Shown here: positions 1-64,000 of the stretch, piece by piece
How the letters are laid out: each line of letters begins with the position of its first letter
Position numbering within the stretch: position 1 is the stretch's first letter
DNA from: Minisyncoccia bacterium
Lineage (GTDB): Bacteria; Patescibacteriota; Minisyncoccia; Phycocordibacterales; UBA918
DNA: 64,000 nt
Direction: 5' to 3'
Assembly: GCA_046598345.1 (NCBI GenBank)
Contig: JBKJIT010000003.1
Coordinates: 156,549 to 220,548, forward strand
Made by a program: the position numbers and the translations under genes
The notes under the pieces: model-generated
The model's database searches: none
What the model saw: the letters and a program-made list of their open reading frames with translations, nothing else
Told to the model about the DNA's origin: nothing

Positions 1-1350
1 GGTGCGCAGATTCCAAAGGGAGTAATGATGATGGGTGCGCCCGGTACGGGAAAGACACTCCTCGCACGTGCCGTTGCCGGTGAAGCTGGAGTACCGTTCC
101 TCACGATTTCAGGAAGTGAATTCGTTGAGATGTTTGTGGGGGTGGGTGCGAGTCGTGTACGCGATCTTTTCCAAATGGCGAAGAAAGCTGCGCCCTCCAT
201 TATCTTTGTGGACGAAATTGATGCGGTTGGACGAGTACGAGGTACTGGTGTTGGGGGAGGAAACGATGAACGCGAACAAACGCTTAACCAGATTCTCGTT
301 GAAATGGATGGATTTGAACCCAATGAAAAGGTAGTGGTGATCGCTGCGACGAATCGTCCTGATGTACTTGACCCAGCACTCTTACGCCCCGGTCGTTTTG
401 ACCGTCGTGTAACGATTGATCTTCCTGACCGTGAAGACCGAAAGGCAATTCTTGAAGTCCATGCGCGCAAGAAGCCATTCCAGGAAGATATCAATCTCGA
501 TGTGATCGCCCAACGAACACCAGGTTTCTCAGGAGCCGATCTGTATTCACTCATGAATGAAGGAGCTATTCTTGCAGCTCGTGAAGAGCGTAAAAAGATC
601 GGTCAGTTCGATCTCGTCCGCTCTATTGAAAAGGTGATGCTGGGGCCGGAACGAAAGAGTCACGTACTCAGTCGTCGTGAACGAGAAATTACTGCCTACC
701 ATGAGGCTGGACATGCACTCGTAGCATCAGTCCTTCCGTATGCTGATCCTGTCCAGAAGATTTCAATTATTTCTCGTGGTCGAGCTGCTGGGTATACGCT
801 CAAGCTTCCCGACGAAGATAGGCGCATGCAGTCAAAAAAAGAATTTCTTGATGATATTGCAATGACATTGGGAGGCTACATGACCGAGAAACTCATTTTC
901 GATGATCTTACGACGGGTCCATCAAACGATCTTCAGGTTATCGGTAACCTTGCGCGCGATATGGTTACAAAGTACGGCATGAGCGACAAGCTTGGGCCAA
1001 TTGCACTTGAAGGTACGGGCGGACGAATTTTAGGCGGAGGTATGAGTGAAGATCGTGGATTTTCGCACGAGATTGCAAAGCAGATTGACGACGAAGTTGC
1101 TGCAATAATCGAACAAGGAAAACACCGAGCATTGGAAATTCTCACAAAAAATCGTGGCGCGCTCGACGCGGTTGCGAAGCGTCTACTTGAAGTTGAAACA
1201 CTCGAACGTGAAGAGTACGAGGCAATCCTAAAGACTGAAGGTGTGCAGATAAACGATGCGTATAAAGACATGCGTGAAAAGGCTGAGCGAATGGGGGATC
1301 CAACGAAGACACTGGAACCAGATACGGACGTCCTCGCTGGGAAGCTGTAA
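1..1350 (+). CDS. ftsH: ATP-dependent zinc metalloprotease FtsH, C-terminal part (5' end lies outside window)
   Basis: ORF 25..1350 reads [18 protein letters not shown] (Walker A), FVDEIDAV (Walker B), the AAA second region of homology and the HEAGHA zinc motif of the M41 peptidase; the reading frame stays open back to window position 1. Confidence 0.9.
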
Positions 1351-1370
1351 ATAAATAGACAAAGAAAAAA

Positions 1371-1394
1371 CGGGTCGCGTGAGCGACCCGTTTT
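1371..1394 (+). terminator. rho-independent terminator after ftsH (cgggtcgc-gtga-gcgacccg followed by tttt)
   Basis: GC-rich 8-bp stem hairpin followed by a T run, 20 nt after the ftsH stop codon. Confidence 0.6.
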
Positions 1395-1401
1395 ACTCAT
1401 T

Positions 1402-1857
1402 TCAACTCTTGAGAGTCCATGCCGCTGGGTGTATGAGGAGTGACCAAAATGCGTGTCTGTACACTTGCACAAACTTTTTGAAGTCACCCCGCCGCCAGTT
1501 TTTGCGGTATTCCCAATTGCGCTTCAGCGCTCGGAGAAGCAGAAGTGGAACGGAGCGTGTCTCGAGGGGTTGTTGGTCTCTTCTACTGCAGAAGAGACCA
1601 AACCCTACTACTTTATTCTGGCGATGAGCATCGACGTGAAGTGCTACTGAGAATGGTGAATATTTTTCGCAGTACGATACATCTCGTAGCACAACCATTA
1701 TCTGATGCAATGCTGGTAAGTAGTACGCAGCCGGCCTGAATGAGCGAAAATTCTCTCGCATGAAGGCAGAAAGTAAGGTAGAGTTTGATTCTTCACTTCG
1801 ATCCATTGCAATCTCCTTGTGATGAGGAACATCTAAAAATATATTGTACCACACCAC
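1402..1857 (-). CDS. hypothetical protein (151 aa), doubtful
   Basis: longest ORF in this stretch; no recognisable motif; other-frame ORFs overlap it; the region may instead be non-coding. Confidence 0.2.
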   Translation of the reverse strand: MVWYNIFLDVPHHKEIAMDRSEESNSTLLSAFMRENFRSFRPAAYYLPALHQIMVVLRDVSYCEKYSPFSVALHVDAHRQNKVVGFGLFCSRRDQQPLETRSVPLLLLRALKRNWEYRKNWRRGDFKKFVQVYRHAFWSLLIHPAAWTLKS

Positions 1858-1865
1858 GAACGAAC

Positions 1866-2175
1866 GTATCGCTCCGCTTCGTACATGTCGTGTCAGGTTG
1901 CTAATTCACTACGTTCACTTCGCTTCGGACATTGTCGTCACGAGTTACTAAGTTGAATTTCAGCTTCGCTCAAATTCTACTAAGTACTCGCGACCCCACC
2001 TCACTCACTTTGTTTCCTTATGGTCAACAAAGTATCGTTCCGGTTCGGACATAATCAGTCGTCACTGATTGCTAAGTATAATTATCGCTTTGCTCAAATT
2101 ATTCTAAGCATCATCGACCCCAGCTCGCTGGTTCGCTGCTCAAGGTATAGCAGCTCACATCGCTCCGCTTCGGAC
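1866..2175. repeat. degenerate tandem repeats of about 120 bp (family B), next to tRNA-Ile
   Basis: units begin at 1870, 1921, 2038 and 2161 with CG(C/T)TCCG(C/G)TTCGGACA, which resembles the complement of the adjacent tRNA 3' end GTCCGCCCGCTTGGAC; units share GTCGTCAC, TT(G/A)CTAAGT, GCTCAAATT.T.CTAAG and CGACCCCA(C/G)CTC; homologous stretches recur at 34141-34200 and, inverted, at 35570-35625. Confidence 0.6.
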
Positions 2176-2217
2176 ACATACTAAAAAACCTGACACAAAG
2201 TCAGGTTTTTTAGTATG
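2176..2217. terminator. perfect 19-bp-arm palindrome (acatactaaaaaacctgac / gtcaggttttttagtatgt), probable bidirectional terminator just 3' of the minus-strand tRNA-Ile
   Basis: inverted repeat read directly; T runs on both strands. Confidence 0.6.
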
Positions 2218-2219
2218 TG

Positions 2220-2292
2220 TCCGCCCGCTTGGACTTGAACCAAGGACCACCGAGGTATAAGCTCGGCGCTCTACCAACTGAGCTACAGGCGG
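2220..2292 (-). tRNA. tRNA-Ile with anticodon UAU (decodes AUA)
   Basis: the reverse complement folds as a canonical 73-nt cloverleaf: acceptor CCGCCTG/CGGGCGG with U6-G67, D-arm GCTC-AGTTGGTA-GAGC, anticodon stem CCGAG/CTCGG, loop CTTATAC (U33, A37), T-arm CTTGG-TTCAAGT-CCAAG, discriminator A; CCA is not encoded. Confidence 0.75.
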
Positions 2293-3582
2293 AAGTGAGG
2301 GGGGGCGCGCAAGCTTGCTTGCAGGTTCCCCGAATGCACCGCATGAAAGATTTCTCTTACAGCGGAAGTGAGAAAGATAGTAAAAAAGAAGAGTTCACTA
2401 TTCTTTTTTTATTAGCCTTTCGAACGGGCCGCCTGTATGGAATTTTTCAAAATTCCATACAGGCGGCAAGAAACTCTGTATACGTCGCTGTCATTCAGCC
2501 GGCAAACAAGGGTTTCTTGCTCCAAAACTATAGCGCATAGCCCTTGTCAAAACAATCGACAAAGAGAAAGGGTCGACGTTGAATGCACGCCGACCCTGTA
2601 TTTCATGACGCGCTTGCGTCACTCTGCTGCGCTTACCTCCTTTCCGCGCGAGTAAGTACAGAAAGCATAGGAAACTTCATTGCAAAAGTCAAAGAGTGTT
2701 CATGCTCACAATATAAAATGGAAGGACCGGTACACACATGTGTTCCGGTCCGTGGGTGATTTATGTTTCCAGCGTTGACGGGGCTGCTCCCGAGATTTTG
2801 ACCACCTCCTCTCGCATGAACTACTGTGAGCATAAAGCCACTTCACTCCTAAGTCAAATCCCATTGTGGAAAAATGAAAAGGCCGACACAAATTTGCATT
2901 TGCGTCGGCCCGCCGCTGTTTCCGGCTATTATACCTCTGAGAACTAACCCTTGACCGGAGGCCGCGAGCGACTAGTCGCTTGGCCTCCGGGTACTACTGG
3001 CGTCGAGCTGTGACTTGAGCGAGCTTTGGCGAGAGTAGTCTAAGCTTTCCTGCCAGACCGGGTTTGCACAGCGCAACTCGGTCCTTTTTACAAATCGGTA
3101 CAGATCGTCGGTCCTATTCGTCCGACTCACGCGCGGTCGTTGGTGTATCAAGCGCGTGCCTAACATAAGCTACGGCCAGACCATACAGCCTCCTTTCGGC
3201 TTCGCGAGGGTGAATATAATTGACCCAACGACGTCAGGTCAAGAGCGCTGGGCTGGCGGATCGCAACAGCATGCTGCTATTGCGATCGTGCCCGGGCCGC
3301 CGGCGAATCAATCCAGGTATGCACTCATCGACGTTTTGATCGTCAAGTAGCGTCTCCTTTCTTTAAAATGTGATGAACAATGTCCAAAGCGGTGTTTTGA
3401 CCCGCTCGACTTCAGTATCATAGCACACCCTCAAATATTGTCAAGTATTAAAATCTATTCTGTAATATGAAGGAAGTGTGAAATCCTAATTTTGGCTTGA
3501 AATAATGCTCTTTTAGCTAAAAAAAGACCCCAGCCGTACGGCTGGGGTCAAGGGGGTCTTGCGTGTTTTAGGTTGCGCCGGG

Positions 3583-3942
3583 TTACTTCTTCGGCGCGGC
3601 CGGTGGGACAGGAGCGGGTGCAGGCGCTGGAGCCGGCTTTGCAGCTGCGGGAGCTGCCGGTGCAGGTGCCATCGCTTTGGGTGCATCCTTGGCCGGAGCT
3701 GACTTCTTCGCCTTCTTCGACTTCTTCGCTTTCGCCTTCATGGCCTTCGCTGGCGCTTTTGCGGTCGCGGGTACCGCTGCCGGTGCAGGTGCCACAACTT
3801 TCGCTGGTGCCGCGGCGGCCGAAGGTGCTGCTGCCGGTGCAGGTGCCACAACTTTCGCTGGTGCCGCCGTTTGCGCCATGGCCGAGCTCAACATACTTGC
3901 GGTCGCCAGAGCGGCCGTAAGGTACAACAGGGACTTCTTCAT
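3583..3942 (-). CDS. secreted low-complexity Ala/Pro/Lys-rich protein (signal peptide plus APAKVVAPAPAA repeats and a lysine-rich tail)
   Basis: ATG at 3942 is preceded by AGGAGG; N-terminal MKKSLLYLTAALATASMLSSAMA looks like a signal peptide; the ORF track's longer form starts at an upstream GTG; local GC is clearly higher than the window average. Confidence 0.55.
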   Translation of the reverse strand: MKKSLLYLTAALATASMLSSAMAQTAAPAKVVAPAPAAAPSAAAAPAKVVAPAPAAVPATAKAPAKAMKAKAKKSKKAKKSAPAKDAPKAMAPAPAAPAAAKPAPAPAPAPVPPAAPKK

Positions 3943-4134
3943 CTCAACTACCTCCTTGATTATCACTCACACGGATGTGCGAGTTGATTTCTGATTCTTA
4001 CTGTAAATATTACTTTTGTCAATCTCTTAAAAAAATCTGCATCACGTTCACATTTTTGTAATAAAACCCACTAATAAAAATTCCCTCGCGATGAAACTTG
4101 CGAGGGAATTGATCGACCGTTATGGAAACGATGA

Positions 4135-4554
4135 TCAGGAGATCTGGTACGGACCGGCTTCTGCGGTGAGGCGCTGGGGCTGCCGACTGCCGAGCGGAAC
4201 CGTCATGCCGCCGCCGATTTGCAAACGCCCACTGGTGTAGCTCGTGCTGATGAACTTGGTTTCGTCGACGTTGGTTTGCTTCGTGTGCTGCCAGCGTTCC
4301 GGAACGGTGTTCAGGTAGTCAACATTCGGCGCAATCGCCGCCTTGTTCATCTGCGCGAACGGACCGTCGGGCGCTTTTGGCGTCACGGGGTGACCAGCCT
4401 TGTTGAACGTCAGGTAGATCTGGTCTTGCCCGCTGTTGTATGCCGACATGTGACGATTGAGCTGCTGGTTACAGTCGCCCGCAATGACGGGCGTCGAGAT
4501 TGTTGCCAGTGCTGCTCCAACGACGAGTGCGATGCTGCGGAAACGCGTTCTCAT
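4135..4554 (-). CDS. secreted hypothetical protein (about 139 aa)
   Basis: internal ATG at 4554 is preceded by GGAGTCGGAG; MRTRFRSIALVVGAALATISTPVIAG looks like a signal peptide; the ORF track extends to 4656 without RBS support; GC-rich. Confidence 0.5.
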   Translation of the reverse strand: MRTRFRSIALVVGAALATISTPVIAGDCNQQLNRHMSAYNSGQDQIYLTFNKAGHPVTPKAPDGPFAQMNKAAIAPNVDYLNTVPERWQHTKQTNVDETKFISTSYTSGRLQIGGGMTVPLGSRQPQRLTAEAGPYQIS

Positions 4555-4652
4555 CTCCGACTCCTCTCTGTTGATCAAACGTGGGGTCACGTTCGATATA
4601 TTTGTTGTACACCTCATGGGTTCTTCACACAAGTACTCGAGGTGCAGAGAAC

Positions 4653-6872
4653 TCATTCCATATGGAGATCTTTGCCAAGTGTCAGAATCTTTTCGCGAAG
4701 AAGGGGATACTCCGTAAGTTCGGAGTCAGTCTCTATAAGTAATTGTGCCTCTTTTCTCGCCGCCTCTACCATCTTTATATTTTTAATCGCCTCCATGCCC
4801 AGGTCGGTGAGCCCCCACTGCTTCATGCCATAGAGTTCACCCGAGCCCCGGAGCGCAAGATCGAATTCCGCGAGCTCAAATCCGTTCTTCGCAGTCGTGA
4901 GTGCCTTGAGGCGCTCGAGGGTGCGTCCACTTTTTCCTGTGCTGTCTTTTGAAGTTACCGCAAAGCAGTACGCTTGGTGCTCACTCCGAATCACTCGCCC
5001 GCGAAGCTGGTGGAGTTGCGAGAGGCCAAATCGCTCTGCGCCTTCAATAAGAATATTAGTTGCGTTTGGCACATTGACGCCCACCTCGACAACCGATGTT
5101 GCGACTAGAATGTCGATGTTGTGTTCAAGAAACCGCTTCATCACGTCATCCTTTTCCTTCGGAGTCATTTTACTGTGGAGGATGCCAATGCGTGCAGTCT
5201 TAAACACTTCCTTTTTGAGTCGCAGAGCCTCTGCTTTTACTGACTTGAGCTGTAGCGCATTTTCTTTTAATGGGTCAGGTTCATCAATGCGCGGGCAGAT
5301 TATGTATGCCTGTCTTCCAGCTTTGATCTCGCCCTTCATATGTTCGTACACCTCAGCAATTTTAGTGGGAATCACGACTTTAGTGATGATGGGCTTTCGT
5401 CCCTTGGGCATTTCGTCGAGAAGGGAAATATCGAGGTCCCCATAGACGGTCAAGGCAAGCGTTCGAGGGATAGGAGTCGCCGTCATGGAGAGGAGGTGCG
5501 GCATACGAGTATCTTTCTTCGCGAGCGCACGCCGTTGCGAGGTCCCAAAGCGATGCTGTTCGTCGATAATGACATGCGCCAGGTGTTTGAATGCAACTGA
5601 TTTGTAGATCAGGGCATGTGTGCCGATAAGAATAGGAATTTCTCCATTCTGCACCCACTTAAGGAGCTGTGTCTTTGAGATTGTCGTTGGCTTTGAGGGA
5701 TTCGTCTTTGAAGGGAACTTCATGCAGCCGCTTCCTGTAATGAGTCCAATCTGAATTGGGAGGTGCTTAAAATATTCGATGAATGACTCGAAATGCTGTT
5801 TCGCAAGGATTTCTGTGGGTGCCATGTAGGCAACTTGGAGATTCCCGTATTCGAGAGAACCCACGGACCTCACGGAGGTCCGGCCTCCGTGAGGATTTAA
5901 ACCTTCCGGTGGCCTCGAGGTGGCGACGGCGTACGCGGTTGTGGCAGCGACCGCCGTCTTTCCGCTTCCCACATCTCCTTCGAGAAGTCGTGACATCGGA
6001 TGCTTCCCGGTGAAGTCCTTCAGCATTGCTGAAATGGCCCGCGTCTGTGCGTTCGTGAGCGGGAACGGGAAGCGAGAGGTGAATGCCTTGATGTGCTCTT
6101 CTTCAGTTTTAAATTGGTAGCTCGTCGAGACGGATATTTGGGCGCGCTCCTTTGCTTTTGCGAGCTGGATGCCAAAGACCTCTTCAAAGGCGAACCGCTT
6201 TCGTGCACTCTCTGCATGTTCCGCTTTCTTAGGAGTGTGTATCCAAATGAGCGCTGTACTAAGTACGGGTAGGTTGTATCGTTTGAGCACTTCGCTAGGT
6301 ATTGGGTCAGCGAGCTTCTCAAGGACGCCTGCACTAAAACACTTTTGCACCGTATGAAAAAACCATTTTGAGGTCACGCCCTTGGTTTCTCGGTATACGG
6401 GATAGATAGTCTCGTCTAAGTTTTCGGTGTTTTTGAAAATGGAATCGTGTCGGTCAATGGGAAGGCTTTCTAACTTTTCAATTTCAGGATTCGCGAGGTA
6501 GAGCTTTCCGTCACTCCCTGTCACTTTTCCCGCGAGCTTTACGTACGTGCCATCGGTGAGCATCTTTGCGATGTACGGTTGGTTAAACCACATGATCTTG
6601 ATTCTCGCTGTGCCATCCTCAACCCAGCCTTCTGAAATCGGTACGCGACTCTTCCACGATTTACGAGTGTTGAGCCCGCCAATTTGTCCATAGACCACCG
6701 CATCCTCTCCCTTTGTGAGTGAGCCAACAGATTGAATCGATGAAATATCCTCGTAGCGCTGCGGTACATGGAGGAGTAGATCTTGCACAGTTAAAACGCC
6801 TAAGCGTTTCAGAGCCTTTTGATGGATCTGATCAACTCTGAAATGGGAAGTAAGGAGATCGTGAGGCGACAC
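4653..6872 (-). CDS. recG: ATP-dependent DNA helicase RecG
   Basis: GDVGSGKT Walker A, DEQHRFG motif II, LSMTATPIPRTL, and an N-terminal wedge-like region beginning ...DLL..P.RYED. The track ORF runs to 7127, but that extension has no internal Met and contains the 6923-6945 hairpin; a GTG at 6872 is proposed as the start (uncertain). Confidence 0.85.
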   Translation of the reverse strand: MSPHDLLTSHFRVDQIHQKALKRLGVLTVQDLLLHVPQRYEDISSIQSVGSLTKGEDAVVYGQIGGLNTRKSWKSRVPISEGWVEDGTARIKIMWFNQPYIAKMLTDGTYVKLAGKVTGSDGKLYLANPEIEKLESLPIDRHDSIFKNTENLDETIYPVYRETKGVTSKWFFHTVQKCFSAGVLEKLADPIPSEVLKRYNLPVLSTALIWIHTPKKAEHAESARKRFAFEEVFGIQLAKAKERAQISVSTSYQFKTEEEHIKAFTSRFPFPLTNAQTRAISAMLKDFTGKHPMSRLLEGDVGSGKTAVAATTAYAVATSRPPEGLNPHGGRTSVRSVGSLEYGNLQVAYMAPTEILAKQHFESFIEYFKHLPIQIGLITGSGCMKFPSKTNPSKPTTISKTQLLKWVQNGEIPILIGTHALIYKSVAFKHLAHVIIDEQHRFGTSQRRALAKKDTRMPHLLSMTATPIPRTLALTVYGDLDISLLDEMPKGRKPIITKVVIPTKIAEVYEHMKGEIKAGRQAYIICPRIDEPDPLKENALQLKSVKAEALRLKKEVFKTARIGILHSKMTPKEKDDVMKRFLEHNIDILVATSVVEVGVNVPNATNILIEGAERFGLSQLHQLRGRVIRSEHQAYCFAVTSKDSTGKSGRTLERLKALTTAKNGFELAEFDLALRGSGELYGMKQWGLTDLGMEAIKNIKMVEAARKEAQLLIETDSELTEYPLLREKILTLGKDLHME

Positions 6873-6922
6873 GTTTCTATAGTACCAGATTGGAAGAAAT
6901 TGAAAGAATACAAAAGAAAAAG

Positions 6923-6945
6923 CCGGCGCAACGTGCGCCGGCTTC
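6923..6945. terminator. hairpin agccggcgcaacgtgcgccggct, likely terminator of the 6955..7563 gene
   Basis: 10-bp GC-rich stem directly downstream (minus sense) of the stop at 6955. Confidence 0.5.
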
Positions 6946-6954
6946 AAATCACGT

Positions 6955-7563
6955 TTACACCCGAGTCTTCCTTGCGGCAACAACGAGCTGTCCGTTCGAG
7001 AATCCGAACGTGACTTCGGTGTCAGTAGTGAGGCCACGGGCCGTGAGATGTGGTATGGGACGATATCGCTCTCCGGTGTCCAAGCGCTTGCGCAAACTGT
7101 CTTCACAGAGTTTCCGAAGCCTATCAAGTGAAGGAACTTCCCGCGCCTTTAATGATACAAAGAGGGGAGTGGCGTTCCGGGGAATGTCTTGGATCAAGAT
7201 CATTAGTCCTTCGCGGGTAATTCGATACGCTCCTTCCGCGAAGAAGTGCTCCGCGGCTGTTAGTGTGTCGGCGTATACTCTTGCCCACTCCGCTGCTTTA
7301 CGTAATGTTGACCCTGAAGGGACAGTCAGGGGTTCAACCTCAGCGCGAATCACGAGGAACCATTCAGAAGTAAATAGGCGCGTGGGGGCTTCTTGCACTT
7401 CTTCTCGTTGTTGATAGAGACTCATCGCGGGGAGAAGAACAAGAAAGAACATCACTGCTAACTTCGCAAACCCCTCTCGATCGTTACTCATGAGTGAAGC
7501 GAGGCACATTGCAAATAGCACAGAGTACCAAACCGCACTTGTTTCAGTCAGTATCTTTTTCAA
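6955..7563 (-). CDS. hypothetical membrane-anchored protein (202 aa)
   Basis: N-terminal hydrophobic segments (AVWYSVLFAMCLASL, MFFLVLLPAMSLY); no named motif recognised. Confidence 0.5.
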   Translation of the reverse strand: MKKILTETSAVWYSVLFAMCLASLMSNDREGFAKLAVMFFLVLLPAMSLYQQREEVQEAPTRLFTSEWFLVIRAEVEPLTVPSGSTLRKAAEWARVYADTLTAAEHFFAEGAYRITREGLMILIQDIPRNATPLFVSLKAREVPSLDRLRKLCEDSLRKRLDTGERYRPIPHLTARGLTTDTEVTFGFSNGQLVVAARKTRV

Positions 7564-7721
7564 GGTGCACCTCCCTTAGGGTTGTCAGTCTCGCATTACC
7601 ATACAACATTTTATGCTTACTCGAAAGAGACTGGCCGTGAAGCCGTAGGAGGTTGGTTTCTGATGAAAAGCGGGTGATTTTCTCTTAAGTTTCTTTTATA
7701 CCGTGAAAGGTGTCGTATACT

Positions 7722-8894
7722 ATGCGGATGAAAAAAAATGCTACTATAAAAAAAATTCGTAAGGACTATGGCAAGCTTTCGCTTGCACTCCATAAAAAAT
7801 TCCATGGAAAGCTCGAGGTGGTATCTAAGCATAAGCTCGTAACACGAGATGACTGGAGCCGGATGTATACACCCGGTATTGCTGCGGTTTCGAGTCATTT
7901 AGCCAAGAATCCGAAGGATGCGCGCATGTACAGCATTAAAGGAAATACTGTTGCTGTCATTAGTGATGGTTCTGCGGTATTAGGGCTGGGCAATATTGGA
8001 CCTCTGGGAGCACTTCCAGTTATGGAGGGTAAGTGTGCGATTTTAAAAGAGATGGCAGGGGTAGATGCGTTTCCTCTTGTTCTCGATGTGCACGGAGTAG
8101 ATGAGATTGTCGCTGTGGTGAAAGCAATTGCACCAGGATTTGGAGGAATTAATTTGGAGGATATTGCTGCGCCGAAATGTTTTGAAATTGAAGAACGCCT
8201 GAAGAAAGAGCTTACGATTCCTATTATGCATGACGATCAGCACGGGACGGCGATCGTGGTGCTTGCTGGACTAATTAATGCGGCAAAGGTTGTGGGAAAG
8301 AAGCTCGAATCACTGAGAGTCGTGATTGTGGGAGCGGGTGCTGCAGGTCGCGCAACGGCACTTCTCTTACTCAAGGCCGGCATTACGGACGTTATTGTGC
8401 TCGACAGTAAAGGGATTATATACAAAGGTCGTACGGGTATGGTTTCCTATAAGCTCGAATTGGCGAGGATCACAAATCCCCGGAACGTGAAAGGCGAACT
8501 GCTCGAAGCCGTTCAGGGCGCGGACGCGCTCATTGGAGTCTCTGGTCCTGGAACAGTTGCAAAAATGCACGTTGAGAAGATGGCAAAGAATTCGATTGTC
8601 TTTGCGCTCGCAAATCCAATTCCAGAAATCATGCCGGAGGACGCAAAACAGGCAGGAGCACGTGTGGTAGGAACTGGACGTTCAGACTTACCAAATCAGG
8701 TTAATAATTCTCTCGTATTTCCAGGAATTTTCCGAGGCGCGCTCGACAATGGGATTAACGTTATTACTGACGAAATAAAACTCACGGCCGCCAAGAAGCT
8801 TGCGAGTCTCGTCAAGAAACCAACTGCTGAAGAAATCATTCCACACGTTATGCTCCCTGGCCTTGTGAAAGCGATTGCGAGTGTGATCAAGTAA
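7722..8894 (+). CDS. NAD(P)-dependent malic enzyme (short form)
   Basis: VISDGSAVLGLGNIGPLGALPVMEGK and VIVGAGAAGRATALLL Rossmann motifs typical of malic enzymes; ATG at 7722 lies 11 nt after GAAAGG; the track start is a GTG at 7710. Confidence 0.85.
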   Translation: MRMKKNATIKKIRKDYGKLSLALHKKFHGKLEVVSKHKLVTRDDWSRMYTPGIAAVSSHLAKNPKDARMYSIKGNTVAVISDGSAVLGLGNIGPLGALPVMEGKCAILKEMAGVDAFPLVLDVHGVDEIVAVVKAIAPGFGGINLEDIAAPKCFEIEERLKKELTIPIMHDDQHGTAIVVLAGLINAAKVVGKKLESLRVVIVGAGAAGRATALLLLKAGITDVIVLDSKGIIYKGRTGMVSYKLELARITNPRNVKGELLEAVQGADALIGVSGPGTVAKMHVEKMAKNSIVFALANPIPEIMPEDAKQAGARVVGTGRSDLPNQVNNSLVFPGIFRGALDNGINVITDEIKLTAAKKLASLVKKPTAEEIIPHVMLPGLVKAIASVIK

Positions 8895-9062
8895 AACAAT
8901 CCTGTCGTAGCATCCCCGATGCAGAGCATGTGTAGCATTGCTCGACAGGCACCAGGTTGTTTTTCTAGAAGTAGTCTGTGCTCCGCACACACACGATGCT
9001 GCGACGATTCATCCCCGCAGCAAAGCTGTCGGGGCATTCTCGTCGTTCGCTAGTAAACAATA

Positions 9063-9098
9063 AAAACACCCCGCCCACGAAGTGGACGGGGTGTTTTT
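9063..9098. terminator. bidirectional terminator aaaaacaccccgtcc-acttcg-tgggcggggtgttttt between convergent genes
   Basis: GC-rich hairpin flanked by A and T runs. Confidence 0.65.
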
Positions 9099-9108
9099 AT
9101 GAAGAGCT

Positions 9109-9642
9109 CTAGTAAAATTTTGCTTCGTACTCAAGCTTCGACATAACCCGCACTAGGCCTGTATCTTCGAAGCTTGAATGATTGTGGTAACCCCACGCCC
9201 CGTTTTCAGTAAACGTAAAACTCCACGCCCCGCCTTTTTTAATGTCTTTGCAGGAATCAAATGAGCTTCCTTTGCAGTCGCTCCTATTTTCCACCGGATA
9301 GAGACTGTGGCTCGGGTGATTGTTTGAAGCAACCCACATATCTTCACCACTAGTATTCATAAACTGTACTGTCCCACCCGTAACAATGGTCACCTCCTTT
9401 GGAATGAATGATTTGCCATCGTATACGACGAGGGCACTTTCAGGGTACACCGGCTTTGGAAGTTCGTAGACTGGGCCGTCATCTTTCCTAATAGTCTCGC
9501 TTGAAACAGCCCGTTGAATTGTTTTTTCTCCTTCCATCTCAGCAACCGCTTCCTCTGGCGCTGCAGCCATCTTGGGTTGTAAGTAATAATAGCCCCCGTA
9601 CACCGCCGCTCCTAAAACTAGGAAAAATAGTATTGCTTTCAT
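9109..9642 (-). CDS. secreted or membrane-anchored protein, cupredoxin-like by eye
   Basis: MKAILFFLVLGAAVYGGYYYL anchor; beta-rich segment EVTIVTGGTVQFMNTSGEDMWVASNNHPSHS; start taken at the internal ATG 9642 rather than the track's 9717. Confidence 0.45.
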   Translation of the reverse strand: MKAILFFLVLGAAVYGGYYYLQPKMAAAPEEAVAEMEGEKTIQRAVSSETIRKDDGPVYELPKPVYPESALVVYDGKSFIPKEVTIVTGGTVQFMNTSGEDMWVASNNHPSHSLYPVENRSDCKGSSFDSCKDIKKGGAWSFTFTENGAWGYHNHSSFEDTGLVRVMSKLEYEAKFY

Positions 9643-9769
9643 ATTTGCGATCCTACAACGAAATTTCCGTTTTGTATAGTGGCCCTGGTAGTTACCGAAA
9701 ATGATAGTTCTAAACATGCGTTTGAATCTATGCTATTCTGGGTCGCATTCTCATGTATATCTGGGATAT

Positions 9770-9890
9770 GGAGAGTTGGCTGAGTGGATCAAATTGTATG
9801 GGACATAATTTGATCTGACTGAAAGGAAGTGGACGAACTTGTTCGACCACGTAAAGCCACCTTGAAATGAACAATGGAGAGTTGGCTGAG
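9770..9890 (+). repeat. two extra copies of the first 15-18 nt of tRNA-Ser (GGAGAGTTGGCTGAG...), at 9770-9787 and 9876-9890
   Basis: the string (AT)GGAGAGTTGGCTGAG occurs three times at 9768, 9874 and 9991; only the third continues into a complete tRNA; copy 2 is followed by tRNA-like hairpins and ends ...GCGGTCTCC, so it may be a pseudo-tRNA. Confidence 0.55.
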
Positions 9891-9992
9891 CTGCGTGAAG
9901 AAGAAACTGCTTTCTTCTGAACCGGTACTTGTACCGGACCACTCAGTCAACAAGCCGCGCAAGCGGTCTCCATATGAACGAAGTGAATATAT

Positions 9993-10078
9993 GGAGAGTT
10001 GGCTGAGTGGTCGAAAGCACCTCACTGCTAACGAGGCAGGGTCAAAAGCCCTCGCGAGTTCGAATCTCGCACTCTCCG
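9993..10078 (+). tRNA. tRNA-Ser(GCU), type II with long variable arm
   Basis: acceptor GGAGAGT/ACTCTCC, D-arm GCT...AGC, anticodon loop CTGCTAA, variable arm CAGGGTCAAAAGCCCTCG, T-arm GCGAG-TTCGAAT-CTCGC, discriminator G; A31xC39 mismatch noted. Confidence 0.8.
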
Positions 10079-10111
10079 CCCAAGAAACCAGTTATCGGCA
10101 TAAACCGACAC

Positions 10112-10558
10112 ATGGAAATAAAAATTGAGAAAGGATATATATCAATAGTCTCGCCAAAACTCACGTGGGTGTGTGGGCTTTGGGGTGGTGCACCGAAACT
10201 TGCCCGAGCTGCTGCGTTCTTTCCTTTTATCATTTTTCGCGCGGAAGGAGAAAAAGTGCCGTGGGTCATTAATCACGAACGTATTCACTTTCGCCAGCAA
10301 CTTGAAACAGCCTTTGTGGGTTTGATTATGTGGTCCATCATTGAAACCTTGTATGCACTAATTGTATTAAGGAAAAGTCTTAAAGAGGCATACCTGTGGC
10401 GTTCATCGGAACAGGAGGCGTATCGAAATCAGCAAGATTTTCAGTATCTTGATAACCGACATGTATGGGCACAGTTCAAGTATGTTAAAGACAAGAGAGT
10501 ATTTAACTTAGGAAATCCAGGAGAGATTATTTTCACCGACGACCCAGATACCCTCTGA
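10112..10558 (+). CDS. hypothetical protein with HExxH motif (HERIH), possibly a small metal-dependent hydrolase
   Basis: the track ORF from 10007 overlaps the tRNA; the first ATG after the tRNA (10112) is chosen. Confidence 0.5.
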   Translation: MEIKIEKGYISIVSPKLTWVCGLWGGAPKLARAAAFFPFIIFRAEGEKVPWVINHERIHFRQQLETAFVGLIMWSIIETLYALIVLRKSLKEAYLWRSSEQEAYRNQQDFQYLDNRHVWAQFKYVKDKRVFNLGNPGEIIFTDDPDTL

Positions 10559-10653
10559 GTGGCTAGGTAAGTGGGACGACTCCTATACTTTTCGGAACCA
10601 TGAAATAAAAAATCGCCCCTCACTTTCTGAGGGGCGATTCGCGGAATCGGTGT

Positions 10654-11163
10654 TCAGACGACTTTTCCCAAATCGTTCGGGTCAGACAGATCCCCAACAA
10701 TGACCACTCTGCCTTCGCTTCCGACAGACATGAGCATTTCAATAGGTGACGGCACGCGAGCTACTGTACCGGGTGGCATCCAAAATCCCTGACGGTCAGC
10801 CCCTGTCTCAGCGCAGTTCCAGCCGAGACATCCAACAAGACATCGATCATCCTTGCTATACCGCACGGCATACTCAGGAACCTCGAAGGGTTCCTGTGGA
10901 GTGTAGAGCGTGACCGGGTCACCGACATGGATCGAGTTTTCGCACCATGCGCATCTGATCGACATTTTGGCGATGCAATCGAAGCAGTAGTCTGGCATGC
11001 CGTTCTCGGAGAGCGGCATGGACACCGTACGGCTTTGGCCGTGTGAGGTAATTTTGCCGGCCTTCTTGGTATTGTGTCCACAAACATTGGCGGTATACGT
11101 CTTGCGGAATGGATGTGAGAGGGCGAGCCAAAGGACTCGCAGACAATACACTATTTTATGCAT
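10654..11163 (-). CDS. Cys-rich hypothetical protein (CxxC pairs)
   Basis: ORF with CFDC...CAWC...C..C motifs; no family recognised. Confidence 0.4.
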   Translation of the reverse strand: MHKIVYCLRVLWLALSHPFRKTYTANVCGHNTKKAGKITSHGQSRTVSMPLSENGMPDYCFDCIAKMSIRCAWCENSIHVGDPVTLYTPQEPFEVPEYAVRYSKDDRCLVGCLGWNCAETGADRQGFWMPPGTVARVPSPIEMLMSVGSEGRVVIVGDLSDPNDLGKVV

Positions 11164-11322
11164 AATGAACTCCTTTTTGGTTGAGGTTTCTCTGGTCGCG
11201 ATACTACTTGATATTCCACAATAAGTCTATGATTTGAGAAAATAGTTGTCCGGTGAGTTTCACGCTTGACTTTATTTAGATGTGACGTATTGTTTATTTC
11301 CGTTCTTTTTTGAAGGTTACTC

Positions 11323-11943
11323 ATGGGACATCGAGATTTGGTCGTATTAAATAAAGAGGGGTGGCGAAAGACGCTCGTGGAAACCCTTAAAAATCTTGAG
11401 GATCCACAGGGTGATTGTGCAACAATTCCTCTTTTAACGGTGATCGAAGGGATGATCGACCTGCGACATGTTGAGTTAAAAGACGACATACTCGCACTTA
11501 AGAAGAGGTCTCTCACTGACTCGGAACTTCATTTTCTGGCCTATCTGGAGGAAGCCCTCCAAATTGAGAGACGTCCCGGGTTTCGTTTTACCGCGATCTT
11601 TAGTGAGAAATATTGCGGTAATAAAGTAAGTATTACCCTGTACACAGACTCACAAAAAAAACCAGTTAAGGTAGCGCATCTGCGGTGGCATGAAGAGGAT
11701 CCTTGGAAAATTCTTGAAAGGTTTTTCCACAGGTGGGTTTTGCGGGGAAATTTTTCTGCTGTGGAAGATCCGGGCCTCTTGGCAGTATTAGAACGTATGC
11801 GCCATGAAAGGCGTATACGTAGGCGGTATCGCAAAGGTTGTTACTACTTCCTACGCAGTCCCTCTCCAGAGTATTTCATTGTCGATCGAAAAGTTCATGG
11901 GATACTCACCATGGACTATCATGACCTTGAAGAAACGTCTTGA
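11323..11943 (+). CDS. hypothetical protein (206 aa)
   Basis: clean ORF preceded by a TTGACT-N17-TATTGT promoter-like sequence; no motif recognised. Confidence 0.45.
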   Translation: MGHRDLVVLNKEGWRKTLVETLKNLEDPQGDCATIPLLTVIEGMIDLRHVELKDDILALKKRSLTDSELHFLAYLEEALQIERRPGFRFTAIFSEKYCGNKVSITLYTDSQKKPVKVAHLRWHEEDPWKILERFFHRWVLRGNFSAVEDPGLLAVLERMRHERRIRRRYRKGCYYFLRSPSPEYFIVDRKVHGILTMDYHDLEETS

Positions 11944-12067
11944 GACTGTTGTTCCACCATAACAAATCGTAGTTCAGCTCTAACCGGAAGACAGTTTCAG
12001 TCTTCATTGTTGGAGCTGTTTTTCGTTTATAATTCTGACAAACCTAGTAGTTGATATTGTAAGTTAA

Positions 12068-12805
12068 TTACTTACGTAAAATAACATTTGGCGTTGCACC
12101 ATATGGGTCGGGCCAGAATTCAAGGGATGACCATAGGGTTCCCTGTACGAGTTCACGAATTGTATCGTTATGATCCATGTCTGCTTCCATATAGAGTGTG
12201 CCGCCTTCCTTGAGAAGTGGCCACGCATGTTCAATCAGAAATCGGTGGAACGCATGCCCCTCTTCGTCTGCAAAAAAAGCGAGGTGTGGTTCGAAGTCGA
12301 TCATTTCACGATCCAGGTCGGGGAGTGCTGAGTAGGGAACATACGGTGGAACGGCGAAGATGGCATCATATGTCCCATTGAGACCGTCTAAGCCACTTGC
12401 CGAAAACACTCGCGTACGATTTTTGTCTATATGATTAAGATCAATATTTTTTTCAATCTGTGGTTTGAGGTTTGGGTCAAGTTCAGAAAAATCAACGCTC
12501 GAATTTGGAAGATGCGTGAGGATTGCAACACCCACATTTCCCGCACCCGAGAAGGTGTCGGCAATACGAAGTGTGCCTGATTTTTCCTTGAGCTCACTGA
12601 TTGCTCGTTCAACCCAGAATGCCGTCTCGGGCCGTGGAATCATAGGACGGAGCGAAAGGTCGATGTGTGCGCCAAGAAAAATTGTGTGCCCCAGCACGTA
12701 TTCATAGGGCTCACCGTTTTTTAAACGTTCAATGTCATGTAAATACGCGGGAGAGGATACTCCCGCGTATTTTTCTCGCTTTAGTTTGGCAATTTGTGCA
12801 TCCAT
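12068..12805 (-). CDS. prmC: release factor glutamine N5-methyltransferase PrmC/HemK
   Basis: YVLGHTIFLG...L.RP.IPRPET N-terminal region, SAM-binding D.F.GAG, and the VPPY variant of the NPPY motif. Confidence 0.8.
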   Translation of the reverse strand: MDAQIAKLKREKYAGVSSPAYLHDIERLKNGEPYEYVLGHTIFLGAHIDLSLRPMIPRPETAFWVERAISELKEKSGTLRIADTFSGAGNVGVAILTHLPNSSVDFSELDPNLKPQIEKNIDLNHIDKNRTRVFSASGLDGLNGTYDAIFAVPPYVPYSALPDLDREMIDFEPHLAFFADEEGHAFHRFLIEHAWPLLKEGGTLYMEADMDHNDTIRELVQGTLWSSLEFWPDPYGATPNVILRK

Positions 12806-12981
12806 ACAAGTCGCTAAAAAGTAACAGATTCAAGGCGACAAGTCACGGGAGAAATAAGTCCAAACCCATTTTAAAATGTAATATGCGCGGCGAGGAAGAG
12901 TAAAAACGCGAGACATATGGGTATATGATGAGCGTTTGAACGATGAACTCAACAAAGCAGATTACGATTTAAAATGGGTTT

Positions 12982-13587
12982 TTAGTGGGCAAACGCTAGG
13001 CAAGTGACGGAAGTGGGGTAGTGCGGCAAAAGCGCAGCTTTTGCCGCACGCATCGTTGCTCCGGTCGTTATGACATCATCGACAAGTAAAATGTCCCGAC
13101 CGTGTACCCGCTCGGGTGCTACAACCGTGAAGGCATTCGCAATATTTTGTTCCCGAGCTTCTTTTCTGAGGGATGTTTGCGGCAGGGTTTCCTTCGTGCG
13201 CGTGAGAATCCGTTCGTCTACAGTACCTCCGCCACTCACCACTGTCCTCAGTACTTCCGAAACCTGATTGTACCCCCGTTCCCGCTCTCGTGTTTTTGAG
13301 AGTGGAACAGGAATAATGATGTACGTCAGAGCGAATTCTGAGCTCTCTATGTAGTGAGTAAACAAAAACCCGAGGAGTTTCTGCGCGCGCTCGTTGCCAT
13401 GAAACTTTGCTTCATGAATCAGTGCGCGTACGCGTGCATCACTAAAATGCGCGAGCGCGAGGATGTCATGCGCACTCCTTAGTTGGTAGAGATCGTGCAT
13501 ATTTGATTCGCGTAAACCCCTCACCAACATCGCCTCTTCGGTAGGAGGGAAGAGAATATCAAAAAAAAGTGAAACGTAATTACGCAT
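12982..13587 (-). CDS. comFC: ComFC-type phosphoribosyltransferase-domain protein
   Basis: ERGYNQ motif and DDVITTGATM PRTase signature typical of ComF/ComFC. Confidence 0.75.
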   Translation of the reverse strand: MRNYVSLFFDILFPPTEEAMLVRGLRESNMHDLYQLRSAHDILALAHFSDARVRALIHEAKFHGNERAQKLLGFLFTHYIESSEFALTYIIIPVPLSKTRERERGYNQVSEVLRTVVSGGGTVDERILTRTKETLPQTSLRKEAREQNIANAFTVVAPERVHGRDILLVDDVITTGATMRAAKAALLPHYPTSVTCLAFAH

Positions 13588-13632
13588 GTAGAAAAGTCAC
13601 GTGATGATCCATGATAGAATATTTTTATCAAT

Positions 13633-14724
13633 ATGGCATTTGACCTGTCCAAAGTAACCTCGTTTTTTGAGAAAAAAATAACAACATCCAGTAAAAAGAT
13701 GGTGGTGGGCATTGATATTGGCTCCTCTGCAATAAAAATAGTACAGCTCTACGACAATAAGGGCACACCTACGCTTGAAACCTACGGTGAATTGCAGCTT
13801 GGTCCGTATGAAAATTCAGATATTGGACGCACGACACATCTCCATGAGGAGAAACTGAGGGAAGCGTTTGTAGACATTCTTCGTGAGTCATCAGTTACCG
13901 CAAAAAAAGTAGCACTTGCGATTTCCTACAGTGGAAGTTTCTCCTCGATTATTCCTGTACCGACGAGTGATATTGCGAGTATCGCTGCTATGATTCCTGT
14001 GGAAGCGCGCAAGTATGTGCCCGTACCACTTGCTGAAGTAACGCTCGATTGGTTCCCGGTATCAAGTCGATCGGACGGTACTGGGACGAATGTGCTCCTC
14101 GTTGCTATTCACAATGGCGTACTCAAGAAGTACGAAACCATGGTTCGCACGTTGAATTTGGAATCTACACTTACTGAAATTGAAATGTTTAGTACGATTC
14201 GTTCAGCAGTGAGTCAAAAAGATACCTCAGTTGCAGTTATCGATATCGGTGCCGGTTCAACAAAGGTGTATATCGCAGAACAGGGAGTGGTGGCAAAGAC
14301 GCATAGTCTCCTCATGAGCGGTGTGCTCTGTACGAAGGCAATTGCGGACGCAGCAAGAATTCCCTTTAAAGAGGCTGAAGAACTCAAACGACGTTATGGA
14401 CTCAGTGAAATAACTGAATATCCGCTCGCAGGGAAGGCACTCCTTGATGTTGTGGAGAGAGGGTTTAGAGAAATTGCGAAAGTGATTGAGCGTTTTGAAG
14501 AGAGTGGGGGAACGAAGGTGGAGAAAATTGTACTCGCGGGGAGTGGAGCTCTGCTTCAAGGGATTCCCTCATTCGGAGAACAACTTTTCTCGCGCACAGT
14601 TTCGCTCGCTGATCCCTTTTCGAAGGTGGCGTATCCTGCCTTTCTCGAAGACACACTCAAAGAAGCGGGTCCATCATTTGCAGTGTCGGTTGGAGTGGCG
14701 ATTCGCGCACTCGGGAGTTTGTAG
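13633..14724 (+). CDS. pilM: type IV pilus assembly protein PilM (actin-like ATPase)
   Basis: VVGIDIGSSAIKIVQL N-terminal motif, about 360 aa, first gene of a pilMNO block. Confidence 0.85.
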   Translation: MAFDLSKVTSFFEKKITTSSKKMVVGIDIGSSAIKIVQLYDNKGTPTLETYGELQLGPYENSDIGRTTHLHEEKLREAFVDILRESSVTAKKVALAISYSGSFSSIIPVPTSDIASIAAMIPVEARKYVPVPLAEVTLDWFPVSSRSDGTGTNVLLVAIHNGVLKKYETMVRTLNLESTLTEIEMFSTIRSAVSQKDTSVAVIDIGAGSTKVYIAEQGVVAKTHSLLMSGVLCTKAIADAARIPFKEAEELKRRYGLSEITEYPLAGKALLDVVERGFREIAKVIERFEESGGTKVEKIVLAGSGALLQGIPSFGEQLFSRTVSLADPFSKVAYPAFLEDTLKEAGPSFAVSVGVAIRALGSL

Positions 14725-14835
14725 ACCGAGCGAACCATTTTTAAATGGGCAGAACGCAGCAAGTGTATGGTTCTTTTCTCTCCAATGTCCACAGCACCGT
14801 GACCGTATTGTTTTCTCTCCTAACGTATACTGTAA

Positions 14836-15531
14836 ATGATGGCAGAAATTCCACGTTCTTCTTTCATACCAAAACAACCAGGTTCGGTTGTTCCTGCCGC
14901 GATGCAGCGTCGACGGCGTTTTCATGTTTTTGGTTTTATTGCGACCGTCATTCTTGTCGGCTCCTTACTTTTTGCTGGAGGAGCATATTTTTACAAAGGG
15001 GTTTCTGAACAGCGGCTCATAAAAGCGCAGGAAAACTTAAAAGCTGAAAAGGATAAGTTTGATATTGCAAAGTTAAATGAGATCCGTGACTTCAATCGTC
15101 AGATTCTTGCAGTACGATTTCTGCTTGATCAGCATATTGCCCCGTCGAAGATCTTTGACGTGCTCGAACTCAATACGATGGAGCGGCTTCAATTTACCTC
15201 ACTTCACCTCACGTACGATCCTTCGCGCGAGATATTGATGGATGTGCAGGGGAGTACTGAAGAATTTAAGACGGTCGCACTTCAGGGTCTCAGTTTTGGA
15301 AAGGTGCCCCTTCTTAGAGATTCGATAATCTCTGAGCTCGGCACTTCAAATACAGCCGAATCGGAAACAGGCGAAGATGACCAACAGGTTACGTTTAACG
15401 TGAAGAGTGTGCTCAGCATAGATGGTCTGGCGTATACAGCTGCTCCACGTACTGAAGCACTCCCATCTGGGGACAGGGCGACTACTTCTCTGGAGGGCGC
15501 GGCGTCACCGAGTAATTCGGGTCAACAATAA
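14836..15531 (+). CDS. pilN: PilN-like pilus assembly protein
   Basis: single N-terminal TM segment then a coiled-coil region; assigned from position after pilM. Confidence 0.6.
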   Translation: MMAEIPRSSFIPKQPGSVVPAAMQRRRRFHVFGFIATVILVGSLLFAGGAYFYKGVSEQRLIKAQENLKAEKDKFDIAKLNEIRDFNRQILAVRFLLDQHIAPSKIFDVLELNTMERLQFTSLHLTYDPSREILMDVQGSTEEFKTVALQGLSFGKVPLLRDSIISELGTSNTAESETGEDDQQVTFNVKSVLSIDGLAYTAAPRTEALPSGDRATTSLEGAASPSNSGQQ

Positions 15532-15536
15532 CGAAT

Positions 15537-16106
15537 ATGTTTAGAACTATTACACCAATTTTTTCCATAATTCTCGCCATAGCGATCTATTTTCTTTTTA
15601 CAAGTGAAATTTTTGTAGGTATTAAGGCTACCCAGGTAGAAGCAGAGGGGCTTGAGGTGGCAGTGTTGGAAGTGAAAAAGTTCAATGACGAACTTGAGCG
15701 CCTCTTGGCCATCAAGCGTTCCATGAGTTCTGAGCGAGACCGCATTGAGGCGTTTGTGAGTACTGAAACAGACGAGGTGCGCATGCTCGTTGATCTTGAG
15801 GCTATGGCTAAGAGACATAATATGCTCCTTGGAAATATTAGCGTTACAAAAGCAACGGCCGAAACAGCGGCACCTACTGACGTGACGGCGATGTCGAGTG
15901 GGATTGGTCTCTCAGATTTTATGAGCACGGACATCTCATTTGGTCTCATTGGTACCTATGAAGACTTCCGCGCAATTCTTGCAGAACTTGAGAGAAGCCT
16001 CGTCCTTATGGAAATCATTGATATCTCTCATACGGCGAACGAGGGAGACTTACAGCAGTTTGATCTAACCGTTCGCGCGTATGCATTAAAATCAGTAGCC
16101 CAATAA
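15537..16106 (+). CDS. pilO: PilO-like pilus assembly protein
   Basis: N-terminal TM segment, coiled coil; assigned from position. Confidence 0.55.
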   Translation: MFRTITPIFSIILAIAIYFLFTSEIFVGIKATQVEAEGLEVAVLEVKKFNDELERLLAIKRSMSSERDRIEAFVSTETDEVRMLVDLEAMAKRHNMLLGNISVTKATAETAAPTDVTAMSSGIGLSDFMSTDISFGLIGTYEDFRAILAELERSLVLMEIIDISHTANEGDLQQFDLTVRAYALKSVAQ

Positions 16107-16109
16107 CGT

Positions 16110-16409
16110 ATGTCTAATCTTCTTAAAAATTTACTGTTTGCGCTCGGACTCTCCGTTTTGTTGTGGCTCGGGTACGTACTTTTTGTAAAGGATACTGATG
16201 AATTTGCAGATGGTGAAGCTGGAGTTGTCGTATCTCCAGAGGCCCAACTCGAAGCTCAAGAGTTCGTTGCTCGGCTCAATGAGCTCAAAGATATGGACAT
16301 TGATTCTGGTGTGACGAGCGAGGAGAAGTTTAAATCGCTCGAGGATTTTAGGGTGACGATTGAAGATGAACCAAAGGGGAGACGGAATCCATTTGCTCCG
16401 GTGGAATAG
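16110..16409 (+). CDS. small membrane-anchored protein (PilP-like by position)
   Basis: N-terminal TM segment LLFALGLSVLLWLGYVLFV; sits between pilO and pilB. Confidence 0.4.
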   Translation: MSNLLKNLLFALGLSVLLWLGYVLFVKDTDEFADGEAGVVVSPEAQLEAQEFVARLNELKDMDIDSGVTSEEKFKSLEDFRVTIEDEPKGRRNPFAPVE

Positions 16410-16430
16410 AGTACAAGCTCACATAAAGGT

Positions 16431-18290
16431 ATGAATCTTCTTGCACTTCTAGAAGAAAAGAATGTTATTGATGCTGAAAAATCAGCTGGAGCTCTTCAAT
16501 ATGCGAAGGAGCACGGGGTATCGTACGAACGGGCGCTCCTTGAAGATGGTGTTGATGACGAGGTTATCAGAAAGACCATTGGGGAATATTTTGAGCTTCC
16601 CTCGCGAGCAATCGATGAAAACGAGAAGATCGACCCTACGGTACTCAAGTATCTTTCCCTTGAGTCATCACGACATTACGGTATTGTGCCACTCGCTATC
16701 GAAGATGGGGTGCTCGAGGTAGGTATTATTGATCCTGAAAATCTCTCGTTTCGAGATGCGCTTAATTTTATAACGACTAAGGAGCAACTTCCGTACAAAC
16801 TTATTTATATACTCGAACAGGATTTTGAACATGCGCTCAAGTCCTATGAAAACCTCACGGGGGATGTGGATGCGGCACTCGGTGACCTTGAATCCGAACT
16901 TGATGAGCAAGATGTTGTAGAGCGAGCTGTGCACGAGGGCCTTAGTAAGCCGGGTATGGAGCACATCAAGGAAGATGCTCCTGTTACTAAAATTGTGGCG
17001 ACGATTCTTCGGTACGCGGTGGATGGAGGGGCATCTGATATCCACATCGAGCCAACCATGAAAAAGATTGTGGTGCGCTTTCGTGTCGACGGTATTCTCG
17101 CGCACAGTCTTGAGCTTCCACTGAAAGCACATTTAGCGGTTGTCGCACGCATTAAAATTTTGGCGTCACTTCGTCTTGATGAAAAGCGTAAGCCACAGGA
17201 CGGTCGTTTTTCAGCTTCGATTGATGGGAGACAGATAGACTTCCGTGTCTCTATTCTGCCGACGAGCCATGGAGAGAAGGTGGTTATGCGTATTCTCGAT
17301 ACTGAAACAGGTGTGCGCACCCTTGAGGACACAGGTGTATCGAAACACAATATCGACCTCATTCGTAAGGCGATTAAACAACCGTACGGCATCATTCTCA
17401 TTTCTGGACCAACGGGCTCGGGTAAATCAACGACGCTCTATGCGATGCTCTCTGAGGTAGACCGGGTAGGGAAGAACGTTATTTCGCTCGAGGATCCGGT
17501 GGAATATAGCATTGATGGGGTGAGTCAATCGCAGATGCGTCCTGAAATTGGGTATACATTCGCGAACGGTCTCCGCACCGCGCTTCGACAAGATCCGGAC
17601 GTGATCATGGTGGGAGAAATTCGTGATAAGGAAACGGCCCAACTGGCGATTCAGGCCGCACTGACGGGACACCTCGTGCTTTCAACGATTCACACCAACA
17701 ATGCAGCGGGAGTTATCCCACGCCTCATTGATATGGGTGTGGATCCATATCTCATCGCTCCTACGCTTCAGCTCGCGCTCGCACAACGCCTCGTGCGACG
17801 TATTTGTCCTAACTCAGGGAAGAAAATTCCAGTTCAAGGAAGTATGAAAATGATGATTGAGCACGAGTTTAACGAACTCTCCGGTGAGTTCCGAAAGTTG
17901 ATTCCTAACGCTGAGTACGTTCTCAATGCCGAACCAACCGCTGAGTGTGCGAGTGGCACGAAGGGACGTGTTGCGGTTATGGAGGCGATTGAAGTGAACG
18001 ACGATATCCAAAAACTTATCCTCAACGGCACGAACGAGGATGAGCTTACCAAGGCAGCACGAAAGAATGGATTTATGACGATGAAGGAAGATGCCATTAT
18101 AAAGGCGCTCGAACACTCGATTCCCTTTGAAGAAATTAATACCCTTGGTGGTGCACTTCTCATTTCGGACGAAGCTGAAAAGGAGGCGGAGGCACCCGTC
18201 TTGCCGACCGAAGGAGAGAAGCTTGAAGCTGAGGGTATTGAAGTCGCACCTTCGGAACCTGTCGATAACCAAGAGATTCCAAAGTTCTAG
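16431..18290 (+). CDS. pilB: type IV pilus assembly ATPase PilB (GspE family)
   Basis: GPTGSGKSTTLYAML Walker A, Asp box, His box, GSPII_E N-terminal domain; acidic C-terminal extension. Confidence 0.9.
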   Translation: MNLLALLEEKNVIDAEKSAGALQYAKEHGVSYERALLEDGVDDEVIRKTIGEYFELPSRAIDENEKIDPTVLKYLSLESSRHYGIVPLAIEDGVLEVGIIDPENLSFRDALNFITTKEQLPYKLIYILEQDFEHALKSYENLTGDVDAALGDLESELDEQDVVERAVHEGLSKPGMEHIKEDAPVTKIVATILRYAVDGGASDIHIEPTMKKIVVRFRVDGILAHSLELPLKAHLAVVARIKILASLRLDEKRKPQDGRFSASIDGRQIDFRVSILPTSHGEKVVMRILDTETGVRTLEDTGVSKHNIDLIRKAIKQPYGIILISGPTGSGKSTTLYAMLSEVDRVGKNVISLEDPVEYSIDGVSQSQMRPEIGYTFANGLRTALRQDPDVIMVGEIRDKETAQLAIQAALTGHLVLSTIHTNNAAGVIPRLIDMGVDPYLIAPTLQLALAQRLVRRICPNSGKKIPVQGSMKMMIEHEFNELSGEFRKLIPNAEYVLNAEPTAECASGTKGRVAVMEAIEVNDDIQKLILNGTNEDELTKAARKNGFMTMKEDAIIKALEHSIPFEEINTLGGALLISDEAEKEAEAPVLPTEGEKLEAEGIEVAPSEPVDNQEIPKF

Positions 18291-18308
18291 TAAGTATAAT
18301 AGCTATAT

Positions 18309-18674
18309 ATGAAAATTCTTCTCGTGGATGACGATGCTTTTTTACGCGATATGTATGCGACCAAATTTGGTGAAGAGGGCCATTCGGTATCGGTTGCAGA
18401 AAGTGGAGAACAGGCACTTGAAATGTTGAAGACAGAATCCTTTGAGACAGTACTTATGGATATGATTATGCCAGGAATGACGGGGGTTGAGCTTCTCAAG
18501 GCAATTCAAGGTGCATCGCTCTCGCCAATGCCGATCTGTATTGTCCTTTCCAATCAGGGAGAACAGGAGGATATGAAAGCAGCACTGGCAGCTGGCGCAA
18601 AAGGGTATATTATCAAAGCTGAGATGATCCCGAGTGAGGTCGTCGCTAAAGTTAAAAGTATAGTTGAGGGATAA
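18309..18674 (+). CDS. CheY-like response-regulator receiver domain protein
   Basis: MKILLVDDDAFLRDM...DMIMPGMTG with the conserved Asp positions; stand-alone REC between pilB and pilT. Confidence 0.8.
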   Translation: MKILLVDDDAFLRDMYATKFGEEGHSVSVAESGEQALEMLKTESFETVLMDMIMPGMTGVELLKAIQGASLSPMPICIVLSNQGEQEDMKAALAAGAKGYIIKAEMIPSEVVAKVKSIVEG

Positions 18675-18676
18675 TT

Positions 18677-19747
18677 ATGGCAACGGTTGACTACAAACGA
18701 GAGCTGGAAGATCTCATCGATATTGTTATTACTGAGAATGGCTCCGACATACACCTTTCTGTTGGCTCGCACCCAATCATTCGAGTTGCGGGTGTACTCA
18801 TTCCACTGACGAAGAAGCCAGTTCTTAATACCACCGATGTGCTTGGGTTCCTTCGGTCCCTCATCACAAAAGAATCAGAGGATAAATTTATAGCTTCGCA
18901 TGAGGTGGATTTCTCATTTGCTGCACAAAAGGGTGTACGTTTTCGTGGGAATGCTTTTTATCAGAAAGGAACAATCGCAATCGCACTTCGACACATTCCG
19001 AATAATGTCCGCACATTTCAGGAGCTCAACCTTCCTCCGATTCTTGAAAGTTTTACCCAGCGCCCCCAGGGATTCTTTCTCTGTGTGGGTCCCGTAGGTC
19101 AGGGTAAATCAACCACGCTCGCAGCCATGGTGGATTTGATTAACCAGACACGCGCCGAACACATTGTGACCATTGAAGATCCAATCGAGTATATTTTCGA
19201 ACCCAAAAAATCGCTCATTGATCAGCGCGAAATAGGGCTCGATACTAAAGATTTCTATACAGGGCTACACTCAGCGTTCCGTCAGGACGTCGACGTGATC
19301 ATGGTGGGAGAAATGCGTGGACATGAGACGATCAGCACCGCTGTTACTGCTGCGGAGACGGGTCATCTTGTTTTTTCAACGCTCCATACGAACAACGCAG
19401 CGCAAACAATCGATCGTATTATCGATACCTTCCCGGCAGAGCAGCAGGATCAGATCCGTACGCAGCTCTCAGGCTCACTCGCGGGCATTTTCTCACAGCG
19501 CCTCATCCCACGTATTTCAGGAGGACTCATCCCTACATACGAACTCCTCATCAATAACTCTGCAGTTTCAAACCTCATTCGTGAACGTCGTACCCATGAA
19601 ATTCAAACCGTCATCGAAACCGGACTTGAGCACGGTATGATTGATATGAACCGCTCTCTTGTGGAGCTCGTACAAAAAGGAGAAGTCACCGTTGAAAACG
19701 CATTCGCGTATTCCACAAATCCAAAAGGACTCGAACGACTTATGTAA
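18677..19747 (+). CDS. pilT: twitching-motility ATPase PilT
   Basis: GPVGQGKSTTLAAMVDLIN Walker A and PilT-type motifs, about 356 aa. Confidence 0.9.
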   Translation: MATVDYKRELEDLIDIVITENGSDIHLSVGSHPIIRVAGVLIPLTKKPVLNTTDVLGFLRSLITKESEDKFIASHEVDFSFAAQKGVRFRGNAFYQKGTIAIALRHIPNNVRTFQELNLPPILESFTQRPQGFFLCVGPVGQGKSTTLAAMVDLINQTRAEHIVTIEDPIEYIFEPKKSLIDQREIGLDTKDFYTGLHSAFRQDVDVIMVGEMRGHETISTAVTAAETGHLVFSTLHTNNAAQTIDRIIDTFPAEQQDQIRTQLSGSLAGIFSQRLIPRISGGLIPTYELLINNSAVSNLIRERRTHEIQTVIETGLEHGMIDMNRSLVELVQKGEVTVENAFAYSTNPKGLERLM

Positions 19748-19755
19748 TCTCATAT

Positions 19756-20964
19756 ATGCTCTTTTCTTATAAAGCAATTGATCAAAACAGCACACCGCGC
19801 GAAGGCACGGTGGAGGCAAAGAGCACTGAGTCTGCGATTCAAACCGTGCAGGATAGAGGGTATACCATTATTTCAGTTGAGCCGCTGAATGAGAAAACCT
19901 CCGCGCTTAACATAGAAATCAAGTGGTTTGAGCGCGTATCAATGAAGGAGATTGTAATCCTTTCAAGACAGGTAGCTACGCTCTTTGAGGCACAGGTATC
20001 CGCGCTCCGCGTGTTTCGCCTTCTTGCAGCGGAAAGTGAGAACCCAAAGATGCAGAGCATTCTCACCGCCATATCAGATGATTTGCAGGGCGGAAGTTCA
20101 ATTTCCCGTGCACTCGCGCATCATCCGGATGTATTTTCGCCGTTTTATGTCAGCATGGTTCGCTCAGGTGAAGAATCAGGAACCCTTGAAAAGGTATTTA
20201 TGTACCTCGCGGATTATTTGGACCGCACGTACCAAGTCGTTACGAAAGCGCGAAATGCACTGATCTACCCGGCCTTTGTGATAGCCATTTTTATCGCGGT
20301 TATGCTCCTTATGCTCACGATGGTTATTCCACGCATCAGTGAAATTCTCATTAGTTCTGGAGGAGAAATTCCGATTTATACAAAGATTGTAATGAGTATC
20401 TCAAGCTTCTTCGCAAACTACATTGGTCTCATTCTTGTGTTTGTGGCGCTCGGGGGTTTTGTGTTCTGGCAATTTATGCGCACTGAAGTAGGGAAGCGTG
20501 CCGTTGACGAATTTAAGCTACGGGTTCCAATTATTGGAGATCTCTACGAAAAGCTTTTCCTCACTCGCATCTGCGACAATCTTTCTACAATGCTTGGAAG
20601 CGGCATCTCAATGGTCCAGGCGCTTGAAATCACGGCTGAGGTTGTCGACAACGCGGTCTATCGCGAAATTATCGAAGATACGCTCGTTGATGTGAAGGGT
20701 GGGAAATCGTTTGCGGACTCTATTTCTGAGTATCCCGAGATTCCTGGGGTACTTGCCCAAATGAGTAAGGTTGGTGAAGAAACGGGTAAACTGGGGGATA
20801 TTTTGGATACGCTTTCAACATTTTATAGACGCGAGGTAAATAATTCGGTTGATACGCTCATTTCACTTATTGAGCCTGCGATGATTGTGCTTCTCGGCCT
20901 TGGGGTGGGGACTTTGTTGGCTTCTGTACTAATACCTATCTACAACATCACCGGAAGCGTTTAG
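19756..20964 (+). CDS. pilC: type IV pilus inner-membrane platform protein PilC (GspF family)
   Basis: two repeats of the GspF domain; about 400 aa with three TM regions. Confidence 0.85.
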   Translation: MLFSYKAIDQNSTPREGTVEAKSTESAIQTVQDRGYTIISVEPLNEKTSALNIEIKWFERVSMKEIVILSRQVATLFEAQVSALRVFRLLAAESENPKMQSILTAISDDLQGGSSISRALAHHPDVFSPFYVSMVRSGEESGTLEKVFMYLADYLDRTYQVVTKARNALIYPAFVIAIFIAVMLLMLTMVIPRISEILISSGGEIPIYTKIVMSISSFFANYIGLILVFVALGGFVFWQFMRTEVGKRAVDEFKLRVPIIGDLYEKLFLTRICDNLSTMLGSGISMVQALEITAEVVDNAVYREIIEDTLVDVKGGKSFADSISEYPEIPGVLAQMSKVGEETGKLGDILDTLSTFYRREVNNSVDTLISLIEPAMIVLLGLGVGTLLASVLIPIYNITGSV

Positions 20965-21185
20965 CGGATTCTCGCACACTTCTTTGTTGCTTCAGTCATA
21001 GTATGTCTCGTCGTATATTAAATACGCCTCAACAGACTATTTCCTTTGCGCCTCGAATTGTACTGAGAATCCGCTAAACGCTTTTGTTATATGTGCTGTC
21101 CACAGCAGTAAGCCAAATTGTAACGAAAGCTCGTATAATGGATGTAACCACACTACGTGGAGCAATAATTATTTATTTATAAATT

Positions 21186-21680
21186 ATGATGAAAATCAAT
21201 ACATTCAAACGAGGCTTCACTCTCATCGAGCTCCTCGTAGTAATCGCGATCATCGGTATCCTCGCATCCGTTGTTCTCGCATCACTAAACACAGCTCGAA
21301 GTAAAGGGTCTGACGCAGCTGTTAAGTCAAATGTGAACGGTATCCGTGTTGGTGCAGAAGTTGTGTATGACAACCTTGCTAACAGATACAGTTCCGTAGC
21401 TGATGCGTATTCAGCAGCATGCGGGGCGATAGCTATAGCAACTCCAGCTACCTTTGTATTTAACGATTCTAATGTTCAAGCACAAGTAGATGGTGCAGTA
21501 ACTGCTGGAGGTCTTGAATCGAAATGCGCTTATGGAGCAACTTTCTATGTAATCGCTGTTCCTCTTAAGTCCACACCAACTCAAGCATGGTGTGTTGATA
21601 GTACTGGTGCAGCAACTACAATCACATTTGCAAACTTCACTGCGGCAACAGATGTGACGTGTGCACTTGCAGGAACGTAA
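21186..21680 (+). CDS. type IV pilin (prepilin with class III signal)
   Basis: N-terminus KRGFTLIELLVVIAIIGILASVVLASL, the G/F cleavage-methylation motif. Confidence 0.8.
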   Translation: MMKINTFKRGFTLIELLVVIAIIGILASVVLASLNTARSKGSDAAVKSNVNGIRVGAEVVYDNLANRYSSVADAYSAACGAIAIATPATFVFNDSNVQAQVDGAVTAGGLESKCAYGATFYVIAVPLKSTPTQAWCVDSTGAATTITFANFTAATDVTCALAGT

Positions 21681-21696
21681 AAAATACAATTTTGAC

Positions 21697-21724
21697 AAAA
21701 AACACCCTTTAAGGGTGTTTTTTG
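21697..21724 (+). terminator. rho-independent terminator aaaaaacaccctttaagggtgttttttg after the pilin gene
   Basis: hairpin followed by a T run. Confidence 0.6.
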
Positions 21725-21791
21725 TTTTCCACAAGGTTTATGTTTAGTTACATAATTATTTGTCGTTGTACGCTACACTTAATTATTCTTA

Positions 21792-22277
21792 ATGAATCAA
21801 AATTCAAACATAAGAGGTTTTACTTTACTCGAGCTCCTCGTAGTAATAGCGATCATCGGTATCATGACATCAATTGCGATGATGGCGCTCTCTCAGTCAA
21901 AAAATAAAGGTGGAGATGGAGGCGTGAAACAAAATCTTGTGAATGCGCGAGCGCAAGCAGCTTTTTACTATAATGGTTCCGCAACCAGCTCAGATTCCTA
22001 CACCGGGGGAGTCTCGGGGAATATGTGTAACGATGCGCGTAATGGTGTGTATCGACAAGTGCAAGCTGCCGCAAGGGCTGCAGGGTTAACTCCTCAGGGA
22101 ACTTATGCGAATAATACAACGGGAACGGCTTCACTTGAGGTGTGTCATGCTATAGCTACTCAATTCGCAATTTGGGTTCCTCTCAAGCAGGGTAATGGAT
22201 GGTGTATTGATAGCGCTGGTGCTTCTAGAAATACAGCCCCTCTTGACCAGGCAGGAAATCAATATGTTTGCCCTTAA
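21792..22277 (+). CDS. type IV pilin (second copy)
   Basis: N-terminus IRGFTLLELLVVIAIIGIMTSIAMMAL. Confidence 0.8.
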   Translation: MNQNSNIRGFTLLELLVVIAIIGIMTSIAMMALSQSKNKGGDGGVKQNLVNARAQAAFYYNGSATSSDSYTGGVSGNMCNDARNGVYRQVQAAARAAGLTPQGTYANNTTGTASLEVCHAIATQFAIWVPLKQGNGWCIDSAGASRNTAPLDQAGNQYVCP

Positions 22278-22312
22278 AACGATCATAGAATGGAGACTTA
22301 CTGGTACGTCCC

Positions 22313-23025
22313 ACTCCATAGGTCTGCCCTATGAGAACACAATATTTGCTGTTAGCATAGTGGTATGGCAAATCGATATTACAATTTCGTAGAACATGAG
22401 TTCTACCACATATACAATCGTGGAAATAGTAAGCAAACTATTTTTAAGGAAGAAAGTGATTACGAACGGTTTAATAAACTGCTGTATATTGCTAACAATA
22501 ATAAGCGCTTCGTGCTTCGGGAGCTTGATACCGGCAATGTGTTTGACTTAGAACGAGAGGATCAATTGGTACACATAGGAGCCTATTGCCTCATGCCAAA
22601 TCATTATCACCTCCTGCTCACTCCTGCGCAAGAAAATGGTATTCCACGTTTCATGCGGAAACTTGCAACAGGTTATGCAGCTTATTTTAATAAAAAATAT
22701 TTTAGAACGGGAGGGTTGTTTGAGGGACCCTATAAAGCACGCTGGGCTGATTCGGACAGATACTTAAAGTACCTCTTTTCGTATATTCATCTCAACCCAT
22801 ACAGAAGTAAAGATGAAAATCATAAAAACACCATTGTGGCATCTAGACTTAATGAGTATCGTCATTCGAGTCTTCCTGATTACCTGGGAGAAAAAAGACA
22901 ACTTGGAAAAATCCTCTCGTACAAAGCATTTCCTGAATACTTCACTACAGTTAAAGATCAAATAGGGGAATTGATGGAGTGGCTTGACTATCAGGAAATT
23001 TAATGTGCCATAGGGCTGACCTATG
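22313..23025 (+). mobile_element. RAYT-like transposase gene flanked by short CATAGG-N5-CCTATG hairpins (REP-like), inserted between pilin gene and pilD
   Basis: hairpins ccataggtctgccctatg (22315-22332) and ccatagggctgacctatg (23008-23025) bracket the 22365..23003 ORF. Confidence 0.55.
22365..23003 (+). CDS. IS200/IS605-family Y1 (HUH) transposase, REP-associated tyrosine transposase (RAYT)-like
   Basis: LMPNHYHLLLTP (HuH motif) and RYLKYLFSYIHLNPY (the catalytic-Tyr YIHxNP motif), characteristic of PF01797-type transposases. Confidence 0.8.
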   Translation: MANRYYNFVEHEFYHIYNRGNSKQTIFKEESDYERFNKLLYIANNNKRFVLRELDTGNVFDLEREDQLVHIGAYCLMPNHYHLLLTPAQENGIPRFMRKLATGYAAYFNKKYFRTGGLFEGPYKARWADSDRYLKYLFSYIHLNPYRSKDENHKNTIVASRLNEYRHSSLPDYLGEKRQLGKILSYKAFPEYFTTVKDQIGELMEWLDYQEI

Positions 23026-23053
23026 TAAATAGGGACGAGGGTAGAATGGAGGG

Positions 23054-23896
23054 ATGGAAATTTTTGCCGAAAATTTTGGATATTTTTGGTACATCATGGT
23101 GTTTGTATTTGGGGCGATTGTCGGGAGTTTTCTCAACGTGGTCATTTACCGCATTCATACGGGACGTTCGCTTAATGGGCGTTCTCACTGCATGTCCTGT
23201 GGTACGACGCTCAAGTGGTATGAGTTATTTCCCATTTTTTCATACCTCGCACTTAGGGCTCGTTGTCGGCATTGTGAGGCATACATCCCGAATCGGTATC
23301 TCGTAGTCGAATTGCTTACTGGCGCGTCGTTTGCATTTTTATGGTCTCTCTCAGCTCCTAACCTCTGGCTTTTTGCTTTATATGCTGGGCTCATCTCGGT
23401 GTGCATCATTATCGTAGTGTACGACATGCGACACACCATTATTCCTGACGAACTCACCATTCTTGTGGGAGTATTCGCTTTTCTCCTTCTTGGGTATGAA
23501 TACATGGAAACAAGGCAGGTAATCCCACTCCTTTACGACCTGCTTGCGGGAGTGAGTGCCGCGCTCTTTTTTGCTGGACTTTGGCTTGTGTCGAAGGGAC
23601 GATGGCTTGGCCTAGGAGACGCGAAGCTCGCGCTCCCACTCGGTATTATTGCAGGGTATTCTTCCGCGCTTTCCATGGTCGTCCTATCGTTTTGGGTCGG
23701 TGCTCTTATTAGTATTGTGCTCCTCTTGATCCAGAGCTTCCTCAGAAGGTGGAAAACTCACTTACCGTATCTCCCCGAAACCATTACAATGAAGAGTGAA
23801 ATCCCATTTGCTCCGTTTCTTATCGTGGGATTCATACTCGTTCTCTTTTTTCATGCAAATATTTTCACCATCACGAGTTACCTCTTACCGCTTTAG
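23054..23896 (+). CDS. pilD: prepilin peptidase PilD (A24 family)
   Basis: N-terminal CxxC...CxxC zinc motif (CMSCGTTL...CRHCEAYI), IVVYDMRHTIIPDE, GLGDAKL. Confidence 0.85.
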   Translation: MEIFAENFGYFWYIMVFVFGAIVGSFLNVVIYRIHTGRSLNGRSHCMSCGTTLKWYELFPIFSYLALRARCRHCEAYIPNRYLVVELLTGASFAFLWSLSAPNLWLFALYAGLISVCIIIVVYDMRHTIIPDELTILVGVFAFLLLGYEYMETRQVIPLLYDLLAGVSAALFFAGLWLVSKGRWLGLGDAKLALPLGIIAGYSSALSMVVLSFWVGALISIVLLLIQSFLRRWKTHLPYLPETITMKSEIPFAPFLIVGFILVLFFHANIFTITSYLLPL

Positions 23897-23912
23897 GAAG
23901 GGTAGAGAAGGT

Positions 23913-24488
23913 GTGCGTGGGTTTACGCTCCTTGAGATGATGGTCTCTGTTGCCATCATTGCTCTCATCACCGCCCTTGTGTTGGTAAAATTTGGTGCGT
24001 TTGAAAGTACGACGCTTCTTAAGGGCGCGGCGTACGAGCTCGCGCTTTCAATCCGCGACGCCCAAGTCTACTCAATCAGTGTGAAAGGAAATGCAGGCGG
24101 GTTTGATTACCCCTATGGGGTACATTTTGCAAAGTTAGGGACCACCTACACGTTTTTTAGAGATGAAAATTCTCAATCTGGTCAGCTTTTCTATCTTGGT
24201 GGCACAGACACTCCTCTGAGTAGTCCAGTGGTCGGTAGGTCAATGCGTATAGAAGACTTATGTGTGTATACCACAGGAAGTCCAAACACATGTGTACCTG
24301 TCGATGCGCTCGATGTTTCATTCAGGCGGCCGGAATTTTATGCTTTATTTTATGCTGCCCAAGGAGAAGGAACATCGTATACTTCTGAGATAACGAAAGC
24401 CCAGGTAAAGCTCAAATCCACGAAGGGGACGGACATTTGGGTAATTGAGATCGGGCTATTGGGACACATTTCGGTGTTTAAGGGATAA
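23913..24488 (+). CDS. pseudopilin / minor pilin (prepilin-type N-terminal domain)
   Basis: GFTLLEMMVSVAIIALITALVL. A GTG at 23913 gives leader MRGFTLLE, preceded by AGGAAGG and lying just after the pilD stop; the track's ATG at 23796 would overlap pilD by 100 nt. Confidence 0.6.
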   Translation: MRGFTLLEMMVSVAIIALITALVLVKFGAFESTTLLKGAAYELALSIRDAQVYSISVKGNAGGFDYPYGVHFAKLGTTYTFFRDENSQSGQLFYLGGTDTPLSSPVVGRSMRIEDLCVYTTGSPNTCVPVDALDVSFRRPEFYALFYAAQGEGTSYTSEITKAQVKLKSTKGTDIWVIEIGLLGHISVFKG

Positions 24489-24491
24489 CGT

Positions 24492-25100
24492 ATGCAGTTA
24501 CTTCATAAGAAAAACAAATATTCTCAGACCTCACACGGTTTTTCTCTGATTGAACTTATGGTGTCGCTCTCACTTTTTGCGATCGTCATGGTAATTAGCA
24601 TTAGCACGCTCCTCACCATTATTGATGCAAATGGAAAAGCACAGGCCCTCTACTCAGCTATGACGAATATATCCTTTGCACTCGATAGTATGAGTAGAAA
24701 TATTCGTACAGCCTCGGAGCATAATTGTGCTTCAGACCCAGTTTGGACCTCACTTCCAACTGATCCACAGGATTGTCCGACAGGTAATGCTATTGCCTTT
24801 CTGCGACAAAAGGACGGCGCTCGCACTGCATATCGACTCAATTCGGGAACTATAGAGCAGCGAGTAATCAATGCTTCAAGCATTGATTCTGGCTGGCTAC
24901 CGATCACTGCTTCGTCAACAGTCATTGACACATTTCGGGTTTCAGTAAGTGAGGCAGATGGGGTTGTTGATAATAAGCAAACCCAAGTCTCGCTTCTCAT
25001 TAAGGGTTACGTCTCAAATGGACTCGAGGCAAATACGAACTTCACCCTCCAGACGACCGTTACGCCCCGCGTATTAGATATCTACCACGATGTACCATGA
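24492..25100 (+). CDS. pseudopilin / minor pilin
   Basis: HGFSLIELMVSLSLFAIVMVISI N-terminal methylation motif. Confidence 0.7.
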   Translation: MQLLHKKNKYSQTSHGFSLIELMVSLSLFAIVMVISISTLLTIIDANGKAQALYSAMTNISFALDSMSRNIRTASEHNCASDPVWTSLPTDPQDCPTGNAIAFLRQKDGARTAYRLNSGTIEQRVINASSIDSGWLPITASSTVIDTFRVSVSEADGVVDNKQTQVSLLIKGYVSNGLEANTNFTLQTTVTPRVLDIYHDVP

Positions 25101-25684
25101 GTAATAGTAACAATCACAAATTCTTTAGAACGACTGAATCACGAGGTTTTACTCTAGTTGAAACCCTGGTTGCAATCACGATTCTTATCATGGCAGTTAT
25201 GGGTCCTATGACGATTGCGGCCCGAGGTATGCAAATGGGATTTTACGCAAACCAACAGACCACTGCGGTCTCACTTGCACAGGAATCCATCGAGTCCATT
25301 CAGAAGCTTCGAGATGATAACGCGCTTGAAGCATTTGTTGACACAGCAAATAATGGAACAGAAGACACATGGTCATGGTACAGTGCGTCAAACATAAGCT
25401 CATGCAAGAATGGTAGTTGTGACTATGATCCGACTACAAGTGGAAACTATCGGAATTGTACTTTGGGTTGCAGATTGTATCTTGAGACTGTGACAAATAA
25501 ATATGGATATGGAGCTGGTGCGCAGTCACCATTCACACGAACAATCCAGATCGGAGCTGTTTCGGGGGGAGGTGTACCTGTGACAGTAACAGTAAGTTGG
25601 AGTACACCGCTTTTTTCAACAACTCGGTCAGTGGTACTTCGAACATGGGTATATGACCATTATGAGTTCTTTGAGACTAATTAA
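25097..25684 (+). CDS. pseudopilin / minor pilin
   Basis: RGFTLVETLVAITILIMAVMGP N-terminal motif. Confidence 0.7.
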   Translation: MSNSNNHKFFRTTESRGFTLVETLVAITILIMAVMGPMTIAARGMQMGFYANQQTTAVSLAQESIESIQKLRDDNALEAFVDTANNGTEDTWSWYSASNISSCKNGSCDYDPTTSGNYRNCTLGCRLYLETVTNKYGYGAGAQSPFTRTIQIGAVSGGGVPVTVTVSWSTPLFSTTRSVVLRTWVYDHYEFFETN

Positions 25685-25687
25685 TAT

Positions 25688-26275
25688 ATGAGTAAGCAAC
25701 ATAACAAAGGGTTTGCGCTCCTCATTACGATTTTGCTCGTGACCGTACTACTTGGAATTAGTAGTTCACTTCTCAATGTGGTTTTAAAGCAATACCAGCT
25801 TTCAGGCATATCCAATGCATCCGAAACTGCATTTCAAGCTGCAAATGCGGGGCTTGAATGTGCTCTATACCATGATTTTTTAAATTATCCATACACAAGC
25901 ACAGCAAGTCCATTTGACGTACTAGCATCACCCGGAACCTCTGGTGAAGCTAGCATAGGGTGCTTTGGTGGTGTCGCAATTGCAGATAGTGAAACTCTAA
26001 CAAACACAAAATCAAGTGGTGAAGAACAGAGATTCGAATTTTCATGGCCCACGGGAAGTGCCAGTCTTTGTACTAAGGTGAGTGTGTATAAATTTTATAG
26101 CACGAGTGCTTCTGTTTCTATGTCGACAGTTCTGGAGATCCCATCCTTTCCAGGTCGTTCATGTCCACAGGGAGCGATTTGTACAGTGATTAAATCACGA
26201 GGATATAATGCAGCCTGTGCTGATATCACTACCAATCCGCGAGTTGTTGAACGTGAGCTCATCAAGGTCTACTGA
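25688..26275 (+). CDS. PilX-like minor pilin
   Basis: KGFALLITILLVTVLLGISSSL N-terminal hydrophobic helix after a short leader. Confidence 0.55.
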   Translation: MSKQHNKGFALLITILLVTVLLGISSSLLNVVLKQYQLSGISNASETAFQAANAGLECALYHDFLNYPYTSTASPFDVLASPGTSGEASIGCFGGVAIADSETLTNTKSSGEEQRFEFSWPTGSASLCTKVSVYKFYSTSASVSMSTVLEIPSFPGRSCPQGAICTVIKSRGYNAACADITTNPRVVERELIKVY

Positions 26276-26338
26276 TTCACCATTCGGCTCTCAAAGAATC
26301 ACGAGAATTTCAGGAAAAGCTTAATATGCTATCTTTAA

Positions 26339-28390
<2,052 letters not shown>

Positions 28391-28436
28391 TGGCTCTGTA
28401 GCGGCACCGCGTGGTTAATGCTACTATACGCGAAAT

Positions 28437-28742
28437 TTGAAACACATCATGGACCGCGCAAACATTGAAAAACTTGCCCGCATGGCTCGTATAGAACTTC
28501 AGGAAGACGAAGCAGATATTCTTGCAGAAAATATCACGTCAATCTTGAATTACGTGAGTGAAATTAGTGAAATTACGGGAGATAAGGAAGTGGAAAAGAA
28601 AGCTGGTCCTCTTCATAATGTCTTTCGGGAGGATGGTAAGCCACATGCGCCGGGAATCTATACAGACGATCTGCTTAAGGCGGCACCGAATCGGGAGGGA
28701 ATGTATATAAAAGTAAAAAAGATTCTTGAAGATAAAAAATAG
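28437..28742 (+). CDS. gatC: Asp/Glu-tRNA(Asn/Gln) amidotransferase subunit C
   Basis: about 100 aa, IEKLARMARIEL...L..I..Y GatC pattern, directly upstream of gatA. Confidence 0.8.
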   Translation: MKHIMDRANIEKLARMARIELQEDEADILAENITSILNYVSEISEITGDKEVEKKAGPLHNVFREDGKPHAPGIYTDDLLKAAPNREGMYIKVKKILEDKK

Positions 28743-28743
28743 T

Positions 28744-30153
28744 ATGACTATTGAATCGCTTCGAAAAAAATTTATTGAAGGTAGTTACACGCCACTCGAT
28801 GCGTACCATGAGGTGCGGAAGGTTATCGATGCAAAGAATCCAGAACTGAATGCATTTCTCCATGTTTATGATGCAGAAGGAGAGGCAGAGAGTGCAACAA
28901 AGCGTTACGCAGAGGAAGGCGATGCGGCCCCTATGCTTCTGGGTATGCCGATTGCAGTGAAGAACAATATTCTCATGAAAGGGAAGGTGACGACCGCAGG
29001 GTCACGAATGCTCGAGAAGTATGTTGCGTCGTTTGATGCGACGGTAATCGCACGCATGAAGGCCGAGGGCCCAGTATTTGTCGGGGATACCAACCTGGAT
29101 GAATTTGCGATGGGTTCTTCGACAGAAAATTCCGCGTTTGGAGTTACCAAGAATCCTATCGATCCAACGCGTGTCCCGGGAGGCTCATCGGGAGGCTCTG
29201 GTGCTGCGGTGGCAATGGGAGCGGCGGTTGCTGCACTTGGTACTGATACAGGAGGCTCAGTGCGCCTCCCGGGAAGTTTCTGTGGTGTTGTAGGCTTTAA
29301 GCCTACGTATGGCGCTGTTTCGCGCCATGGGCTTATTGCGATGGGTTCATCTCTAGATCAGGCCGGGACCATCACGAACAATGTGAGAGACTCGGAAATC
29401 ATTTTTAATACAGTACGCGGTGAAGATAGGATGGACGCAACGACCATTACGAAAGACACCTATCCACTCGTTTCTACTAAAGAGCGCTACCGAATCGGCG
29501 TACCACGAGATTTTCTCAAAGAAGGTATTGATGCGGATATTCTTGCGGTGTTTGAAAAGAAGATTGAAGCACTAACGCTAGCTGGTCACGAGGTTGTCGA
29601 TGTATCGCTTCCCTTAATGAAGAAAGGGCTCGCGGCGTACTACATCGTGATGCCTGCTGAAGTATCTTCCAATTTGGCGAGGTACGATGGTGTGCGCTAC
29701 GGCCTCCATGTGCCGGGTGACAATCTCCTCGAGGATTATTTGAAGACGCGAGCGGAAGGTTTCGGGGCTGAGGTAAAGCGAAGAATTTTACTCGGAACAT
29801 ACGTACTCAGTGCGGGGTACTACGATGCGTATTACGGAAAGGCTGAACGAGTCCGGGCGCTTATGCGGGATGAGCTCGCGCAGGCATTTGCTGATATTGA
29901 TCTCATAATGACGCCAACTGCTCCTATTGTGCCACCCAAGATCGGAGAAAAGAGCGATCCGCTTTCTATGTATCTCTTGGATATTTGTACCGTTTCAGTA
30001 AATCTTACCGGTGTGCCAGCCATTTCTATTCCAAGTGGCAGTGTAGAACGCGACGGAACAGCACTCCCGGTTGGGGTACAATATATAGCACCACTTAATG
30101 GTGACGACCGCCTCTTCGATTTCGGCAAAAGAATTTTTGACGAATCTTTGTAG
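28744..30153 (+). CDS. gatA: Asp/Glu-tRNA amidotransferase subunit A (amidase family)
   Basis: amidase signature GGSSGGSGAAVA and the Ser-cisSer-Lys triad context; ATG at 28744 lies 1 nt after the gatC stop; the track's start at 28726 is a TTG inside gatC. Confidence 0.9.
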   Translation: MTIESLRKKFIEGSYTPLDAYHEVRKVIDAKNPELNAFLHVYDAEGEAESATKRYAEEGDAAPMLLGMPIAVKNNILMKGKVTTAGSRMLEKYVASFDATVIARMKAEGPVFVGDTNLDEFAMGSSTENSAFGVTKNPIDPTRVPGGSSGGSGAAVAMGAAVAALGTDTGGSVRLPGSFCGVVGFKPTYGAVSRHGLIAMGSSLDQAGTITNNVRDSEIIFNTVRGEDRMDATTITKDTYPLVSTKERYRIGVPRDFLKEGIDADILAVFEKKIEALTLAGHEVVDVSLPLMKKGLAAYYIVMPAEVSSNLARYDGVRYGLHVPGDNLLEDYLKTRAEGFGAEVKRRILLGTYVLSAGYYDAYYGKAERVRALMRDELAQAFADIDLIMTPTAPIVPPKIGEKSDPLSMYLLDICTVSVNLTGVPAISIPSGSVERDGTALPVGVQYIAPLNGDDRLFDFGKRIFDESL

Positions 30154-30176
30154 GACCGCACCTGTGCGTAGGTTCT

Positions 30177-30782
30177 ATGTACCCCACAGTAAATATTGAT
30201 GAACAAACGATAGAAGGCCCTGGGCTCGATGCATTTCTTAGCATTGGGGATTCATTTCCTGGTCTCTCAGGGTTCTTTGGTGGTTTTCTGAATGGCTTGG
30301 AACACTGGTGGAGTATTTACTCTATATTTGCGATGGTCCTGTCACTCGTGTTTTTCCTTGGATTTATTTATGCTCGAATTCGGTTTGGCGAACAGATCGA
30401 AATTGAGCAACAGGGTCTGCGTAAAGAAGAGGAAAAGTGGCGACTCAAGTATGAAGCTGGTTCAACAGGGAATAGTCGGTGGTCACAAATTCAAGAACAC
30501 GTACGTGATGATAGTCCCTCTGCGTGGCGTATTGCGATTATTGAAGCTGATATCCTGCTTGAAGAAACACTCACCAATGCGGGGTACGTGGGAATGACTA
30601 TTGGAGAAAAGCTCAAAGGGGCAAACCCGCTTTCATTTACGACGCTCCATGATGCGTGGGAAGCGCACAAAGTGCGTAATGAAATTGCGCACGCAGGGAG
30701 CGATTTTGTGCTTACGAAAAAAATTGCAGCGGAAACTATCGTACGATTTGAGCGTGTGTTTCGAGAATTTGGAGTGATTTAG
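30177..30782 (+). CDS. hypothetical membrane protein (201 aa)
   Basis: one TM segment (IYSIFAMVLSLVFFLGFIYA); no motif recognised. Confidence 0.5.
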   Translation: MYPTVNIDEQTIEGPGLDAFLSIGDSFPGLSGFFGGFLNGLEHWWSIYSIFAMVLSLVFFLGFIYARIRFGEQIEIEQQGLRKEEEKWRLKYEAGSTGNSRWSQIQEHVRDDSPSAWRIAIIEADILLEETLTNAGYVGMTIGEKLKGANPLSFTTLHDAWEAHKVRNEIAHAGSDFVLTKKIAAETIVRFERVFREFGVI

Positions 30783-30784
30783 TA

Positions 30785-30827
30785 ACAAGAACAAGAAAAG
30801 ACTGGCATGAACCAGTCTTTTCTTGTT
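30785..30827 (+). terminator. terminator hairpin aacaagaaaagactgg-catgaa-ccagtcttttcttgtt
   Basis: 16-bp perfect stem immediately after the stop at 30782. Confidence 0.65.
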
Positions 30828-30848
30828 CTTGTTGCGGGGCCCGGAATC
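30826..30848 (-). repeat. isolated copy of the 3' end of tRNA-fMet (TCGATTCCGGGCCCCGCAACAAG in minus sense)
   Basis: cttgttgcggggcccggaatcga at 30826-30848 repeats the sequence at 30994-31016; the real tRNA lies about 150 nt away. Confidence 0.6.
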
Positions 30849-30967
30849 GACATCGAATCACTAGTTCACTTCGTTCATAAGTGTTCGTTAGCTCGGCTCA
30901 CTCATTTGACATTAGGAATAGTCAAATTGAGTTCCGCATGTTCGATTCCTGAGCACAAGAAACGAAA

Positions 30968-30990
30968 ACGCCAGCAAAAGCTGGCATTTT
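30968..30990. terminator. hairpin gccagcaaaagctggc with flanking A and T runs, terminator for minus-strand tRNA-fMet
   Basis: hairpin 10 nt after the tRNA 3' end in minus sense. Confidence 0.5.
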
Positions 30991-30998
30991 CTCTCTTG

Positions 30999-31069
30999 TT
31001 GCGGGGCCCGGAATCGAACCGGGGTCTGGAGGTTATGAGCCTCCCGAGGTACCTCTCCTCTACCCCGCG
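30999..31069 (-). tRNA. initiator tRNA-fMet (CAU)
   Basis: reverse complement CGCGGGGTAGAGGAGAGGTACCTCGGGAGGCTCATAACCTCCAGACCCCGGTTCGATTCCGGGCCCCGCAA is very close to E. coli tRNA-fMet; C1xA72 mismatch and A11-U24 pair (initiator hallmarks); anticodon loop CTCATAA; only 2 of the 3 G-C pairs at 29-31/39-41. Confidence 0.8.
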
Positions 31070-31110
31070 ATGTAATACTCCTATGAGTACATACGAATGT
31101 ACCGTATGTT

Positions 31111-31822
31111 GTGTCCATATGCAAACGTATATGTTATAAATTCTTCATGCAATGCGTTATATTGGCTGCAGGGAAGGGTACGCGACTTCGTCCATTTACC
31201 GATCATACTCCTAAGCCTCTCATACAAGTGGGTGATCGAGCGCTTCTCGATCACATTGTTGAAGCTCTTCCCACTGAGGTGGATGAAATCATCTTAGTTA
31301 TCGGATACTTAGGGGATCAGCTACGTTCATATTGTGGTACTGAATTTCATGGAAGAAAGATGACCTATGTAGAGCAGGTAGTGCAGGACGGCACAGCAAG
31401 GGCGTTGTGGCTTTGCAAAGAATATCTTAAGGGAAGGTTTTTTCATGTTTGCCGATGATATTCATGGAGAGGAGGATGTTAAGAGAGCCCTCAAGTACCC
31501 GCGCTCACTCCTTGTTATGAAAAGTGAGCATCCTGAACGGTTTGGTGTGGTGGTCCAGCATGCGGATGGAACACTCGCAGAGCTTATTGAAAAGCCTGAA
31601 AATCCACCAACGAATCTGGTTTCTACTGGCGGTATAGTGCTTGATGAACATATCTTTGATTTCGAGGCGAAAGCACCAGTAAAAGGAGAATATTACTTAA
31701 CAGAGGTAGTACAAGAATACGCGCATACATATCCGGTCATGGTAGTTGAAGAAAACCTCTGGATTCCTATTGGCTACCCAGAAGATATTCCCCGTGCGGA
31801 GAAAATATTGAGCTTGAAATAG
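31111..31822 (+). pseudogene. sugar-phosphate nucleotidyltransferase (RmlA/GlmU-N-like) split by a 1-nt frameshift in a T6 run (31440-31445)
   Basis: ORF 31111..31458 (ILAAGKGTRLRPFTDHTPKPL motif) and ORF 31445..31822 (FADDIHGEE..., matching the expected F.v.GDnI catalytic region) are adjacent in frames 0 and +1; removing one T from ggttttttcatg fuses them into ...KGRFFMFADDIHGE. Confidence 0.7.
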
Positions 31823-31876
31823 TGTATTGAATCACCATCTATCTAATGGTATTCTTTCGAGGCTTAACACAAATAT

Positions 31877-31950
31877 GTCGGCGTAGCTCAGTTGGTTAGA
31901 GCATCTCACTCATAAAGAGAAGGTCGGAAGTTCAACTCTTCCCGTCGACA
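31877..31950 (+). tRNA. elongator-type tRNA with CAU anticodon (Met, or Ile2 if lysidinylated)
   Basis: acceptor GTCGGCG/CGTCGAC (G1-C72 paired), D-arm GCTC-AGTTGGTTA-GAGC (C11-G24), loop CTCATAA, T-arm GGAAG-TTCAACT-CTTCC, discriminator A. Confidence 0.8.
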
Positions 31951-31954
31951 CTAG

Positions 31955-31992
31955 CACACAAAAAGCTGGATATCCGTCCAGCTTTTTGTGTG
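31955..31992 (+). terminator. terminator hairpin cacacaaaaagctgga-tatccg-tccagctttttgtgtg
   Basis: 16-bp stem immediately after the tRNA. Confidence 0.65.
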
Positions 31993-31997
31993 TCTCT

Positions 31998-32021
31998 GTA
32001 AGTCGACGGGAAGAGTTGAAG
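31998..32021. repeat. inverted copy of the tRNA-Met 3' end (gtcgacgggaagagttgaa is the reverse complement of ttcaactcttcccgtcgac); a direct partial copy caactcttcccgtc lies at about 32117-32130
   Basis: read directly from sequence. Confidence 0.55.
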
Positions 32022-32181
32022 AGAGCGAGTATATCGCACGGAGTGAAACGAGTACGATTCGAGCGACGGGGCAGCGAGTTCTTAATATTTTGAAGTATGA
32101 AAAATATTTAGAACTGGCGCCAACTCTTCCCGTCTCCGGCCTTCATCTAATCCGCATAAGAGCCTGTGTCATAATGGTCAT

Positions 32182-33393
32182 ATGAAAATAAGTCTTTCTA
32201 GAATCATTCGAGGTTTTTTCTTAGCGACTCTTCTCTCGTCTATTACGTTCGTTTCACCAGTGTTTGCTGCAACTTCAAATACCGCTGCATCCAAAAGCGT
32301 ATTTAAGGAGAGTATTAGTACGCTGGATATTCGAGAGAAATTTGAAAAAGCTTCGAGTACCAAGTCAAAAACAGAAAAGGTAAAAATACTTATCGTGCCG
32401 GGGCACGACGACAAATATGCCGGGGCTCTTTTTGGTGATATACGGGAGGCAGACTTGACGCTTAGGCTCGGAAAAGAATTGCATGCGCTTCTTAAGAAAG
32501 AGAAGGGTGTGGAAACCACTTTGCTTCGCACAGAAAAAGGGTACGATCCACATTTTTCAAACTACATAACAAAGAATCTAAAGTCGATTCTCAAATTTCG
32601 GGAGTCCAAACAGACGACAATGCAGAAGCTTATACTAGAGGGGAAAGTACAGGATTATTCCAATGTAAGCCACAATAATGCGTTACCGTCGGTTGCCACA
32701 ATCCTCTATGGCATTAACAAATACGCAAACGACAATGAGTATGACATTGTGCTCCACATACATTTTAATGATTACCCAGGCCACGGGGCCCTCCCGGGAA
32801 CCTATACTGGTTTTACAATATATGTACCTGAGAAACAGTTTGGAAATGCAAAGGCAAGCCAGGATCTCGCCAAAAAAGTACGCGATCAGCTTAGCCTCGT
32901 TTCAGCGGAAAGTAGCCATCCACAAGAAGACGGGATCACCCCAGATCAAGAGCTCATTGGTATTGGGGCATACAATACCCTTAGTGCCGCGGTCATTCTG
33001 ACCGAATACGGATATGTGTATGAACCGCAATTTATTGATCCCGCCATTGCTCCTACAGTGATTACAGAACTTGCTCGCCAGACGTACGTTGGGGTTATGA
33101 ATTATCTTAAAAACACCAAGATAGTGAAAACGACCTATCCTACGCTTGAAGGATACGTCTGGAAAAAGGAGCTCTCTACGAATTCAGGCTTGGATATTCT
33201 CGCACTCCAGGATCTCCTGTATGAATGGGAACTGTATCCAAACGAGGAATCACTAAATACATGTCAACTACACGGTCAGTATAATAGATGCATCACGAAT
33301 GGAATCCGTAAATTCCAAAAGGAAAATAAGCTAAAAGTAACTGGACTGTTTAATAAGGCGACACGTGCAGCAGTGAATCAATTGGCAAAATAA
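32182..33393 (+). CDS. N-acetylmuramoyl-L-alanine amidase (Amidase_3) with C-terminal peptidoglycan-binding domain, secreted
   Basis: signal peptide; ILIVPGHDDKYAG...; C-terminal LALQDLLYEWELY...NGIRKFQKENKLKVTGLFNKATRAAV resembles PG_binding_1. Confidence 0.75.
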   Translation: MKISLSRIIRGFFLATLLSSITFVSPVFAATSNTAASKSVFKESISTLDIREKFEKASSTKSKTEKVKILIVPGHDDKYAGALFGDIREADLTLRLGKELHALLKKEKGVETTLLRTEKGYDPHFSNYITKNLKSILKFRESKQTTMQKLILEGKVQDYSNVSHNNALPSVATILYGINKYANDNEYDIVLHIHFNDYPGHGALPGTYTGFTIYVPEKQFGNAKASQDLAKKVRDQLSLVSAESSHPQEDGITPDQELIGIGAYNTLSAAVILTEYGYVYEPQFIDPAIAPTVITELARQTYVGVMNYLKNTKIVKTTYPTLEGYVWKKELSTNSGLDILALQDLLYEWELYPNEESLNTCQLHGQYNRCITNGIRKFQKENKLKVTGLFNKATRAAVNQLAK

Positions 33394-33505
33394 GAGCCCC
33401 TTTGCAGGGATTTTATGTTTTGCGCAACGTACTGGCTGCTGTTAAAACTAAGATAAGGGTGTTTAATTATTCCTGATTTACCACTGCCACCTTCCTGAAC
33501 AGTAT

Positions 33506-34042
33506 TTAGTTTGGCTGTACCATTTCGACAATTTCCTGGGCAACTTCTAAGGGAGTCTTGGTATCAGTATCGATTATTCTGCAACCTTCCTTTGAAAAAA
33601 TGTCACGAAGCTTTGGTGCATAAGTTGCGCATTCTTCAGCAAATTGAATGAGCGGTTTACCTGCCGCTCGCTCAATCTCTTTTTCGCTTTCTTTGGTGGG
33701 GTAACGACCGAGCAGGCGTTTCCGAACTATGTCGCCACTGGCGTGTAAGAGAATTAATTCAACCACAGGATGCGTTTCGTCTTGCACTAAACGAACTCTC
33801 TTTGGTTCGTTAAAGCCACAAATTATGGTTGATTTACCCAAGCGTGCATTCTCCGTCCCCACACTAAGCCAATTAGCCGTCTCTTTTTTGTGCCAGGCAG
33901 AACCGCCACCAGCGGGCACACCTCGTTCGTCAAAGTCTCGAATATCGAACTTGTCTTGCGGCAAGAGCTTTTTGAGATGCTCGAGGGCCGAAGATTTACC
34001 GACACCAGAAACTCCACTGATAAAATAGATCTTTGGCTTCAT
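33506..34042 (-). CDS. P-loop NTPase / small kinase-like protein
   Basis: IYFISGVSGVGKSS Walker A at the N-terminus, about 178 aa; family not resolved. Confidence 0.55.
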   Translation of the reverse strand: MKPKIYFISGVSGVGKSSALEHLKKLLPQDKFDIRDFDERGVPAGGGSAWHKKETANWLSVGTENARLGKSTIICGFNEPKRVRLVQDETHPVVELILLHASGDIVRKRLLGRYPTKESEKEIERAAGKPLIQFAEECATYAPKLRDIFSKEGCRIIDTDTKTPLEVAQEIVEMVQPN

Positions 34043-34140
34043 GTCTAAATCATAACAAAAACAGACCCTTTAGAGAAAGTCTGTTTTTGAGCCGGGATAC
34101 AGTTATTCATATGGTCACGAGTCACTCAGTAAAATGCTTA

Positions 34141-34302
34141 CATTTGTACTAAGTGCTTTCGACCCCACCTCACGTGCCCCCGGCATCGTTCCGGTTCGCA
34201 TTTAGACACTGACACAAAGCAGTTTGTGTCATAGAACAAAACACCATCATTTCATGATGGTGTTTTGTTCTATCTAACTGCGCGGCGGACGGGACTCGAA
34301 AC
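34141..34302. repeat. family-B repeat segment plus a 19-bp-arm hairpin (34231-34273) plus an isolated, minus-oriented copy of the last 28 nt of tRNA-Asp (34274-34302)
   Basis: TTGTACTAAGTGCTTTCGACCCCACCTCAC and ATCGTTCCGGTTCG match the 1975-2055 repeat; taactgcgcggcggacgggactcgaaac is the reverse complement of GTTTCGAGTCCCGTCCGCCGCGCAGTTA; hairpin gacacaaagcagtttgtgtc (34211-34230) recurs inverted at 35500-35521. Confidence 0.6.
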
Positions 34303-34352
34303 GTATTGATAACTTGTTTAGGTAAATATACTGTCATGACATACTATGTACT

Positions 34353-35009
34353 ATGCCCATACAAAAGATTGTACAATCAGATTTTTTTAAAACATGGAGT
34401 CATGGCATGGCGTACATTTTGGGATTTTTTGCAGCAGACGGAAGTATAACGAAGACAAAAAGAAATACTCATTTTATTTCGTTTACTTCTGCCGATAGAG
34501 AGATTTTATCCGCCATACAAAGATTGATGAAGTCTAATCATAAATTATCCGAACGAAAATCTAAGACCGGTTGTGTCTATCGTTTCCAAATTGGTAGCAA
34601 AGTCATTTTTAATGACCTCATTGCACTTGGTTTTAGTAAACGCAAATCAACTCGTATGCTCATGCCTAATATCCCCAATCAATACATTCCAGATTTCATT
34701 CGGGGTTATTTTGATGGTGATGGAAATGTTTGGATTGGTTATATGAATAAACACAGAGAAAGGCAGACAAAAGTAATCCAAGTCGCATTTACAAGCGGAA
34801 GTAAAAAATTTCTTGAAACGCTTTTATCTCTCTTGCGAGAGAGAGGGATACGAGGTGGCTCACTTTACTCATCAAAGACAAAGAATTTTTCTCGACTTTC
34901 CTTAAGTACTTTAGATGCTTTGAAACTGAAGGGAATCATGTATAATGGGCAACCGAAGCTCTATTTGAAAAGAAAAAAGCTTCGCTTTGATACGTATAAA
35001 TCAATGTAA
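34353..35009 (+). CDS. LAGLIDADG homing endonuclease, double-motif type, free-standing immediately upstream of an intron-containing tRNA
   Basis: AYILGFFAADGSI and FIRGYFDGDGNV, two LAGLIDADG motifs about 100 aa apart; the stop codon lies 2 nt before the tRNA 5' end. Confidence 0.85.
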   Translation: MPIQKIVQSDFFKTWSHGMAYILGFFAADGSITKTKRNTHFISFTSADREILSAIQRLMKSNHKLSERKSKTGCVYRFQIGSKVIFNDLIALGFSKRKSTRMLMPNIPNQYIPDFIRGYFDGDGNVWIGYMNKHRERQTKVIQVAFTSGSKKFLETLLSLLRERGIRGGSLYSSKTKNFSRLSLSTLDALKLKGIMYNGQPKLYLKRKKLRFDTYKSM

Positions 35010-35011
35010 CT

Positions 35012-35307
35012 GCGGTGGTAGCTCAACTGGTTAGAGCACCCGCCTGTAGACGTGCAGCTTTCTTTCCGAAAGGGGGATTGAAACTTTCCGGGATAACGGT
35101 GAAGGCTAAGTTTGCCATTTGGCGAATATGCGAATACCGTGGGAACCTTATACACAAAAACACATAGTATAAGGGCGCCGTAGAGACTAGATACCGGGAT
35201 ATCTAAAAGTTTGAAAAAACTCATGATAAAGATATAGTCCACGCCACTATGAAAATAGTGGAAGCAGTGCACGCGGGAGGTTGCGGGTTCGAGTCCCGTC
35301 CGCCGCG
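35012..35307 (+). tRNA. tRNA-Asp(GUC) interrupted by a 222-nt group I intron between anticodon positions 35 and 36
   Basis: exons 35012..35047 and 35270..35307 join to GCGGTGGTAGCTCAACTGGTTAGAGCACCCGCCTGTCACGCGGGAGGTTGCGGGTTCGAGTCCCGTCCGCCGCG plus discriminator G. This matches E. coli tRNA-Asp closely (loop CTGTCAC, G73, C38, G10); 5' exon ends in U, intron ends in G. Confidence 0.8.
35048..35269 (+). mobile_element. group I intron (small, ORF-less) in tRNA-Asp
   Basis: internal guide GTGCAG at intron nt 5-10: CAG pairs the exon CUG(U.G) to form P1 with a U.G wobble at the splice site, and GTG pairs the 3' exon CAC (P10). An R-like element tagagactag lies at 35181-35190 and an exact S element aagatatagtcc at 35229-35240; a P9-like hairpin ccactat-gaaa-atagtgg precedes the terminal G at 35269. 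Confidence 0.75.
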
Positions 35308-35342
35308 CAGTTAGTAAAAGTCGGCCTTGTGCCGATTTTTTC

Positions 35343-35452
35343 GTGCGCGTCAGGGACTCGAAGAGGTTGCCAGCTATTTGTGACCGAAGGAAACAAATAG
35401 CGACAACCTGTACTGAACATGTAATGTTCGAGTCCCGTCCGCCGCGCAGTTA
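35343..35452 (+). repeat. family-A element L1: an inverted tRNA-Gln-like 3' piece, then GTTGCCAG plus hairpin plus core CGACAACCTGTACTGAACATGTAATGTTCGAGTCCC, ending in an exact copy of the tRNA-Asp 3' end (35426-35452)
   Basis: 35366-35436 aligns with 46480-46540 across a roughly 70-nt homologous span; the last 27 nt equal tRNA-Asp positions 53-73 plus CAGTTA. Confidence 0.6.
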
Positions 35453-35457
35453 AATAA

Positions 35458-35493
35458 ACCTAAAAACCACAGTCTAAGGACTGTGGTTTTTAG
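35458..35493 (+). terminator. terminator hairpin cctaaaaaccacagtc-ctta-gactgtggtttttagg
   Basis: perfect 16-bp stem; followed by hairpin gaacacaaactgctttgtgttc (35500-35521). Confidence 0.6.
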
Positions 35494-35654
35494 GTTTAGA
35501 ACACAAACTGCTTTGTGTTCGTATCTAACTGTGAGCTAGAGTCATGTTTTTGCTACACAAAATGCAAAATAGACGAGGCCGGGTCGAGAGTGCTTAAGAG
35601 CAAAGCGAATTAGCAACTCCTGACCAGTACCCAGCGAAAGGGATTTGAAAAGAC

Positions 35655-35730
35655 TGGAGCCGTCTCCGAGGATCGAACTCGGGACCTTTGCGTTACGAAT
35701 GCAATGCTCTACCAACTGAGCTAAGACGGC
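35655..35730 (-). tRNA. tRNA-Thr(CGU) with encoded CCA
   Basis: reverse complement GCCGTCTTAGCTCAGTTGGTAGAGCATTGCATTCGTAACGCAAAGGTCCCGAGTTCGATCCTCGGAGACGGCTCCA; loop TTCGTAA; A31xC39 mismatch; a family-B repeat piece lies downstream at about 35570-35625. Confidence 0.8.
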
Positions 35731-35757
35731 GGTGTCGCTATAGTATACTTAAGGTAT

Positions 35758-35958
35758 ATGAAAGACAAACAATATTACGCAATCACTTCCACAGTTTTTT
35801 TAGTAATCGCAGCGGCACATTTCACTCGAATTCTACTTAATCTCGGTGCTTCAATTGGTGGATACGAAATCCCACTCTACGCAAGCGGTGTTGCAGTAAT
35901 TCTTGCGGGGTATCTTGCAACTCGTGGTTTTATGACCCTTTGCAAAAATAAGGCCTAA
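35758..35958 (+). CDS. small hydrophobic protein (66 aa), doubtful
   Basis: two predicted TM helices; no other support. Confidence 0.3.
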   Translation: MKDKQYYAITSTVFLVIAAAHFTRILLNLGASIGGYEIPLYASGVAVILAGYLATRGFMTLCKNKA

Positions 35959-36003
35959 CATAGTAGAGTATATGTATAGTTTGGACATGCTATACTAATT
36001 TAT

Positions 36004-36615
36004 GTGATTAAAGAAAATCTCGAATTACAGTATCTCGTACAGCAGAAATCTGTAAGTCAAATTGCGGGAGAAGAGAAATGTTCACAAAACAAAATCACAT
36101 ATTGGCTCGAAAAACACAAAATTCCAAAACGGACAATTTCCGATGCTCTTTACATTAAATATAATCCACAGGGAGATCCGTTCCTATTTAAAAAACCAAA
36201 AAGTTCTGAAGAATGGTTTATATATGGTCTTGGACTAGGTCTGTTCTGGGGTGAGGGGAATAAGATGAATAAAAATTCTGTGCGACTTGGAAATACTGAC
36301 GGAGATTTGTTAAATTTATTTCTATACTTTTTACAGTCTGTTTATCAAATTAACGAACAGAAGTTACGCTTTGGATTACAGCTCTTTACTGATATTCCAA
36401 AAGAAAAGGCACTCGAATATTGGTCTCAGAAATTAAAAGTTTCAAAGAGTAAATTTCAAAAAATTGTTGTAACTAAGTCAGTACGCAAAGGTATCTACAA
36501 AAAGAAAAGCGAGTATGGGGTTCTGACCATCTATTTTTCGAACACCAAACTTCGTGATAGTATCATGGCTGCAATTACCGAATTGCGTGGGAAACTTTAC
36601 AATAAGCCATCTTAG
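36004..36615 (+). CDS. putative LAGLIDADG-type homing endonuclease (single motif with N-terminal HTH-like region), free-standing; stop codon lies inside tRNA-Thr positions 8-10
   Basis: WFIYGLGLGLFWGEGN fits the LAGLIDADG pattern (acidic residue at motif position 8); N-terminal LQYLVQQKSVSQIAGE...KITYWL is HTH-like; TAG at 36613-36615 overlaps gccatctTAGctc. Confidence 0.55.
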   Translation: MIKENLELQYLVQQKSVSQIAGEEKCSQNKITYWLEKHKIPKRTISDALYIKYNPQGDPFLFKKPKSSEEWFIYGLGLGLFWGEGNKMNKNSVRLGNTDGDLLNLFLYFLQSVYQINEQKLRFGLQLFTDIPKEKALEYWSQKLKVSKSKFQKIVVTKSVRKGIYKKKSEYGVLTIYFSNTKLRDSIMAAITELRGKLYNKPS

Positions 36616-36882
36616 CTCAGTCGGTAGAGCGCATCCATGGTAAGTCGCATGACTTCTTGCCCTTCAGACTGGAAACTGTCTGATGAAACCCGAATTACGG
36701 TTAAAAACTCAGGTGGAGTTAAGACCGTGGCCCAATTACCCCAATGGGCCCGAACGACTGACAAGGGGCGCTTCATTCAAGTTGAATATGCGTAAGATAC
36801 AGTCTAGTCCCCATATATCACTTTTTATAAATTGGGGTGTAAGCGAAGGATGAGGTCCACGGTTCAATCCCGTGAGATGGCT
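36606..36882 (+). tRNA. tRNA-Thr(GGU) interrupted by an intron of about 204 nt between positions 36 and 37
   Basis: exons 36606..36641 and 36846..36882 join to GCCATCTTAGCTCAGTCGGTAGAGCGCATCCATGGTAAGGATGAGGTCCACGGTTCAATCCCGTGAGATGGCT, close to E. coli tRNA-Thr(GGU); 5' exon ends in U, intron ends in G. Confidence 0.75.
36642..36845 (+). mobile_element. probable group I intron in tRNA-Thr(GGU)
   Basis: CTTGCC at intron nt 15-20 can pair the 3' exon AAG (P10) and the 5' exon GGU (P1, U.G at the splice site); an S-like taagatacagtctagtcc element lies near the 3' end; the core is less canonical than in the Asp intron. Confidence 0.55.
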
Positions 36883-36884
36883 CA

Positions 36885-36916
36885 GAAAAAAATCCCTGAA
36901 AGGGGATTTTTTGAGA
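36885..36916 (+). terminator. terminator aaaaaaatccctgaaaggggatttttt after tRNA-Thr
   Basis: hairpin plus T run. Confidence 0.65.
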
Positions 36917-36924
36917 CATCTAGG

Positions 36925-37060
36925 TAAGCAAACTACTTTGCCTGCATCCGGGATTGAAAACCAGAGTCATGTCGCTTGCGACAGACGAGGTCGGGTAGGA
37001 GGTTCTTGGCGAGCCTAGAAACCGGACACCAATCCCGTGAGGTGGCTCAAAAAAATTAAA
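36925..37060 (+). other. tRNA-like remnant ending in a degenerate copy of the tRNA-Thr 3' end (ccaatcccgtgaggtggctca), followed by the strong palindrome at 37058-37097
   Basis: the last 21 nt resemble TTCAATCCCGTGAGATGGCTCA of tRNA-Thr(GGU); no complete cloverleaf can be drawn. Confidence 0.3.
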
Positions 37061-37097
37061 TATCCTATAGTGTCCGGCCGGACACTATAGGATATTT
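37058..37097. terminator. perfect 20-bp-arm palindrome aaatatcctatagtgtccgg / ccggacactataggatattt
   Basis: read directly from sequence. Confidence 0.6.
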
Positions 37098-37288
37098 ATG
37101 TAGGAGAATGGCATTGTGTAGAAGCTGCGAAGTATCAGAAAAGTAGTAAAAGAAGTAAGTGTTGTGTGATAGTCTAATATATCCCGTGTTTTCACAGGAT
37201 GGTTTTTGCTCTTTAAGATGATAGGAAAGAGTGGGGCCTTGCAAGAAGCTTCATGTGCTTCATGAATGCAGCCCAGCCTCGCCACAAT

Positions 37289-37313
37289 AAACGCCCGCAC
37301 ACACGGGCGTTTA
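37289..37313 (+). terminator. hairpin aaacgcccg-cacaca-cgggcgttt followed by T-rich sequence, directly upstream of prfB
   Basis: its presence argues that prfB starts at 37341 and is not preceded by a frameshifted leader ORF. Confidence 0.55.
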
Positions 37314-37340
37314 TTTATTATTTTTTGTATACTCATCATC

Positions 37341-38216
37341 ATGGCTGATGATCCAAATATTCGTATTGCAGAAATTGAGGCAGTAATGCTTCAGTCGGAT
37401 TTTTGGAGTGACCCCCAGAAAGCACAAGGGATGTTCAAGGAACTGGAAGCACTCAAAGATAAGGTCGCAGGGAAAGAGAAATATGATCGGAGCCCTGCCA
37501 TCCTAACGATCGTGGCGGGCGCCGGGGGAGACGATGCTGAAGATTTTGCTCGCATGCTCGTAGAGATGTATCAGAAATATGCCGAAGGGCGCGGATGGGG
37601 GCTTACCATTATTGATTCAAATGCCAATGAGCAGAATGGCTATCGCAACATTGCATTTGAAATAAATGGGAAAGAGGCGTACGGAACGCTGAAGCGTGAA
37701 TCGGGTGTTCACCGACTCGTGCGTATGTCTCCATTTAATGCAAATGGTAAACGGCAGACATCGTTTGTACTCGTTGAAGTTTCGCCTCGTGTTGACGATC
37801 TGAAAGAAGTAGATCTTCCTGAGGAGGAAATAGAAACCTCGTACGCAAAGGCAGGAGGGGCTGGTGGACAAAACGTTAACAAGCGAGAAACTGCGGTCCG
37901 CGCAACACACGTGCCGACGAAGATTACAGTGCATGTATCCTCAGAACGTAGTCAACAGCAAAATAAAGAGAAGGCACTCGCGCTCCTCGCAGGGAAGGTG
38001 TACGCCTTTCGTGAGGAACAGCATAAACGTGAAATGAAAGGACTTTCGATTGAGAAAACGGTCAAGATTGAGTGGGGAAGTCAGATTCGTTCGTATGTAC
38101 TCCATCCGTATCAACTCGTGAAGGATCATCGTACGGACGTGGAAATACGCGATATACAGAAGGTTTTAGGAGGCGACATCCAGCTATTTCTAGACGCAGA
38201 GAGTGTGATGGAGTAG
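37341..38216 (+). CDS. prfB: peptide chain release factor 2 (short N-terminal domain)
   Basis: SPF tripeptide (RMSPFNANGKRQTSF) and GGQ (AGGAGGQNVNKRETAVR); start taken at MADDPNIRIAE, as the track's 25-aa extension crosses the upstream terminator; no CTT TGA frameshift site seen. Confidence 0.85.
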   Translation: MADDPNIRIAEIEAVMLQSDFWSDPQKAQGMFKELEALKDKVAGKEKYDRSPAILTIVAGAGGDDAEDFARMLVEMYQKYAEGRGWGLTIIDSNANEQNGYRNIAFEINGKEAYGTLKRESGVHRLVRMSPFNANGKRQTSFVLVEVSPRVDDLKEVDLPEEEIETSYAKAGGAGGQNVNKRETAVRATHVPTKITVHVSSERSQQQNKEKALALLAGKVYAFREEQHKREMKGLSIEKTVKIEWGSQIRSYVLHPYQLVKDHRTDVEIRDIQKVLGGDIQLFLDAESVME

Positions 38217-38241
38217 AATAAAACATCGAGTTAGGTATTCT

Positions 38242-38925
38242 ATGATTTATTTTGATAATGTTTCGAAGATTTACAATGCAGGCCAATCAGTGGCCCTCAA
38301 AGATGTAACGTTTCAAGTAGCGCCAAACGAGTTCGTCTCAATCGTTGGACACTCAGGAGCAGGGAAAACGACGCTTCTTAAAATGCTCATCGCAGAAGAT
38401 AGGCCGAGTCATGGACAGGTTTTTTTTGAATCACTCGATATCCACTCTATTCCTCGTAGTTCGCTCTCGAAATATCGAAGAAAGATAGGAACCGTATTTC
38501 AGGACTTCAAGCTTCTATCAAATAAGACGGCGTACGAAAACGTTGCTTTTGCAATGGAAGCAAATGGTCGTTCAGATGAAGAGATTGCGGAGAATGTGCC
38601 GCAAGCGCTCGCCCTTGTGGATCTTACCGATAAAATCTGGAATTTTCCGCATGAACTCTCCGGTGGTGAGAAGCAGCGTGTAGCAATTGCGCGTGCAATA
38701 GTGAATCAGCCCGACATTATCATTGCGGATGAGCCAACGGGCAACCTGGATCCAATAGCGACGTATGAGGTTGTGCAGATTTTGAAAAAGATTAACGATT
38801 TAGGAACGACTGTTATTATGACGACTCATAATAAGGGTGTTATTGACGCTCTTGAGCGACGGGTAATTACGATGGACGAAGGTCGAATAGTCCGGGATGA
38901 CGCTGAGGGTAAGTACGTGCTTTAA
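38242..38925 (+). CDS. ftsE: cell-division ABC ATPase FtsE
   Basis: GHSGAGKTTLLKML Walker A, LSGGEKQRVAIARA signature, followed by ftsX. Confidence 0.9.
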   Translation: MIYFDNVSKIYNAGQSVALKDVTFQVAPNEFVSIVGHSGAGKTTLLKMLIAEDRPSHGQVFFESLDIHSIPRSSLSKYRRKIGTVFQDFKLLSNKTAYENVAFAMEANGRSDEEIAENVPQALALVDLTDKIWNFPHELSGGEKQRVAIARAIVNQPDIIIADEPTGNLDPIATYEVVQILKKINDLGTTVIMTTHNKGVIDALERRVITMDEGRIVRDDAEGKYVL

Positions 38926-39064
38926 TTGAACTATGAATTTGTCACATTTCTTTGTCGCTTCACTCATACGCTCCACGCACGGTAGGTCGACTACCGCTTG
39001 GTCGCGTATTTCACTCGCTTCGCGAACTCTGAACAAATTCTTAATTTCAACAAACCAGTAAGAT

Positions 39065-39985
39065 ATGTTTACGGGTATTAAACGAATTATTCGCGCTGGT
39101 TTTGTGGGGTTTTGGCGCAACGCATTTGTTTCCTTGGCAGCCATTTTTGTAATGACCGTGACACTTACCGTGATTGCAGGAGTGCTTTTATTAGGACAAA
39201 TCCTCAATGCTTCTCTTTCACAGATTGAAGAAAAGGTTGATATCAACGTCTACTTTGTGACGAGTGCCGAGGAAGAAAGTATTTTGAAATTTAAAACCTC
39301 ACTCGAAACACTTCCGGATGTACGAGACGTAACGTACACGAATCGCAATGATGCACTCGCACAGTTTAGGGAGCGTCACCAGAATGACGAACTTACACTC
39401 CAGGCGCTTGAAGAACTCGATGACAATCCACTCGGGGCAACGCTTTCCATTCGAGCAAAAGAAACTTCGCAGTATGAAAACATTTCAACCTTCATTCAGG
39501 AACAACGCGCGAGTGAGGACGCAGAGAACCCACTCATTGATCGAGTAAATTACCTCAACAATAAAGACGCAATCGACAAGCTGACGAATATTATTAATGC
39601 AGTTGAGCGGTCAAGTCTCATTGCCATGATTGTGCTGGTCGCCTCATCAATTCTCATTACCTTCAACACCATTCGTCTCGCTATTTACACCATGCGTGAG
39701 GAAATTTCCATCATGCGGCTTGTGGGTGCGGGGAACATGTTTATCCGTGGGCCATTTATGCTTCAGGGCGTCATGTATGGGCTCGTTGCAGGAGTTATAA
39801 CCCTACTCATCATTTATCCTACTGTTCTTTGGCTTGGGCCGGCGACTGAAAGTTTCTTCTCTCTTAACCTCTTTGTACACTTCGTAAATAACTTCGCTTA
39901 CTTCTTCCTTGTCCTTGTCGGTTCGGGAATGGCACTCGGCCTTATTTCGAGCACGCTCGCAGTTGCACGCTACCTTCGCATCTAA
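39065..39985 (+). CDS. ftsX: cell-division permease-like protein FtsX
   Basis: four TM segments with a large first periplasmic loop, immediately after ftsE. Confidence 0.8.
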   Translation: MFTGIKRIIRAGFVGFWRNAFVSLAAIFVMTVTLTVIAGVLLLGQILNASLSQIEEKVDINVYFVTSAEEESILKFKTSLETLPDVRDVTYTNRNDALAQFRERHQNDELTLQALEELDDNPLGATLSIRAKETSQYENISTFIQEQRASEDAENPLIDRVNYLNNKDAIDKLTNIINAVERSSLIAMIVLVASSILITFNTIRLAIYTMREEISIMRLVGAGNMFIRGPFMLQGVMYGLVAGVITLLIIYPTVLWLGPATESFFSLNLFVHFVNNFAYFFLVLVGSGMALGLISSTLAVARYLRI

Positions 39986-39988
39986 CGC

Positions 39989-41662
39989 ATGAAGAAGAAT
40001 CAAAAGAAACTGAAAAGCACGAAAAAAGAACATGCATACATCTTCGTCGTCGGCGGGGTCATGAGTGGAGTTGGGAAGGGAATTTCCTCTTCGTCGATCG
40101 CGATGCTTCTTCAGGCGCGTGGGCTCATCGTGACCGCAGTAAAAATTGATCCATACATCAACGTTGACGCAGGTACGATGAATCCGACTGAACACGGTGA
40201 GGTGTTTGTGCTAAATACAGGCCTTGAAACTGATCAGGATATGGGGAACTACGAGCGTTTTCTCAATATCGATATTCCAGGCATTAACTACATGACGACA
40301 GGGAGTGTGTACCAGGATGTTATCCGTAAGGAGCGCAATCTTGAGTACAAAGGAAAGAATGTTGAGGTTGTTCCGGATTTCCCGAGAGAGGTAATTAGAC
40401 GAATTAAAATTGCTGCGGAAGCTGCGAACGCTGATGTGACGCTCATTGAAGTGGGAGGAACGGTAGGAGAATACCAAAACGTACTGTTTCTCGAAGCAGT
40501 ACGTATGATGAAATCTGAAATGCCCCACAAGGTTGCGGTCGTCATGGTCAGTTATCTTCCGGTTCCGTACAGTATCGGAGAAATGAAAACAAAACCAACG
40601 CAAACAGCTGTGCGAAGCCTGAATAGCGCCGGAGTTTTTGCCGATTTTATCCTTGCGCGCGGCCCCGCGCCACTCGATATAAAACGCAAAGAGAAGATTG
40701 CGCAATTCTGTAATGTGCGAGCGGAACACGTTATCTCAGCACCTGATGTTGCGAGCGTCTATGACATTCCCCTCAATTTTGAAAAAGATGATCTCTCTAA
40801 GCGCATTTGTGAGGTACTTGGTATTAAAAAGATTAAGCCACTCAACCTAACGCTCTGGAAAAAATTTGTTGAGCGTTCAAAAAATGGAAAGGATACGGTG
40901 AAGATAGCCGTAGTAGGAAAATATTTTAATTCAGGAGATTTCGTCCTTTCGGATGTCTATATTTCGGTCCTTGAAGCAATTAAGTACTCTGCATATGCAC
41001 TCCACTTGAAGCCTGAAATAGTGTATCTCTCGTCTGCGCAGTTCGCTGACGCAAAACAACTCCGGAAGCTCAAAGAGTACGACGGGGTCCTTATTCCGGG
41101 AGGATTTGGTTCAACGGGAATTGAAGGAAAACTCAAGGTGATAGCCTATGTCCGCAAAAATAAGATCCCATACTTCGGACTCTGCTACGGAATGCAGCTT
41201 GCAGTACTTGAGTATGCCCAGAATGTGCTGCGTCTCTCACATGCAAGCACGGAAGAAATCGATCCTACCTCGAAGCATTTGGTTATTGGGGTGATGCCTG
41301 ATCAAAGGGATAAAATAGCGAAAGGGGATATGGGGGGCACGATGCGTCTTGGTGAATATGTGTCAGTTTTAGAAAAAGGTTCAATTGCAGCCAATGCGTA
41401 TGGTACCCGAGAAATAACCGAACGACATCGTCATCGGTACGAGGTGAATCCTGAATATATAGAGAGGCTTCAAAATAAAGGCCTTGTGTTTTCCGGCACC
41501 TCGCCCGACGGAAGGCTTATGGAAATCATGGAACTTCCTAAAGACGAACATCCTTTTTTCCTAGCAACACAATTTCATCCAGAATTTCACGCTCGCCCAC
41601 TTCGTCCGCACCCACTTTTCACAGCTTTCATCAAGGCTTCGTATGAAAACAAAACAGGCTAG
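39989..41662 (+). CDS. pyrG: CTP synthase
   Basis: IFVVGGVMSGVGKGISSSSIAMLL N-terminal synthetase motif and a C-terminal glutamine amidotransferase domain (LCYGMQ...HPEF). Confidence 0.9.
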   Translation: MKKNQKKLKSTKKEHAYIFVVGGVMSGVGKGISSSSIAMLLQARGLIVTAVKIDPYINVDAGTMNPTEHGEVFVLNTGLETDQDMGNYERFLNIDIPGINYMTTGSVYQDVIRKERNLEYKGKNVEVVPDFPREVIRRIKIAAEAANADVTLIEVGGTVGEYQNVLFLEAVRMMKSEMPHKVAVVMVSYLPVPYSIGEMKTKPTQTAVRSLNSAGVFADFILARGPAPLDIKRKEKIAQFCNVRAEHVISAPDVASVYDIPLNFEKDDLSKRICEVLGIKKIKPLNLTLWKKFVERSKNGKDTVKIAVVGKYFNSGDFVLSDVYISVLEAIKYSAYALHLKPEIVYLSSAQFADAKQLRKLKEYDGVLIPGGFGSTGIEGKLKVIAYVRKNKIPYFGLCYGMQLAVLEYAQNVLRLSHASTEEIDPTSKHLVIGVMPDQRDKIAKGDMGGTMRLGEYVSVLEKGSIAANAYGTREITERHRHRYEVNPEYIERLQNKGLVFSGTSPDGRLMEIMELPKDEHPFFLATQFHPEFHARPLRPHPLFTAFIKASYENKTG

Positions 41663-41957
41663 ATCGTTTACCTTTAAGGGGAAAATCTGGCTGTACCCGG
41701 GTGAGTCGGCCAACTGGCACTTTTGCACCGTTCCGAAAAAGCAATCGAGCGAACTCAAAGAATTATATAAAGGGCTCACGAAAGGATGGGGTTCACTCCC
41801 TGTAGAAGTGACTATCGGAAAAACGACATGGAACACATCTATTTTTCCAGACAGTAAATCAGGAACCTACATTCTTCCGCTTAAGGCACAGATACGCAAA
41901 AAGGAAGGACTTTACGAAGGTGATGCATGCACCATTTCATGTGTGGTCTGTGTATAA
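41643..41957 (+). CDS. small DUF1905-like hypothetical protein
   Basis: 104-aa ORF overlapping the pyrG stop; assignment by resemblance only. Confidence 0.4.
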   Translation: MKTKQARSFTFKGKIWLYPGESANWHFCTVPKKQSSELKELYKGLTKGWGSLPVEVTIGKTTWNTSIFPDSKSGTYILPLKAQIRKKEGLYEGDACTISCVVCV

Positions 41958-42064
41958 GGTTTTCAAAAATTGATCAAATGAGGCGTGATCTCGTGTACGT
42001 GGATTCTGCACATTCGCTAGCGGGTAGGGTATACTGGACGCTAAGTAATTAAATAAATTCACGT

Positions 42065-42352
42065 TTGCGTATGAATCAAGGAAATTGGACCTGTAGTAGC
42101 TGCGGTACCGCGATCACCGAGCTCCCGTTTGAGCCACGTAGCACTGACGGGCTACTCTGCAAAGAGTGTCACGGTAAGAAGCGAAATGAAGGTGGTGGAA
42201 GTGCGCCTAGGCCACAGCAAGGCGATAAGCCTCGGTTTGCAGGAAACTGGTCATGTAGTTCTTGCGGTACTGCAATTACTTCACTCCCATTTGAGCCAAA
42301 AGATACCTCCAATTTGAAGTGCATTGACTGTTTCAAGAAGAGTAGGGCGTAG
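42065..42352 (+). CDS. tandem zinc-ribbon protein (internal duplication)
   Basis: W(T/S)CSSCGTAIT(E/S)LPFEP...C..C occurs twice. Confidence 0.5.
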   Translation: MRMNQGNWTCSSCGTAITELPFEPRSTDGLLCKECHGKKRNEGGGSAPRPQQGDKPRFAGNWSCSSCGTAITSLPFEPKDTSNLKCIDCFKKSRA

Positions 42353-42377
42353 GTGGTGTAACTAACCCGTATCTCAT

Positions 42378-42413
42378 AAAAAACAGCAGGCCTCACGGCC
42401 TGCTGTTTTTTTT
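42378..42413 (+). terminator. terminator aaaaaacagcaggcc-tcac-ggcctgctgtttttttt
   Basis: GC-rich hairpin plus T8. Confidence 0.7.
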
Positions 42414-42470
42414 GTAATTACAGAAGAAAGCACTTACAACCAGGGAGAATAAGTCTGCACTACCAAAATC

Positions 42471-44372
42471 TTAGTTTGAGGTGCTTACCTTAAATCCACG
42501 AGGGAAGAGGACTTTTGTGCCGTTTGAAGTTGTTCCATCACCCGCAAGCGGTAACTGTTCTGAATGGTGCGGCCAAGGAAGGGGAAGTGTGCCAGTAAAT
42601 GGTTTTTTCCCAAAAAGCACATCGGCAACGCCACCGCCTTCGCTTCCGGGTAGCCACGCTGCGACGAGTGCGTCCCACGATCCTACTTCTTCAGCGATAA
42701 AGAGTGGTCTTCCCGACACAATGACGACGATTACTTTGTCGGATGTCTCCTGTAATTTTTTGATTGCTTCTCTGTCTTCGCTATCAAGGATAGGGAATTC
42801 AAGGTCACCCCAGCCTTCCGCATACGGTTTTTCACCTACAACTGCGATACCGATCTCCGCTACTCCTTCCTTAAAATTTCCTAATGCATCGTACTCAATC
42901 ACAACATCTTTTCCGGCAACCTGCTTGATCCCATCGAGTATTGAGGTCGCCCCCGGAAGCCAATTCCCATCGATGCCTTGCCATTCGACTGTCCATGCGC
43001 CGGATTGCCTTCCGATGTTATGTGCGGCGCTCCCGGCTACACGAATCGTGCGCACAGTGCTCTTGAGAGGAAGCGTCGCGCTTTTGTTTTGAAGGAGTAC
43101 CATGGATTTTGATACTGCCTCCCGCGCGAGCTCGTGATGCCTAGGAGATCCAACCACTTCGTGCGTAACGCGCTCACTCTCTGGGTCGAAAAGTCCAAGT
43201 GCAAATTTTGCGCCTAGGATTCTCCTTGTCGCATCATCAATGCGTGCTTCTGTAATGTCACCCCGCCGCACTGCACGGGAAACATTTCGAACAAATTCCT
43301 TGTAGTCAAAGGGAAGCATCACCATATCTACTCCTGCGTTAATGGCGGTCACTGCCGCAGCGTAATTACTCTCTGGAATCTCATACACCCCATACCAGTC
43401 GGACACCACAAATCCAGTAAAACCAAGATCACCCTTTAACACATCTGTAATGAGATACTTTTCTGCCGCAAGTTTTGTGTTCCCCCAACTATTTAATCCA
43501 ACCATGACACTTTTGACACCTGCAACCACAGCACTCTTAAATGGAGGGAGGTAGATATTTCGAAGCGCCTCTTCGTTCGGCAAGGTTAGCCCTTGATCAA
43601 TTTTAAAATTTTCATTACTCGCAGTCCCCCAAAGCATACTCCCCGCTCCAATAAAGTGTTTTGGTGTACTGAGTACTTTGATTCGCCCGTTATCGTTTCC
43701 TTCTGTTCCACGTACGAATGCACTACCGAGCAAACTCACGAGTGCGGGGTCGTCTGAAAAAGTCTCATACGTTCTACCCCACCGTATATCACGAGGGAGG
43801 TCGAGTGTGGGGGAGTACGTCCAGTTAATGTGTGTTGCCAACAGCTCATCTCGAGTAGCCTCCGCAATCTTTTCTACAAGTACCGCGTCTCTCGTCGCTC
43901 CGAGACCAATGAAGTGAGGGAAAATCGTAGCGCCAGGAACATTTGAATGTCCGTGGATTGCATCTACACCATAGAGAATTGGAATGCCGAGCCGACTCTG
44001 CTTTGAGGCTTCAGTAAAACTCAACACCATGTCACTCCATCCCTGCACTGTGTTATCCATTGGCTTTGCACCAAAGCCACTTAAAAGAGCTCCAAGACCG
44101 TAGCGTGGCACGTCCTCGAGTTTCTCGATGCTATTCTTGTCGATGAGTGCCATTTGCCCGATTTTCTCTTCGAGCGTCATGTACGAAAGAAGATTGGTGA
44201 TTCGATCCTGAATAGGCAGGGTGATATCCAAATATCGAGGATCAGGAGGTAGAGCGGGGGTAGTGTCTGTTTTGAAAAAGTGGAGACTCATAACAACAAT
44301 TACGATACCAAACAGGGTAAGTGCTACTTGCGAAAAAGGTATTTTTCTAAGTCTTGAGAAAGCCATCTGCAT
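42471..44372 (-). CDS. glycoside hydrolase family 3 (beta-glucosidase / beta-hexosaminidase-like), membrane-anchored or secreted
   Basis: GVDAIHGHSNVPGATIFPHFIGLGATRD, KHFIGAGS, VVSDWYG motifs; N-terminal hydrophobic segment. Confidence 0.8.
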   Translation of the reverse strand: MQMAFSRLRKIPFSQVALTLFGIVIVVMSLHFFKTDTTPALPPDPRYLDITLPIQDRITNLLSYMTLEEKIGQMALIDKNSIEKLEDVPRYGLGALLSGFGAKPMDNTVQGWSDMVLSFTEASKQSRLGIPILYGVDAIHGHSNVPGATIFPHFIGLGATRDAVLVEKIAEATRDELLATHINWTYSPTLDLPRDIRWGRTYETFSDDPALVSLLGSAFVRGTEGNDNGRIKVLSTPKHFIGAGSMLWGTASNENFKIDQGLTLPNEEALRNIYLPPFKSAVVAGVKSVMVGLNSWGNTKLAAEKYLITDVLKGDLGFTGFVVSDWYGVYEIPESNYAAAVTAINAGVDMVMLPFDYKEFVRNVSRAVRRGDITEARIDDATRRILGAKFALGLFDPESERVTHEVVGSPRHHELAREAVSKSMVLLQNKSATLPLKSTVRTIRVAGSAAHNIGRQSGAWTVEWQGIDGNWLPGATSILDGIKQVAGKDVVIEYDALGNFKEGVAEIGIAVVGEKPYAEGWGDLEFPILDSEDREAIKKLQETSDKVIVVIVSGRPLFIAEEVGSWDALVAAWLPGSEGGGVADVLFGKKPFTGTLPLPWPHHSEQLPLAGDGTTSNGTKVLFPRGFKVSTSN

Positions 44373-44486
44373 AGTATAGCAGTGTCGGTGAACGATATTT
44401 TTTCTAAAAATCTCTCCGTCAACCAGATTTCATCATAATCTTCGTACCGAAGCTATCTGGGACTGTGTTGGACTTTTGTGTTTAAA

Positions 44487-44520
44487 AACGCCCCAACTTT
44501 CTAATGGTTGGGGTCGTCCT
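44487..44520. terminator. hairpin cgccccaac-ttctaatgg-ttggggtcg downstream of the 44526..45065 gene
   Basis: supports this ORF over the overlapping 44501..45010 alternative. Confidence 0.45.
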
Positions 44521-44525
44521 TTATG

Positions 44526-45065
44526 TTACGGCCGACTGAGGTACAGAAAACTTCCACCCCAATATTGATGTGACCCGGCATAATCCCTTTTTCCGTTGTC
44601 GAGTACGCGATCAATTTGTTCGCTTCCGCTGAATCGTTCGAAGGTACCCTCAAACTCATTGGTGTACAAGAGAGAATCTGCTTGGAATGTTTGTGGACCT
44701 CTTCCCCCGCAAAATTCTCGCTTCCGATAACTTTCCATGAGTGCCGTGCGGAGAAAGGGGAATACGTCCTTGCTGTATGGCTCGCCACCAACCCACATGC
44801 CCCAAACGGGAATTCCCCAATGGGTGATGAACAGGGATCCTGAAGGTCTGCCGCTATGGGGGTCGGTACCCCATCGGTCTGCGAAGTGATATCCACCAAA
44901 ACCGAGGTGGTCCCCGTAGCCTGCTTCTCTCCAATCATCCAGACCAGGAACTGCTTTTCCCGCAGGGAAGAGCAGAGACCCGTTATTTCCGCCTGCCCTA
45001 CCGAAGCCAACGCTATTGAAGAAAAACGTTTCCGTCTCTTTTAGCCAATGGGAGTCCATGACCAT
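44526..45065 (-). CDS. hypothetical protein (179 aa, Trp/Gly-rich)
   Basis: chosen over the overlapping 44501..45010 ORF because of composition and the downstream hairpin. Confidence 0.4.
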   Translation of the reverse strand: MVMDSHWLKETETFFFNSVGFGRAGGNNGSLLFPAGKAVPGLDDWREAGYGDHLGFGGYHFADRWGTDPHSGRPSGSLFITHWGIPVWGMWVGGEPYSKDVFPFLRTALMESYRKREFCGGRGPQTFQADSLLYTNEFEGTFERFSGSEQIDRVLDNGKRDYAGSHQYWGGSFLYLSRP

Positions 45066-45136
45066 CCTTTCAAAGTGGTTTAACTTCTAAGAACAGACTA
45101 TCCCATAAGAAGGAAATGTAAAGTATATGTTGGCTG

Positions 45137-45157
45137 TTTGGGAAGAAGTTGGAACTG
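45137..45157 (-). repeat. copy of the AAGTTCCAAC..TCCCAAAC intergenic motif (minus orientation)
   Basis: gtttgggaagaagttggaact is the reverse complement of AGTTCCAACTTCTTCCCAAAC; a second minus-oriented copy lies at 46187-46207. Confidence 0.5.
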
Positions 45158-45218
45158 ATCTTGCTGTTCCCTAAGACTGTCTTACGCCGATCAGTTAATC
45201 TGTTTGCTTTTTACAAAC

Positions 45219-45527
45219 CTATTTTTTCTCTACAACTTCCTTGAGCTTACGTAGTCGCTTGTCCCACTGGTTTTCTATATGAGTGATGAACTCACTGCAT
45301 CGCTTCAAGGACTTCATATCAAGGGACACTCGCACTTCTCGCCCCTCTGGCTTTAGGTGTAAAACACTCGCAGACACCAATACCTGAACCTGCTTCCTTG
45401 CACCTTGTCTTGAGATAGCAAGATTGTTGGTCAAGTCTCCCATCGTGTAGGTAGCTCCAAGAGAAAGTCGTCGCACTATCTCGAGACGTATTGGATCTCC
45501 CAGTGCTTTAAATATTTGCGCCTCCAT
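45219..45527 (-). CDS. ArsR/SmtB-family transcriptional regulator
   Basis: IFKALGDPIRLEIVRRL helix-turn-helix signature; start at the internal ATG 45527. Confidence 0.75.
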   Translation of the reverse strand: MEAQIFKALGDPIRLEIVRRLSLGATYTMGDLTNNLAISRQGARKQVQVLVSASVLHLKPEGREVRVSLDMKSLKRCSEFITHIENQWDKRLRKLKEVVEKK

Positions 45528-45529
45528 AA

Positions 45530-45970
45530 CTAGTTCTCTGTACAGAATTTTACAAGTCGTCCCAGCATATAATCCCACCCTCCTGAATTCTGCTTGAATG
45601 ATTTTTCTGCAATGTCTTCAGGTAATGATGCGAAACCGGATTCCGTCACTATGACTGTACACGCACCATTCTTTTCCTCAATACGAAACTCCACCAGGGT
45701 GTTCGGCACTTTGGACACATCTCCAAGAAAAGTACTTCCTCCAGGAATCCAACGGTATGAGAAATACTCGTAGGGCCGTGCGTCAACAATTAATACCTTG
45801 GTTTTACTATCGTGCTCACTGAAGACAAAGACAGGTTGTTCACCAGCTGCGTAGGTTCCTTCTATGGCATTCGGGAACCACAATACCACTTGCTCGGGAT
45901 TTGCGATGGCCTCGTACACTGCCTCTTTAGAGGCCTCAATAACTATTTCACGCTGTATCGTGTCTTGCAT
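45530..45970 (-). CDS. SRPBCC / AHSA1-like protein
   Basis: about 147 aa starting MQDTIQREIVIEASKEAVYEAI, the typical AHSA1/polyketide-cyclase-like N-terminus; partnered with ArsR. Confidence 0.6.
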   Translation of the reverse strand: MQDTIQREIVIEASKEAVYEAIANPEQVVLWFPNAIEGTYAAGEQPVFVFSEHDSKTKVLIVDARPYEYFSYRWIPGGSTFLGDVSKVPNTLVEFRIEEKNGACTVIVTESGFASLPEDIAEKSFKQNSGGWDYMLGRLVKFCTEN

Positions 45971-46329
45971 ACTTTCACTAATTAATTCGTAACATTTATA
46001 TGCAAGGAGTGTAGCAAAGTACATACAAATATGCAACCTATAGGTTGCATATGATCCTTCCTCTAGGAGATCGTACGCTTTACAAGTCCGTTTTTCCTTT
46101 CAGAGACTCGATTTCTTTTTTTAAGCTCTACCATCCTTAGTTCTTGGTCAATCACAAATGTATTCAGACGCTCCAATTGGCTCGTTGTTTGGGAAGCAGT
46201 TGGAACTTTTGAGTAACTAATTCTCCAAATGTACTGGATCATCCTTTTGACATGAGGAGATAGAATCATAAAAATGTCGTGGATGGGAAGATCGAAATAT
46301 GGTAAGGTAACATCGCTTTTCAAAAGCAC

Positions 46330-46549
46330 CATTGCCAGTTCGTCTAATGGTGGCCAGAAATTAATGAGCGCTGCGATTATAATTTCTGAGTCCGTCTGAT
46401 TTTCTTCCTCACAGAAGAAAATCAGACGTTTGGGAGGTCCTGAGTATTGGGGCTGAAATGATATGGGGTATTATTTCAGGACGTTGCCAGATATTTATAA
46501 AAAATATCGACAACGTGTACTGATCATGTAATGATCGAGTCCCTTACCA
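46330..46549 (+). repeat. split pseudo-copy of tRNA-Gln: the first 21 nt (46330-46351) and a 3' piece inside family-A element L2 (46480-46549, core CGACAACGTGTACTGATCATGTAATGATCGAGTCCC)
   Basis: cattgccagttcgtctaatggt occurs at 46329 and 46560; 46480-46540 aligns with 35366-35436. Confidence 0.55.
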
Positions 46550-46562
46550 GAACAAAAAATAT

Positions 46563-46633
46563 TGCCAGTTCGTCTAATGGTAGGACACATGCCTCTGGAG
46601 CATGTTATTGGGGTTCGAGTCCCTGACTGGCAG
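46563..46633 (+). tRNA. tRNA-Gln(CUG)
   Basis: acceptor TGCCAGT/ACTGGCA (U1-A72), D-arm GTCT-AATGGTA-GGAC, anticodon stem CATGC/GCATG, loop CTCTGGA, T-arm TGGGG-TTCGAGT-CCCTG (two G.U pairs), discriminator G. Confidence 0.7.
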
Positions 46634-46647
46634 CTAATAGAAAATCG

Positions 46648-46941
46648 TCATCTTTGGGTAAATGTAAGAGTTTTAGAAATGGCATCGAATAGTTGAAGTG
46701 TTTCATTGGTCATACTTTCGTCCTTTGCCAATGCTACATAGGTTAATACAAAACCACTTTTTCCAATTACATGCACCTTGTCACAGGTGGAATTGAAGGG
46801 GTATGCTGATAGTAAGTTTTCCTTTTCTTCTGCTGTGAACCCTTTGAGTGCACAAAATTCAATAATTGGTGCTGAAATGCCCTCGACATGAGGTATCTGG
46901 TCTCTATATAAATCTTTGCCAGCAACAGTTATAGGCGTCAT
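46648..46941 (-). CDS. hypothetical protein (97 aa)
   Basis: ORF only; may be the 3' part of a frameshifted gene together with 46988..47329. Confidence 0.3.
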   Translation of the reverse strand: MTPITVAGKDLYRDQIPHVEGISAPIIEFCALKGFTAEEKENLLSAYPFNSTCDKVHVIGKSGFVLTYVALAKDESMTNETLQLFDAISKTLTFTQR

Positions 46942-46987
46942 TGTATTTATATTTACCGCTGCATTACCTCCAACGACATTATGGTCG

Positions 46988-47329
46988 CTAAAGTATTTGT
47001 AATACCCACTCTTCAGAATCCCTTGTTAATTCAATTCTAGTCTCAACAGAATTTGATTCACCGTACATGTTTTTTGTGTGGTTAATTTTATTTTGCTTGA
47101 ACTGTAGTTCCGGGGGGTATTTAAATTCAAAACCATACTCCTCGTTCGAATAAGTCTTCCAGTTTGATGTAGCGGTAGTATGAGTGAGATCACTTTCAAT
47201 AAGTTTCTCGTCGCTGTTATTCGTATTTGTGTTTGCGCGGAAATACAAATAACTGCCACCTAACAATAGGACTGTCAAAACTATTAAAAACAATTTTTTA
47301 TTATTCATCTTATTGAAACAATGCATCAT
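46988..47329 (-). CDS. hypothetical secreted protein (113 aa)
   Basis: signal-peptide-like N-terminus MMHCFNKMNNKKLFLIVLTVLLLGGSYLYF. Confidence 0.4.
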   Translation of the reverse strand: MMHCFNKMNNKKLFLIVLTVLLLGGSYLYFRANTNTNNSDEKLIESDLTHTTATSNWKTYSNEEYGFEFKYPPELQFKQNKINHTKNMYGESNSVETRIELTRDSEEWVLQIL

Positions 47330-47420
47330 GATTTTTCACCTGTCAATTAATGTAGCATTGCAGCCTTCAATAGACAGTATCCACCTCCCATGCAGCAATC
47401 TAGACATTTTAAAAAATGAT

Positions 47421-47477
47421 GTTGCCACAGGGTAACCCTGTGGAGGACATGTTGTCACAAGGTAACCTTGTGGAGGA
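47421..47477. repeat. two tandem REP-like palindromic units GTTG(C/T)CACA(G/A)GGTAACC(C/T)TGTGGAGGA centred on GGTAACC, preceded by tagacattttaaaaaatgatg
   Basis: the same units occur at 48938-48964, 56133-56159, 56166-56190 and 58118-58140. Confidence 0.7.
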
Positions 47478-47518
47478 TATATATCAAATTCGAACCCAAG
47501 TTTTGGTAAACTTATATT

Positions 47519-48097
47519 ATGGAATCAATACCGTCTCATGAAGAAGTGAAGGTTGTAATTGAACGTGCACGTCCGGAGGATGCAGAAGAAATCCAAACTG
47601 TTTTCTATAAAACCTGGCTCGCAACATATCCTAATGAGGTGTCAGGTGTAACTGTGGATGACGTACATGAATATTACAGGGACAAATTAACTCCAGAAGG
47701 AATCAAAAAATCCCAAAGAAAGATTGAAGAGGATAGTCGAATGGAAAACCTAAGAGTTTTTGTTGCAAAAATCAATGAAAAAGTTGCAGGTGTCTGTATA
47801 GCAAGAATTCTTGAGGACAAGAATCAGTTGAAAGCAATATACGTCTTACCTGAATTTCAAGGAAAGGGAATTGGTTCCAAATTATGGAATCAGGTACTTA
47901 CGTTCATTGATCAGACAAAAGACACGACAGTTGAAGTTGTGACCTATAACAGTAATGCAATCGAGTTTTATAAACGACTAGGTTTTGAAGATACTGGTAG
48001 GAGGTGGACTGATGAAAAATTTCGAATGAAAAGTGGTGCAACGTTTCCAGAAATGGAGATGAAAATTAATGGTTTAGGGTCACTAGAAAAGTTCTAA
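47519..48097 (+). CDS. GNAT-family N-acetyltransferase
   Basis: acetyl-CoA binding motif QLKAIYVLPEFQGKGIGSKLW. Confidence 0.8.
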   Translation: MESIPSHEEVKVVIERARPEDAEEIQTVFYKTWLATYPNEVSGVTVDDVHEYYRDKLTPEGIKKSQRKIEEDSRMENLRVFVAKINEKVAGVCIARILEDKNQLKAIYVLPEFQGKGIGSKLWNQVLTFIDQTKDTTVEVVTYNSNAIEFYKRLGFEDTGRRWTDEKFRMKSGATFPEMEMKINGLGSLEKF

Positions 48098-48284
48098 CAT
48101 TACACCCCAGGGTGCCTTCTTTACCTCGCATGTTCAGTTCAGGTTGTCGCTTTTTCATAAAAACGCTGGCAACCTCCTGAATACATATCCCATATGCATT
48201 CAGCTTCGTCCCATACAGCCAGCTCACTAAGTTGTGGTCGCGGGACACTTGCATAATTGTTATGGTAAAATTTAAATATTCAAA

Positions 48285-48860
48285 ATGAATAAAAAATTCT
48301 TATACGCTATTTTTGTTGTTCTACTCCTCGCAGGTGCACTTCTCTTCCGTGAATATGGTACTGGTGACAAAGCAGTAGTAATTCAGAATGATTATAAAAA
48401 TACTGATTACGTTATTGAAGGGAGGCACATCAAACTTCTTAACGGTGTGTCAGAAGTAGAATCTGCACCTGGTTCTGCATCCAAAACCATAACTCGATAT
48501 TTTGGTAATGAACTAAAAACTGACCTTAACAATGATGGTCGCGACGACGTGGTGTTCCTACTCACACAGGAAACAGGGGGAACCGGCACATTTTTCTATG
48601 CTGTCGCTGCTCTTAATACTGAAGATGGATATCTTGGTTCCGATGGTTTTTTGCTTGGAGATAGGGTTGCTCCGCAATCGACTGAATTGAGTAGAAACGG
48701 AAGACATAAAAATGTTGTCGTCATAAACTATGCAGACCGCGCACAAAACGATTCTATGGATGTTACGCCGTCACTCAACAAGAGTGTTTATTTGAAACTT
48801 GATCCAGTAAGCAAACAGTGGGGTGTTGTAGAAGCAAATTTTGAAGGTGAATCGAGATAG
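48285..48860 (+). CDS. hypothetical membrane-anchored or secreted protein
   Basis: N-terminal TM segment FLYAIFVVLLLAGALLF; no motif recognised. Confidence 0.5.
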   Translation: MNKKFLYAIFVVLLLAGALLFREYGTGDKAVVIQNDYKNTDYVIEGRHIKLLNGVSEVESAPGSASKTITRYFGNELKTDLNNDGRDDVVFLLTQETGGTGTFFYAVAALNTEDGYLGSDGFLLGDRVAPQSTELSRNGRHKNVVVINYADRAQNDSMDVTPSLNKSVYLKLDPVSKQWGVVEANFEGESR

Positions 48861-48913
48861 TGAGGCATCAACGCACTCTCAACTTGGTGCTTGAGTATCT
48901 TGCTGTGATAAAA

Positions 48914-48964
48914 AAGTTCGAACATGTCCTAAACAGCGTTGCCACAGGGTAACCTAGTGGAGGA
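48914..48964 (+). repeat. composite intergenic repeat: AAGTTCGAACATGTCCTAAACAGC followed by one GGTAACC palindromic unit
   Basis: matches 56084-56159 and 57353-57370. Confidence 0.65.
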
Positions 48965-49095
48965 ACTGCACTAACAAATCTTAGATAAAGCAAAAAATAT
49001 TAAATCCGACGACAGAAATTGTCTAGGAAGCCCTATAGCAATGCTATAATTGCATCAGTGCAGTTTCCAGAATAAAATCTGAACTATTACCTAGT

Positions 49096-49133
49096 ATGTA
49101 AAGTCGACTTGACATGTGTGTAGCTCGTGCATT
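49096..49133 (+). promoter_or_regulatory. sigma70-like promoter candidate: TTGACA -35 element (49106-49111) with an A/T-rich downstream region; no convincing -10 hexamer identified
   Basis: TTGACA hexamer plus AT-rich sequence about 50 nt upstream of the XRE gene. Confidence 0.4.
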
Positions 49134-49158
49134 ATAGTGTATATAAATCAGAAATGAT

Positions 49159-49371
49159 ATGGGAGAATATATTTCAAACACTGTGTATACCTTACGTACC
49201 AAAAAAAATCTCACTCAAGAAGAGTTTGCTCAAAAACTTGGTATTACAAGACAAACCGTTATTTCAATCGAAAAGGGAAATTACACCCCTTCAGTATTAT
49301 TGGCCCTTAAAATCGCGTCTGTTTTTAAAGTACGAGTCGAAGATATTTTTACTATTACCTATGACAAATAA
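49159..49371 (+). CDS. XRE-family helix-turn-helix transcriptional regulator
   Basis: KKNLTQEEFAQKLGITRQTVISIEKGNYTPSVLLALKIASVF, the classic HTH_3 motif. Confidence 0.8.
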   Translation: MGEYISNTVYTLRTKKNLTQEEFAQKLGITRQTVISIEKGNYTPSVLLALKIASVFKVRVEDIFTITYDK

Positions 49372-49726
49372 TAAAATTATTCACATTAGTATTGCAGTAC
49401 TTCTTGTCGTGTTCCTCACACTATTATCTGATCCGTTTATGTACTGGATGCCAATGGGTTTACAAATGGTGGCACTGCTTGGAGCGGCCGTACTTGGAGC
49501 GGTTTGGTCTGGATTTGTGATGTATGAACGTGCACCTGATGAACGTGAAGCGATTCATCGAATGCATGCAGGGCGTATGGCCTACCTTTCAGGAATTATG
49601 ATACTTACTATTGCGTTGGTGACACAAGGACTAGCTCATGATATCGACCCGTGGATTTCTGTTGCATTGGGTACTATGGTACTCGTGAAGCTTTTTTCTC
49701 GGTTCTATTCCGAGCGATATAAGTGA
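49361..49726 (+). CDS. small membrane protein co-encoded with the XRE regulator
   Basis: internal ATG overlapping the XRE stop; three predicted TM helices. Confidence 0.5.
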   Translation: MTNNKIIHISIAVLLVVFLTLLSDPFMYWMPMGLQMVALLGAAVLGAVWSGFVMYERAPDEREAIHRMHAGRMAYLSGIMILTIALVTQGLAHDIDPWISVALGTMVLVKLFSRFYSERYK

Positions 49727-49784
49727 GGTATCAACAGTGCATATGTAAAGTATGCTTTACACATGATGTATACTGTCAGGACAC

Positions 49785-51092
49785 ATGAATACAAAAATAA
49801 TACTAGCTTTTTTAGGTACTGTAGCTCTCGTCGTGGGAGTGTTATTTTTTATTAACGCACAAAATCCAAGCGAAGAAGCTTTGTCTCTATCTAATCTTCA
49901 AAATCAAGGCGAGGTTACCGAGCCGGTTACACTTTCAGATGATAATCCTACTCCGGGGGAGTCTGCATCTGAAATTCAAGTGACAGATGAACAGACACAC
50001 AGAGAAGAAAATGCTGTGCCAGTAGCCTCAAAACAAATGGTACAGTCTTCAACGAAACTCGCACTTTTTGCCAATGGTTGTTTCTGGTGTGTGGAAGCTG
50101 ACTTAGAAAAAGTAGCTGGAGTGAAAAGCGTCATCTCGGGATATGCTGGTGGGACCACAATAAGTCCAACGTATGAGAACGCTACTGTCGGAGGGCACAG
50201 AGAGGTTGTGTTAGTAACATATGATCCCACTATCGTTAGTTACGCTAACCTTGTTGAACACATCATTAAACACGGTGATCCGACTGATGCCTCTGGATCA
50301 TTTAATGACAGAGGTCCGCAATATGCGCCGGCGATCTACTATGAGAATGACGGAGAGAAAGATGAAGCGCTTCGAGTAATTGCAGCAATCGATGCAATGA
50401 AGGTATTTTCAAATCCCTTGCCACTTCTTGTTACACCAACAGTAAAATTCTGGCCCGCAGAAGAGTATCATCAAGATTTTGCAAAGAAAAACTCACTAAA
50501 ATATGGTTATTACCGAACGGGGTCAGGAAGGAGTGCGTTTATCGAAAAAACGTGGGGCGATAGAGCGTCACGATTTGAAGTTCCTGCGCAATCACTAAAT
50601 ACAGCGCAGGAGATGAATAAAGAGATAGCATCATTCAACACTATGTCATGGAAATCATTTATAAAACCATCAGAAGACACGTTAAGGGATGTACTCACTC
50701 CTTTGCAGTATGAGGTAACACAGGAAGAAGGAACAGAATCGCCCTTCAAAAATGAATACGACAAAAACTGGAAGGAGGGTATATACGTTGATATTGTTTC
50801 CGGAGAGCCTTTGTACCTTTCAAAGGATAAGTATGATTCTGGAACTGGCTGGCCGTCATTTGTGAAGCCAATTTCAATTGATGTCGTCACATTAAAAGTG
50901 GACAAGGGATTATTCAGTACACGTACAGAAGTACGTTCGCGCTATGCCGACTCGCACATTGGTCATGTTTTTGACGACGGACCTACCGATCGTGGCGGTA
51001 AACGGTACTGTATGAATTCTGCGGCGTTGCGTTTCGTTGCTAAGGCAGAAATGGAAAAAGAGGGGTATGGGTACCTACTCACACAAATGTAA
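49785..51092 (+). CDS. msrAB: bifunctional peptide methionine sulfoxide reductase MsrA/MsrB, membrane-anchored (extracytoplasmic type)
   Basis: N-terminal TM segment; GCFWCVE (MsrA active site) and GWPSF...HIGHVF...RYCMNSAAL (MsrB). Confidence 0.85.
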
Positions 51093-51094
51093 CT

Positions 51095-51760
51095 ATGCAA
51101 AGGAAGTACATCGTTCTTGTTCTTGGTTGTATAGCATTTGCTGGAATGCTTTTTGTACTCCACCAGTCAGGTGTACTTTCTGAATTCCAAGGTGAGGAGC
51201 TTAAACGCACCATTCTTGGGTTCGGAGTATTGGCTCCGATCGTGTACATGTCGTTGTATGCTCTCGCGTCAGTATTGTTTATTCCTGGAAGTCCTCTAAC
51301 TCTTGCGGGAGGGGCACTTTTTGGTCCGTTATATGGAACAATATATACCATAGTGGGGGCAACCATTGGCGCACTTCTGGCGTTCACTTTATCGCGAACA
51401 CTTGGTCGAAAGTTTATCTCATTCGGAAATGGAAGTGTGTCACAAAAACTCCAGACATACGACGTAAAAATTGCTCAGCATGGATTTCTGATGGTATTGT
51501 TTCTACGATTTGTACCGCTATTTCCATTTAATGGACTCAACTTTGCACTTGGATTAACAAAAGTGTCATATAGGGATTACTTCCTCGGAACCTTTTTGGG
51601 CATTATTCCAGGTACATTTGCATACGTCTATTTTGGAGACTCACTCGCAACACTCAGTCCATTAAGAATTGTTAGCGCAGTGGCTCTTGTTGTTGCCCTG
51701 ACTCTCTTGGGAAGATATGTTCTGAAACGCTATCAGAGTAACAATGCACAGTTGCTATGA
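51095..51760 (+). CDS. DedA / TVP38-TMEM64 family membrane protein
   Basis: FIPGSPLTLAGGALFGPLYGTIYTIVGATIGALLAF signature. Confidence 0.75.
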   Translation: MQRKYIVLVLGCIAFAGMLFVLHQSGVLSEFQGEELKRTILGFGVLAPIVYMSLYALASVLFIPGSPLTLAGGALFGPLYGTIYTIVGATIGALLAFTLSRTLGRKFISFGNGSVSQKLQTYDVKIAQHGFLMVLFLRFVPLFPFNGLNFALGLTKVSYRDYFLGTFLGIIPGTFAYVYFGDSLATLSPLRIVSAVALVVALTLLGRYVLKRYQSNNAQLL

Positions 51761-53184
51761 AAAAAGAAAATATATTCGACATCATTGTTATTGGGGCGGG
51801 ATCAGGTGGTTTGAACATCGCGTCATTTATTAATCGTGTTGGGCTCAAAGTGCTTTTGATAGACAAAAGTAATGCACATATCGGAGGCGATTGTCTTAAT
51901 TTTGGATGTGTTCCTTCTAAGGCCTTAATTCATGTTGCACGAACAGTGCGCGAGGCACAACGTGCCACTCGCTTCGGCCTCACTGTTAGTGGTGAGGTAG
52001 ATTGGCAAAAAGTTCGTTCCTATATACAACAAAAACAAGACATCATTCGTACACATGAAAACGCTGACTGGTTTCGGTCAAAAGGAATGTCAGTTGTACT
52101 AGGGAAGGCTTCTTTTGTCTCAAAAAATACAGTCGCAGTTAATGAGGTTGCCTATCAAGGGAAAAAGATTGTGCTTGCGACAGGTTCACGTCCGAGAGTG
52201 TTGGAAGGAAAAGGTATAGAGCAAGTAACAAGAGTTCTGAACAATGAAAATGTATTTACTATGGAGACATTGCCACAGAGCCTGTTAGTGCTTGGTGGGG
52301 GTCCAATCGGTATTGAAATTGCACAGGCACTCTCCTATCTAGGCTCAAAAGTGACTGTTGTTGATCCTGGCACTCAGATTCTTAGTAAGGAAGATAGAGA
52401 CATTGCTGATGTACTCCAAGGACAGATGAAGAACGAGGGAGTACAATTTCTTTTAGAACACACATTAAAAGAATTTACCTCTCCTACAGAAGCGGTTTTC
52501 ATGACGAACGATGGTATTGAAGTCAGGGTTACGTTTGACGCAGTCTTCATTGGGATTGGTCGCGTTTTAAATATTGAGGGGTTGGAATTAGAGAAAGCTG
52601 GCATCGAAATAGATGAAAAAGGGAAACTTGTTGTTGATGCATATTTGAGTACCACTAATAAAAACGTCTTCGCATGTGGTGATGTTGCTGGAAACTATCA
52701 GTTTACGCATGCTGCAGAAATGCACGCAAGCGTTATTTTAAAAAACTTCTTTTCACCGTTTAAGAAAAAATTTAATGGGGACTCAATTTCCTGGACTACG
52801 TACACGACTCCTGAAATAGCGACATTTGGTGTGCAAGAAACAGAACTCAAAAAAAGAAATATTGCCTATATTGTACTTGTATCAGATTTTAACGAAGATG
52901 ATAGGGCTATTACGGATGAATACCAGTATGGAAAAGCAAAACTTTTTATTACCGAGAAAGGAAAAGTTTTGGGTGGAACCTTGGTTGCACCACATGCCGG
53001 TGAACTCATCCAAGAACTTGTACTTGCACAAACAAACGGGCTTTCAGTTCGCTCTTTGTTCAATAAAACATATGCGTATCCAACTGCTTCTCGTATTAAT
53101 AAACGTCTCGTCTCGAGCTATTTTGCGTCTAAACTTACTGCAACGACGAACACCCTACTGCGTTTTTTGTACAGACTATTTTAA
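51757..53184 (+). CDS. class I pyridine nucleotide-disulfide oxidoreductase (Lpd/MerA-like FAD protein)
   Basis: DIIVIGAGSGGLNIA FAD-binding fold and the redox-active disulfide motif GGDCLNFGCVPSK. Confidence 0.8.
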   Translation: MKKENIFDIIVIGAGSGGLNIASFINRVGLKVLLIDKSNAHIGGDCLNFGCVPSKALIHVARTVREAQRATRFGLTVSGEVDWQKVRSYIQQKQDIIRTHENADWFRSKGMSVVLGKASFVSKNTVAVNEVAYQGKKIVLATGSRPRVLEGKGIEQVTRVLNNENVFTMETLPQSLLVLGGGPIGIEIAQALSYLGSKVTVVDPGTQILSKEDRDIADVLQGQMKNEGVQFLLEHTLKEFTSPTEAVFMTNDGIEVRVTFDAVFIGIGRVLNIEGLELEKAGIEIDEKGKLVVDAYLSTTNKNVFACGDVAGNYQFTHAAEMHASVILKNFFSPFKKKFNGDSISWTTYTTPEIATFGVQETELKKRNIAYIVLVSDFNEDDRAITDEYQYGKAKLFITEKGKVLGGTLVAPHAGELIQELVLAQTNGLSVRSLFNKTYAYPTASRINKRLVSSYFASKLTATTNTLLRFLYRLF

Positions 53185-53285
53185 GGTGAGTACGGCTGGC
53201 TATCCACATAGATAATGTAAAGTATACTTTACATTTAGATATTGAATCTATATACTTATCTCTATTAATACGCAATCATAAAAAT

Positions 53286-53930
53286 ATGAATAAAAATATA
53301 GGAATTGTTGTTGGGGCGATAGCACTCGTTGTCATTGTTGGAGGAGTCTTCGCTTCAATCAGCGACACAGATAATGCCGCGATGATGGAGAAGCAAAAGA
53401 TGGAGCAGGTGGCGATGGAGAAAGAAAAAATGGAAAAGGAAGCAATGCTGAAAGAGCAGATGATGAAAGATGAAGCAATGGAGAAGGATGCATTGACAAA
53501 AGCAGAGGACTCAATGATGAAAGAGGATGACGCAACTATGATGGAAAAAGACGAGGGGGCGATGATGGACACGTCGACAGACGGTACTTTGATGAAAGAC
53601 GAGCAAGTCATGATGAAAGCGGGTTCATATGAGTCGTATGCATCTACAAAGGTTGCGATGGCTTCCGTAAGCCACGACGTCGTACTCTTTTTCCGTGCGA
53701 GCTGGTGCCCGACCTGTAGGGCAGTAGATGCAGACATCAAGGCCCATCTAAAAGATATTCCTGGGACTCTCTCTATCCTCGACGTAGACTACGACAATTC
53801 AACTGATCTCAAGAAAAAGTATGGGGTTACCTATCAGCACACATTTGTGCAAGTCGATGCACAAGGAAATCTCATCAAAAAGTGGAGTGGCAGTCCGACG
53901 CTCTCAGCACTTGTTGCGGAAGTAAAATAA
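53286..53930 (+). CDS. membrane-anchored thioredoxin-like protein with a Met/Lys/Glu-rich linker
   Basis: TM anchor, about 90 aa containing more than 20 Met (AMMEKQKMEQVAMEKEKMEKEAMLKEQMMKDEAMEKD...), then a thioredoxin fold with WCPTC. Confidence 0.7.
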   Translation: MNKNIGIVVGAIALVVIVGGVFASISDTDNAAMMEKQKMEQVAMEKEKMEKEAMLKEQMMKDEAMEKDALTKAEDSMMKEDDATMMEKDEGAMMDTSTDGTLMKDEQVMMKAGSYESYASTKVAMASVSHDVVLFFRASWCPTCRAVDADIKAHLKDIPGTLSILDVDYDNSTDLKKKYGVTYQHTFVQVDAQGNLIKKWSGSPTLSALVAEVK

Positions 53931-53934
53931 CACA

Positions 53935-55314
53935 ATGGTACTCCTACTCGTATCATTCATAGCTGGAGTACTGACGGTACTTGCGCCCTGCGTACTCCCG
54001 CTTCTTCCAGTGATTGTGGGTGGAAGTATTGGTGGTGGCAAGAGCTGGAAGCGTGCAATAACCGTTACCGCGTCACTTGCGGTTTCGGTTATTGTGTTTA
54101 CACTTCTCATAAAAGCGAGTACGCTTTTTATCGACATACCGCAGGATTTCTGGAAGTGGTTTTCCGGTAGTATTATCATCGTTTTCGGGCTCGTTACTGT
54201 TTTCCCGAACCTGTGGGAGAAATTGCCCTTTCTCTCAAAACTAAGCATTGGAAGCAATAAGTTGCTTTCCACTGGTTACCAAAAACAAAACTTCGTAGGC
54301 GATGCTATTGTCGGCGCGTCGCTCGGTCCAGTGTTCTCGACGTGTAGCCCGACGTATTTTCTTGTATTAGCTGCAGTACTTCCTGAAAATCTTGGTTTGG
54401 GCATACTGTACCTCATTGCTTATTCTTTCGGACTCTCACTCTCGCTCCTACTCGTTGCTTTTGTTGGACAGAAGATTATAGACAGGGCAGGAGTTGTTGC
54501 AAACTCGCATGGCTGGTTTAAGAAAACTCTTGGAGTACTGTTTCTGATTGTAGGCATCGCGATAATTTTCGGAGTGGACAAATCACTCCAAGTAAAAGTA
54601 CTCGATGCAGGATTTTTTGACGTAACAAAGATTGAGCAAAAATTGCTTGAATTAGTCCCTCGAGGTAAAGGGGAAGACGTCTCGGTTATACGTGAAAAAG
54701 AGGGAGTGGCACCAGTACCAGTGATTGTTGCTGAAGCAAAACCTGTTGTAGAGAAAGAAATGCCTGTGACTGTATCCGATATAGAGAATAACACTGTAGT
54801 ACAATCAGTTATTTCTCCTGCACCTGTTCGTGATGTAGAAAGTTTGGACGTGCGTGCTCCAGAAATAGTAAATCCTAGTGGGTTTATCAATACGGATGGA
54901 AAGCCAATTACTTTCGGAGAATTTAAAGGAAAGAAAGTGGTTCTGGTAAGTTTCTGGACATACAGCTGTATAAACTGCCAACGCACATTGCCATACCTAA
55001 ACTCATGGTATGAAAAGTATAAGGATCAAGGATTGGAAATAGTGAGTATCCACACACCAGAGTTTGCGTACGAGCAGGTCTTAAAAAATGTTGAAAAAGA
55101 GGTACTCAACACATACGACATCAAATATCCCGTGGTTCTCGACAACGACTATAGTACGTGGAAAGCGTTTGGAAATCGTTATTGGCCGAGGAAGTATCTC
55201 GTTGATATTGATGGGTATATCGTATATGACCATATTGGTGAAGGGGCGTATGATGAGACAGAAGAAGAGATACAGGAAGCACTCAAAAAACGCGCAGAAC
55301 GATTAGGTCAATAA
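53935..55314 (+). CDS. CcdA/DsbD-type membrane thiol-disulfide transporter fused to a thioredoxin-like (TlpA/ResA-like) domain
   Basis: LAPCVLPLLP two-Cys TM motif in a six-TM domain; C-terminal WTYSCINCQ thioredoxin CxxC. Confidence 0.8.
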   Translation: MVLLLVSFIAGVLTVLAPCVLPLLPVIVGGSIGGGKSWKRAITVTASLAVSVIVFTLLIKASTLFIDIPQDFWKWFSGSIIIVFGLVTVFPNLWEKLPFLSKLSIGSNKLLSTGYQKQNFVGDAIVGASLGPVFSTCSPTYFLVLAAVLPENLGLGILYLIAYSFGLSLSLLLVAFVGQKIIDRAGVVANSHGWFKKTLGVLFLIVGIAIIFGVDKSLQVKVLDAGFFDVTKIEQKLLELVPRGKGEDVSVIREKEGVAPVPVIVAEAKPVVEKEMPVTVSDIENNTVVQSVISPAPVRDVESLDVRAPEIVNPSGFINTDGKPITFGEFKGKKVVLVSFWTYSCINCQRTLPYLNSWYEKYKDQGLEIVSIHTPEFAYEQVLKNVEKEVLNTYDIKYPVVLDNDYSTWKAFGNRYWPRKYLVDIDGYIVYDHIGEGAYDETEEEIQEALKKRAERLGQ

Positions 55315-55339
55315 TGAGGGTCGTGTGACTGTGTGAAAT

Positions 55340-55915
55340 ATGTATAAAAAAATTATTTTCGGAGTTGTAGCCATTGTTTTTGTAAGTGTTGTGTATTACG
55401 GTATTTCGCCACTATTCAGAAACACTCGCATTGACGAAGTTGCACCAGTCTCGAAAGAGTCGCCGTTTGCAACTTCTTCAGGCGCAATAGTGGAGACCGA
55501 AGATTCTATGTCAGAGGAAAAATCATCACCAAGCGGGATGAAAAAACCAGTTGATGATACCTTAACTCAACCACGACCCAAAGAGGAGTTACCACTGACG
55601 GTAGTCTCATCACCTATTATTGGTACCACGGGGCATCCTGCAAGCGGAACTGCTCGAATCATCAATACGGAAGGTGGTGCTGTGATTCGCTATGAGAATT
55701 TTAAGACACTTAATGGTCCAGATTTGTTTGTCTATCTGGCAAAAGACCTCGACGCAGAAAGTTTTATAAATCTCGGTGAATTAAAAGCGACTGAAGGTAA
55801 TGTGAATTACGCTGTGCCCACAAATGTAGATGTGAATGAATACAAATACGTCATGGTGTGGTGCAGGCAGTTTGGCGTACTCTTTAATTATGCGGACCTG
55901 TCTTTGATTCGCTAG
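55340..55915 (+). CDS. DM13-domain protein (putative electron-transfer domain), membrane-anchored
   Basis: IRYENFKTLNGPDLFVYLAKD resembles the DM13 signature. Confidence 0.55.
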   Translation: MYKKIIFGVVAIVFVSVVYYGISPLFRNTRIDEVAPVSKESPFATSSGAIVETEDSMSEEKSSPSGMKKPVDDTLTQPRPKEELPLTVVSSPIIGTTGHPASGTARIINTEGGAVIRYENFKTLNGPDLFVYLAKDLDAESFINLGELKATEGNVNYAVPTNVDVNEYKYVMVWCRQFGVLFNYADLSLIR

Positions 55916-56083
55916 TGTATACAGCACAATCTAGAATCTTCAAATGAGACGTAGACCGAGACGGGTGTTTTCTGTCACATTTGTATCAGGTCAAAACAGA
56001 TACATTGACGGAAAAACTGAGTTGATTAACAAAGTGCTTGATGAATCTGGATTTGTGAGGTGGAAAGCCAATCTTCCTTAAAG

Positions 56084-56190
56084 AAGTTCGTACATCGTCC
56101 CAAACGGCAATTTAGACATTTAAAAAAATGATGTTGTCACAGGGTAACCTTGTGGAGGAAATGATGTTGTCACAGGCTAACCCTATGGAG
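56084..56190 (+). repeat. composite intergenic repeat: AAGTTCGTACATCGTCCCAAACGGC plus tagacatttaaaaaaatgatg plus two GGTAACC-type palindromic units
   Basis: about 80 nt nearly identical to 47401-47477. Confidence 0.7.
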
Positions 56191-56215
56191 TTATTGGTAG
56201 GTGTATAATTTCGTG

Positions 56216-56749
56216 ATGAAAAATGACAAATACTCTTATAAGGATAGAAAGTACGGAATTGTTTCTTATGACCCAAATTGGGTCCATGCATTTGAAAGCC
56301 TTAGAAAGAAAATCCAACTAATATTTGGTGACGTTTCGATAGAGCATATCGGTAGTACAGCAGTTCCAAACATGTCAGGAAAACCCTGCATTGATGTGCT
56401 AGTTATGATTGATAATTTAGATTCTATAGAACATCATATCGATGAAATGCGTGAAAAGGGATTTGAATATGTGGGAGAACTTGTGGTGGAAGACTCACGC
56501 CTTTTTAGAGTGATGGAAGAGAACATATCACTGGCCAATATTCACTTTTTTCCTAAAGATCATCCACACAATAGCGAGATGCTTGCCATGAGAGATTACC
56601 TTCGAAGTCATCCTGAAGAAGTTGAGGCCTATTCTCAACTAAAAGAGAATTTGTATGCAAAGTACTCTGATGAATATGCTTTGTATAGGAAAGAGAAAGA
56701 TGAATATATGAATGAACTAATGAAGCGAATACGCGATGTCACAATCTAA
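56216..56749 (+). CDS. GrpB-family (nucleotidyltransferase-like) protein
   Basis: YDPNWVHAFESLRKKI...IEHIGSTAVPNMSGKPCIDVLV pattern; a TATAAT hexamer lies just upstream; the track's start is a GTG at 56201. Confidence 0.65.
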   Translation: MKNDKYSYKDRKYGIVSYDPNWVHAFESLRKKIQLIFGDVSIEHIGSTAVPNMSGKPCIDVLVMIDNLDSIEHHIDEMREKGFEYVGELVVEDSRLFRVMEENISLANIHFFPKDHPHNSEMLAMRDYLRSHPEEVEAYSQLKENLYAKYSDEYALYRKEKDEYMNELMKRIRDVTI

Positions 56750-56751
56750 AA

Positions 56752-56769
56752 ATGTTCTTACATCGTCCA
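56752..56769 (+). repeat. AATGTTCTTACATCGTCC motif copy 2 nt after the GrpB stop
   Basis: matches the AAGTTCCAACATCGTCCC family. Confidence 0.6.
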
Positions 56770-56805
56770 TACAGCTCAGCTAAAGAATTTTGCTATAATG
56801 CAAAA

Positions 56806-57351
56806 ATGAAAAAGATTAAAAGTATTTCGTATGATGAAGTTGTCACATTCTTTGAAAAGGAACACCCTGTGGATGAAACATCACCTAACTTTGCTGGGAA
56901 TAAATGGGCAATGAAACACTTGGAGTGGGCAAATGACGTTTCTAAAGGAGAATGGACGTTATGCGAATTAGAACCTGAGGATATACTCGGGATTGTCTTT
57001 TCTCATCATACGTCAGAAGAAACAGAACACAGTTTAATTAATGTGCAGGGCATGACACTCAACCAAACGCTCACCTTAATGAAAGAAAATAATGTTGAAT
57101 ATGCAAAAAACAATCCAGTTTGTTGGTCAAAAATCATGTATTGGCAAAATAAAGATTTTTCGCCGGTACTTTTAAGTACTCGCCCTACTCCAGGAAAAGG
57201 TAAAAGGAGCGATGTGGATATAAATTTAGGAAATCTATTTCATCAAGACGGTTTGCATAGATTAATAAGATGGGGTCTTGATGGAAGGTTTGAACTAAAT
57301 AAGTATTCTCAAGGACCCAAATTAACAGCTTTTGTTTCTGGTCGAATTTAA
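56806..57351 (+). CDS. hypothetical protein (182 aa)
   Basis: start at the ATG following tgctataatgcaaaa; the track's extension from 56752 translates the repeat motif. Confidence 0.45.
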   Translation: MKKIKSISYDEVVTFFEKEHPVDETSPNFAGNKWAMKHLEWANDVSKGEWTLCELEPEDILGIVFSHHTSEETEHSLINVQGMTLNQTLTLMKENNVEYAKNNPVCWSKIMYWQNKDFSPVLLSTRPTPGKGKRSDVDINLGNLFHQDGLHRLIRWGLDGRFELNKYSQGPKLTAFVSGRI

Positions 57352-57352
57352 A

Positions 57353-57370
57353 AAGTTCCAACATCGTCCC
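57353..57370 (+). repeat. AAGTTCCAACATCGTCCC motif copy immediately after a stop codon
   Basis: read directly from sequence. Confidence 0.6.
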
Positions 57371-57706
57371 AGACAGCGGAGCTTACTAACTAAGTGAACC
57401 TTACATTTGGGTGCCCATTCTTAATTACCGGCGCAAGAAGGAGAGCTAATGACAGTTCTTCATAACTAACTCATTATGTATTTGTTACGTTTTTAATACA
57501 TATGCAAACTATTTAGCATATGAGAACCAACATAAATGGAATACATACAATTCCTTACTATCAAAAGACTGCATCTATAAATATTAATTTTTAAGAGTTA
57601 CATGACTTAAAATATTTTTGTGTTTGGTACCTATCAGGTAATGCTGATACAACCATGTACTCAATCAAGCGATTTTAGAACACAATTATAAAAATTAAAT
57701 AGAATT

Positions 57707-57964
57707 ATGAATATGGATAACCCAAATATGAACGACGCAGGTCACGATCGAAAGGAGTGGTGGGATGCAAAAAAAGCTGAGCATGAGGCACGATTAGAAA
57801 AAATGGATGCAGAAAAACGATTGGAAGCCAATGATGCGTTCAAAAACTTCAGTGAAGAATTTGACGCTGCAACTGATTGGACTGATGCTAGTTGGGATCA
57901 ATTTAAAGCAAAGGTTAGTAAGACATGGAATGCAGGAGAGGTAGAAGTAGATAACAAAATCTAA
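57707..57964 (+). CDS. small acidic hypothetical protein (85 aa)
   Basis: ORF after about 330 nt of AT-rich non-coding DNA; followed by a strong terminator. Confidence 0.35.
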   Translation: MNMDNPNMNDAGHDRKEWWDAKKAEHEARLEKMDAEKRLEANDAFKNFSEEFDAATDWTDASWDQFKAKVSKTWNAGEVEVDNKI

Positions 57965-57993
57965 TACCATTAGATTGTACTGATCAAGAAATC

Positions 57994-58032
57994 AAACAAC
58001 CGCCCTCTCTCACATGAGAGAGGGCGGTTGTT
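57994..58032 (+). terminator. terminator aaacaaccgccctctctc-acatg-agagagggcggttgttt
   Basis: 17-bp perfect stem. Confidence 0.7.
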
Positions 58033-58073
58033 TAGTCAGGAAGCAAAAGAATGGACTTCGGAGCAACAAAAAC

Positions 58074-58140
58074 CAATTCCAACTTCGTCCCTCATATTAA
58101 GCTCACATATACTGTTTCTCCACAGGGTTACTTTGTGGAG
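58074..58140 (+). repeat. composite repeat: AATTCCAACTTCGTCCC motif plus one palindromic unit ctccacagggttactttgtggag
   Basis: matches 59047-59064 and the GGTAACC-type units. Confidence 0.6.
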
Positions 58141-58184
58141 TTACTGATAAGTACCCACATTTTGACTGAGTACAATTAAATGCT

Positions 58185-59048
58185 ATGCTCGCGGGAATGA
58201 AAAAATGTCTTCTCGGAGCCCTGGTATTTGCCGTTGCTTTTAGCTATGGAGCAGTTTACCTACTCGAAGCAGAAGAGGTGAGGACTCTTGAGGACTTGTA
58301 CGAGCTTGCTCGCACTCACCCCGATGTCGCTCTGGATAAGATTCCATATATAATAAATGCGAATCCAGAGTTAATGAACCGCTGTCACGAAATTACGCAC
58401 AATATTGGACATATTGCGTACTCAGCTTTTCAAGAGCGTGCGTTTGATTTTGTTAGGCCTATGTGTGGAGCGGGATATCTACACGGAGCTTTAGAGGAGG
58501 CTGTAACATTGGACAGTGTAACTTCACTTGTGGGCGAAGTTCATAAGGTGTGTAAAGAAAATCAAATTGAAGCCTGTCTCCATGGGTTAGGGCATGCCAT
58601 ATTCAATGTAACCCAAAATACAAGCTCAGCTATAGATTTATGTAAAGGAATCACAAGCGAGCATACAGATTGCTATGATGGGGTATTTATGGAACAGTTC
58701 GACTCTGAAAGCTCTCCTATAAAGATTTCTTATAGTGATGGAATGAGTGTATGTCTGAATATGGATCATGACATCCAGGCAAGCTGTTTCTTTTATCTAC
58801 CTAGAACATTGAAGGATCAAGCTGCTAGTGAAGTTGCAATACAGTGTAATGAGCTTGAAACGCCATCTAATTTTATTTGTGCTCAGGGTAGCGGGGTCAT
58901 GTTTATGAAGTATGAACGAACATTTGACACTAACAATGCTCGTAGTATGTGTGACGCTTATGTAGACGCGAAGTTAAAGCAGCCATGCTTAGTTGGAGTA
59001 GAAAGCTACAGTCAATTTGGTTCTTTAGAGAATTCCCGCTGGCAGTAA
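58185..59048 (+). CDS. secreted Cys/His-rich hypothetical protein with an HExxH motif
   Basis: signal peptide; CHEITHNIGH and CLHGLGHAIF; 14 Cys. Confidence 0.45.
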   Translation: MLAGMKKCLLGALVFAVAFSYGAVYLLEAEEVRTLEDLYELARTHPDVALDKIPYIINANPELMNRCHEITHNIGHIAYSAFQERAFDFVRPMCGAGYLHGALEEAVTLDSVTSLVGEVHKVCKENQIEACLHGLGHAIFNVTQNTSSAIDLCKGITSEHTDCYDGVFMEQFDSESSPIKISYSDGMSVCLNMDHDIQASCFFYLPRTLKDQAASEVAIQCNELETPSNFICAQGSGVMFMKYERTFDTNNARSMCDAYVDAKLKQPCLVGVESYSQFGSLENSRWQ

Positions 59049-59064
59049 GTTCCAACTTCGTCCC
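59047..59064 (+). repeat. AAGTTCCAACTTCGTCCC motif copy overlapping the stop codon
   Basis: read directly from sequence. Confidence 0.6.
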
Positions 59065-59104
59065 TCATATAAAGCTCACGTATACTTTTGGTATACTCAT
59101 GTAA

Positions 59105-59845
59105 ATGGGAAACTTTGAAATGAAGAAACTACTTTTTTACCTGGCCCTCGGTATATTTTTTCTCCTTGTACTCGACACGACTCGGACTTACTTACTTTTT
59201 AGAAAGAGTAAAAGTTTAGTAGAGAAATCCATTCCTTTTGAACGTATAAACGAAAAAGCCGAACAGAAGATCCTGGTTCTTGGAGACAGTACGGCAGTGG
59301 GGACGGGGGTAGAGGAGCCCTCTCTTAGTACTGCCGGTCGTTTGAGTGCCCTCTATCCCGATGCAGAGGTACGGAATCTGGCACAAAATGGAATGCGTGT
59401 GAAAGGCTTAGTTTCAGTTATAGAAGAATTGAAACCGGAAGACCAGTTTTCACTCATACTGGTACAAATAGGGGCGAATGACATTATTCGACTTACCTCA
59501 TTAAAAGACATTGAGAGCGATGCTGAGAAAATTCTTAGTCAGCTCAGAGAACATTCAAGCACTGTACTGATTTTACATTCTGGAAATGTAGGAGAAGCAC
59601 TCTTCTTTCCTCGATATTTTCGTCCACTGTTATCACGACGAAGTCTAGAAGTGCGCGAAATATATCAAAAATTGAGCAATACCCACGGAGCTACCTATGT
59701 AGATTTGATAGATTCAGAGATTGGGACATTACTTACAGAGCATCCCTCAAAATACTATGCAGCGGATTACCTACATCTCAGTGATGAGGGATACGGTCTG
59801 TGGTTTTCTGAAATCCAAAAAAGTTTAACGAACAAACCAATCTAG
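59105..59845 (+). CDS. SGNH/GDSL-family hydrolase
   Basis: ILVLGDSTAVGTGV block I (GDS), ...GANDI block III, DYLHLSDEGY block V (D..H). Confidence 0.75.
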   Translation: MGNFEMKKLLFYLALGIFFLLVLDTTRTYLLFRKSKSLVEKSIPFERINEKAEQKILVLGDSTAVGTGVEEPSLSTAGRLSALYPDAEVRNLAQNGMRVKGLVSVIEELKPEDQFSLILVQIGANDIIRLTSLKDIESDAEKILSQLREHSSTVLILHSGNVGEALFFPRYFRPLLSRRSLEVREIYQKLSNTHGATYVDLIDSEIGTLLTEHPSKYYAADYLHLSDEGYGLWFSEIQKSLTNKPI

Positions 59846-60340
59846 CACACCAGACATCGGATTTTATTTCGGAAGTAGTACTGGTATACAAAAAGTCACC
59901 ACTGTAACTCCGATTATTGTTGAATACTTTTTGAGCAGGAATCGTATGCTGTTGCCTGCTTTTGTACGTTGCTTCATTTCGCCTATTGTATCAGCAGTTT
60001 TAAAAGTTTTTGCTTAGGAAAATGACCTATATACATGAGGTGAGTGACGTATTGTGAGGGTGTATTATAGTGATATCTATGGCATTTACTTTTACCAAAG
60101 ATCCAAATAGCAGTGCACCGTTACTTAATACTCTACAGATATTCCTACTCGTGCTCATTGTGCTTGGGGTGATGCTCCTCGCGACGCAGGCACTCTGGGT
60201 ACCAAAGGTGGTGGATTACCTCATGCAGGAAGAAAGAGCACCAATTACGGAAGTGGGTACGCATATCCCGCCGTCAGAGGAAGGGGGGCAATAGACACAC
60301 ACCTGTGGATTACTAGAAGTACAGCAATAATAGCGCTCAC

Positions 60341-60718
60341 ATGACTAAACAAACACTCAAAGACATCTTTAAAATAAGTAGTATTCCAGTAGTACTCGCA
60401 TCGCTTTGTTGTTTTTCTCCCATCATTCTTGTGCTCCTTGGTGTTTCGACCGTGAGCTTTGCGTCGTCATTAGCTGACACCCTCTACGGCGAATATAAGT
60501 GGATATTTAGAGGAGTGGGTATTCTCGCGCTCCTTGTATCCCTCATGTATTATCTGCGGCGTAAGAAAGGAATTTGCACTATTGACGACCTGAAGCGGCG
60601 GCGGAATGAGGTCCTGAATTACATAGCGCTCGTTGTAATTTTGGGAGTCCTAGGCTACGTCTTCTTTCTCTACGTTGTGTTACATTATATCGGCGTGTGG
60701 CTTACTATTTGGCAATAA
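60341..60718 (+). CDS. small membrane protein (125 aa)
   Basis: three predicted TM helices; the ORF 60070..60294 upstream is also hydrophobic but weaker. Confidence 0.35.
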   Translation: MTKQTLKDIFKISSIPVVLASLCCFSPIILVLLGVSTVSFASSLADTLYGEYKWIFRGVGILALLVSLMYYLRRKKGICTIDDLKRRRNEVLNYIALVVILGVLGYVFFLYVVLHYIGVWLTIWQ

Positions 60719-60732
60719 TTACACATATATAT

Positions 60733-61185
60733 ATGGAAAAAATACATTTTGAGACGGTTATCAATGCTCCTCGAGAAAAGGTGTGGGACCTTATGCTGGG
60801 AGATGCCACGTATCGCGTCTGGACGAAGCCATTCAGTGGCAATTCATCCTTTAGAGGTGATTGGAGTGAGGGCTCGAAGATTATATTTGTTGGGGATGAT
60901 GGCAAAGGCGGAGGAGAGATGGGTATGGTGAGTCGGATTGCAGAAAATAGAAAGCCTGAGTTCATATCAATACAACACATGGGTATTTACAAGGATGGGA
61001 TTGAGGACACTCTGAGTGACGAAGCGAAGAAGTGGGCACTGTCATTTGAGAACTACACATTCTTAGAAGTTGAAGGGGGCACCAAGCTTATGGTTGATAT
61101 TGATGTGGAAGCAGAATACAAAGATATGTTCGGGAACATGTGGCCGGAGGCACTCAAAATTCTTAAAGAACTCGCGGAAGCATAA
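60733..61185 (+). CDS. SRPBCC / AHSA1-like protein (second copy in window)
   Basis: MEKIHFETVINAPREKVWDLM...; about 150 aa. Confidence 0.55.
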   Translation: MEKIHFETVINAPREKVWDLMLGDATYRVWTKPFSGNSSFRGDWSEGSKIIFVGDDGKGGGEMGMVSRIAENRKPEFISIQHMGIYKDGIEDTLSDEAKKWALSFENYTFLEVEGGTKLMVDIDVEAEYKDMFGNMWPEALKILKELAEA

Positions 61186-61212
61186 TTCCTAGACGGTAGA
61201 AAATATTTTTTT

Positions 61213-61860
61213 GTGATGAAACCTAGAATAATCGTATTCGATTTCGATGGGGTGATTTGTGACAGCATGCAGAATGTGCTGGAAGAACTTCGGCGTACAT
61301 ATCCTGAAATCACTCCCGAGATTCACCGAGAAATGGGGGTGGGGAATTGGTATGAGGAGATGGCAAAGCGGAATTTTGTGAAGATTGAAGAAACAGAAGA
61401 AGAAAAAGAACACCACAGGATTGAGTATGCACGGAAGAAGCTCGAAGTCCCCCTATTTGAAGGCATGCACGATCTTCTCAAGGCCTTGCATGAGCGGAAC
61501 TGCGTTCTTGCGCTCAGTACTGCTGCAAACGTAGCGAACTGCGTTCCCATTCTGGAGAAGAATGGGGTTCATGGGCTATTTGATTTTATCGGAACCAGAG
61601 AAGTTTCTCCGAGTAAGGTGGTTAAATTTAAAATTATTAGTGAGAAGTACGCAGTTGCACAAAGTGACATGGTGTTCGTGACGGATACCCTAGGGGACAT
61701 ACGTGAAGCCGACGAAGCGGGAGTGCCTACAATTGCCGTTACCTGGGGTTCTCATGACCGGTCACATTTCCTACGCGAACCCCACAAGAATCTCCTCAAG
61801 ATTGTAGATTCGGTTTTTGAGCTCAGAGCCATTCTTGAGGATGGTAAAATGAAAGCGTGA
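61213..61860 (+). CDS. HAD-superfamily hydrolase (phosphatase)
   Basis: IVFDFDGVICDS motif I, ...LSTA motif II, ...VTDTLGDIREADEAG motif IV. Confidence 0.75.
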   Translation: MMKPRIIVFDFDGVICDSMQNVLEELRRTYPEITPEIHREMGVGNWYEEMAKRNFVKIEETEEEKEHHRIEYARKKLEVPLFEGMHDLLKALHERNCVLALSTAANVANCVPILEKNGVHGLFDFIGTREVSPSKVVKFKIISEKYAVAQSDMVFVTDTLGDIREADEAGVPTIAVTWGSHDRSHFLREPHKNLLKIVDSVFELRAILEDGKMKA

Positions 61861-62215
61861 GTTTCGACAGATCTATTCCCAAGCATCTTTTTCGAGGAAG
61901 TGTCCTCGTACTTTTTGAAATCGGTATTGCGTTTATTTGCGTAAGAAGATATATATCCTTAACCAAGTCTCATCAGAGCTTACTTATACACAAGAAATTA
62001 TGGGGATGAAAGCACAGGTACTTGATGGAGATCTTACTCGAATAACGTAATCAACATGCGGTTCTTTTCACTCATCTCGCTCCTCGTTGTTGTTGGACTC
62101 ATTGTATGGATGAGTACAAAAAGTATCGATCAATCTGAAACAGTAGATGGAACTTCAGAAAGAAATATCCTCACACCAATTGACGAGGCCGAACATGCAA
62201 AATATTTAATTGAGT

Positions 62216-63259
62216 CTAGGAACCAAGCTGTGGAGTAGACGTGCTCATGTTGGCCATGAGTGTTATGCGTGTTGAGACATCATAAATACCCGTTACTCTG
62301 AGCTTTTTAAGAGTTTGGTATTCGCGTAAGGCTGCCTCAGTGAGTGAGCCAAAATAACCGGTCGCTCCGGCCTCGCGGAGAAGTGTCGTCTTCTCTCCCG
62401 CGTTCGACATCATGAGCGCCATTTGGAGTGTAACGACCGCGTCACTTCTTGAACCAAGTGCAAGTCCTGCGGGAACTCCATCGAGGGTGAAGTTCGATGT
62501 GAATGTATTGAGTGCCGCCCCAAGCGATTTGTCTAATACTATTTTGCTCTGCGCCGCCTCCAAGAAGAATCCGTTGTACCGCTCTACGAGGGACGTTGCG
62601 AGCCTGACACGTTCTTTGGAAGACTTGGTGTTCACGAGCATCCGGTTCGTAAACGTAATATGTTCTGTAAGGGTAAATTCTTTGGTAAGTCGAGGAAATG
62701 GATCAGTTGGTTTACTCTTTCGAATTTCGAGGTGGAGGTGGGGTGTACCACCTTTTGCATTTCCCGTATCACCGACCGTACCAATTACATCTCCTATCTC
62801 GAGAAACTGCCCTGCTTTAAGTGGCGCAATCGAAGCGAGGTGCATATACACAAATGTCTCTCCTCCAGGATTTCTTGTATACACGTATTTACCAGCACTC
62901 CCCTCTGAACCAGTTTTTATAACGACTGCCTTAGTCGGACTCACAATAGGGGTACCAGAAGGGGCGAGGATATCGAGCCCTTCATGGGTTCGTGTACCAC
63001 CACCCCGAGGGTCACCGAAATTTTCAGTGAGATCTTCAAGTTTTACTGTGAAGAGTACCGGAATTGGAAGATTCTGTACGGGATCGTCATCCAGTTTTTT
63101 TACATTTCTTCGAAAGGTAGTGGATTGCGAGCGCATCCAGTCCGTATATTCAGTAACGCCATCGTTGTCATTCGTGTGGGAAGCTTTCGAGTAACTTATG
63201 GGTCCGCTTACAAGCAATAAGAAGGTAATTATAATGAACGGGAATTGTTTTGGGGACAT
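62216..63259 (-). CDS. M23-family metallopeptidase (LytM-like) with a C-terminal peptidoglycan-binding domain
   Basis: HEGLDILAP...GTVGDTGNAKGGTPHLHLEI (M23 Hx3D and HxH motifs); C-terminal ...LREYQTLKKLRVTGIYDVSTR is PG_binding_1-like; signal peptide present. Confidence 0.8.
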   Translation of the reverse strand: MSPKQFPFIIITFLLLVSGPISYSKASHTNDNDGVTEYTDWMRSQSTTFRRNVKKLDDDPVQNLPIPVLFTVKLEDLTENFGDPRGGGTRTHEGLDILAPSGTPIVSPTKAVVIKTGSEGSAGKYVYTRNPGGETFVYMHLASIAPLKAGQFLEIGDVIGTVGDTGNAKGGTPHLHLEIRKSKPTDPFPRLTKEFTLTEHITFTNRMLVNTKSSKERVRLATSLVERYNGFFLEAAQSKIVLDKSLGAALNTFTSNFTLDGVPAGLALGSRSDAVVTLQMALMMSNAGEKTTLLREAGATGYFGSLTEAALREYQTLKKLRVTGIYDVSTRITLMANMSTSTPQLGS

Positions 63260-63399
63260 CTAAAAAGTATACCAGTCTTCATAATCTAGCCATGAAGGAA
63301 TTCATTCACATGAGAGGGTAGGGGCGATTTATAGACTTGTAGAAGTTGATGAAATAGAAGAAGGTATTGAGATAATGAGTAGGCTATAGCATAATCGCG

Positions 63400-63660
63400 C
63401 GAGTTAGTTTTTTGGTGGCGAGTGAATAAATGCTTCGATTCGGACGGTGCCACCATCAACCGCGACGAAGTCGCGGTTGAGAATTTTTGAGGGGCGAATA
63501 GTAAGCTGTGGCGAGGATCCAAGTGCCCCTCACCCCGCGCTGACTCATCAGCGCGGGAACTCTTTCGGGTGGCGAGTCGCAACTTGTTGCGATGGAACGA
63601 CTGCCACCTTAAAACCCGCGTTTCGACGCGGGTTTTCTTTTGGCAAAATTTGAAGGGCTG
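63400..63660 (+). ncRNA. candidate structured RNA (unclassified) between two direct repeats CATGAAGGAATTCATT
   Basis: two similar modules GGTGGCGAGT-N25-GAC.GTGCCACC at 63415 and 63572, internal hairpins (aaccgcgac-gaa-gtcgcggtt; cccgcgctga...agcgcggg), terminal terminator aaacccgcgtttcgacgcgggtttt; no ORF. Confidence 0.25.
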
Positions 63661-63767
63661 CCTCTGTCTTCATAATCCCCCATGAAGGAATTCATTACGT
63701 AAGCGGGATTGCGTACATCTCAGATGACAGGGTGAGGGCAATGTACAGACTCGTACGTACTAAAGAA

Positions 63768-63802
63768 GACTGACATTAAAACCCCGCGCCAATCTCTGGC
63801 GC
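63768..63802. terminator. hairpin aaaaccccgcgcc-aatctct-ggcgcggggttttt
   Basis: GC-rich stem with A and T flanks. Confidence 0.6.
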
Positions 63803-64000
63803 GGGGTTTTTAACATTTTGTGCATTCCATCACTACTTTTCTTAATACCGCTCCATATCAGTTTCAAGTTCTGAAGTACGGGTACGTTCTTCAAGTTCCA
63901 TTTCTTGTCGTGTGTCTTCTTTGGCTCGTTTAGCTGCTTCGCGCATTTCATTCCAGCGGGCTTTGAAATTCGCTTTCACCCGTTCCACATGGGAAATGCT

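Follow-up and report, generated by a model that had tools for sequence, protein, structure and literature searches.

A short conserved element lies beside a tRNA-Asp gene, and again beside a tRNA-Gln gene, in the 64-kb window (the whole stretch of DNA that was analyzed), and at both places it is joined to tRNA-type sequence. The question raised by this locus is what the element is and how it came to be joined to pieces of tRNA. An earlier note had read it as a miniature integrative element, or the att remnant of one, aimed at tRNA 3′ ends. The two related copies on which that note was built were confirmed, since the 36-nt core pattern occurs in the window only at 35401-35436 and 46508-46543 (0 expected in shuffles) and BLAST aligns 35395-35436 with 46502-46543 over 42 nt at 90% identity. 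Furthermore, a covariance model of the family, R1, which was built from 91 copies, gives exactly three significant matches in the window (91.8, 63.3 and 51.3 bits; the next match has E≈0.2), with the conserved cores at the following positions.

35352-35438, + strand: conserved core, first copy
46469-46545, + strand: conserved core, second copy
48086-48187, − strand: conserved core, third copy

Copy 1 lies downstream of the tRNA-Asp gene, and its parts and neighbors are as follows.

35012..35307, + strand: intact tRNA-Asp(GUC), with exon 1 at 35012-35047 and exon 2 at 35270-35307
35048-35269, + strand: group I intron of the tRNA-Asp at position 35/36 (RF00028, 51.4 bits, match 35052-35261)
35320..35341, + strand: terminator-like hairpin and T-run between tRNA-Asp and copy 1, read from the sequence
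35345..35452, + strand: element copy 1, downstream-of-tRNA type (R1 91.8 bits, E=5e-25)
35345-35349 paired with 35444-35448, + strand: outer helix of copy 1 in the minimum-energy fold
35353-35360 and 35429-35436, + strand: helix S1 of copy 1, 5′ strand (T-loop antisense) and 3′ strand
35364-35409, + strand: helix S2 of copy 1, with AGGUUG/CAACCU stem, CCA/GA internal loop and distal hairpin
35410-35415, + strand: linker GUACUG of copy 1
35416-35428, + strand: helix S3 of copy 1, with GUA loop
35426-35452, + strand: tRNA-Asp 3′-end block of copy 1, a 27-nt exact repeat of 35287-35313
35454..35524, + strand: double-hairpin terminator-like module 3′ of the copy 1 tail
34274-34300, − strand: third occurrence of the tRNA-Asp 3′ block, from T54 through position 76 into the trailer

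ARAGORN misses this tRNA-Asp because the group I intron splits the gene; its exons align at 100% and 94% with a tRNA-Asp that lacks the intron, in locus L037 (L numbers denote loci of the genome scan given below), and a tRNA-Asp intron at position 35/36 is a described feature of Patescibacteria (PMC13011429). Copy 1 starts 5′ of the string GTTGCCAG, which is preceded by the T-loop-antisense segment and the outer helix. The 27-nt identity of its tail with the tRNA-Asp 3′ end is exact, as the earlier note had reported. The third block, at 34274-34300 on the − strand, shares exact matches of 26-27 nt with 35288-35314 and 35427-35452 and adjoins a LAGLIDADG cassette. LAGLIDADG genes adjoin the element at tRNA-Asp only, in the window and in L020, with a remnant in L077. 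A spacer hairpin equivalent to that between tRNA-Asp and copy 1 is present in most downstream-of-tRNA copies at other loci. The module at 35454..35524 gives an Rfam psRNA14 match of 47.6 bits, below the 60-bit cut-off, and has relatives at ~34200-34270 on the − strand as well as in L022 and L052.

Copy 2 lies directly upstream of the tRNA-Gln gene and is fused to a relic of the 5′ part of the same tRNA.

46331..46553, + strand: element copy 2, upstream-of-tRNA type, fused to a tRNA-Gln 5′ relic (R1 63.3 bits)
46331-46351, + strand: tRNA-Gln positions 1-20, a 21-nt exact repeat of 46561-46581
46352-46435, + strand: hairpin-rich insertion of ~85 nt
46436-46452, + strand: tRNA-Gln-like positions ~37-53 (GGTCCTGAGTATTGGGG)
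46453-46479, + strand: hairpin H0′ with UGGGG loop
46483-46535, + strand: core of copy 2, with T-loop-like tail at 46536-46553
46563..46634, + strand: intact tRNA-Gln(CUG), found by ARAGORN and Rfam, directly 3′ of copy 2

The presence of a disrupted tRNA-Gln copy beside an intact one, which had also been noted earlier, was thus upheld by the 21-nt exact repeat and by the retained positions ~37-53. The Gln-like 3′ end that had been ascribed to this copy stands in part: a T-loop-like stretch of 10 nt matches, but it is not a true Gln 3′ end. Copy 3 has no adjoining tRNA, and its upstream flank contains a faint tRNA-Gln-like remnant (CTGTATGGGA).

48086..48203, − strand: element copy 3, no adjoining tRNA (R1 51.3 bits, E=6e-13)
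48203-48177, − strand: hairpin H0′ of copy 3, with UGGGA loop
48173-48096, − strand: core of copy 3, with an extra insertion of ~25 nt in the S3 loop at 48128-48104

The family extends well beyond the two copies to which the earlier note had tied its case: in addition to the third window copy, it occurs in at least 65 genomes, with links to tRNAs elsewhere. A scan of one genome per species with the pattern GTTGCCAG-N(10-40)-CGACAAC-NTGNACTGA returned 95 stretches, 93 of them from Patescibacteria and the other two evident chance matches. The Patescibacteria genomes with the core number at least 65 and are labelled Paceibacteria, Kaiserbacteria, Nomurabacteria or similarly. Within the 95 loci R1 finds 148 matches, about 45 of which lie outside the fixed pattern; many of the 8-kb loci contain two to four copies, and a genome may have up to four loci. 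At least 120 further stretches with the core were found in a metagenome collection. The element is restricted to Patescibacteria. When the window, each copy and eight element-rich loci were searched against Rfam 15 at gathering and permissive thresholds, there was no match on the element. The junction strands, compared by eye with the hammerhead core, did not fit it either. A literature search gave no description of it, and only work on tRNA group I introns surfaced. A scan of viral contigs for the core gave 0 matches, and a phage origin of the element was rejected on this ground.

The core consists of ~60-75 nt, in which hairpin S2 is followed by the linker GUACUG and by S3, a 5-bp hairpin with a GUA triloop. 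S2 is long: its base stem (AGGUUG/CAACCU) is conserved, its internal loop reads CCA/GA and its distal part varies, and the string GTTGCCAG corresponds to part of this stem together with the internal loop. A third helix, S1, usually closes the core into a three-way junction; it forms when a segment just 5′ (for example GGGACUCG) pairs with T-loop-like sequence just 3′ (CGAGUCCC). Another hairpin, H0, whose loop reads YGGRR, is often present 5′ of the core. The copy at the Asp locus folds by itself to the three-way junction plus an outer helix in its minimum-energy structure (−48.4 kcal/mol, z=−5.8), and copy 2 at the Gln locus also folds stably (z=−5.4). In the 91-sequence alignment, 93.3% of the cells are paired, against 78.8% after shuffling and 36-48% with slid partners, and 310 double-sided changes are observed where ~80 are expected, a number reached in 0 of 500 shuffles. 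The invariant core blocks belonged to the search pattern; in the diverged copies found by the model only, however, the S2 base stem also co-varies (ACCUUG/CAAGGU and CCCGAUUG/CAAUUGGG), while GUACUG and the GUA-looped S3 are retained. All helices of the element co-vary, and S1, plus an acceptor-like outer helix in a subset of copies, does so with the adjoining tRNA: in the copies downstream of a tRNA, the element carries a segment antisense to that part of the tail which corresponds to the T-loop, and the two pair as the co-varying S1. The element is therefore conserved as a folded single strand, most likely as RNA read in the direction of the tRNA, with single-stranded DNA being possible. Wobble pairs favor the tRNA-sense strand weakly (57 G.U against 35 A.C), and the strand was assigned mainly on the strict co-orientation with tRNAs and on the terminator-like hairpins 3′ of the tail.

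The core joins tRNA-type sequence at a single step, G53|U54, where the T-loop begins (GG|UUCGA). Most copies are found 50-170 nt 3′ of a tRNA on the same strand, in the genome set mostly at 50-100 nt, and this tRNA can have nearly any identity; the order is intact tRNA, terminator-like hairpin, element and then a 21-nt copy of positions 54-74 of that same tRNA. An exact tRNA block of at least 20 nt is present in 37 of 61 copies of the genome set and begins at T54 or G53. In the metagenome replicate, among the matches listed, 55 of the 87 copies off contig edges lie less than 200 nt from a same-strand tRNA; the block, also among the matches listed, peaks at 21-22 nt (31/55 copies) and represents 23 anticodons. 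An upstream tRNA on the opposite strand was found for 0 copies in the genome set and among the metagenome matches listed. Per-position identity between the tail and its cognate tRNA is 0.76-0.97 at positions 54-74 and falls to background from position 75; of 103 distinct copies, 61 have a tail without any mismatch at positions 54-73. A mirror-image arrangement, in which a copy of tRNA positions 1-53 is followed by the element and then by the intact tRNA, occurs at L008, L011, L022, L050 and L072 as well as at the Gln locus of the window. Here the 5′ copy ends at G53; next come a long hairpin whose loop is of the UGGGA type, then the core, and then a local hairpin by which S1 is formed anew, the intact tRNA lying ~25-55 nt further downstream. 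Since the classes with the 3′ part and with the 5′ part of a tRNA both end at the same step, position 53/54 is their common junction. The inserts were put at ~110-170 nt and, in a further comparison of copies, at ~124-240 nt.

These data change the earlier description of the ends of the element. That it ends as a copy of the adjoining tRNA holds for ~60% of more than 200 copies, with at least 25 anticodons in two independent collections. In contrast, its start is not the 5′ acceptor string of tRNA-Gln: GTTGCCAG is kept beside every kind of tRNA, and also where tRNA-Gln itself starts with TGGGGGA, TGGCGGA or TGCCGGA, so that the resemblance to tRNA-Gln is coincidental. Nor is a targeting of tRNA 3′ ends supported, as the junction is internal, at position 53/54, and the mirror class carries positions 1-53.

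In a third context the element lies inside a conserved hairpin module, here called module X, at GG|UCGAG and without duplication. Two copies of the module, both empty, are present in the window.

35541..35632, + strand: module X with empty site GGG|UCGAGA, from filled/empty comparison and a consensus fold with compensatory pairs
34098..34195, − strand: second, inverted copy of module X, empty, from the same comparison and consensus fold

Filled sites were found in L051, L086, L024, L089 and L008, where the core is preceded by UGAG and H0 and lies between GGG and UCGAGA; the module is unoccupied in L020, L095 and L022, as it is twice in the window. Direct comparison of filled and empty modules across genomes revealed no duplicated nucleotides. 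Other observations on the copies also point to insertion dynamics. Identical 53-nt cores adjoin different tRNAs in different genomes, and the nearest neighbor of a copy is at the same tRNA in another genome in 16% of cases (4% expected) and at another tRNA in the same genome in 6% (1% expected). Identical units form tandem arrays, for example in L023, L025, L048, L056 and L063, and comparison of L025 with L075 and L092 shows that a second unit was added 5′ of an older unit with a diverged tail. There is every gradation between perfect and decayed copies, and other small sequences are nested in the S3 loop of window copy 3 and of L020. On the other hand, within a genome the copies are mostly divergent, and at the same tRNA in related genomes they are near-identical, so most of them are old and vertically inherited. 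In the copies at tRNA-Met (L038, L047 and L057) and at tRNA-Asp (L020, L037, L077 and L086), H0, S2 and S3 are kept through compensatory changes and the spacers are replaced. Look-ups of exact proteins placed the organism of the window in one sample only, and its contigs break at repeats.

The reading preferred here, to which about an even chance of being correct is given, is that the locus represents one member of a family of structured insertion elements that is multi-copy and specific to Patescibacteria, and that these elements land at T-loop position 53/54 and then persist and amplify via tRNA-derived direct repeats. The element would land, or be copied in, at the near-universal sequence of the T-loop. 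As insertion into the T-loop would destroy the tRNA, the surviving tRNA-linked copies would be those whose arrival left part of the tRNA duplicated while the gene itself stayed intact. Such a partial duplication could come from a long staggered break, from Campbell-type recombination or from template switching anchored in the T-loop; it is a step that we infer rather than one that was observed. The 21-nt direct repeats may drive unequal crossing-over, to which the tandem arrays are attributed and which could also lead to clean loss. The fold would stay under selection at individual loci, as the copies at tRNA-Met and tRNA-Asp suggest, and the mobility machinery would act in trans, encoded away from the element.

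A host-useful, tRNA-linked non-coding RNA, of which the tail and the antisense arm must match the adjoining tRNA, is the main rival; it is possible but was judged the less probable account. On this view the stretch of tRNA sequence would be no scar but a working part of the RNA, which might serve in tRNA 3′ processing, stability or quality control, or might act on factors that bind tRNA as their decoy or sponge. Across many genera the core is invariant and its stems change by compensation, and the structure is kept in related copies at the same tRNA while the spacers diverge. The 61 of 103 tails that are identical to the cognate tRNA, the co-variation of S1 (and of the acceptor-like outer helix in a subset) with the tRNA, and the terminator-like hairpins that flank the element like a discrete transcription unit all point the same way, as does persistence in very small genomes. 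The largely vertical inheritance and the conservation within loci fit a functional RNA equally well. However, imperfect tails retain the T-loop part that is needed for S1 (0.84), with the acceptor part decaying towards background (0.53), and the acceptor-like 5′ strand (7/7) is only weakly enriched, at 19% of copies against 9% of controls, being clear in one subfamily. Two classes have no tRNA tail or have the 5′ part instead, the T-loop is tied up in a helix, and no tRNA-like call comes from ARAGORN or Rfam. Furthermore, the filled and empty sites, the identical cores at different tRNAs and the decayed copies look insertional, and only two of the seven tRNAs in the window have the element beside them. 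An insertion element and a functional RNA are compatible and not exclusive readings.

It is also conceivable, though rather improbable, that the core is itself a catalytic or self-sufficient mobile RNA, in which S1 pairs with the T-loop and tRNA-type molecules are broken and joined at G53|U54. The chimeras of the element with positions 54-74 and of positions 1-53 with the element would in that case be records of the products of two half-reactions. If this account is true, the element would be a ribozyme-based mobile element of a new class, or else an RNA for the exchange or repair of tRNA 3′ halves, and would operate without an element-encoded protein.

Tyrosine integrases that target tRNA genes leave an established signature, a repeat of the tRNA 3′ part that begins in the T-loop beside an intact tRNA. 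A direct repeat of this kind with an intact tRNA upstream is what most copies display, and they could accordingly be att remnants of prophages or islands that were integrated at the tRNA T-loop and later deleted, with attR keeping an arm piece. This explanation is largely refuted and was considered quite unlikely. The cognate integrase that the earlier note had suggested looking for is absent from the window and does not recur in the 95 loci. A Pfam scan of 20 window ORFs revealed no transposase, integrase, reverse transcriptase, TnpB, IscB, Cas or HUH gene; the ORFs encode FtsH, RecG, pilus proteins, LigA, GatA, RF2, FtsEX, CTP synthase and similar proteins. Clustering of 747 ORFs from the 95 loci likewise yielded no recurring recombinase or other mobility family, only housekeeping synteny, and none of the 8-kb genome pieces with the element contained an autonomous relative or a transposase cognate to it, such as RAYT or TnpA. 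Not one full-length element was found in a set of more than 200 copies, the inserts being always ~110-170 nt, and the core is absent from viral contigs. Compensatory changes in three helices are unlike the duplex arms to which proteins bind, and the mirror class with the tRNA 5′ part and the duplication-free class in module X do not fit integration. What remains of the miniature integrative element is thus a tRNA-tied, insertion-like repeat family; the integrase is missing, the insert is small and what is conserved is a folded single strand.

A guide RNA of a trans-encoded RNA-guided protein, comparable to TnpB omega-RNA or crRNA, in which a scaffold carries a guide of ~21 nt that matches the tRNA gene, was rated as very unlikely. 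It would account for the sharp boundary between scaffold and variable part, for the constant tail of ~21 nt followed by a terminator and for the tandem arrays of scaffold plus tail, and the tail corresponds to the flanking target as in the omega-RNAs of IS200/IS605. However, no TnpB, IscB or Cas gene is present in the window or recurs in the loci, two classes have no such tail, the tail pairs with the antisense arm of the element itself, and its acceptor part decays in older copies.

Every tRNA-linked copy is accompanied by an intact tRNA that has kept its 3′ end, which leaves a conventional spliced tRNA intron unsupported, and splicing in silico of ~72,000 constructs yielded no single-copy interrupted tRNA; wherever a tRNA was recovered, the intact gene upstream had been drawn upon. 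That tRNA T-loops and module X contain introns of a new, spliceable class, whether self-splicing or dependent on an enzyme, is therefore hardly credible: the precise position in structured RNA genes, the interruption of module X without duplication, the strong structure and a host phylum rich in tRNA group I introns (PMC13011429) are in its favor, but there is no single-copy interrupted tRNA among the ~150 copies, no match to a group I or group II model or to an Rfam ribozyme, and the boundary nucleotides break both group I and group II rules.

Other identities were tried and rejected. A tRNA mimic in the usual sense, or a tmRNA-type molecule, does not agree with a T-loop that is paired in S1/S3, a weak acceptor-like pairing and the lack of a tRNA or tmRNA call by ARAGORN or Rfam. 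A mini-tRNA with a full acceptor stem was dismissed because the 7/7 strand, at 19% against 9% in controls, is the feature of a subset. In the case of a retrocopy of mature tRNA, CCA follows position 73 in 3/61 tails and in 5/61 genes, both being mostly followed by CAA.

Patescibacteria have some of the smallest genomes among bacteria, yet in many of them dozens of copies of the element surround the tRNA genes. If it is mobile, it has a previously unreported target, a single step within the universal sequence of the T-loop, with no adjacent mobility gene and with the essential gene spared; should it instead be a functional RNA, tRNA loci across a major uncultivated phylum would have a widespread partner that had gone unrecognized. 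The element accounts for partial tRNA genes, tandem repeats of tRNA ends and assembly breaks beside tRNAs in these genomes, and R1 provides a means of annotating it.

Comparison with known systems places these features in context. Elements that target tRNAs through tyrosine integrases also leave an intact tRNA whose 3′ part is repeated directly across the insert, with the repeat starting in the T-arm. In contrast to them, the present element has a small insert, no integrase, conservation as a folded single strand and no parent of kilobase scale in the loci seen, and it also shows a mirror class with the 5′ part (1-53) and a class without duplication. The group I introns in tRNAs of Patescibacteria (PMC13011429) share with it the phylum, the kind of host gene and the presence of a structured RNA at a fixed position of the tRNA. 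However, the element lies at 53/54 and not in the anticodon loop, is a third as large, is not matched by RF00028 and is never seen to interrupt a tRNA that has no other copy. In the split and permuted tRNAs and non-canonical introns of Archaea, tRNA halves are likewise separated beside complementary leader-like sequence and junctions in the T-loop are possible, whereas the element is bacterial, always has an intact tRNA and gives no evidence of a bulge-helix-bulge; its tRNA halves are not the complementary partners of a functional split gene. With TnpB omega-RNA and crRNA it shares a conserved scaffold followed by a variable segment of ~21 nt that equals the flanking target, but it has no effector gene, and its variable segment is paired internally and missing in some classes.

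The MITEs, REP/REPIN sequences, Correia elements and, above all, the Rickettsia palindromic elements of reduced genomes resemble it in being multi-copy, ~100-150 nt in length, stably folded, non-coding and found in small genomes. These repeats, moreover, sometimes lie inside RNA genes, and their mobility machinery acts in trans or is not known. Unlike MITE- and REP-like repeats, the element hits one defined step in the T-loop and makes no short target-site duplication, its junction and loop nucleotides are invariant across genera, and its arm S1, where those repeats have terminal inverted repeats, is built from the local tRNA and not from a family consensus. We rate the element as belonging among the small non-autonomous structured insertion elements, in which it is unusual for its single target step inside tRNA genes, its two mirror-image tRNA chimeras and its strong RNA-type constraint.

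The tRNA-Asp(GUC) gene of the window is interrupted at anticodon-loop position 35/36 by a group I intron of 222 nt (35048-35269), and no call was returned by ARAGORN for the split gene. The same type of intron has lately been reported in the tRNA-Asp and tRNA-Asn genes of Patescibacteria (PMC13011429). No endonuclease is encoded within the intron. A LAGLIDADG homing-endonuclease gene is located outside it and ends 2 nt 5' of the tRNA, and the intron and this separate gene may constitute a cooperating pair. The arrangement is the same at L020, a locus carrying the element in another genome, where the protein is 52% identical, and a remnant of the gene is retained at L077. The features of the locus and their relatives are as follows.

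34353-35009, plus strand: free-standing LAGLIDADG homing-endonuclease gene
35012-35307, plus strand: intron-split tRNA-Asp(GUC)
34098-34300, minus strand, and 35426-35632, plus strand: arms of an inverted repeat of ~200 nt
35454-35524, plus strand; 34200-34270, minus strand; L052 2835-2910: double-hairpin terminator-like module
35541-35632, plus strand; ~34098-34195, minus strand: module X
L020 1998-2100; L095 6335-6430; L022 2240-2395, minus strand: module X in other genomes

The endonuclease gene, tRNA-Asp and the element are enclosed between the two arms, each of which comprises a block of tRNA-Asp positions 54-76, the double-hairpin module and module X. The tRNA block of the minus-strand arm likewise begins at T54 and adjoins the endonuclease cassette. 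The repeat may have arisen by inversion, or by repair following cleavage by the endonuclease. Between the two window copies of the double-hairpin module, hairpin 2 (ACACAAACUGCUUUGUGU) is identical and hairpin 1 has the same shape with a wholly different sequence; Rfam psRNA14 scored 47.6 and 42.6 bits against this module, below the cut-off of 60 bits. Module X, a long conserved hairpin (GGUCGAGAACACUUAGUA ... ACUUAGUGAYUCGUGACC) with a CAUGU hairpin on its 5' side, lies 3' of tRNA loci in several genomes, contains compensatory pairs and has no match in Rfam.

Further inserts are nested in the element and in the partial tRNA copies beside it.

L020 1898-1975, also L072, L043 and L027: second small insert family, in the S3 loop
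46352-46435: insert of ~85 nt in the D-loop region of the tRNA-Gln relic

The second family, with the pattern …ACTGCATTCG – hairpin – CTCATTTGT…, is located within the GUA loop of hairpin S3 in several element copies. Element copy 3 of the window carries an unlike insertion of ~25 nt at the same site (48104-48128, minus strand). The S3 loop looks like a secondary hot spot for insertions. Additional hairpins occupy the D-loop region of the tRNA-Gln relic and of the partial tRNA-Arg upstream at L011, the hairpin at L011 being similar to H0.

Logan contigs L096-L098, from the sole public run containing this organism (SRR31159418), terminate exactly at the repeated tRNA blocks (window ~35406-35424 and ~46561); short-read assemblies are broken by these elements beside tRNA genes. 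The window also encodes another tRNA.

2219-2292, minus strand: tRNA-Ile, anticodon UAU

This tRNA is also encoded at L083, there with the element attached.

In approximately half of the element copies, the distal part of the long core hairpin S2 carries a conserved extension, UGA–short hairpin–GAA(A) (GUGACCGAAGGAAAC and AUGAGCGAAGCGAAAU, for example; window 35381-35394; many loci). This extension is similar to motifs of the tandem sheared G·A or kink-turn type. It may bind a protein.

Follow-up and report, generated by a model that had tools for sequence, protein, structure and literature searches.

A short repeat anchored at tRNA-Gln in Patescibacteria and its probable identity as an attachment half-site of plasmid-borne large serine recombinases

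In a 64,000-nt stretch of DNA from a Minisyncoccia bacterium (GCA_046598345.1, contig JBKJIT010000003.1, positions 156,549–220,548; hereafter the window), a short motif recurs between small, functionally unrelated accessory genes. What is this motif, and what agent placed it there? A first-pass annotation, made from the sequence alone, had described it together with a palindrome as one composite repeat that punctuates an AT-richer region, resembling either a cassette array or REP/BIME elements. It overlooked the tRNA-Gln gene that anchors the array, the likeness of the motif to the 3' end of that tRNA, and the link to serine recombinases.

The repeats and genes of the window

The motif is about 33 nt long (consensus AAARGTTCCAACATCGTCCCAGACnSCCAGC), and about 12 copies are present in the window, every one within 44.4–59.1 kb. 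That it is truly repeated was readily confirmed, as the 18-mer originally proposed gave seven matches at ≤3 mismatches, confined to 45.1–59.1 kb, against 0.23 expected, and none of 100 shuffles reached seven. The E values below come from a family profile (nhmmer) that was built on 520 unique motif copies from other genomes and then run on the window; the copies starting at 44452, 47368, 48086 and 48201 were absent from the first-pass list.

44452–44472, minus strand: possible third inverted copy, after the DUF5680 gene; weak (E 1.4)
45126–45161, minus strand: inverted copy 3' of two paired minus-strand genes, HTH_20 (ArsR-like) and AHSA1 (E 2.3e-5)
46176–46210, minus strand: inverted copy upstream of tRNA-Gln (E 0.009)
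47368–47399, plus strand: degenerate copy that heads a 70-nt leader
48086–48111, plus strand: weak copy with the GNAT stop codon inside it (match 48084–48100, E 0.67)
48201–48226, plus strand: copy with a well-preserved 3' half, CTTCGTCCCATACAGCCAGC (E 5.5e-4)
48909–48937, plus strand: copy with a 1-nt deletion, abutting a palindrome; the profile matches its 5' half weakly (48909–48925)
56081–56110, plus strand: copy 3' of a 45-codon ORF; the shared leader and two palindromes come next (E 0.004)
56748–56776, plus strand: degenerate copy after the GrpB stop codon (weak profile match, 56748–56768)
57350–57377, plus strand: best copy, AAAAAGTTCCAACATCGTCCCAGACAGC, directly 3' of the DUF6309 stop codon (E 1.7e-8)
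58074–58091, plus strand: copy with a profile match at 58077–58091 (E 0.05)
59045–59064, plus strand: copy that overlaps the HExxH gene at its TAA stop; TCATATAAAGCTCAC replaces the 3' half of the motif (E 7e-4)

Some copies share more than the motif itself. The 70-nt leader at 47386–47455 is 87% identical to that at 56098–56167, and the copies at 58074 and 59047 have a common 40-nt stretch (93% identical). The arrangement at the HExxH stop codon recurs at a homologous site in another locus (L005:1424).

The genes and the tRNA of the region are as follows.

44526–46036, minus strand: cassette genes for a DUF5680 protein, an HTH_20 (ArsR-like) protein and an AHSA1/SRPBCC protein
46331–46356, plus strand: second copy of the initial ~20 nt of tRNA-Gln, situated 232 nt 5' of the gene (read directly)
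46563–46634, plus strand: tRNA-Gln(CTG), the anchor of the array (ARAGORN and Rfam), whose 3' end GGTTCGAGTCCCTGACTGGCAGC is the probable attB/attL-type site
47519–48097, plus strand: cassette gene for a GNAT acetyltransferase
48285–48860, plus strand: cassette gene for a 191-aa protein without a Pfam match
49159–55915, plus strand: one long motif-free unit, XRE HTH through DM13
56201–59845, plus strand: cassette genes for GrpB, DUF6309, an 85-aa ORF with a terminator, a 287-aa HExxH/Cys-rich protein and an SGNH hydrolase

The family profile also matches the 3' end of tRNA-Gln, at 46619–46639. From this gene about nine co-oriented motif copies extend to 59.06 kb between unrelated accessory genes, the SGNH hydrolase being the last unit. 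The long unit specifies an XRE HTH protein, a membrane protein, MsrA-MsrB, VTT/DedA, a pyridine-nucleotide disulfide oxidoreductase, thioredoxin, DsbD-redoxin and DM13. To the left of the tRNA lies a short inverted stack, the three inverted copies of which break the orientation rule of the family (see below), and the partial tRNA-Gln duplicate at 46331–46356 is a rearrangement scar. GC content is indeed lower in the array region (0.36–0.43) than elsewhere (0.44–0.52). Variation of neighbouring genes, proposed earlier as a sign of cassette exchange, was also found: the HExxH gene (58185–59048) lies between two motif copies and adjoins different genes in L005. A homologue of the 85-aa gene occurs in a further array, L172.

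The palindrome, the second repeat, is 19 bp long and gives five matches in the window against none expected, and six copies when the variant at 58120 is included, as the earlier description had it.

47421–47477, plus strand: two tandem units GTTGYCACAGGGTAACCYTGTGGAGGA, 30 nt apart
48938–48964, plus strand: one unit
56133–56192, plus strand: two tandem units, 33 nt apart
58116–58142, plus strand: variant unit CTCCACAGGGTTACTTTGTGGAG

All six lie inside the array in one orientation, and neither 2.75 Mb of related loci nor two public collections contained the palindrome. It is private to the strain while the motif is phylum-wide, and the two are separate things rather than parts of one composite repeat. 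REP/BIME elements maintained by a RAYT transposase are short imperfect palindromes dispersed in intergenic DNA across the whole genome, accompanied by a RAYT gene. An intergenic palindrome that is sometimes in tandem recalls them. However, the motif is non-palindromic and clusters in one region of the 64-kb window, the palindromes keep to the array, and Pfam scans of the ORFs tested (28.7–64 kb) returned no RAYT; within these 64 kb of genome the repeats do not behave as a REP/BIME family, and we give that explanation practically no credence. Of the two likenesses first drawn, only that to an array of unrelated accessory genes with a directional repeat survives.

An array of this kind could be an integron-like cassette array lacking its integrase (CALIN) and having an unusual attC. 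A co-oriented series of small, unrelated genes (GNAT, GrpB, hypotheticals), each with a repeat behind its stop codon, would fit, the motif contains a YYYAAC core resembling an R'' box (read directly), and two sites of L005 fold into long hairpins. An attC site consists of imperfect inverted repeats (R''-L''...L'-R') that form a hairpin of 57–141 nt. The reverse complement of the first 10 nt of the motif is no better matched downstream than in the upstream control (198 sites), so that there is no inverted partner and the motif is not an integron attC. Motif sites of the window fold no better than shuffles, the distance to the next ATG is often only ~50–60 nt, too short for attC, and the arrays start at a tRNA rather than at an intI-attI pair. 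No IntI/Phage_integrase match was obtained among window ORFs (28.7–64 kb), and the signature occurs in one of 207 related loci. The earlier statement that canonical integron sites are absent is therefore upheld, there being no attC hairpin and no IntI, and a CALIN seems highly improbable.

The position of the motif relative to genes might also suggest a promoter, terminator or RNA-processing element between co-transcribed accessory genes. The motif was said usually to follow a stop codon closely, which is correct at 56084, 56752, 57353, 59047 and 48090 but not at 45140, 48914 or 58074. In the wider family an ORF of at least 60 codons ends no more than 45 nt upstream of 293 of the 520 copies, mostly at 0–8 nt, and -10-like boxes or terminator hairpins often come next. 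Against an expression signal, the spacing from motif to -10-like box varies (31–46 nt), there is no stable fold and no Rfam match, and promoter-like sites are not enriched (31 vs 37.5 expected), so that the TATAAT boxes pointed out in the window are anecdotal. Further evidence on this point comes from the orientation of the motif and from its occurrence on mobile elements, described below.

The motif family and its tRNA-Gln anchor

Pattern scans detected the motif in at least 120 stretches each from metagenomes and from genomes. More than 200 of the stretches carrying it are of low GC, and the genome records among these are nearly all Patescibacteria (CPR) MAGs. Co-oriented copies can be as dense as nine in 5 kb, and the median distance between them is 584 bp. 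A set of 207 low-GC loci contains 69 tRNAs, of which 46 are tRNA-Gln, and the position of strict motif copies relative to it is almost invariant: 123 of 124 are downstream on the same strand, one is downstream on the opposite strand and none is upstream. Arrays beside other tRNAs begin with a tRNA-Gln 3' fragment. The orientation of the motif follows the tRNA and not the adjoining genes, and is unchanged in cassettes with reversed genes, contrary to what an expression signal would require. Homologous cassettes are found in different arrays, and their homology stops at the motifs. Cassette arrays with a tRNA-Gln anchor and motif joints are present in hundreds of CPR genomes. No description of such an array was found in the literature searched.

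The relationship between motif and tRNA is close without being one of identity. Motif tails track the acceptor type of the local tRNA-Gln (odds ratio 10.8, p 1e-5, without phylogenetic correction), and a tRNA-Gln 3' fragment sometimes takes the place of the motif, true fragments being present at some joints only. The motif differs from the local tRNA-Gln end by a 5-nt insertion and substitutions. Both sequences end in CAGC, to the right of which the array joints show no conservation (information content ~0 beyond +28), and the joints are consequently half-sites.

Serine recombinase elements and site geometry

A candidate agent is found at several related loci (L006, L200, L368, L372/L373 and L375), where a protein of ~500 aa with Resolvase, Recombinase and Zn_ribbon_recom domains, a large serine recombinase (LSR), is encoded beside a G2P-type Rep. 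In these integrated elements the LSR gene directly follows tRNA-Gln, with its last ~20 codons antisense to the tRNA, and one strict motif copy 3–7 kb further on marks the far end. The LSR family has more than 3,900 members at E ≤ 1e-30; among the best 120, at least 67 have ...DSNQD..SYH, a peptide antisense to the tRNA, at the C terminus, and about 7 have ..LAVWDDVGTF there, the antisense translation of the motif. Two sequences (L378 and L379) are 100% identical circular permutations, with terminal overlaps, of a ~6.5-kb element that has no tRNA and carries a single motif over the 3' end and stop codon of its LSR gene. Free and integrated forms are thus both represented, the latter lying between tRNA-Gln and one motif. 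In the element L377, which may be circular, a one-gene cassette is flanked by two motif copies. An att-type site adjoins the LSR gene in L006, L200, L368, L372, L375, L377 and L378. The presence of the motif at element ends and over an LSR stop codon is a further point against a role in gene expression, which we regard as very unlikely.

GCTG, the reverse complement of CAGC, lies a fixed number of codons after the PKN motif of the LSR in free and integrated forms alike, and beyond it the sequence at the end of the gene turns into either motif or tRNA. Because integrated elements and the single-motif circle differ at this same position, the motif matches the left half-site of an attP and the tRNA-Gln 3' end an attB. 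From GGTTC to CAGC there are 19 nt in the motif and 14 nt in tRNA-Gln, and a MAFFT alignment opens a 5-column gap. With the centre set at the CA of CAGC, GGTTC falls within positions 16–24 (motif) and 11–19 (tRNA), the positions of the zinc-ribbon-domain motif in attP and attB of the LI integrase (PMC3783163). In LSR sites the distance from the centre to this distal motif is 5 bp shorter for attB than for attP (PMC3783163), which is the offset observed here. The elements accordingly resemble the phage serine integrases A118/LI, Bxb1 and phiC31 in their three domains, and in sites that share an inner region, have the distal block 5 bp further out in attP, and are centred on a short common sequence (PMC3783163). 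They differ in that the attB is a tRNA 3' end, the array joints retain the P half only, and the right half-sites show no recognisable symmetry to the left. Canonical LSR substrates have two recognisable, quasi-symmetric half-sites about a central dinucleotide. Such a pair was found neither at the array joints nor in the circle, where the right side of attP is LSR coding sequence without evident symmetry (L378/L379, read directly). A recombination directionality factor was not identified for the LSR elements.

An LSR was not found in the window (tblastn; Pfam), and the 207 array loci contain only three intact LSR genes and two fragments, so that most arrays are not beside the presumed enzyme. 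As the related stretches searched for LSRs and other recombinases span only ~8–20 kb each, such a gene may be located further away. The scarcity of nearby LSRs would also fit a tRNA-anchored island built by another agent (a tyrosine integrase elsewhere, host Xer, or RecA exchange between the 33-nt repeats after DNA uptake), with the LSR plasmids merely sharing the hotspot. Joints that are half-sites only, an Xer-like tyrosine recombinase adjoining two motif copies in L139, and the fact that stacking in tandem at tRNA genes is characteristic of tyrosine integrases (PMC7192596) speak in its favour. However, a tyrosine-recombinase signature is present in only 1 of the 207 loci, the motif does not reproduce the local tRNA 3' end exactly and lacks a dyad around a 6–8 bp core, the circular LSR element has the whole motif at precisely the place that the tRNA occupies in the integrated form, and the 5-bp offset is an LSR-specific feature (PMC3783163). 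An island made by another agent is therefore considered unlikely.

The motif is probably the attP-type left half-site of an LSR carried on small rolling-circle plasmids or episomes, and the 3' end of tRNA-Gln the corresponding attB-type site. The LSR would catalyse the reaction between them, with strand exchange at or beside the CAGC that ends both sites. Exchange at this point would keep the tRNA intact, and the inserted element would be bordered by the tRNA on one side and by one motif on the other. If integration at the tRNA recurs and is each time followed by loss of the LSR-Rep module, units could be stacked downstream, each ending in a motif, and in this way the LSR would have laid down the small cassettes. 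One route of loss may be excision via a second motif copy on the element, leaving the cassette behind. To our knowledge, canonical LSRs do not recombine attL with attP, and re-use of the occupied tRNA site is thus an assumption. Since the window has no LSR and several of its motif copies are decayed, its array is presumably a fossil, or a substrate that needs an LSR in trans.

Related systems and implications

The closest parallels are found among islands at conserved genes. SCC composite islands at rlmH/orfX are mobilised by the Ccr large serine recombinases. As in SCC, circles would be inserted by an LSR at the very 3' end of a conserved host gene, which stays intact, and units are stacked in tandem with short direct repeats between them, many having no recombinase and needing one in trans. 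Unlike SCC, the target is a tRNA gene, the hosts are Patescibacteria, rolling-circle replicons serve as carriers, most units consist of a single gene (~0.3–1.5 kb), and the repeat is a 33-nt attP-type half-site conserved across the phylum. Tycheposons are reportedly islands at tRNA genes that use tyrosine integrases, and integrative rolling-circle plasmids of the pSAM2 type are likewise said to combine tyrosine integrases with tRNA targets. These systems and other tRNA islands (Islander/TIGER, PMC7192596) share with the arrays a tRNA 3' end as target, regeneration of the tRNA, tandem accretion and small integrative carriers with a rolling-circle Rep, but they employ tyrosine integrases and duplicate the tRNA 3' end exactly. 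That serine integrases use tRNA genes is described in PMC7192596 as rare (14 of 297) and previously unreported.

With integron arrays and CALINs the arrays have in common a fixed entry point, co-oriented boundary sites and functionally diverse single-gene cassettes, a minority of which contain reversed genes. In contrast to integrons, they have no IntI, attC hairpin or attI, the presumed recombinase is a serine enzyme acting on double-stranded sites, and some cassettes, at least, seem to be equipped with -10 boxes or terminators of their own. A bolder view, which we hold only tentatively and consider rather doubtful, is that Patescibacteria possess a serine-recombinase counterpart of the integron with tRNA-Gln as its fixed capture site. 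Small LSR plasmids with two P-type sites would enter by one site and leave by the other, depositing single-gene cassettes, often defence or stress genes. If this is true, the cassettes could later be taken up anew and exchanged across the phylum, since the 33-nt site is conserved throughout it.

The repeat array of the window

The repeat described in the first-pass annotation is genuine: its 18-mer, with up to three mismatches allowed, has 7 matches in the window against 0.23 expected by chance, all of them within 45.1–59.1 kb. Further copies were found by reading the sequence (48090, 48201 and ~47372). A profile made from 520 unique motif copies of other genomes recovers the window copies with E-values from 1.7e-8 (57350–57377) to ~1, adds a weak inverted copy at 44452–44472, and picks up the tRNA-Gln 3' end as well. 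The region is AT-richer, as had been stated, with a GC fraction of 0.36–0.43 compared with 0.44–0.52 elsewhere in the window. A same-strain Logan contig of 11.7 kb spans the interval from the tRNA to 58.2 kb. The accompanying palindrome (GTTGYCACAGGGTAACCYTGTGGAG) is present in five copies (none expected) and a sixth, variant copy, all in one orientation and all located in cassette leaders; a 70-nt leader is common to 47386–47455 and 56098–56167. Palindrome scans of genome_contigs and the JGI metagenomes returned no match, and the palindrome is confined to this strain. Our guess is that it (CCACAGGGTAACCCTGTGG) is an operator for a regulator encoded in the array, candidates being the XRE (49159–49371) and HTH_20/ArsR-like (45219–45578) proteins.

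The genes between motif copies are, as previously claimed, functionally unrelated accessory genes.

Cassette genes of the window array
GNAT acetyltransferase, between motif copies
191-aa protein without a Pfam match, between motif copies
XRE-to-DM13 redox block, between motif copies
GrpB, between motif copies
DUF6309 protein, between motif copies
85-aa ORF, between motif copies
HExxH/Cys-rich protein, between motif copies
SGNH hydrolase, cassette gene
DUF5680, HTH_20 (ArsR-like) and AHSA1 proteins, cassette genes, minus strand

The suggestion that neighbouring genes might vary was confirmed by a JGI contig (L005), which carries a motif-flanked homologue of the HExxH protein (67% identical) with different adjacent genes; motif and stop codon overlap there in precisely the manner seen at 59047 in the window. 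No recombinase was found among the window ORFs scanned (28.7–64 kb), and the large serine recombinase (LSR) described below is absent from the window.

Several other repeats were observed in the window. The long redox unit has two copies of an operator-like palindrome, TGTAAAGTAT(G/A)CTTTACA, one ahead of msrAB (49729–49761) and one ahead of the thioredoxin gene (53201–53233). A 27-nt inverted repeat (93% complementary) links 35395–35421, in a region of intron and tRNA fragments, with 48129–48155, in a unit that holds no gene and is bounded by the 48090 and 48201 motif copies. The former region (34196–35730) contains a group I intron (Rfam RF00028, 35052–35261) adjoining a LAGLIDADG ORF (34353–35009), together with repeats of a tRNA 3' end, direct at 35287–35313 and 35426–35452 and inverted at 34274–34300, and a nearby tRNA-Thr (35655–35730). 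This arrangement is compatible with the group I introns of Patescibacteria tRNA genes reported in PMC13011429. The 5' end of tRNA-Ser (22 nt) occurs three times within 9766–10010 (at 9766, 9872 and 9989), which suggests another tRNA-linked rearrangement or integration scar.

A motif family anchored at tRNA-Gln

A metagenome scan with GTTCYAACNTCGTCCCANAC returned at least 120 stretches, of which ~25 high-GC single matches represent an unrelated phage methyltransferase ORF and the remainder are low-GC. Two to nine co-oriented copies are present in 61 of the 121 stretches analysed. The conserved block extends from −6 to +28 relative to the G of GTTC (consensus aAAARGTTCCAACATCGTCCCAGACnSCCAGC). 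Among species-representative genomes, a stricter 27-nt pattern matched at least 120 stretches; almost all come from MAGs labelled Patescibacteria, Parcubacteria, Paceibacteria, Nomurabacteria, Kaiserbacteria or 'Saccharibacteria'. The related stretches analysed are short (about 8–20 kb each). Copies are spaced at a median of 584 bp (quartiles 445 and 769 bp), and in 293 of 520 cases the motif is preceded by the end of an ORF of 60 codons or more, no further than 45 nt away and mostly at 0–8 nt. When ORFs were clustered across loci, most groups were housekeeping neighbours (DnaX, Dus, SerRS, ABC-F), accompanied by scattered accessory families. Homologous cassettes recur in different arrays, with homology stopping at the motifs, and a tRNA fragment can replace the motif; both observations are compatible with exchange at the level of the cassette. 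A stand-alone GIY-YIG protein of ~95 aa occurs in 10 of 207 array-bearing loci (4962–5250 of L187 and nine others). The reversed-gene cassettes of five loci (L047, L056, L059, L132 and L205) have a second conserved box, TGGACAGAACCTAnCAT, 10–14 nt upstream of the motif, which may be the promoter region of the reversed gene.

The motif is not an attC site, because no inverted downstream partner was detected above the upstream control (198 sites) and the window sites fold no better than shuffled sequences; two sites of L005 do fold into long hairpins. The earlier statement that canonical integron attC cores are not matched is upheld. Nor is it a plain expression signal, since its orientation is constant even around reversed genes, its distance to the −10-like box varies, promoter-like sites were not enriched in a promoter scan, and no Rfam match was obtained. 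The proposed likeness to REP/BIME punctuation did not hold, as the motif lacks palindromic symmetry and is not dispersed. In viral sequences it was matched only by a coding stretch of a phage C5-methyltransferase (VWDDVGTF) and by one other coding group. In this high-GC phage ORF (L120, L074, L055, L040 and more than 100 viral contigs, L246–L365) the 20-nt core of the motif lies antisense, and the peptide is identical to that of an LSR C-terminus read through the motif; this was treated as coincidence.

The arrays have a fixed neighbour. In the 207 low-GC motif-bearing loci, tRNA-Gln accounts for 46 of the 69 tRNAs, often with DnaX as its upstream neighbour, and copies matching the stricter pattern are placed almost exclusively downstream of it on the same strand (123, with 1 downstream on the opposite strand and 0 upstream). 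Arrays next to tRNA-Pro or tRNA-Met start with a 3' fragment of tRNA-Gln. The 3' half of the motif is similar to the T-stem and acceptor 3' strand of tRNA-Gln, as seen in the window when a common motif variant, GTCCCAGACTGCCAGC, is set against GTCCCTGACTGGCAGC, and the motif tail correlates with the local acceptor type (odds ratio 10.8, p 1e-5, uncorrected for phylogeny). The window obeys the rule, with tRNA-Gln at 46563–46634 (+) and plus-strand copies from ~47.37 to 59.06 kb; the three copies on the left side of the tRNA gene, being inverted, are the exception. On that side, a second copy of the initial ~20 nt of tRNA-Gln is found at 46331–46356, 232 nt upstream of the gene, and a stretch resembling a tRNA 3' end (GATCGAGTCCCTTACCAGAAC, 46534–46554) directly precedes it. 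Both may be related to the inverted copies. Two other loci (L024, 1834–1907; L033, 964–1039) carry a tRNA-Gln with an unusual T-loop (GGATCGTACCC) and, 16–60 nt downstream, a canonical 3' fragment of tRNA-Gln. This gives the impression that the resident tRNA gene, or its end, has been replaced.

A large serine recombinase and a proposed exchange

Signature scans of the related loci found almost no tyrosine recombinases (one Xer-like gene only, in L139) and revealed a serine recombinase of ~500 aa with Resolvase, Recombinase and Zn_ribbon_recom domains (Pfam), next to a gene for a G2P/CRI-type rolling-circle Rep. In L006, L200, L368–L371, L372–L374 and L375–L376 the LSR gene directly follows tRNA-Gln in convergent orientation, its last ~20 codons being antisense to the tRNA. 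At the far end of these integrated elements there is one strict motif copy 3–7 kb downstream, wherever the flank suffices. The family comprises more than 3,900 proteins at E ≤ 1e-30. Among the best 120, the C-terminus is ..SY[HLRQ] (antisense to the tRNA D-loop) in 40, contains the T-loop peptide ..DSN.. in 27 more, and is ..LAVWDDVGTF (antisense to the motif) in ~7. Relatives on viral contigs are only 26–27% identical, and few arrays have an LSR nearby.

One of the motif-type proteins is carried by L378 and L379, contigs that are circular permutations of a ~6.5-kb element (100% identical, with terminal overlaps) encoding an HTH protein, Rep, LSR and a CBASS CD-NTase. The element is without a tRNA and has a single motif over the LSR stop codon. 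In L377, which resembles it, a single 165-aa gene is enclosed by two motif copies, the second of them degenerate. Defence functions are abundant on or beside LSR elements: beyond the CD-NTase of circular L378, there is a BglII-type restriction-modification pair in L377, and in L368 (1–9000) the element contains a BsaWI endonuclease and an N6/N4 methylase, with genes for ThsB-TIR, Mrr-NTPase, DpnI and Zeta toxin just past its far motif.

Free and integrated forms share the LSR codons for ..PKN-x6-L-L followed, at the same position, by GCTG (the reverse complement of CAGC), beyond which the sequence is motif in the free form and tRNA in the integrated form. The tRNA of the integrated locus keeps its own, complementary acceptor stem. 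Together these place the exchange point at or just after CAGC; the intact acceptor stem also rules out that the 3' half of the motif is a displaced tRNA end (B' arm). On this reading, attP would have the motif as its left (P) half, and attB would have the tRNA-Gln 3' end as its left (B) half. P and B resemble each other over their inner 13 nt, and the distance from GGTTC to CAGC is 19 nt in P and 14 nt in B. The zinc-ribbon-domain motif of serine integrases occupies positions 16–24 in attP and 11–19 in attB, a 5-bp shift (Rutherford et al., PMC3783163); with the CA of CAGC taken as the centre, GGTTC lies within these intervals in P and B, respectively. Integration would leave tRNA(B)+P' at one junction and P+B' at the opposite one, which would account for the whole motif retained at every joint and for the lack of conservation to its right. 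To build an array, the occupied tRNA site would be used again, the LSR-Rep modules lost and single-gene units deposited, for example by entry via one P site and exit via another, as the two-site L377 would permit. The newest units are then predicted to lie closest to the tRNA. Weaknesses of this reading are that the window lacks an LSR and few arrays lie close to one in the short stretches analysed, that the joints of the arrays consist of half-sites, and that canonical LSRs pair only particular sites.

Relation to known systems

The closest analogue in mode of action is SCC, a composite island at rlmH driven by Ccr LSRs, while the integron is closest in architecture. The tRNA-integrating rolling-circle plasmids of the pSAM2 type are closest in target and carrier, but theirs are tyrosine integrases. 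Literature searches, made outside subscription journals, found the motif string in no paper, Patescibacteria and serine recombinases together only in a virome study, and nothing relevant on Patescibacteria with integrons or cassettes. CPR bacteria have tiny genomes, and their gene gain is little understood. Use of tRNA genes by serine integrases was presented as previously unreported and rare (14 of 297) in a 2020 survey (PMC7192596), and the LSRs described here would be a very large family of this kind, of possible interest to those prospecting for serine integrases in genome engineering. With short att sites, a switch point mapped to 4 nt, and circular and integrated forms known, the proposal is directly testable. 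The results point to a phylum-wide hotspot for accessory and defence genes with a fixed address, tRNA-Gln, and with a candidate enzyme and carrier plasmids.

Follow-up and report, generated by a model that had tools for sequence, protein, structure and literature searches.

The stretch of DNA considered here (64,000 nucleotides, hereafter the window) contains a run of redox genes that raises the question of whether a methionine sulfoxide reductase, two thioredoxin-like proteins, a flavoprotein and several membrane proteins act as one system, and of what kind. We consider it probable that the cluster is a cell-envelope oxidative-stress regulon of an uncultured Patescibacteria bacterium, built on extracytoplasmic methionine-sulfoxide repair. 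The core, made up of a DipZ-type CcdA, surface thioredoxins and MsrAB, is a known kind of system; the Met-rich thioredoxin, the pair of DedA and flavin reductase, and the DM13 protein are conserved additions to it.

Extent and conservation of the cluster

A preliminary description of the window listed six consecutive same-strand genes, from msrAB to DM13. Our ORF check, with domain assignment by Pfam and NCBIfam profiles, placed all six on the plus strand and upheld every domain call (Table 1). The unit is larger than these six ORFs: it has eight genes, begins at 49096 and adds genes for an XRE-type HTH protein and a small membrane protein. Neither gene appeared in the earlier account, nor did the palindromic operator described below or the status of DedA and the FAD oxidoreductase (FADox) as a known recurrent pair. 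From msrAB through DM13 the intergenic gaps are 2, -4, 101, 4 and 25 nt, the stop codon of dedA overlapping the start of the FADox gene by 4 nt (ATGA).

Table 1. Genes and candidate regulatory sites of the cluster, in window coordinates
Feature	Position	Strand	Evidence or remark
Operator copy O1, palindrome ATGTAAAGTCGACTTGACAT	49096..49115	.	1 mismatch to ATGTAAAG-N4-CTTTACAT; overlaps promoter-like -35
Promoter-like site TTGACA-18-TATAGT, 11/12, 5' of HTH gene	49109..49138	+	consensus match only
XRE-family HTH protein, 70 aa, presumed regulon repressor	49159..49371	+	HTH_3, E 1.3e-15
Small membrane protein, 121 aa, 3-4 TM	49361..49726	+	overlaps HTH gene by 11 nt
Operator copy O2	49743..49762	.	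22 nt 5' of msrAB start codon
Membrane-anchored MsrA-MsrB fusion	49785..51092	+	PMSR + SelR
DedA / VTT-domain membrane protein	51095..51760	+	VTT/DedA, 109.9 bits
Class-I FAD disulfide oxidoreductase, predicted cytoplasmic	51757..53184	+	Pyr_redox_2 / Pyr_redox_dim
Operator copy O3, perfect palindrome ATGTAAAGTATACTTTACAT	53215..53234	.	overlaps -35 of second promoter-like site
Promoter-like site TTTACA-17-TATACT, 10/12, 5' of Met-rich thioredoxin gene	53228..53256	+	consensus match only
Membrane-anchored Met-rich thioredoxin	53286..53930	+	Pfam Thioredoxin
DipZ-type CcdA fused to TlpA/Etrx-like thioredoxin domain, 459 aa	53935..55314	+	DsbD_TM + Redoxin/AhpC-TSA
Membrane-anchored DM13 protein	55340..55915	+	DM13, 67.2 bits
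Weak terminator-like hairpin 3' of DM13	55960..55976	+	suggestive only; such sites no commoner than in shuffled sequence

The gene arrangement is not a product of chance, since at least eight independent related contigs carry the same genes together, in several different orders and with several different fusions. The window's gene order is kept in L096 at only 56% FADox identity. L005, L006 and L089 have the order HTH, small membrane protein, Met-rich thioredoxin, CcdA, MsrAB, DedA, FADox, with CcdA fused to MsrAB in L005 and L089; L085 and L001 carry MsrAB-DedA-FADox, and L090-L095 carry DM13 and an HTH-membrane protein-Met-rich thioredoxin-DipZ set. MsrAB-DedA-FADox is contiguous in the window (to which the Logan contig L003 is identical), L001, L005, L006, L085, L089 and L096, while the other genes shift around it.

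Predicted exported proteins of the core

Topology was read from hydropathy and the positive-inside rule rather than from a dedicated predictor. A single hydrophobic anchor, with Lys/Arg before it and an acidic segment after it, stands at the N-terminus of MsrAB, of the Met-rich thioredoxin and of DM13, and the N-terminal helix of the last two agrees with this topology. K/R-rich loops lie on alternate sides in the CcdA part, an arrangement that would leave the fused TlpA-like domain facing outward. On this reading MsrAB, the two thioredoxin-fold domains and DM13 would all lie outside the membrane, as the preliminary description had supposed.

Both the MsrA and the MsrB equivalog-domain models of NCBIfam score above their cut-offs on MsrAB, whose anchor spans residues 5-23. 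The MsrA part has a GCFWC motif (C99/C102), and in the MsrB part catalytic C409 is present and the usual resolving Cys is missing (GTGWP). The CcdA fusion has membrane cysteines C19 and C137 and an outer CxxC (C345/C348), and matches M. tuberculosis DipZ (2hyx) with an E value of 3e-42 over residues 307-451. Its thioredoxin domain is also similar to three solved chains of the thioredoxin family, 2yp6, 4hqz and 4hqs (E about 1e-9), which we take to be pneumococcal Etrx proteins; these matches and the CcdA::MsrAB fusions in relatives bear out the likeness to pneumococcal ccdA-etrx-msrAB that had been proposed earlier. By analogy with the characterised systems of pneumococcus, S. gordonii, Fusobacterium and Neisseria, CcdA would carry electrons from the cytoplasm to the surface thioredoxins, and these would hand them to MsrAB, which would reduce the S- and R-oxides of methionine in surface proteins. 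Two outward reductants may take part, the TlpA/Etrx-like domain on CcdA and the separately anchored WCPTC thioredoxin.

The latter protein belongs to a conserved Patescibacteria family. Its TM anchor (residues 5-23) is followed by a tether (residues 25-112; nt 53358-53621) and then a classical thioredoxin domain with WCPTC (C141/C144). The preliminary figure of about 25% Met for this linker was slightly high: over its whole length 18 of 88 residues are Met (20.5%), the figure for the long ORFs of the window being 2.4%. Lys, Glu and Asp are abundant beside Met (43% charged), His and Cys are absent, and the tether is kept in 120 homologues (median 22% Met). The thioredoxin homologues of L087 and L031 are without a Met-rich tether, and their clusters carry DUF3179 in place of MsrAB. 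The 88-residue tether is predicted to be flexible, pLDDT being low there and above 90 in the thioredoxin domain. A weak match to the MXKDX repeat family was also seen (25.9 bits). Its composition suggests that the tether may be an MrpX-like sacrificial oxidant sink, re-reduced by neighbouring MsrAB, so that scavenger and reductant carrier would be joined in one polypeptide.

A shared operator

A 20-bp palindrome, ATGTAAAG-N4-CTTTACAT, precedes the HTH gene, msrAB and the Met-rich thioredoxin gene. The window holds three copies with at most one mismatch, all within the cluster, whereas chance would give 0.36 per window with up to 3 mismatches allowed. No convincing sigma-70 promoter was found adjoining O2. 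In related loci totalling 1.06 Mb, only 15 loci contain a match with two mismatches or fewer. Every copy in the 14 gene-mapped loci is intergenic and inside the cluster: before msrAB (also in L001, L085 and L096, with 22 nt to the called start in L085), before the Met-rich thioredoxin gene, between FADox and msrA (L024), or in the gap from which DM13 and the HTH gene diverge (L090-L093, one operator-bearing promoter region). In the fifteenth, L010, the operator lies at the start of a DedA::FADox fusion ORF.

The XRE HTH gene is kept beside the cluster in L005, L006, L085, L089 and L090-L096. The small membrane protein has a conserved Met-rich outer loop (PFMYWMPMG); a Pfam search with the window copy gave no significant match, and its relatives show only a weak or faint match to DUF2178. 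Operator positions and gene overlap suggest that the XRE protein represses at three points, namely its own promoter, msrAB-dedA-FADox and metTrx-ccdA-DM13, and that the small membrane protein is a likely signal input.

The DedA/FADox pair and DM13

FADox and DM13 had rightly been called non-standard members of such a system; both are also conserved and have the operator in common with the rest. DedA and FADox are a known recurrent pair, uncharacterised, which is here tightly and repeatedly linked to msrAB. Assignment of DedA to the UptA type was rejected (24 bits against a cut-off of 250), and FADox scores below every equivalog cut-off. The flavoprotein has a redox pair (C46/C51), and its NAD-binding strand ends in Asp. 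Invariant Y439, Y441 and R446 replace the His-Glu dyad, so that it cannot be classed as Lpd, MerA or RclA. It has neither a C-terminal redox tail nor a C-terminal Cys pair. Fused DedA::FADox homologues (38-55% identity) occur in P0115, L010, L016 and enterobacterial plasmids, with the FAD domain starting ~10 residues past the last DedA helix. Of 48 well-flanked metagenome loci, 31 have the two side by side or fused, in most cases with no Msr, and the pair is widespread where Msr, Trx and CcdA are all absent from the neighbourhood; the Trx-DipZ core of L090-L095 comes without DedA-FADox. The pair is accessory, not obligatory. FADox stands beside Trx-CcdA-glutaredoxin and a G6PD::6PGD fusion in L087, and beside a glutaredoxin-like gene in L031.

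The normal electron source of CcdA is cytoplasmic thioredoxin. Among the least certain steps of our scheme, the DedA/FADox pair would sit at the cytoplasmic face of the membrane, most likely as an NADH-driven reductase feeding or backing up the reducing pathway, perhaps by way of a small redoxin or CcdA. A direct donation to CcdA or thioredoxin is chemically unproven, because FADox has no C-terminal redox tail and no His-Glu acid-base pair. Equally tentative is the part of DM13, a co-regulated surface protein that probably either assists the thiol-reducing pathway or is served by it; it has invariant His99 and Cys175, and its homologues (44-52% identity) are found in unrelated contexts.

Alternative interpretations

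It is possible, though in our judgement unlikely, that stress from copper (or another thiophilic metal), and not methionine repair, is what the cluster primarily deals with. The tether would then bind Cu(I), the DipZ/thioredoxin pair would act like Scs (suppressor of copper sensitivity) or TlpA systems, the flavoprotein would be a metal-ion reductase of the MerA/RclA kind, and DM13 a barrel of Cu,Zn-SOD-like fold that binds metal. MxxxM and MM patterns abound in the tether, and its MXKDX match fits such a role, but it is free of His and Cys and its composition equals that of a proven oxidant scavenger. FADox has Tyr at the His position of disulfide reductases, as presumably does MerA; it is nevertheless without the C-terminal Cys pair and NmerA domain of MerA, falls far below the MerA and RclA cut-offs, and lacks the His that RclA retains. 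DM13 adjoins a multicopper oxidase in L090, yet its similarity to the SOD-like fold is weak (Foldseek E > 0.2) and only one His is invariant. Other neighbourhoods point towards metals: an ArsR regulator and an 81-aa Cys/His-rich peptide lie 5' of DedA-FADox in L087, and in a Salmonella IncC plasmid a DUF2282-DUF692-DoxX gene set, which we take to resemble copper-binding 'bufferin' operons, precedes a DedA::FADox fusion. The cluster itself, however, is without a copper exporter, CopZ or a CsoR/CueR regulator, CcdA is fused to MsrAB in two relatives, and no gene is coupled to DedA-FADox more tightly than msrAB. Both readings could hold at once, since HOCl and copper stress overlap in known systems.

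We think it distinctly improbable that the genes form no single unit, and that a standard CcdA-Trx-MsrAB operon simply has DedA-FADox (and DM13), with separate housekeeping or membrane-lipid functions, as neighbours. As a module DedA-FADox is ancient and mostly occurs apart from Msr, its neighbours in other phyla are GT2, DUF547, fatty-acid hydroxylase and radical-SAM genes, and the literature ties COG0398 DedA proteins to lipid scrambling or aerobic metabolism rather than to Msr (PMC10127716). Independence is nonetheless hard to square with the close spacing of msrAB, dedA and FADox in the window, their contiguity across relatives as other genes move, the operator at the isolated fusion of L010 and between FADox and msrA in L024, and the divergence of DM13 and the HTH gene from an operator-bearing region. 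Hardly credible, in our view, is a role in cytochrome c maturation or general disulfide isomerisation through CcdA and ResA/CcmG-type thioredoxins, with MsrAB as a passenger: CcdA, a ResA-like domain (76 bits) and a CcmG-like WCPTC are typical of system II cytochrome c biogenesis, but every ResA/DsbE model falls far below its cut-off, no ccsBA/resBC or cytochrome c gene was found in the cluster or related loci, and CcdA in relatives is fused straight to MsrAB or to DUF3179.

Comparison with known systems

Read as a regulon for extracytoplasmic methionine-sulfoxide repair, the cluster is a close relative of the surface CcdA-Etrx-MsrAB systems of S. pneumoniae (CcdA1-Etrx1-MsrAB2; PMC3914529), S. 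gordonii (PMC7034828) and F. nucleatum (msrAB-trx-ccdA; PMC9239216), with which we group Neisseria PilB. The likenesses are a CcdA conduit, outward TlpA/Etrx-type folds, an exported MsrA-MsrB fusion and clustered genes that answer oxidative stress there and presumably here. Unlike those systems, the cluster appears to anchor its proteins by TM helices or CcdA fusion (DipZ-type) rather than as lipoproteins, has a second, classical-type thioredoxin with an MrpX-like tether, pairs a presumed XRE HTH regulator with a small membrane protein and palindromic operator in place of a two-component system, includes DedA-FADox and DM13 as conserved extras, and has a Patescibacteria host. As in M. tuberculosis DipZ (2hyx, 5cyy), an N-terminal CcdA membrane domain is fused to a TlpA-like thioredoxin domain, but the window protein is without the extra C-terminal domain (Pfam Thioredoxin_10), which is present in the 585-588 aa DipZ relatives of L090-L094.

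MrpX (20% Met, 44% charged) forms with MsrP (YedY1) a hypochlorite scavenging system in Azospira suillum (PMC4436054). Its composition is nearly identical to that of our tether, and both are exported, highly charged, probably unstructured segments encoded beside a methionine sulfoxide reductase; sequence homology cannot be claimed for so low-complexity a segment. MrpX is a free peptide, whereas here the segment tethers a membrane-anchored thioredoxin, the reductase is thiol-dependent MsrAB rather than the molybdoenzyme MsrP, and the presumed regulator is XRE rather than SigF/NrsF.

FADox has the same fold, FAD and NAD(P)H sites and GGxCxxxGCxPSK disulfide as Lpd, MerA, RclA and Har. It differs from E. 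coli Lpd (His-Glu dyad, HAHPTLHE) in its invariant YAYPTASRINK, and from RclA, which keeps the His, in an identity of only 28%. Pairing or fusion of COG0398 DedA (TVP38/TMEM64) with a pyridine-nucleotide-disulfide oxidoreductase is on record (PMC10127716), and NCBI names the fused form 'bifunctional TVP38/TMEM64 family protein/FAD-dependent oxidoreductase'. The window has the same two domains, encoded by overlapping genes, but its copy of this uncharacterised pair is embedded in a surface Msr/thioredoxin regulon with a common operator, which would provide the pair with its first defined physiological context.

Gene content and organization of the cluster

The preliminary description had placed six consecutive plus-strand genes at 49785-55915 and read them as a system for surface methionine sulfoxide repair and electron delivery. 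Pfam and NCBIfam searches recovered all six with their proposed domains, namely, in gene order, MsrA plus MsrB, DedA/VTT, a class-I FAD/NAD(P)H disulfide oxidoreductase, thioredoxin, CcdA (DsbD_TM) followed by a Redoxin/TlpA-type domain, and DM13, and the overall reading was supported and extended by the domains, topology, operator and synteny described below. The spacings between the six genes are 2, -4, 101, 4 and 25 nt, and two further small genes precede them (see table). Close homologues of the cluster proteins bear Patescibacteria/Parcubacteria names, and an identical locus is present on a Logan assembly contig. Elsewhere in the window, a group I intron match lies barely above its Rfam gathering score, and a tRNA-Ile gene has an anticodon that represents an uncommon bacterial way of reading AUA.

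Coordinates of the cluster genes, operator copies and other features of the window
Feature	Coordinates	Strand	Remark
tRNA-Ile	2219-2292		anticodon TAT
Group I intron match (Rfam)	35052-35261		51.4 bits; gathering score 50 bits
FtsX and CTP synthase genes	39065-41662		precede the cluster region
Operator O1	49096-49115		covers -35 of promoter-like site preceding HTH gene
XRE HTH gene, 70 aa	49159-49371	+	directly upstream of six-gene set
Small membrane-protein gene, 121 aa	49361-49726	+	overlaps HTH gene
Operator O2	49743-49762		22 nt ahead of msrAB
msrAB (anchored MsrA-MsrB fusion)	49785-51092	+
dedA	51095-51760	+
Flavoprotein gene	51757-53184	+
Operator O3	53215-53234		covers -35 of promoter-like site preceding MetTrx gene
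MetTrx (Met-rich thioredoxin) gene	53286-53930	+
CcdA/DipZ-type fusion gene	53935-55314	+
DM13 gene	55340-55915	+

A scan of the genome collection with the flavoprotein returned two loci only, and the wider picture of related loci (designated by L numbers) comes from an alignment-based metagenome scan and contig look-ups. All-against-all clustering of the neighbouring ORFs was noisy, owing to antisense ORFs and to fusions that merged families; its sole use was to choose representatives for checking against Pfam. The window gene order, with a PG_binding gene in addition, recurs in L096, where the flavoprotein is just 56% identical. The order in L005, L006 and L089 is HTH-membrane protein-MetTrx-CcdA-MsrAB-DedA-flavoprotein, and CcdA and MsrAB form a single protein in L005 (623 aa) and L089 (647 aa). 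The run MsrAB-DedA-flavoprotein is kept in L085 and L001, and HTH-membrane protein-MetTrx-DipZ is kept in L090-L095 with DM13 divergent upstream; L092 has MsrB/MsrA downstream of this run. Taken across relatives, these arrangements indicate a stable core of HTH, membrane protein, MetTrx and CcdA, a second block of MsrAB, DedA and flavoprotein, and DM13 as a mobile satellite. The window and L001 (2312-4931), a 72%-identical relative, both have FtsX and CTP synthase genes ahead of the cluster region, so that conservation extends to the wider chromosomal surroundings. Three relatives, L006 (12525-13166), L085 (5863-6360) and L089 (10588-11085), possess an additional short MsrA gene, encoded on the other strand a few kb past the cluster; where called (L085, L089) its product has 165 aa, and on account of this short length we presume it to be cytoplasmic.

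A putative shared operator

A 20-bp palindrome, ATGTAAAG-N4-CTTTACAT, occurs three times in the window with at most 1 mismatch in each copy, where chance would give 0.36 matches per window even with 3 mismatches allowed. Across 1.06 Mb of related loci, the palindrome (at most 2 mismatches) was found in only 15. Gene maps are available for 14 of these, and all copies there lie in intergenic regions of the cluster: ahead of msrAB (L001, L085, L096), ahead of the MetTrx gene (L005, L006, L089, L090-L096), between the divergent DM13 and HTH genes (L090-L093), or between the flavoprotein gene and msrA (L024). The fifteenth, L010, has it at the beginning of the ORF of a DedA::flavoprotein fusion. 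This distribution, taken as a proxy for co-expression, ties both DM13 and the DedA-flavoprotein pair to the same regulator. A convincing sigma-70 promoter was sought beside O2 and none was found.

From their spacing, their retained synteny and fusions, and the common operator, we consider the genes to be clustered and infer that they are co-regulated. The notion that unrelated genes merely happen to be adjacent here is contradicted by the operator that they have in common and by a synteny that outlasts rearrangement.

The small membrane protein encoded between the HTH gene and O2 has a conserved Met-rich outer loop (PFMYWMPMG / IPFWMPMMGEM), seen in the window and in L005 (2129-2485) and L006 (6184-6570), as well as a conserved DPWI motif. 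The window protein gave no significant match in Pfam, and its relatives match DUF2178 weakly or faintly. This protein may serve as a sensory input for oxidation, one open to reset by MsrAB.

Predicted membrane topology and the proposed core reducing pathway

It had been proposed that the Msr and thioredoxin domains face outwards, and our topology calls, made from hydropathy and the charge pattern of the loops, agree with this. MsrAB, MetTrx and DM13 each have 1-2 N-terminal Lys and then a hydrophobic stretch of ∼19 residues, followed in MsrAB and MetTrx by an acidic segment; such single N-terminal anchors with K/R on the N-side predict, on hydropathy only, that the Msr and thioredoxin domains lie outside the cytoplasmic membrane. 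The K/R-rich loops of CcdA alternate as expected if the N-terminus and the fused domain are both outside, an arrangement that matches the accepted topology of six-helix CcdA.

The catalytic domains of MsrA and MsrB are intact. Both Msr models scored above cut-off (TIGR00401, 125.7 bits against 108.1; TIGR00357, 194.8 bits against 113.05), and the catalytic motifs GCFWC (C99) and RYCMN (C409) are present. The DsbD_TM match scored 39.2 bits (cut-off 27.1), with both membrane cysteines kept, C19 in LAPCVLP and C137 in STCSPT. The thioredoxin domain fused to CcdA is DipZ-like (Mycobacterium tuberculosis DipZ, E 3e-42) and also matches the thioredoxin-family structures 2yp6, 4hqz and 4hqs (E about 1e-9), which we take to be pneumococcal Etrx proteins. 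MetTrx is closest to classical thioredoxins, and the WCPTC that it carries is found in 102 of 120 homologues. Electrons would thus pass from the cytoplasm through CcdA to the surface thioredoxins, then to MsrAB and finally to oxidised methionines. In L006, CcdA stands alone and MetTrx is the only thioredoxin present, which makes MetTrx the probable main carrier to MsrAB. No TrxB gene was found among ten further ORFs of the 64-kb window. Cytochrome c maturation, as another possible purpose of the cluster, is contradicted by the lack of partner genes in the cluster and the related loci.

The DedA/flavoprotein pair

The window DedA is putatively of the COG0398 type; an identity as UptA was rejected (24 bits against 250). 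The dedA and flavoprotein genes overlap by 4 nt, and in the window lineage translation of the flavoprotein gene is coupled to that of msrAB and dedA. Among metagenome loci with enough flanking sequence, 31 of 48 have a same-strand DedA gene within 400 nt of the flavoprotein gene or fused to it, and DedA::flavoprotein fusions exist at 38-55% identity; P0115, L010, L016 and plasmid genes are fused homologues. The pair is ancient, and in the literature it figures as the fusion that COG0398 DedA proteins form most often, without an assigned function (PMC10127716). The flavoprotein itself has no hydrophobic segment, and in the natural fusions its FAD-binding motif lies ∼10 residues past the last DedA helix, both of which suggest a position at the cytoplasmic face of the membrane.

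The redox disulfide GGDCLNFGCVPSK is kept, and C46, C51 and C307 are the only cysteines of the flavoprotein, none being C-terminal. The sequence YAYPTASRINK stands in place of the HAHPTLHE of Lpd, and Y439, Y441, R446, N448 and K449 are invariant in an alignment of 12 sequences (56-69% identity to the window protein). The protein falls below all cut-offs for Lpd, MerA, GR, RclA and Har. Lpd was rejected because YAYPTASR, aligned with HAHPTLHE, has no His-Glu dyad, TIGR01350 scored 349.8 against a cut-off of 408.8, and no E1/E2 genes lie nearby. MerA was rejected on the missing C-terminal Cys pair, a TIGR02053 score of 299 against 454 and the absence of mer genes, and the RclA cupric reductase on a score of 216.7 bits (cut-off 740) and 28% identity; E. 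coli RclA keeps the His, whereas the window protein has Tyr there. Scores and active-site residues led us to dismiss hypothiocyanite reductase as well. As the acid-base dyad is missing, ordinary disulfide reduction by the flavoprotein is uncertain. The NAD-binding strand ends in Asp (VTVVD), which in this flavoprotein family suggests NADH as the cofactor.

The flavoprotein gene of L087 occurs with Trx-CcdA-glutaredoxin-DUF3179 genes and a G6PD::6PGD fusion, the latter directly after it, and that of L031 adjoins a glutaredoxin-like gene. In both (L031, 5031-6701 and 8039-8524; L087, 4159-12683) the thioredoxin-CcdA pair serves DUF3179, not MsrAB, as a CcdA::DUF3179 fusion in L031 and as separate genes in L087, with the glutaredoxin-like gene beside DedA-flavoprotein; L087 also encodes an ArsR regulator and an 81-aa Cys/His-rich peptide. 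On the Salmonella IncC plasmid NZ_CP051400.1 (L099, 60849-62993), a 38%-identical DedA::FAD-oxidoreductase fusion comes after genes for DUF2282, DUF692, a DNA-binding-domain protein and DoxX, and an ECF sigma factor is encoded close by; the DUF2282-DUF692-DoxX set resembles the operons of copper-binding 'bufferin' peptides. Outside Patescibacteria, the genes that recur beside 35-58%-identical homologues (L011, L015, L018, L019, L061, L069 and others) encode a family-2 glycosyltransferase, DUF547, a fatty-acid hydroxylase, a radical-SAM + DUF3641 protein and a 116-aa membrane protein, a hint that the pair has some relation to lipids.

We hold it possible, though short of probable, that the flavoprotein is a membrane-face reductase feeding the exported reducing pathway, perhaps via a small redoxin; about as likely is a reductase separate from that pathway, acting on a metal or a stress-generated oxidant. 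Considerably less probable is a scheme in which the TVP38/TMEM64-type DedA and the flavoprotein constitute an unrecognised means of supplying reducing power, or else a reduced thiol (small or lipid-linked), at or across the membrane, together with sensing by the Met-rich loop of the small membrane protein and its reset by MsrAB. The NADH-driven flavoprotein, whose Tyr/Arg active site would suit an anionic substrate, would then reduce a carrier that DedA would flip or export, powering surface MsrAB and thioredoxins beside or in place of the thioredoxin-CcdA route.

The DM13 protein

The DM13 domain scored 67.2 bits (Pfam cut-off 25), and its AlphaFold model is confident across the domain (mean pLDDT 85.8). 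His99 and Cys175, the latter being the nearly invariant cysteine of the family, are invariant in 117 homologues. We rejected Cu,Zn superoxide dismutase, which is defined by a Greek-key barrel with four His copper ligands and His/Asp zinc ligands; with one invariant His only, DM13 is not a canonical enzyme of this type. Four arrangements, those of the window and L096, of L001, of L052 and of L090-L093, show it associated with the regulon, and the association is missing in two more distant homologues. In the distant locus L052 (6305-11087), genes for a MIP-family channel, anchored MsrAB, DM13 and a GMC oxidoreductase stand in a row; ∼300 nt upstream of them is a flavoprotein gene (37% identity) that has no DedA. 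In L090 (4508-6233), the DM13 and HTH genes diverge, with the operator in their common intergenic region, and DM13 adjoins the gene of a multicopper oxidase. To our knowledge, redox activity of DM13 in animals is a prediction only.

The Met-rich tether: oxidant sink or copper site

Residues 25-112 of MetTrx contain 18 Met in 88 residues (20.5%) and are 43% K/E/D. Linker Met content has a median of 22% across 120 homologues, an upward-biased estimate of prevalence because the search prefers word-sharing sequences. AlphaFold gives pLDDT above 90 for the thioredoxin domain and 45-74 for the tether, which is partly helical and then coil. Searched alone, the Met-rich segment returned only spurious low-complexity matches; the pentapeptide MXKDX repeat protein (TIGR02953) was rejected at 25.9 bits against a cut-off of 41, the likeness being compositional only. 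The MrpX protein of Azospira suillum is a periplasmic hypochlorite scavenger recycled by MsrP, with 20% Met and 44% charged residues, and is probably unfolded (PMC4436054). The tether is similar in being exported, ∼20% Met, highly charged and probably unstructured, with a methionine sulfoxide reductase, MsrAB, in the same regulon. In the clusters with DUF3179 for MsrAB (L087, L031) the thioredoxin homologues are without the Met-rich tether, a small correlation that favours a link between tether and MsrAB. Its Met and charge composition, likeness to MrpX, low model confidence and absence from the DUF3179 clusters lead us to favour a tethered, recyclable oxidant sink, with Cu(I) binding a less likely possibility.

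A copper-stress system would account for the Met-rich tether in another way, and such a role could also draw on the Tyr-for-His substitution of the flavoprotein, the L090 multicopper oxidase next to DM13, the L087 genes for an ArsR regulator and a Cys/His-rich peptide, and the plasmid fusion beside DUF2282-DUF692-DoxX genes. That substitution is found in MerA as well. The copper reading is weakened by the CcdA::MsrAB fusions, the MrpX-like composition of the tether and the lack of any copper exporter or copper regulator in the cluster.

Comparison with known systems

A few pathogens have been studied closely for surface methionine repair, which is not known to have received such study in the candidate phyla radiation, and a search of the available literature for Patescibacteria with methionine sulfoxide reductase and thioredoxin found no reports. 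The locus defines a conserved, operator-marked regulon in reduced-genome bacteria, joins scavenger and reductant by placing an MrpX-like tether on a thioredoxin, and provides a first concrete physiological context for the widespread DedA/FAD-oxidoreductase pair and for DM13. Like the M. tuberculosis DipZ protein, the window protein fuses a CcdA membrane domain to a TlpA-like domain; the extra C-terminal Thioredoxin_10 domain of DipZ has no PF17991 match in its 459 aa and is present in relatives. The resemblance to characterised surface Msr systems (PMC3914529, PMC7034828, PMC9239216) that had been suggested from the gene set is borne out by the Etrx/DipZ-like domain and by the natural CcdA::MsrAB fusions.
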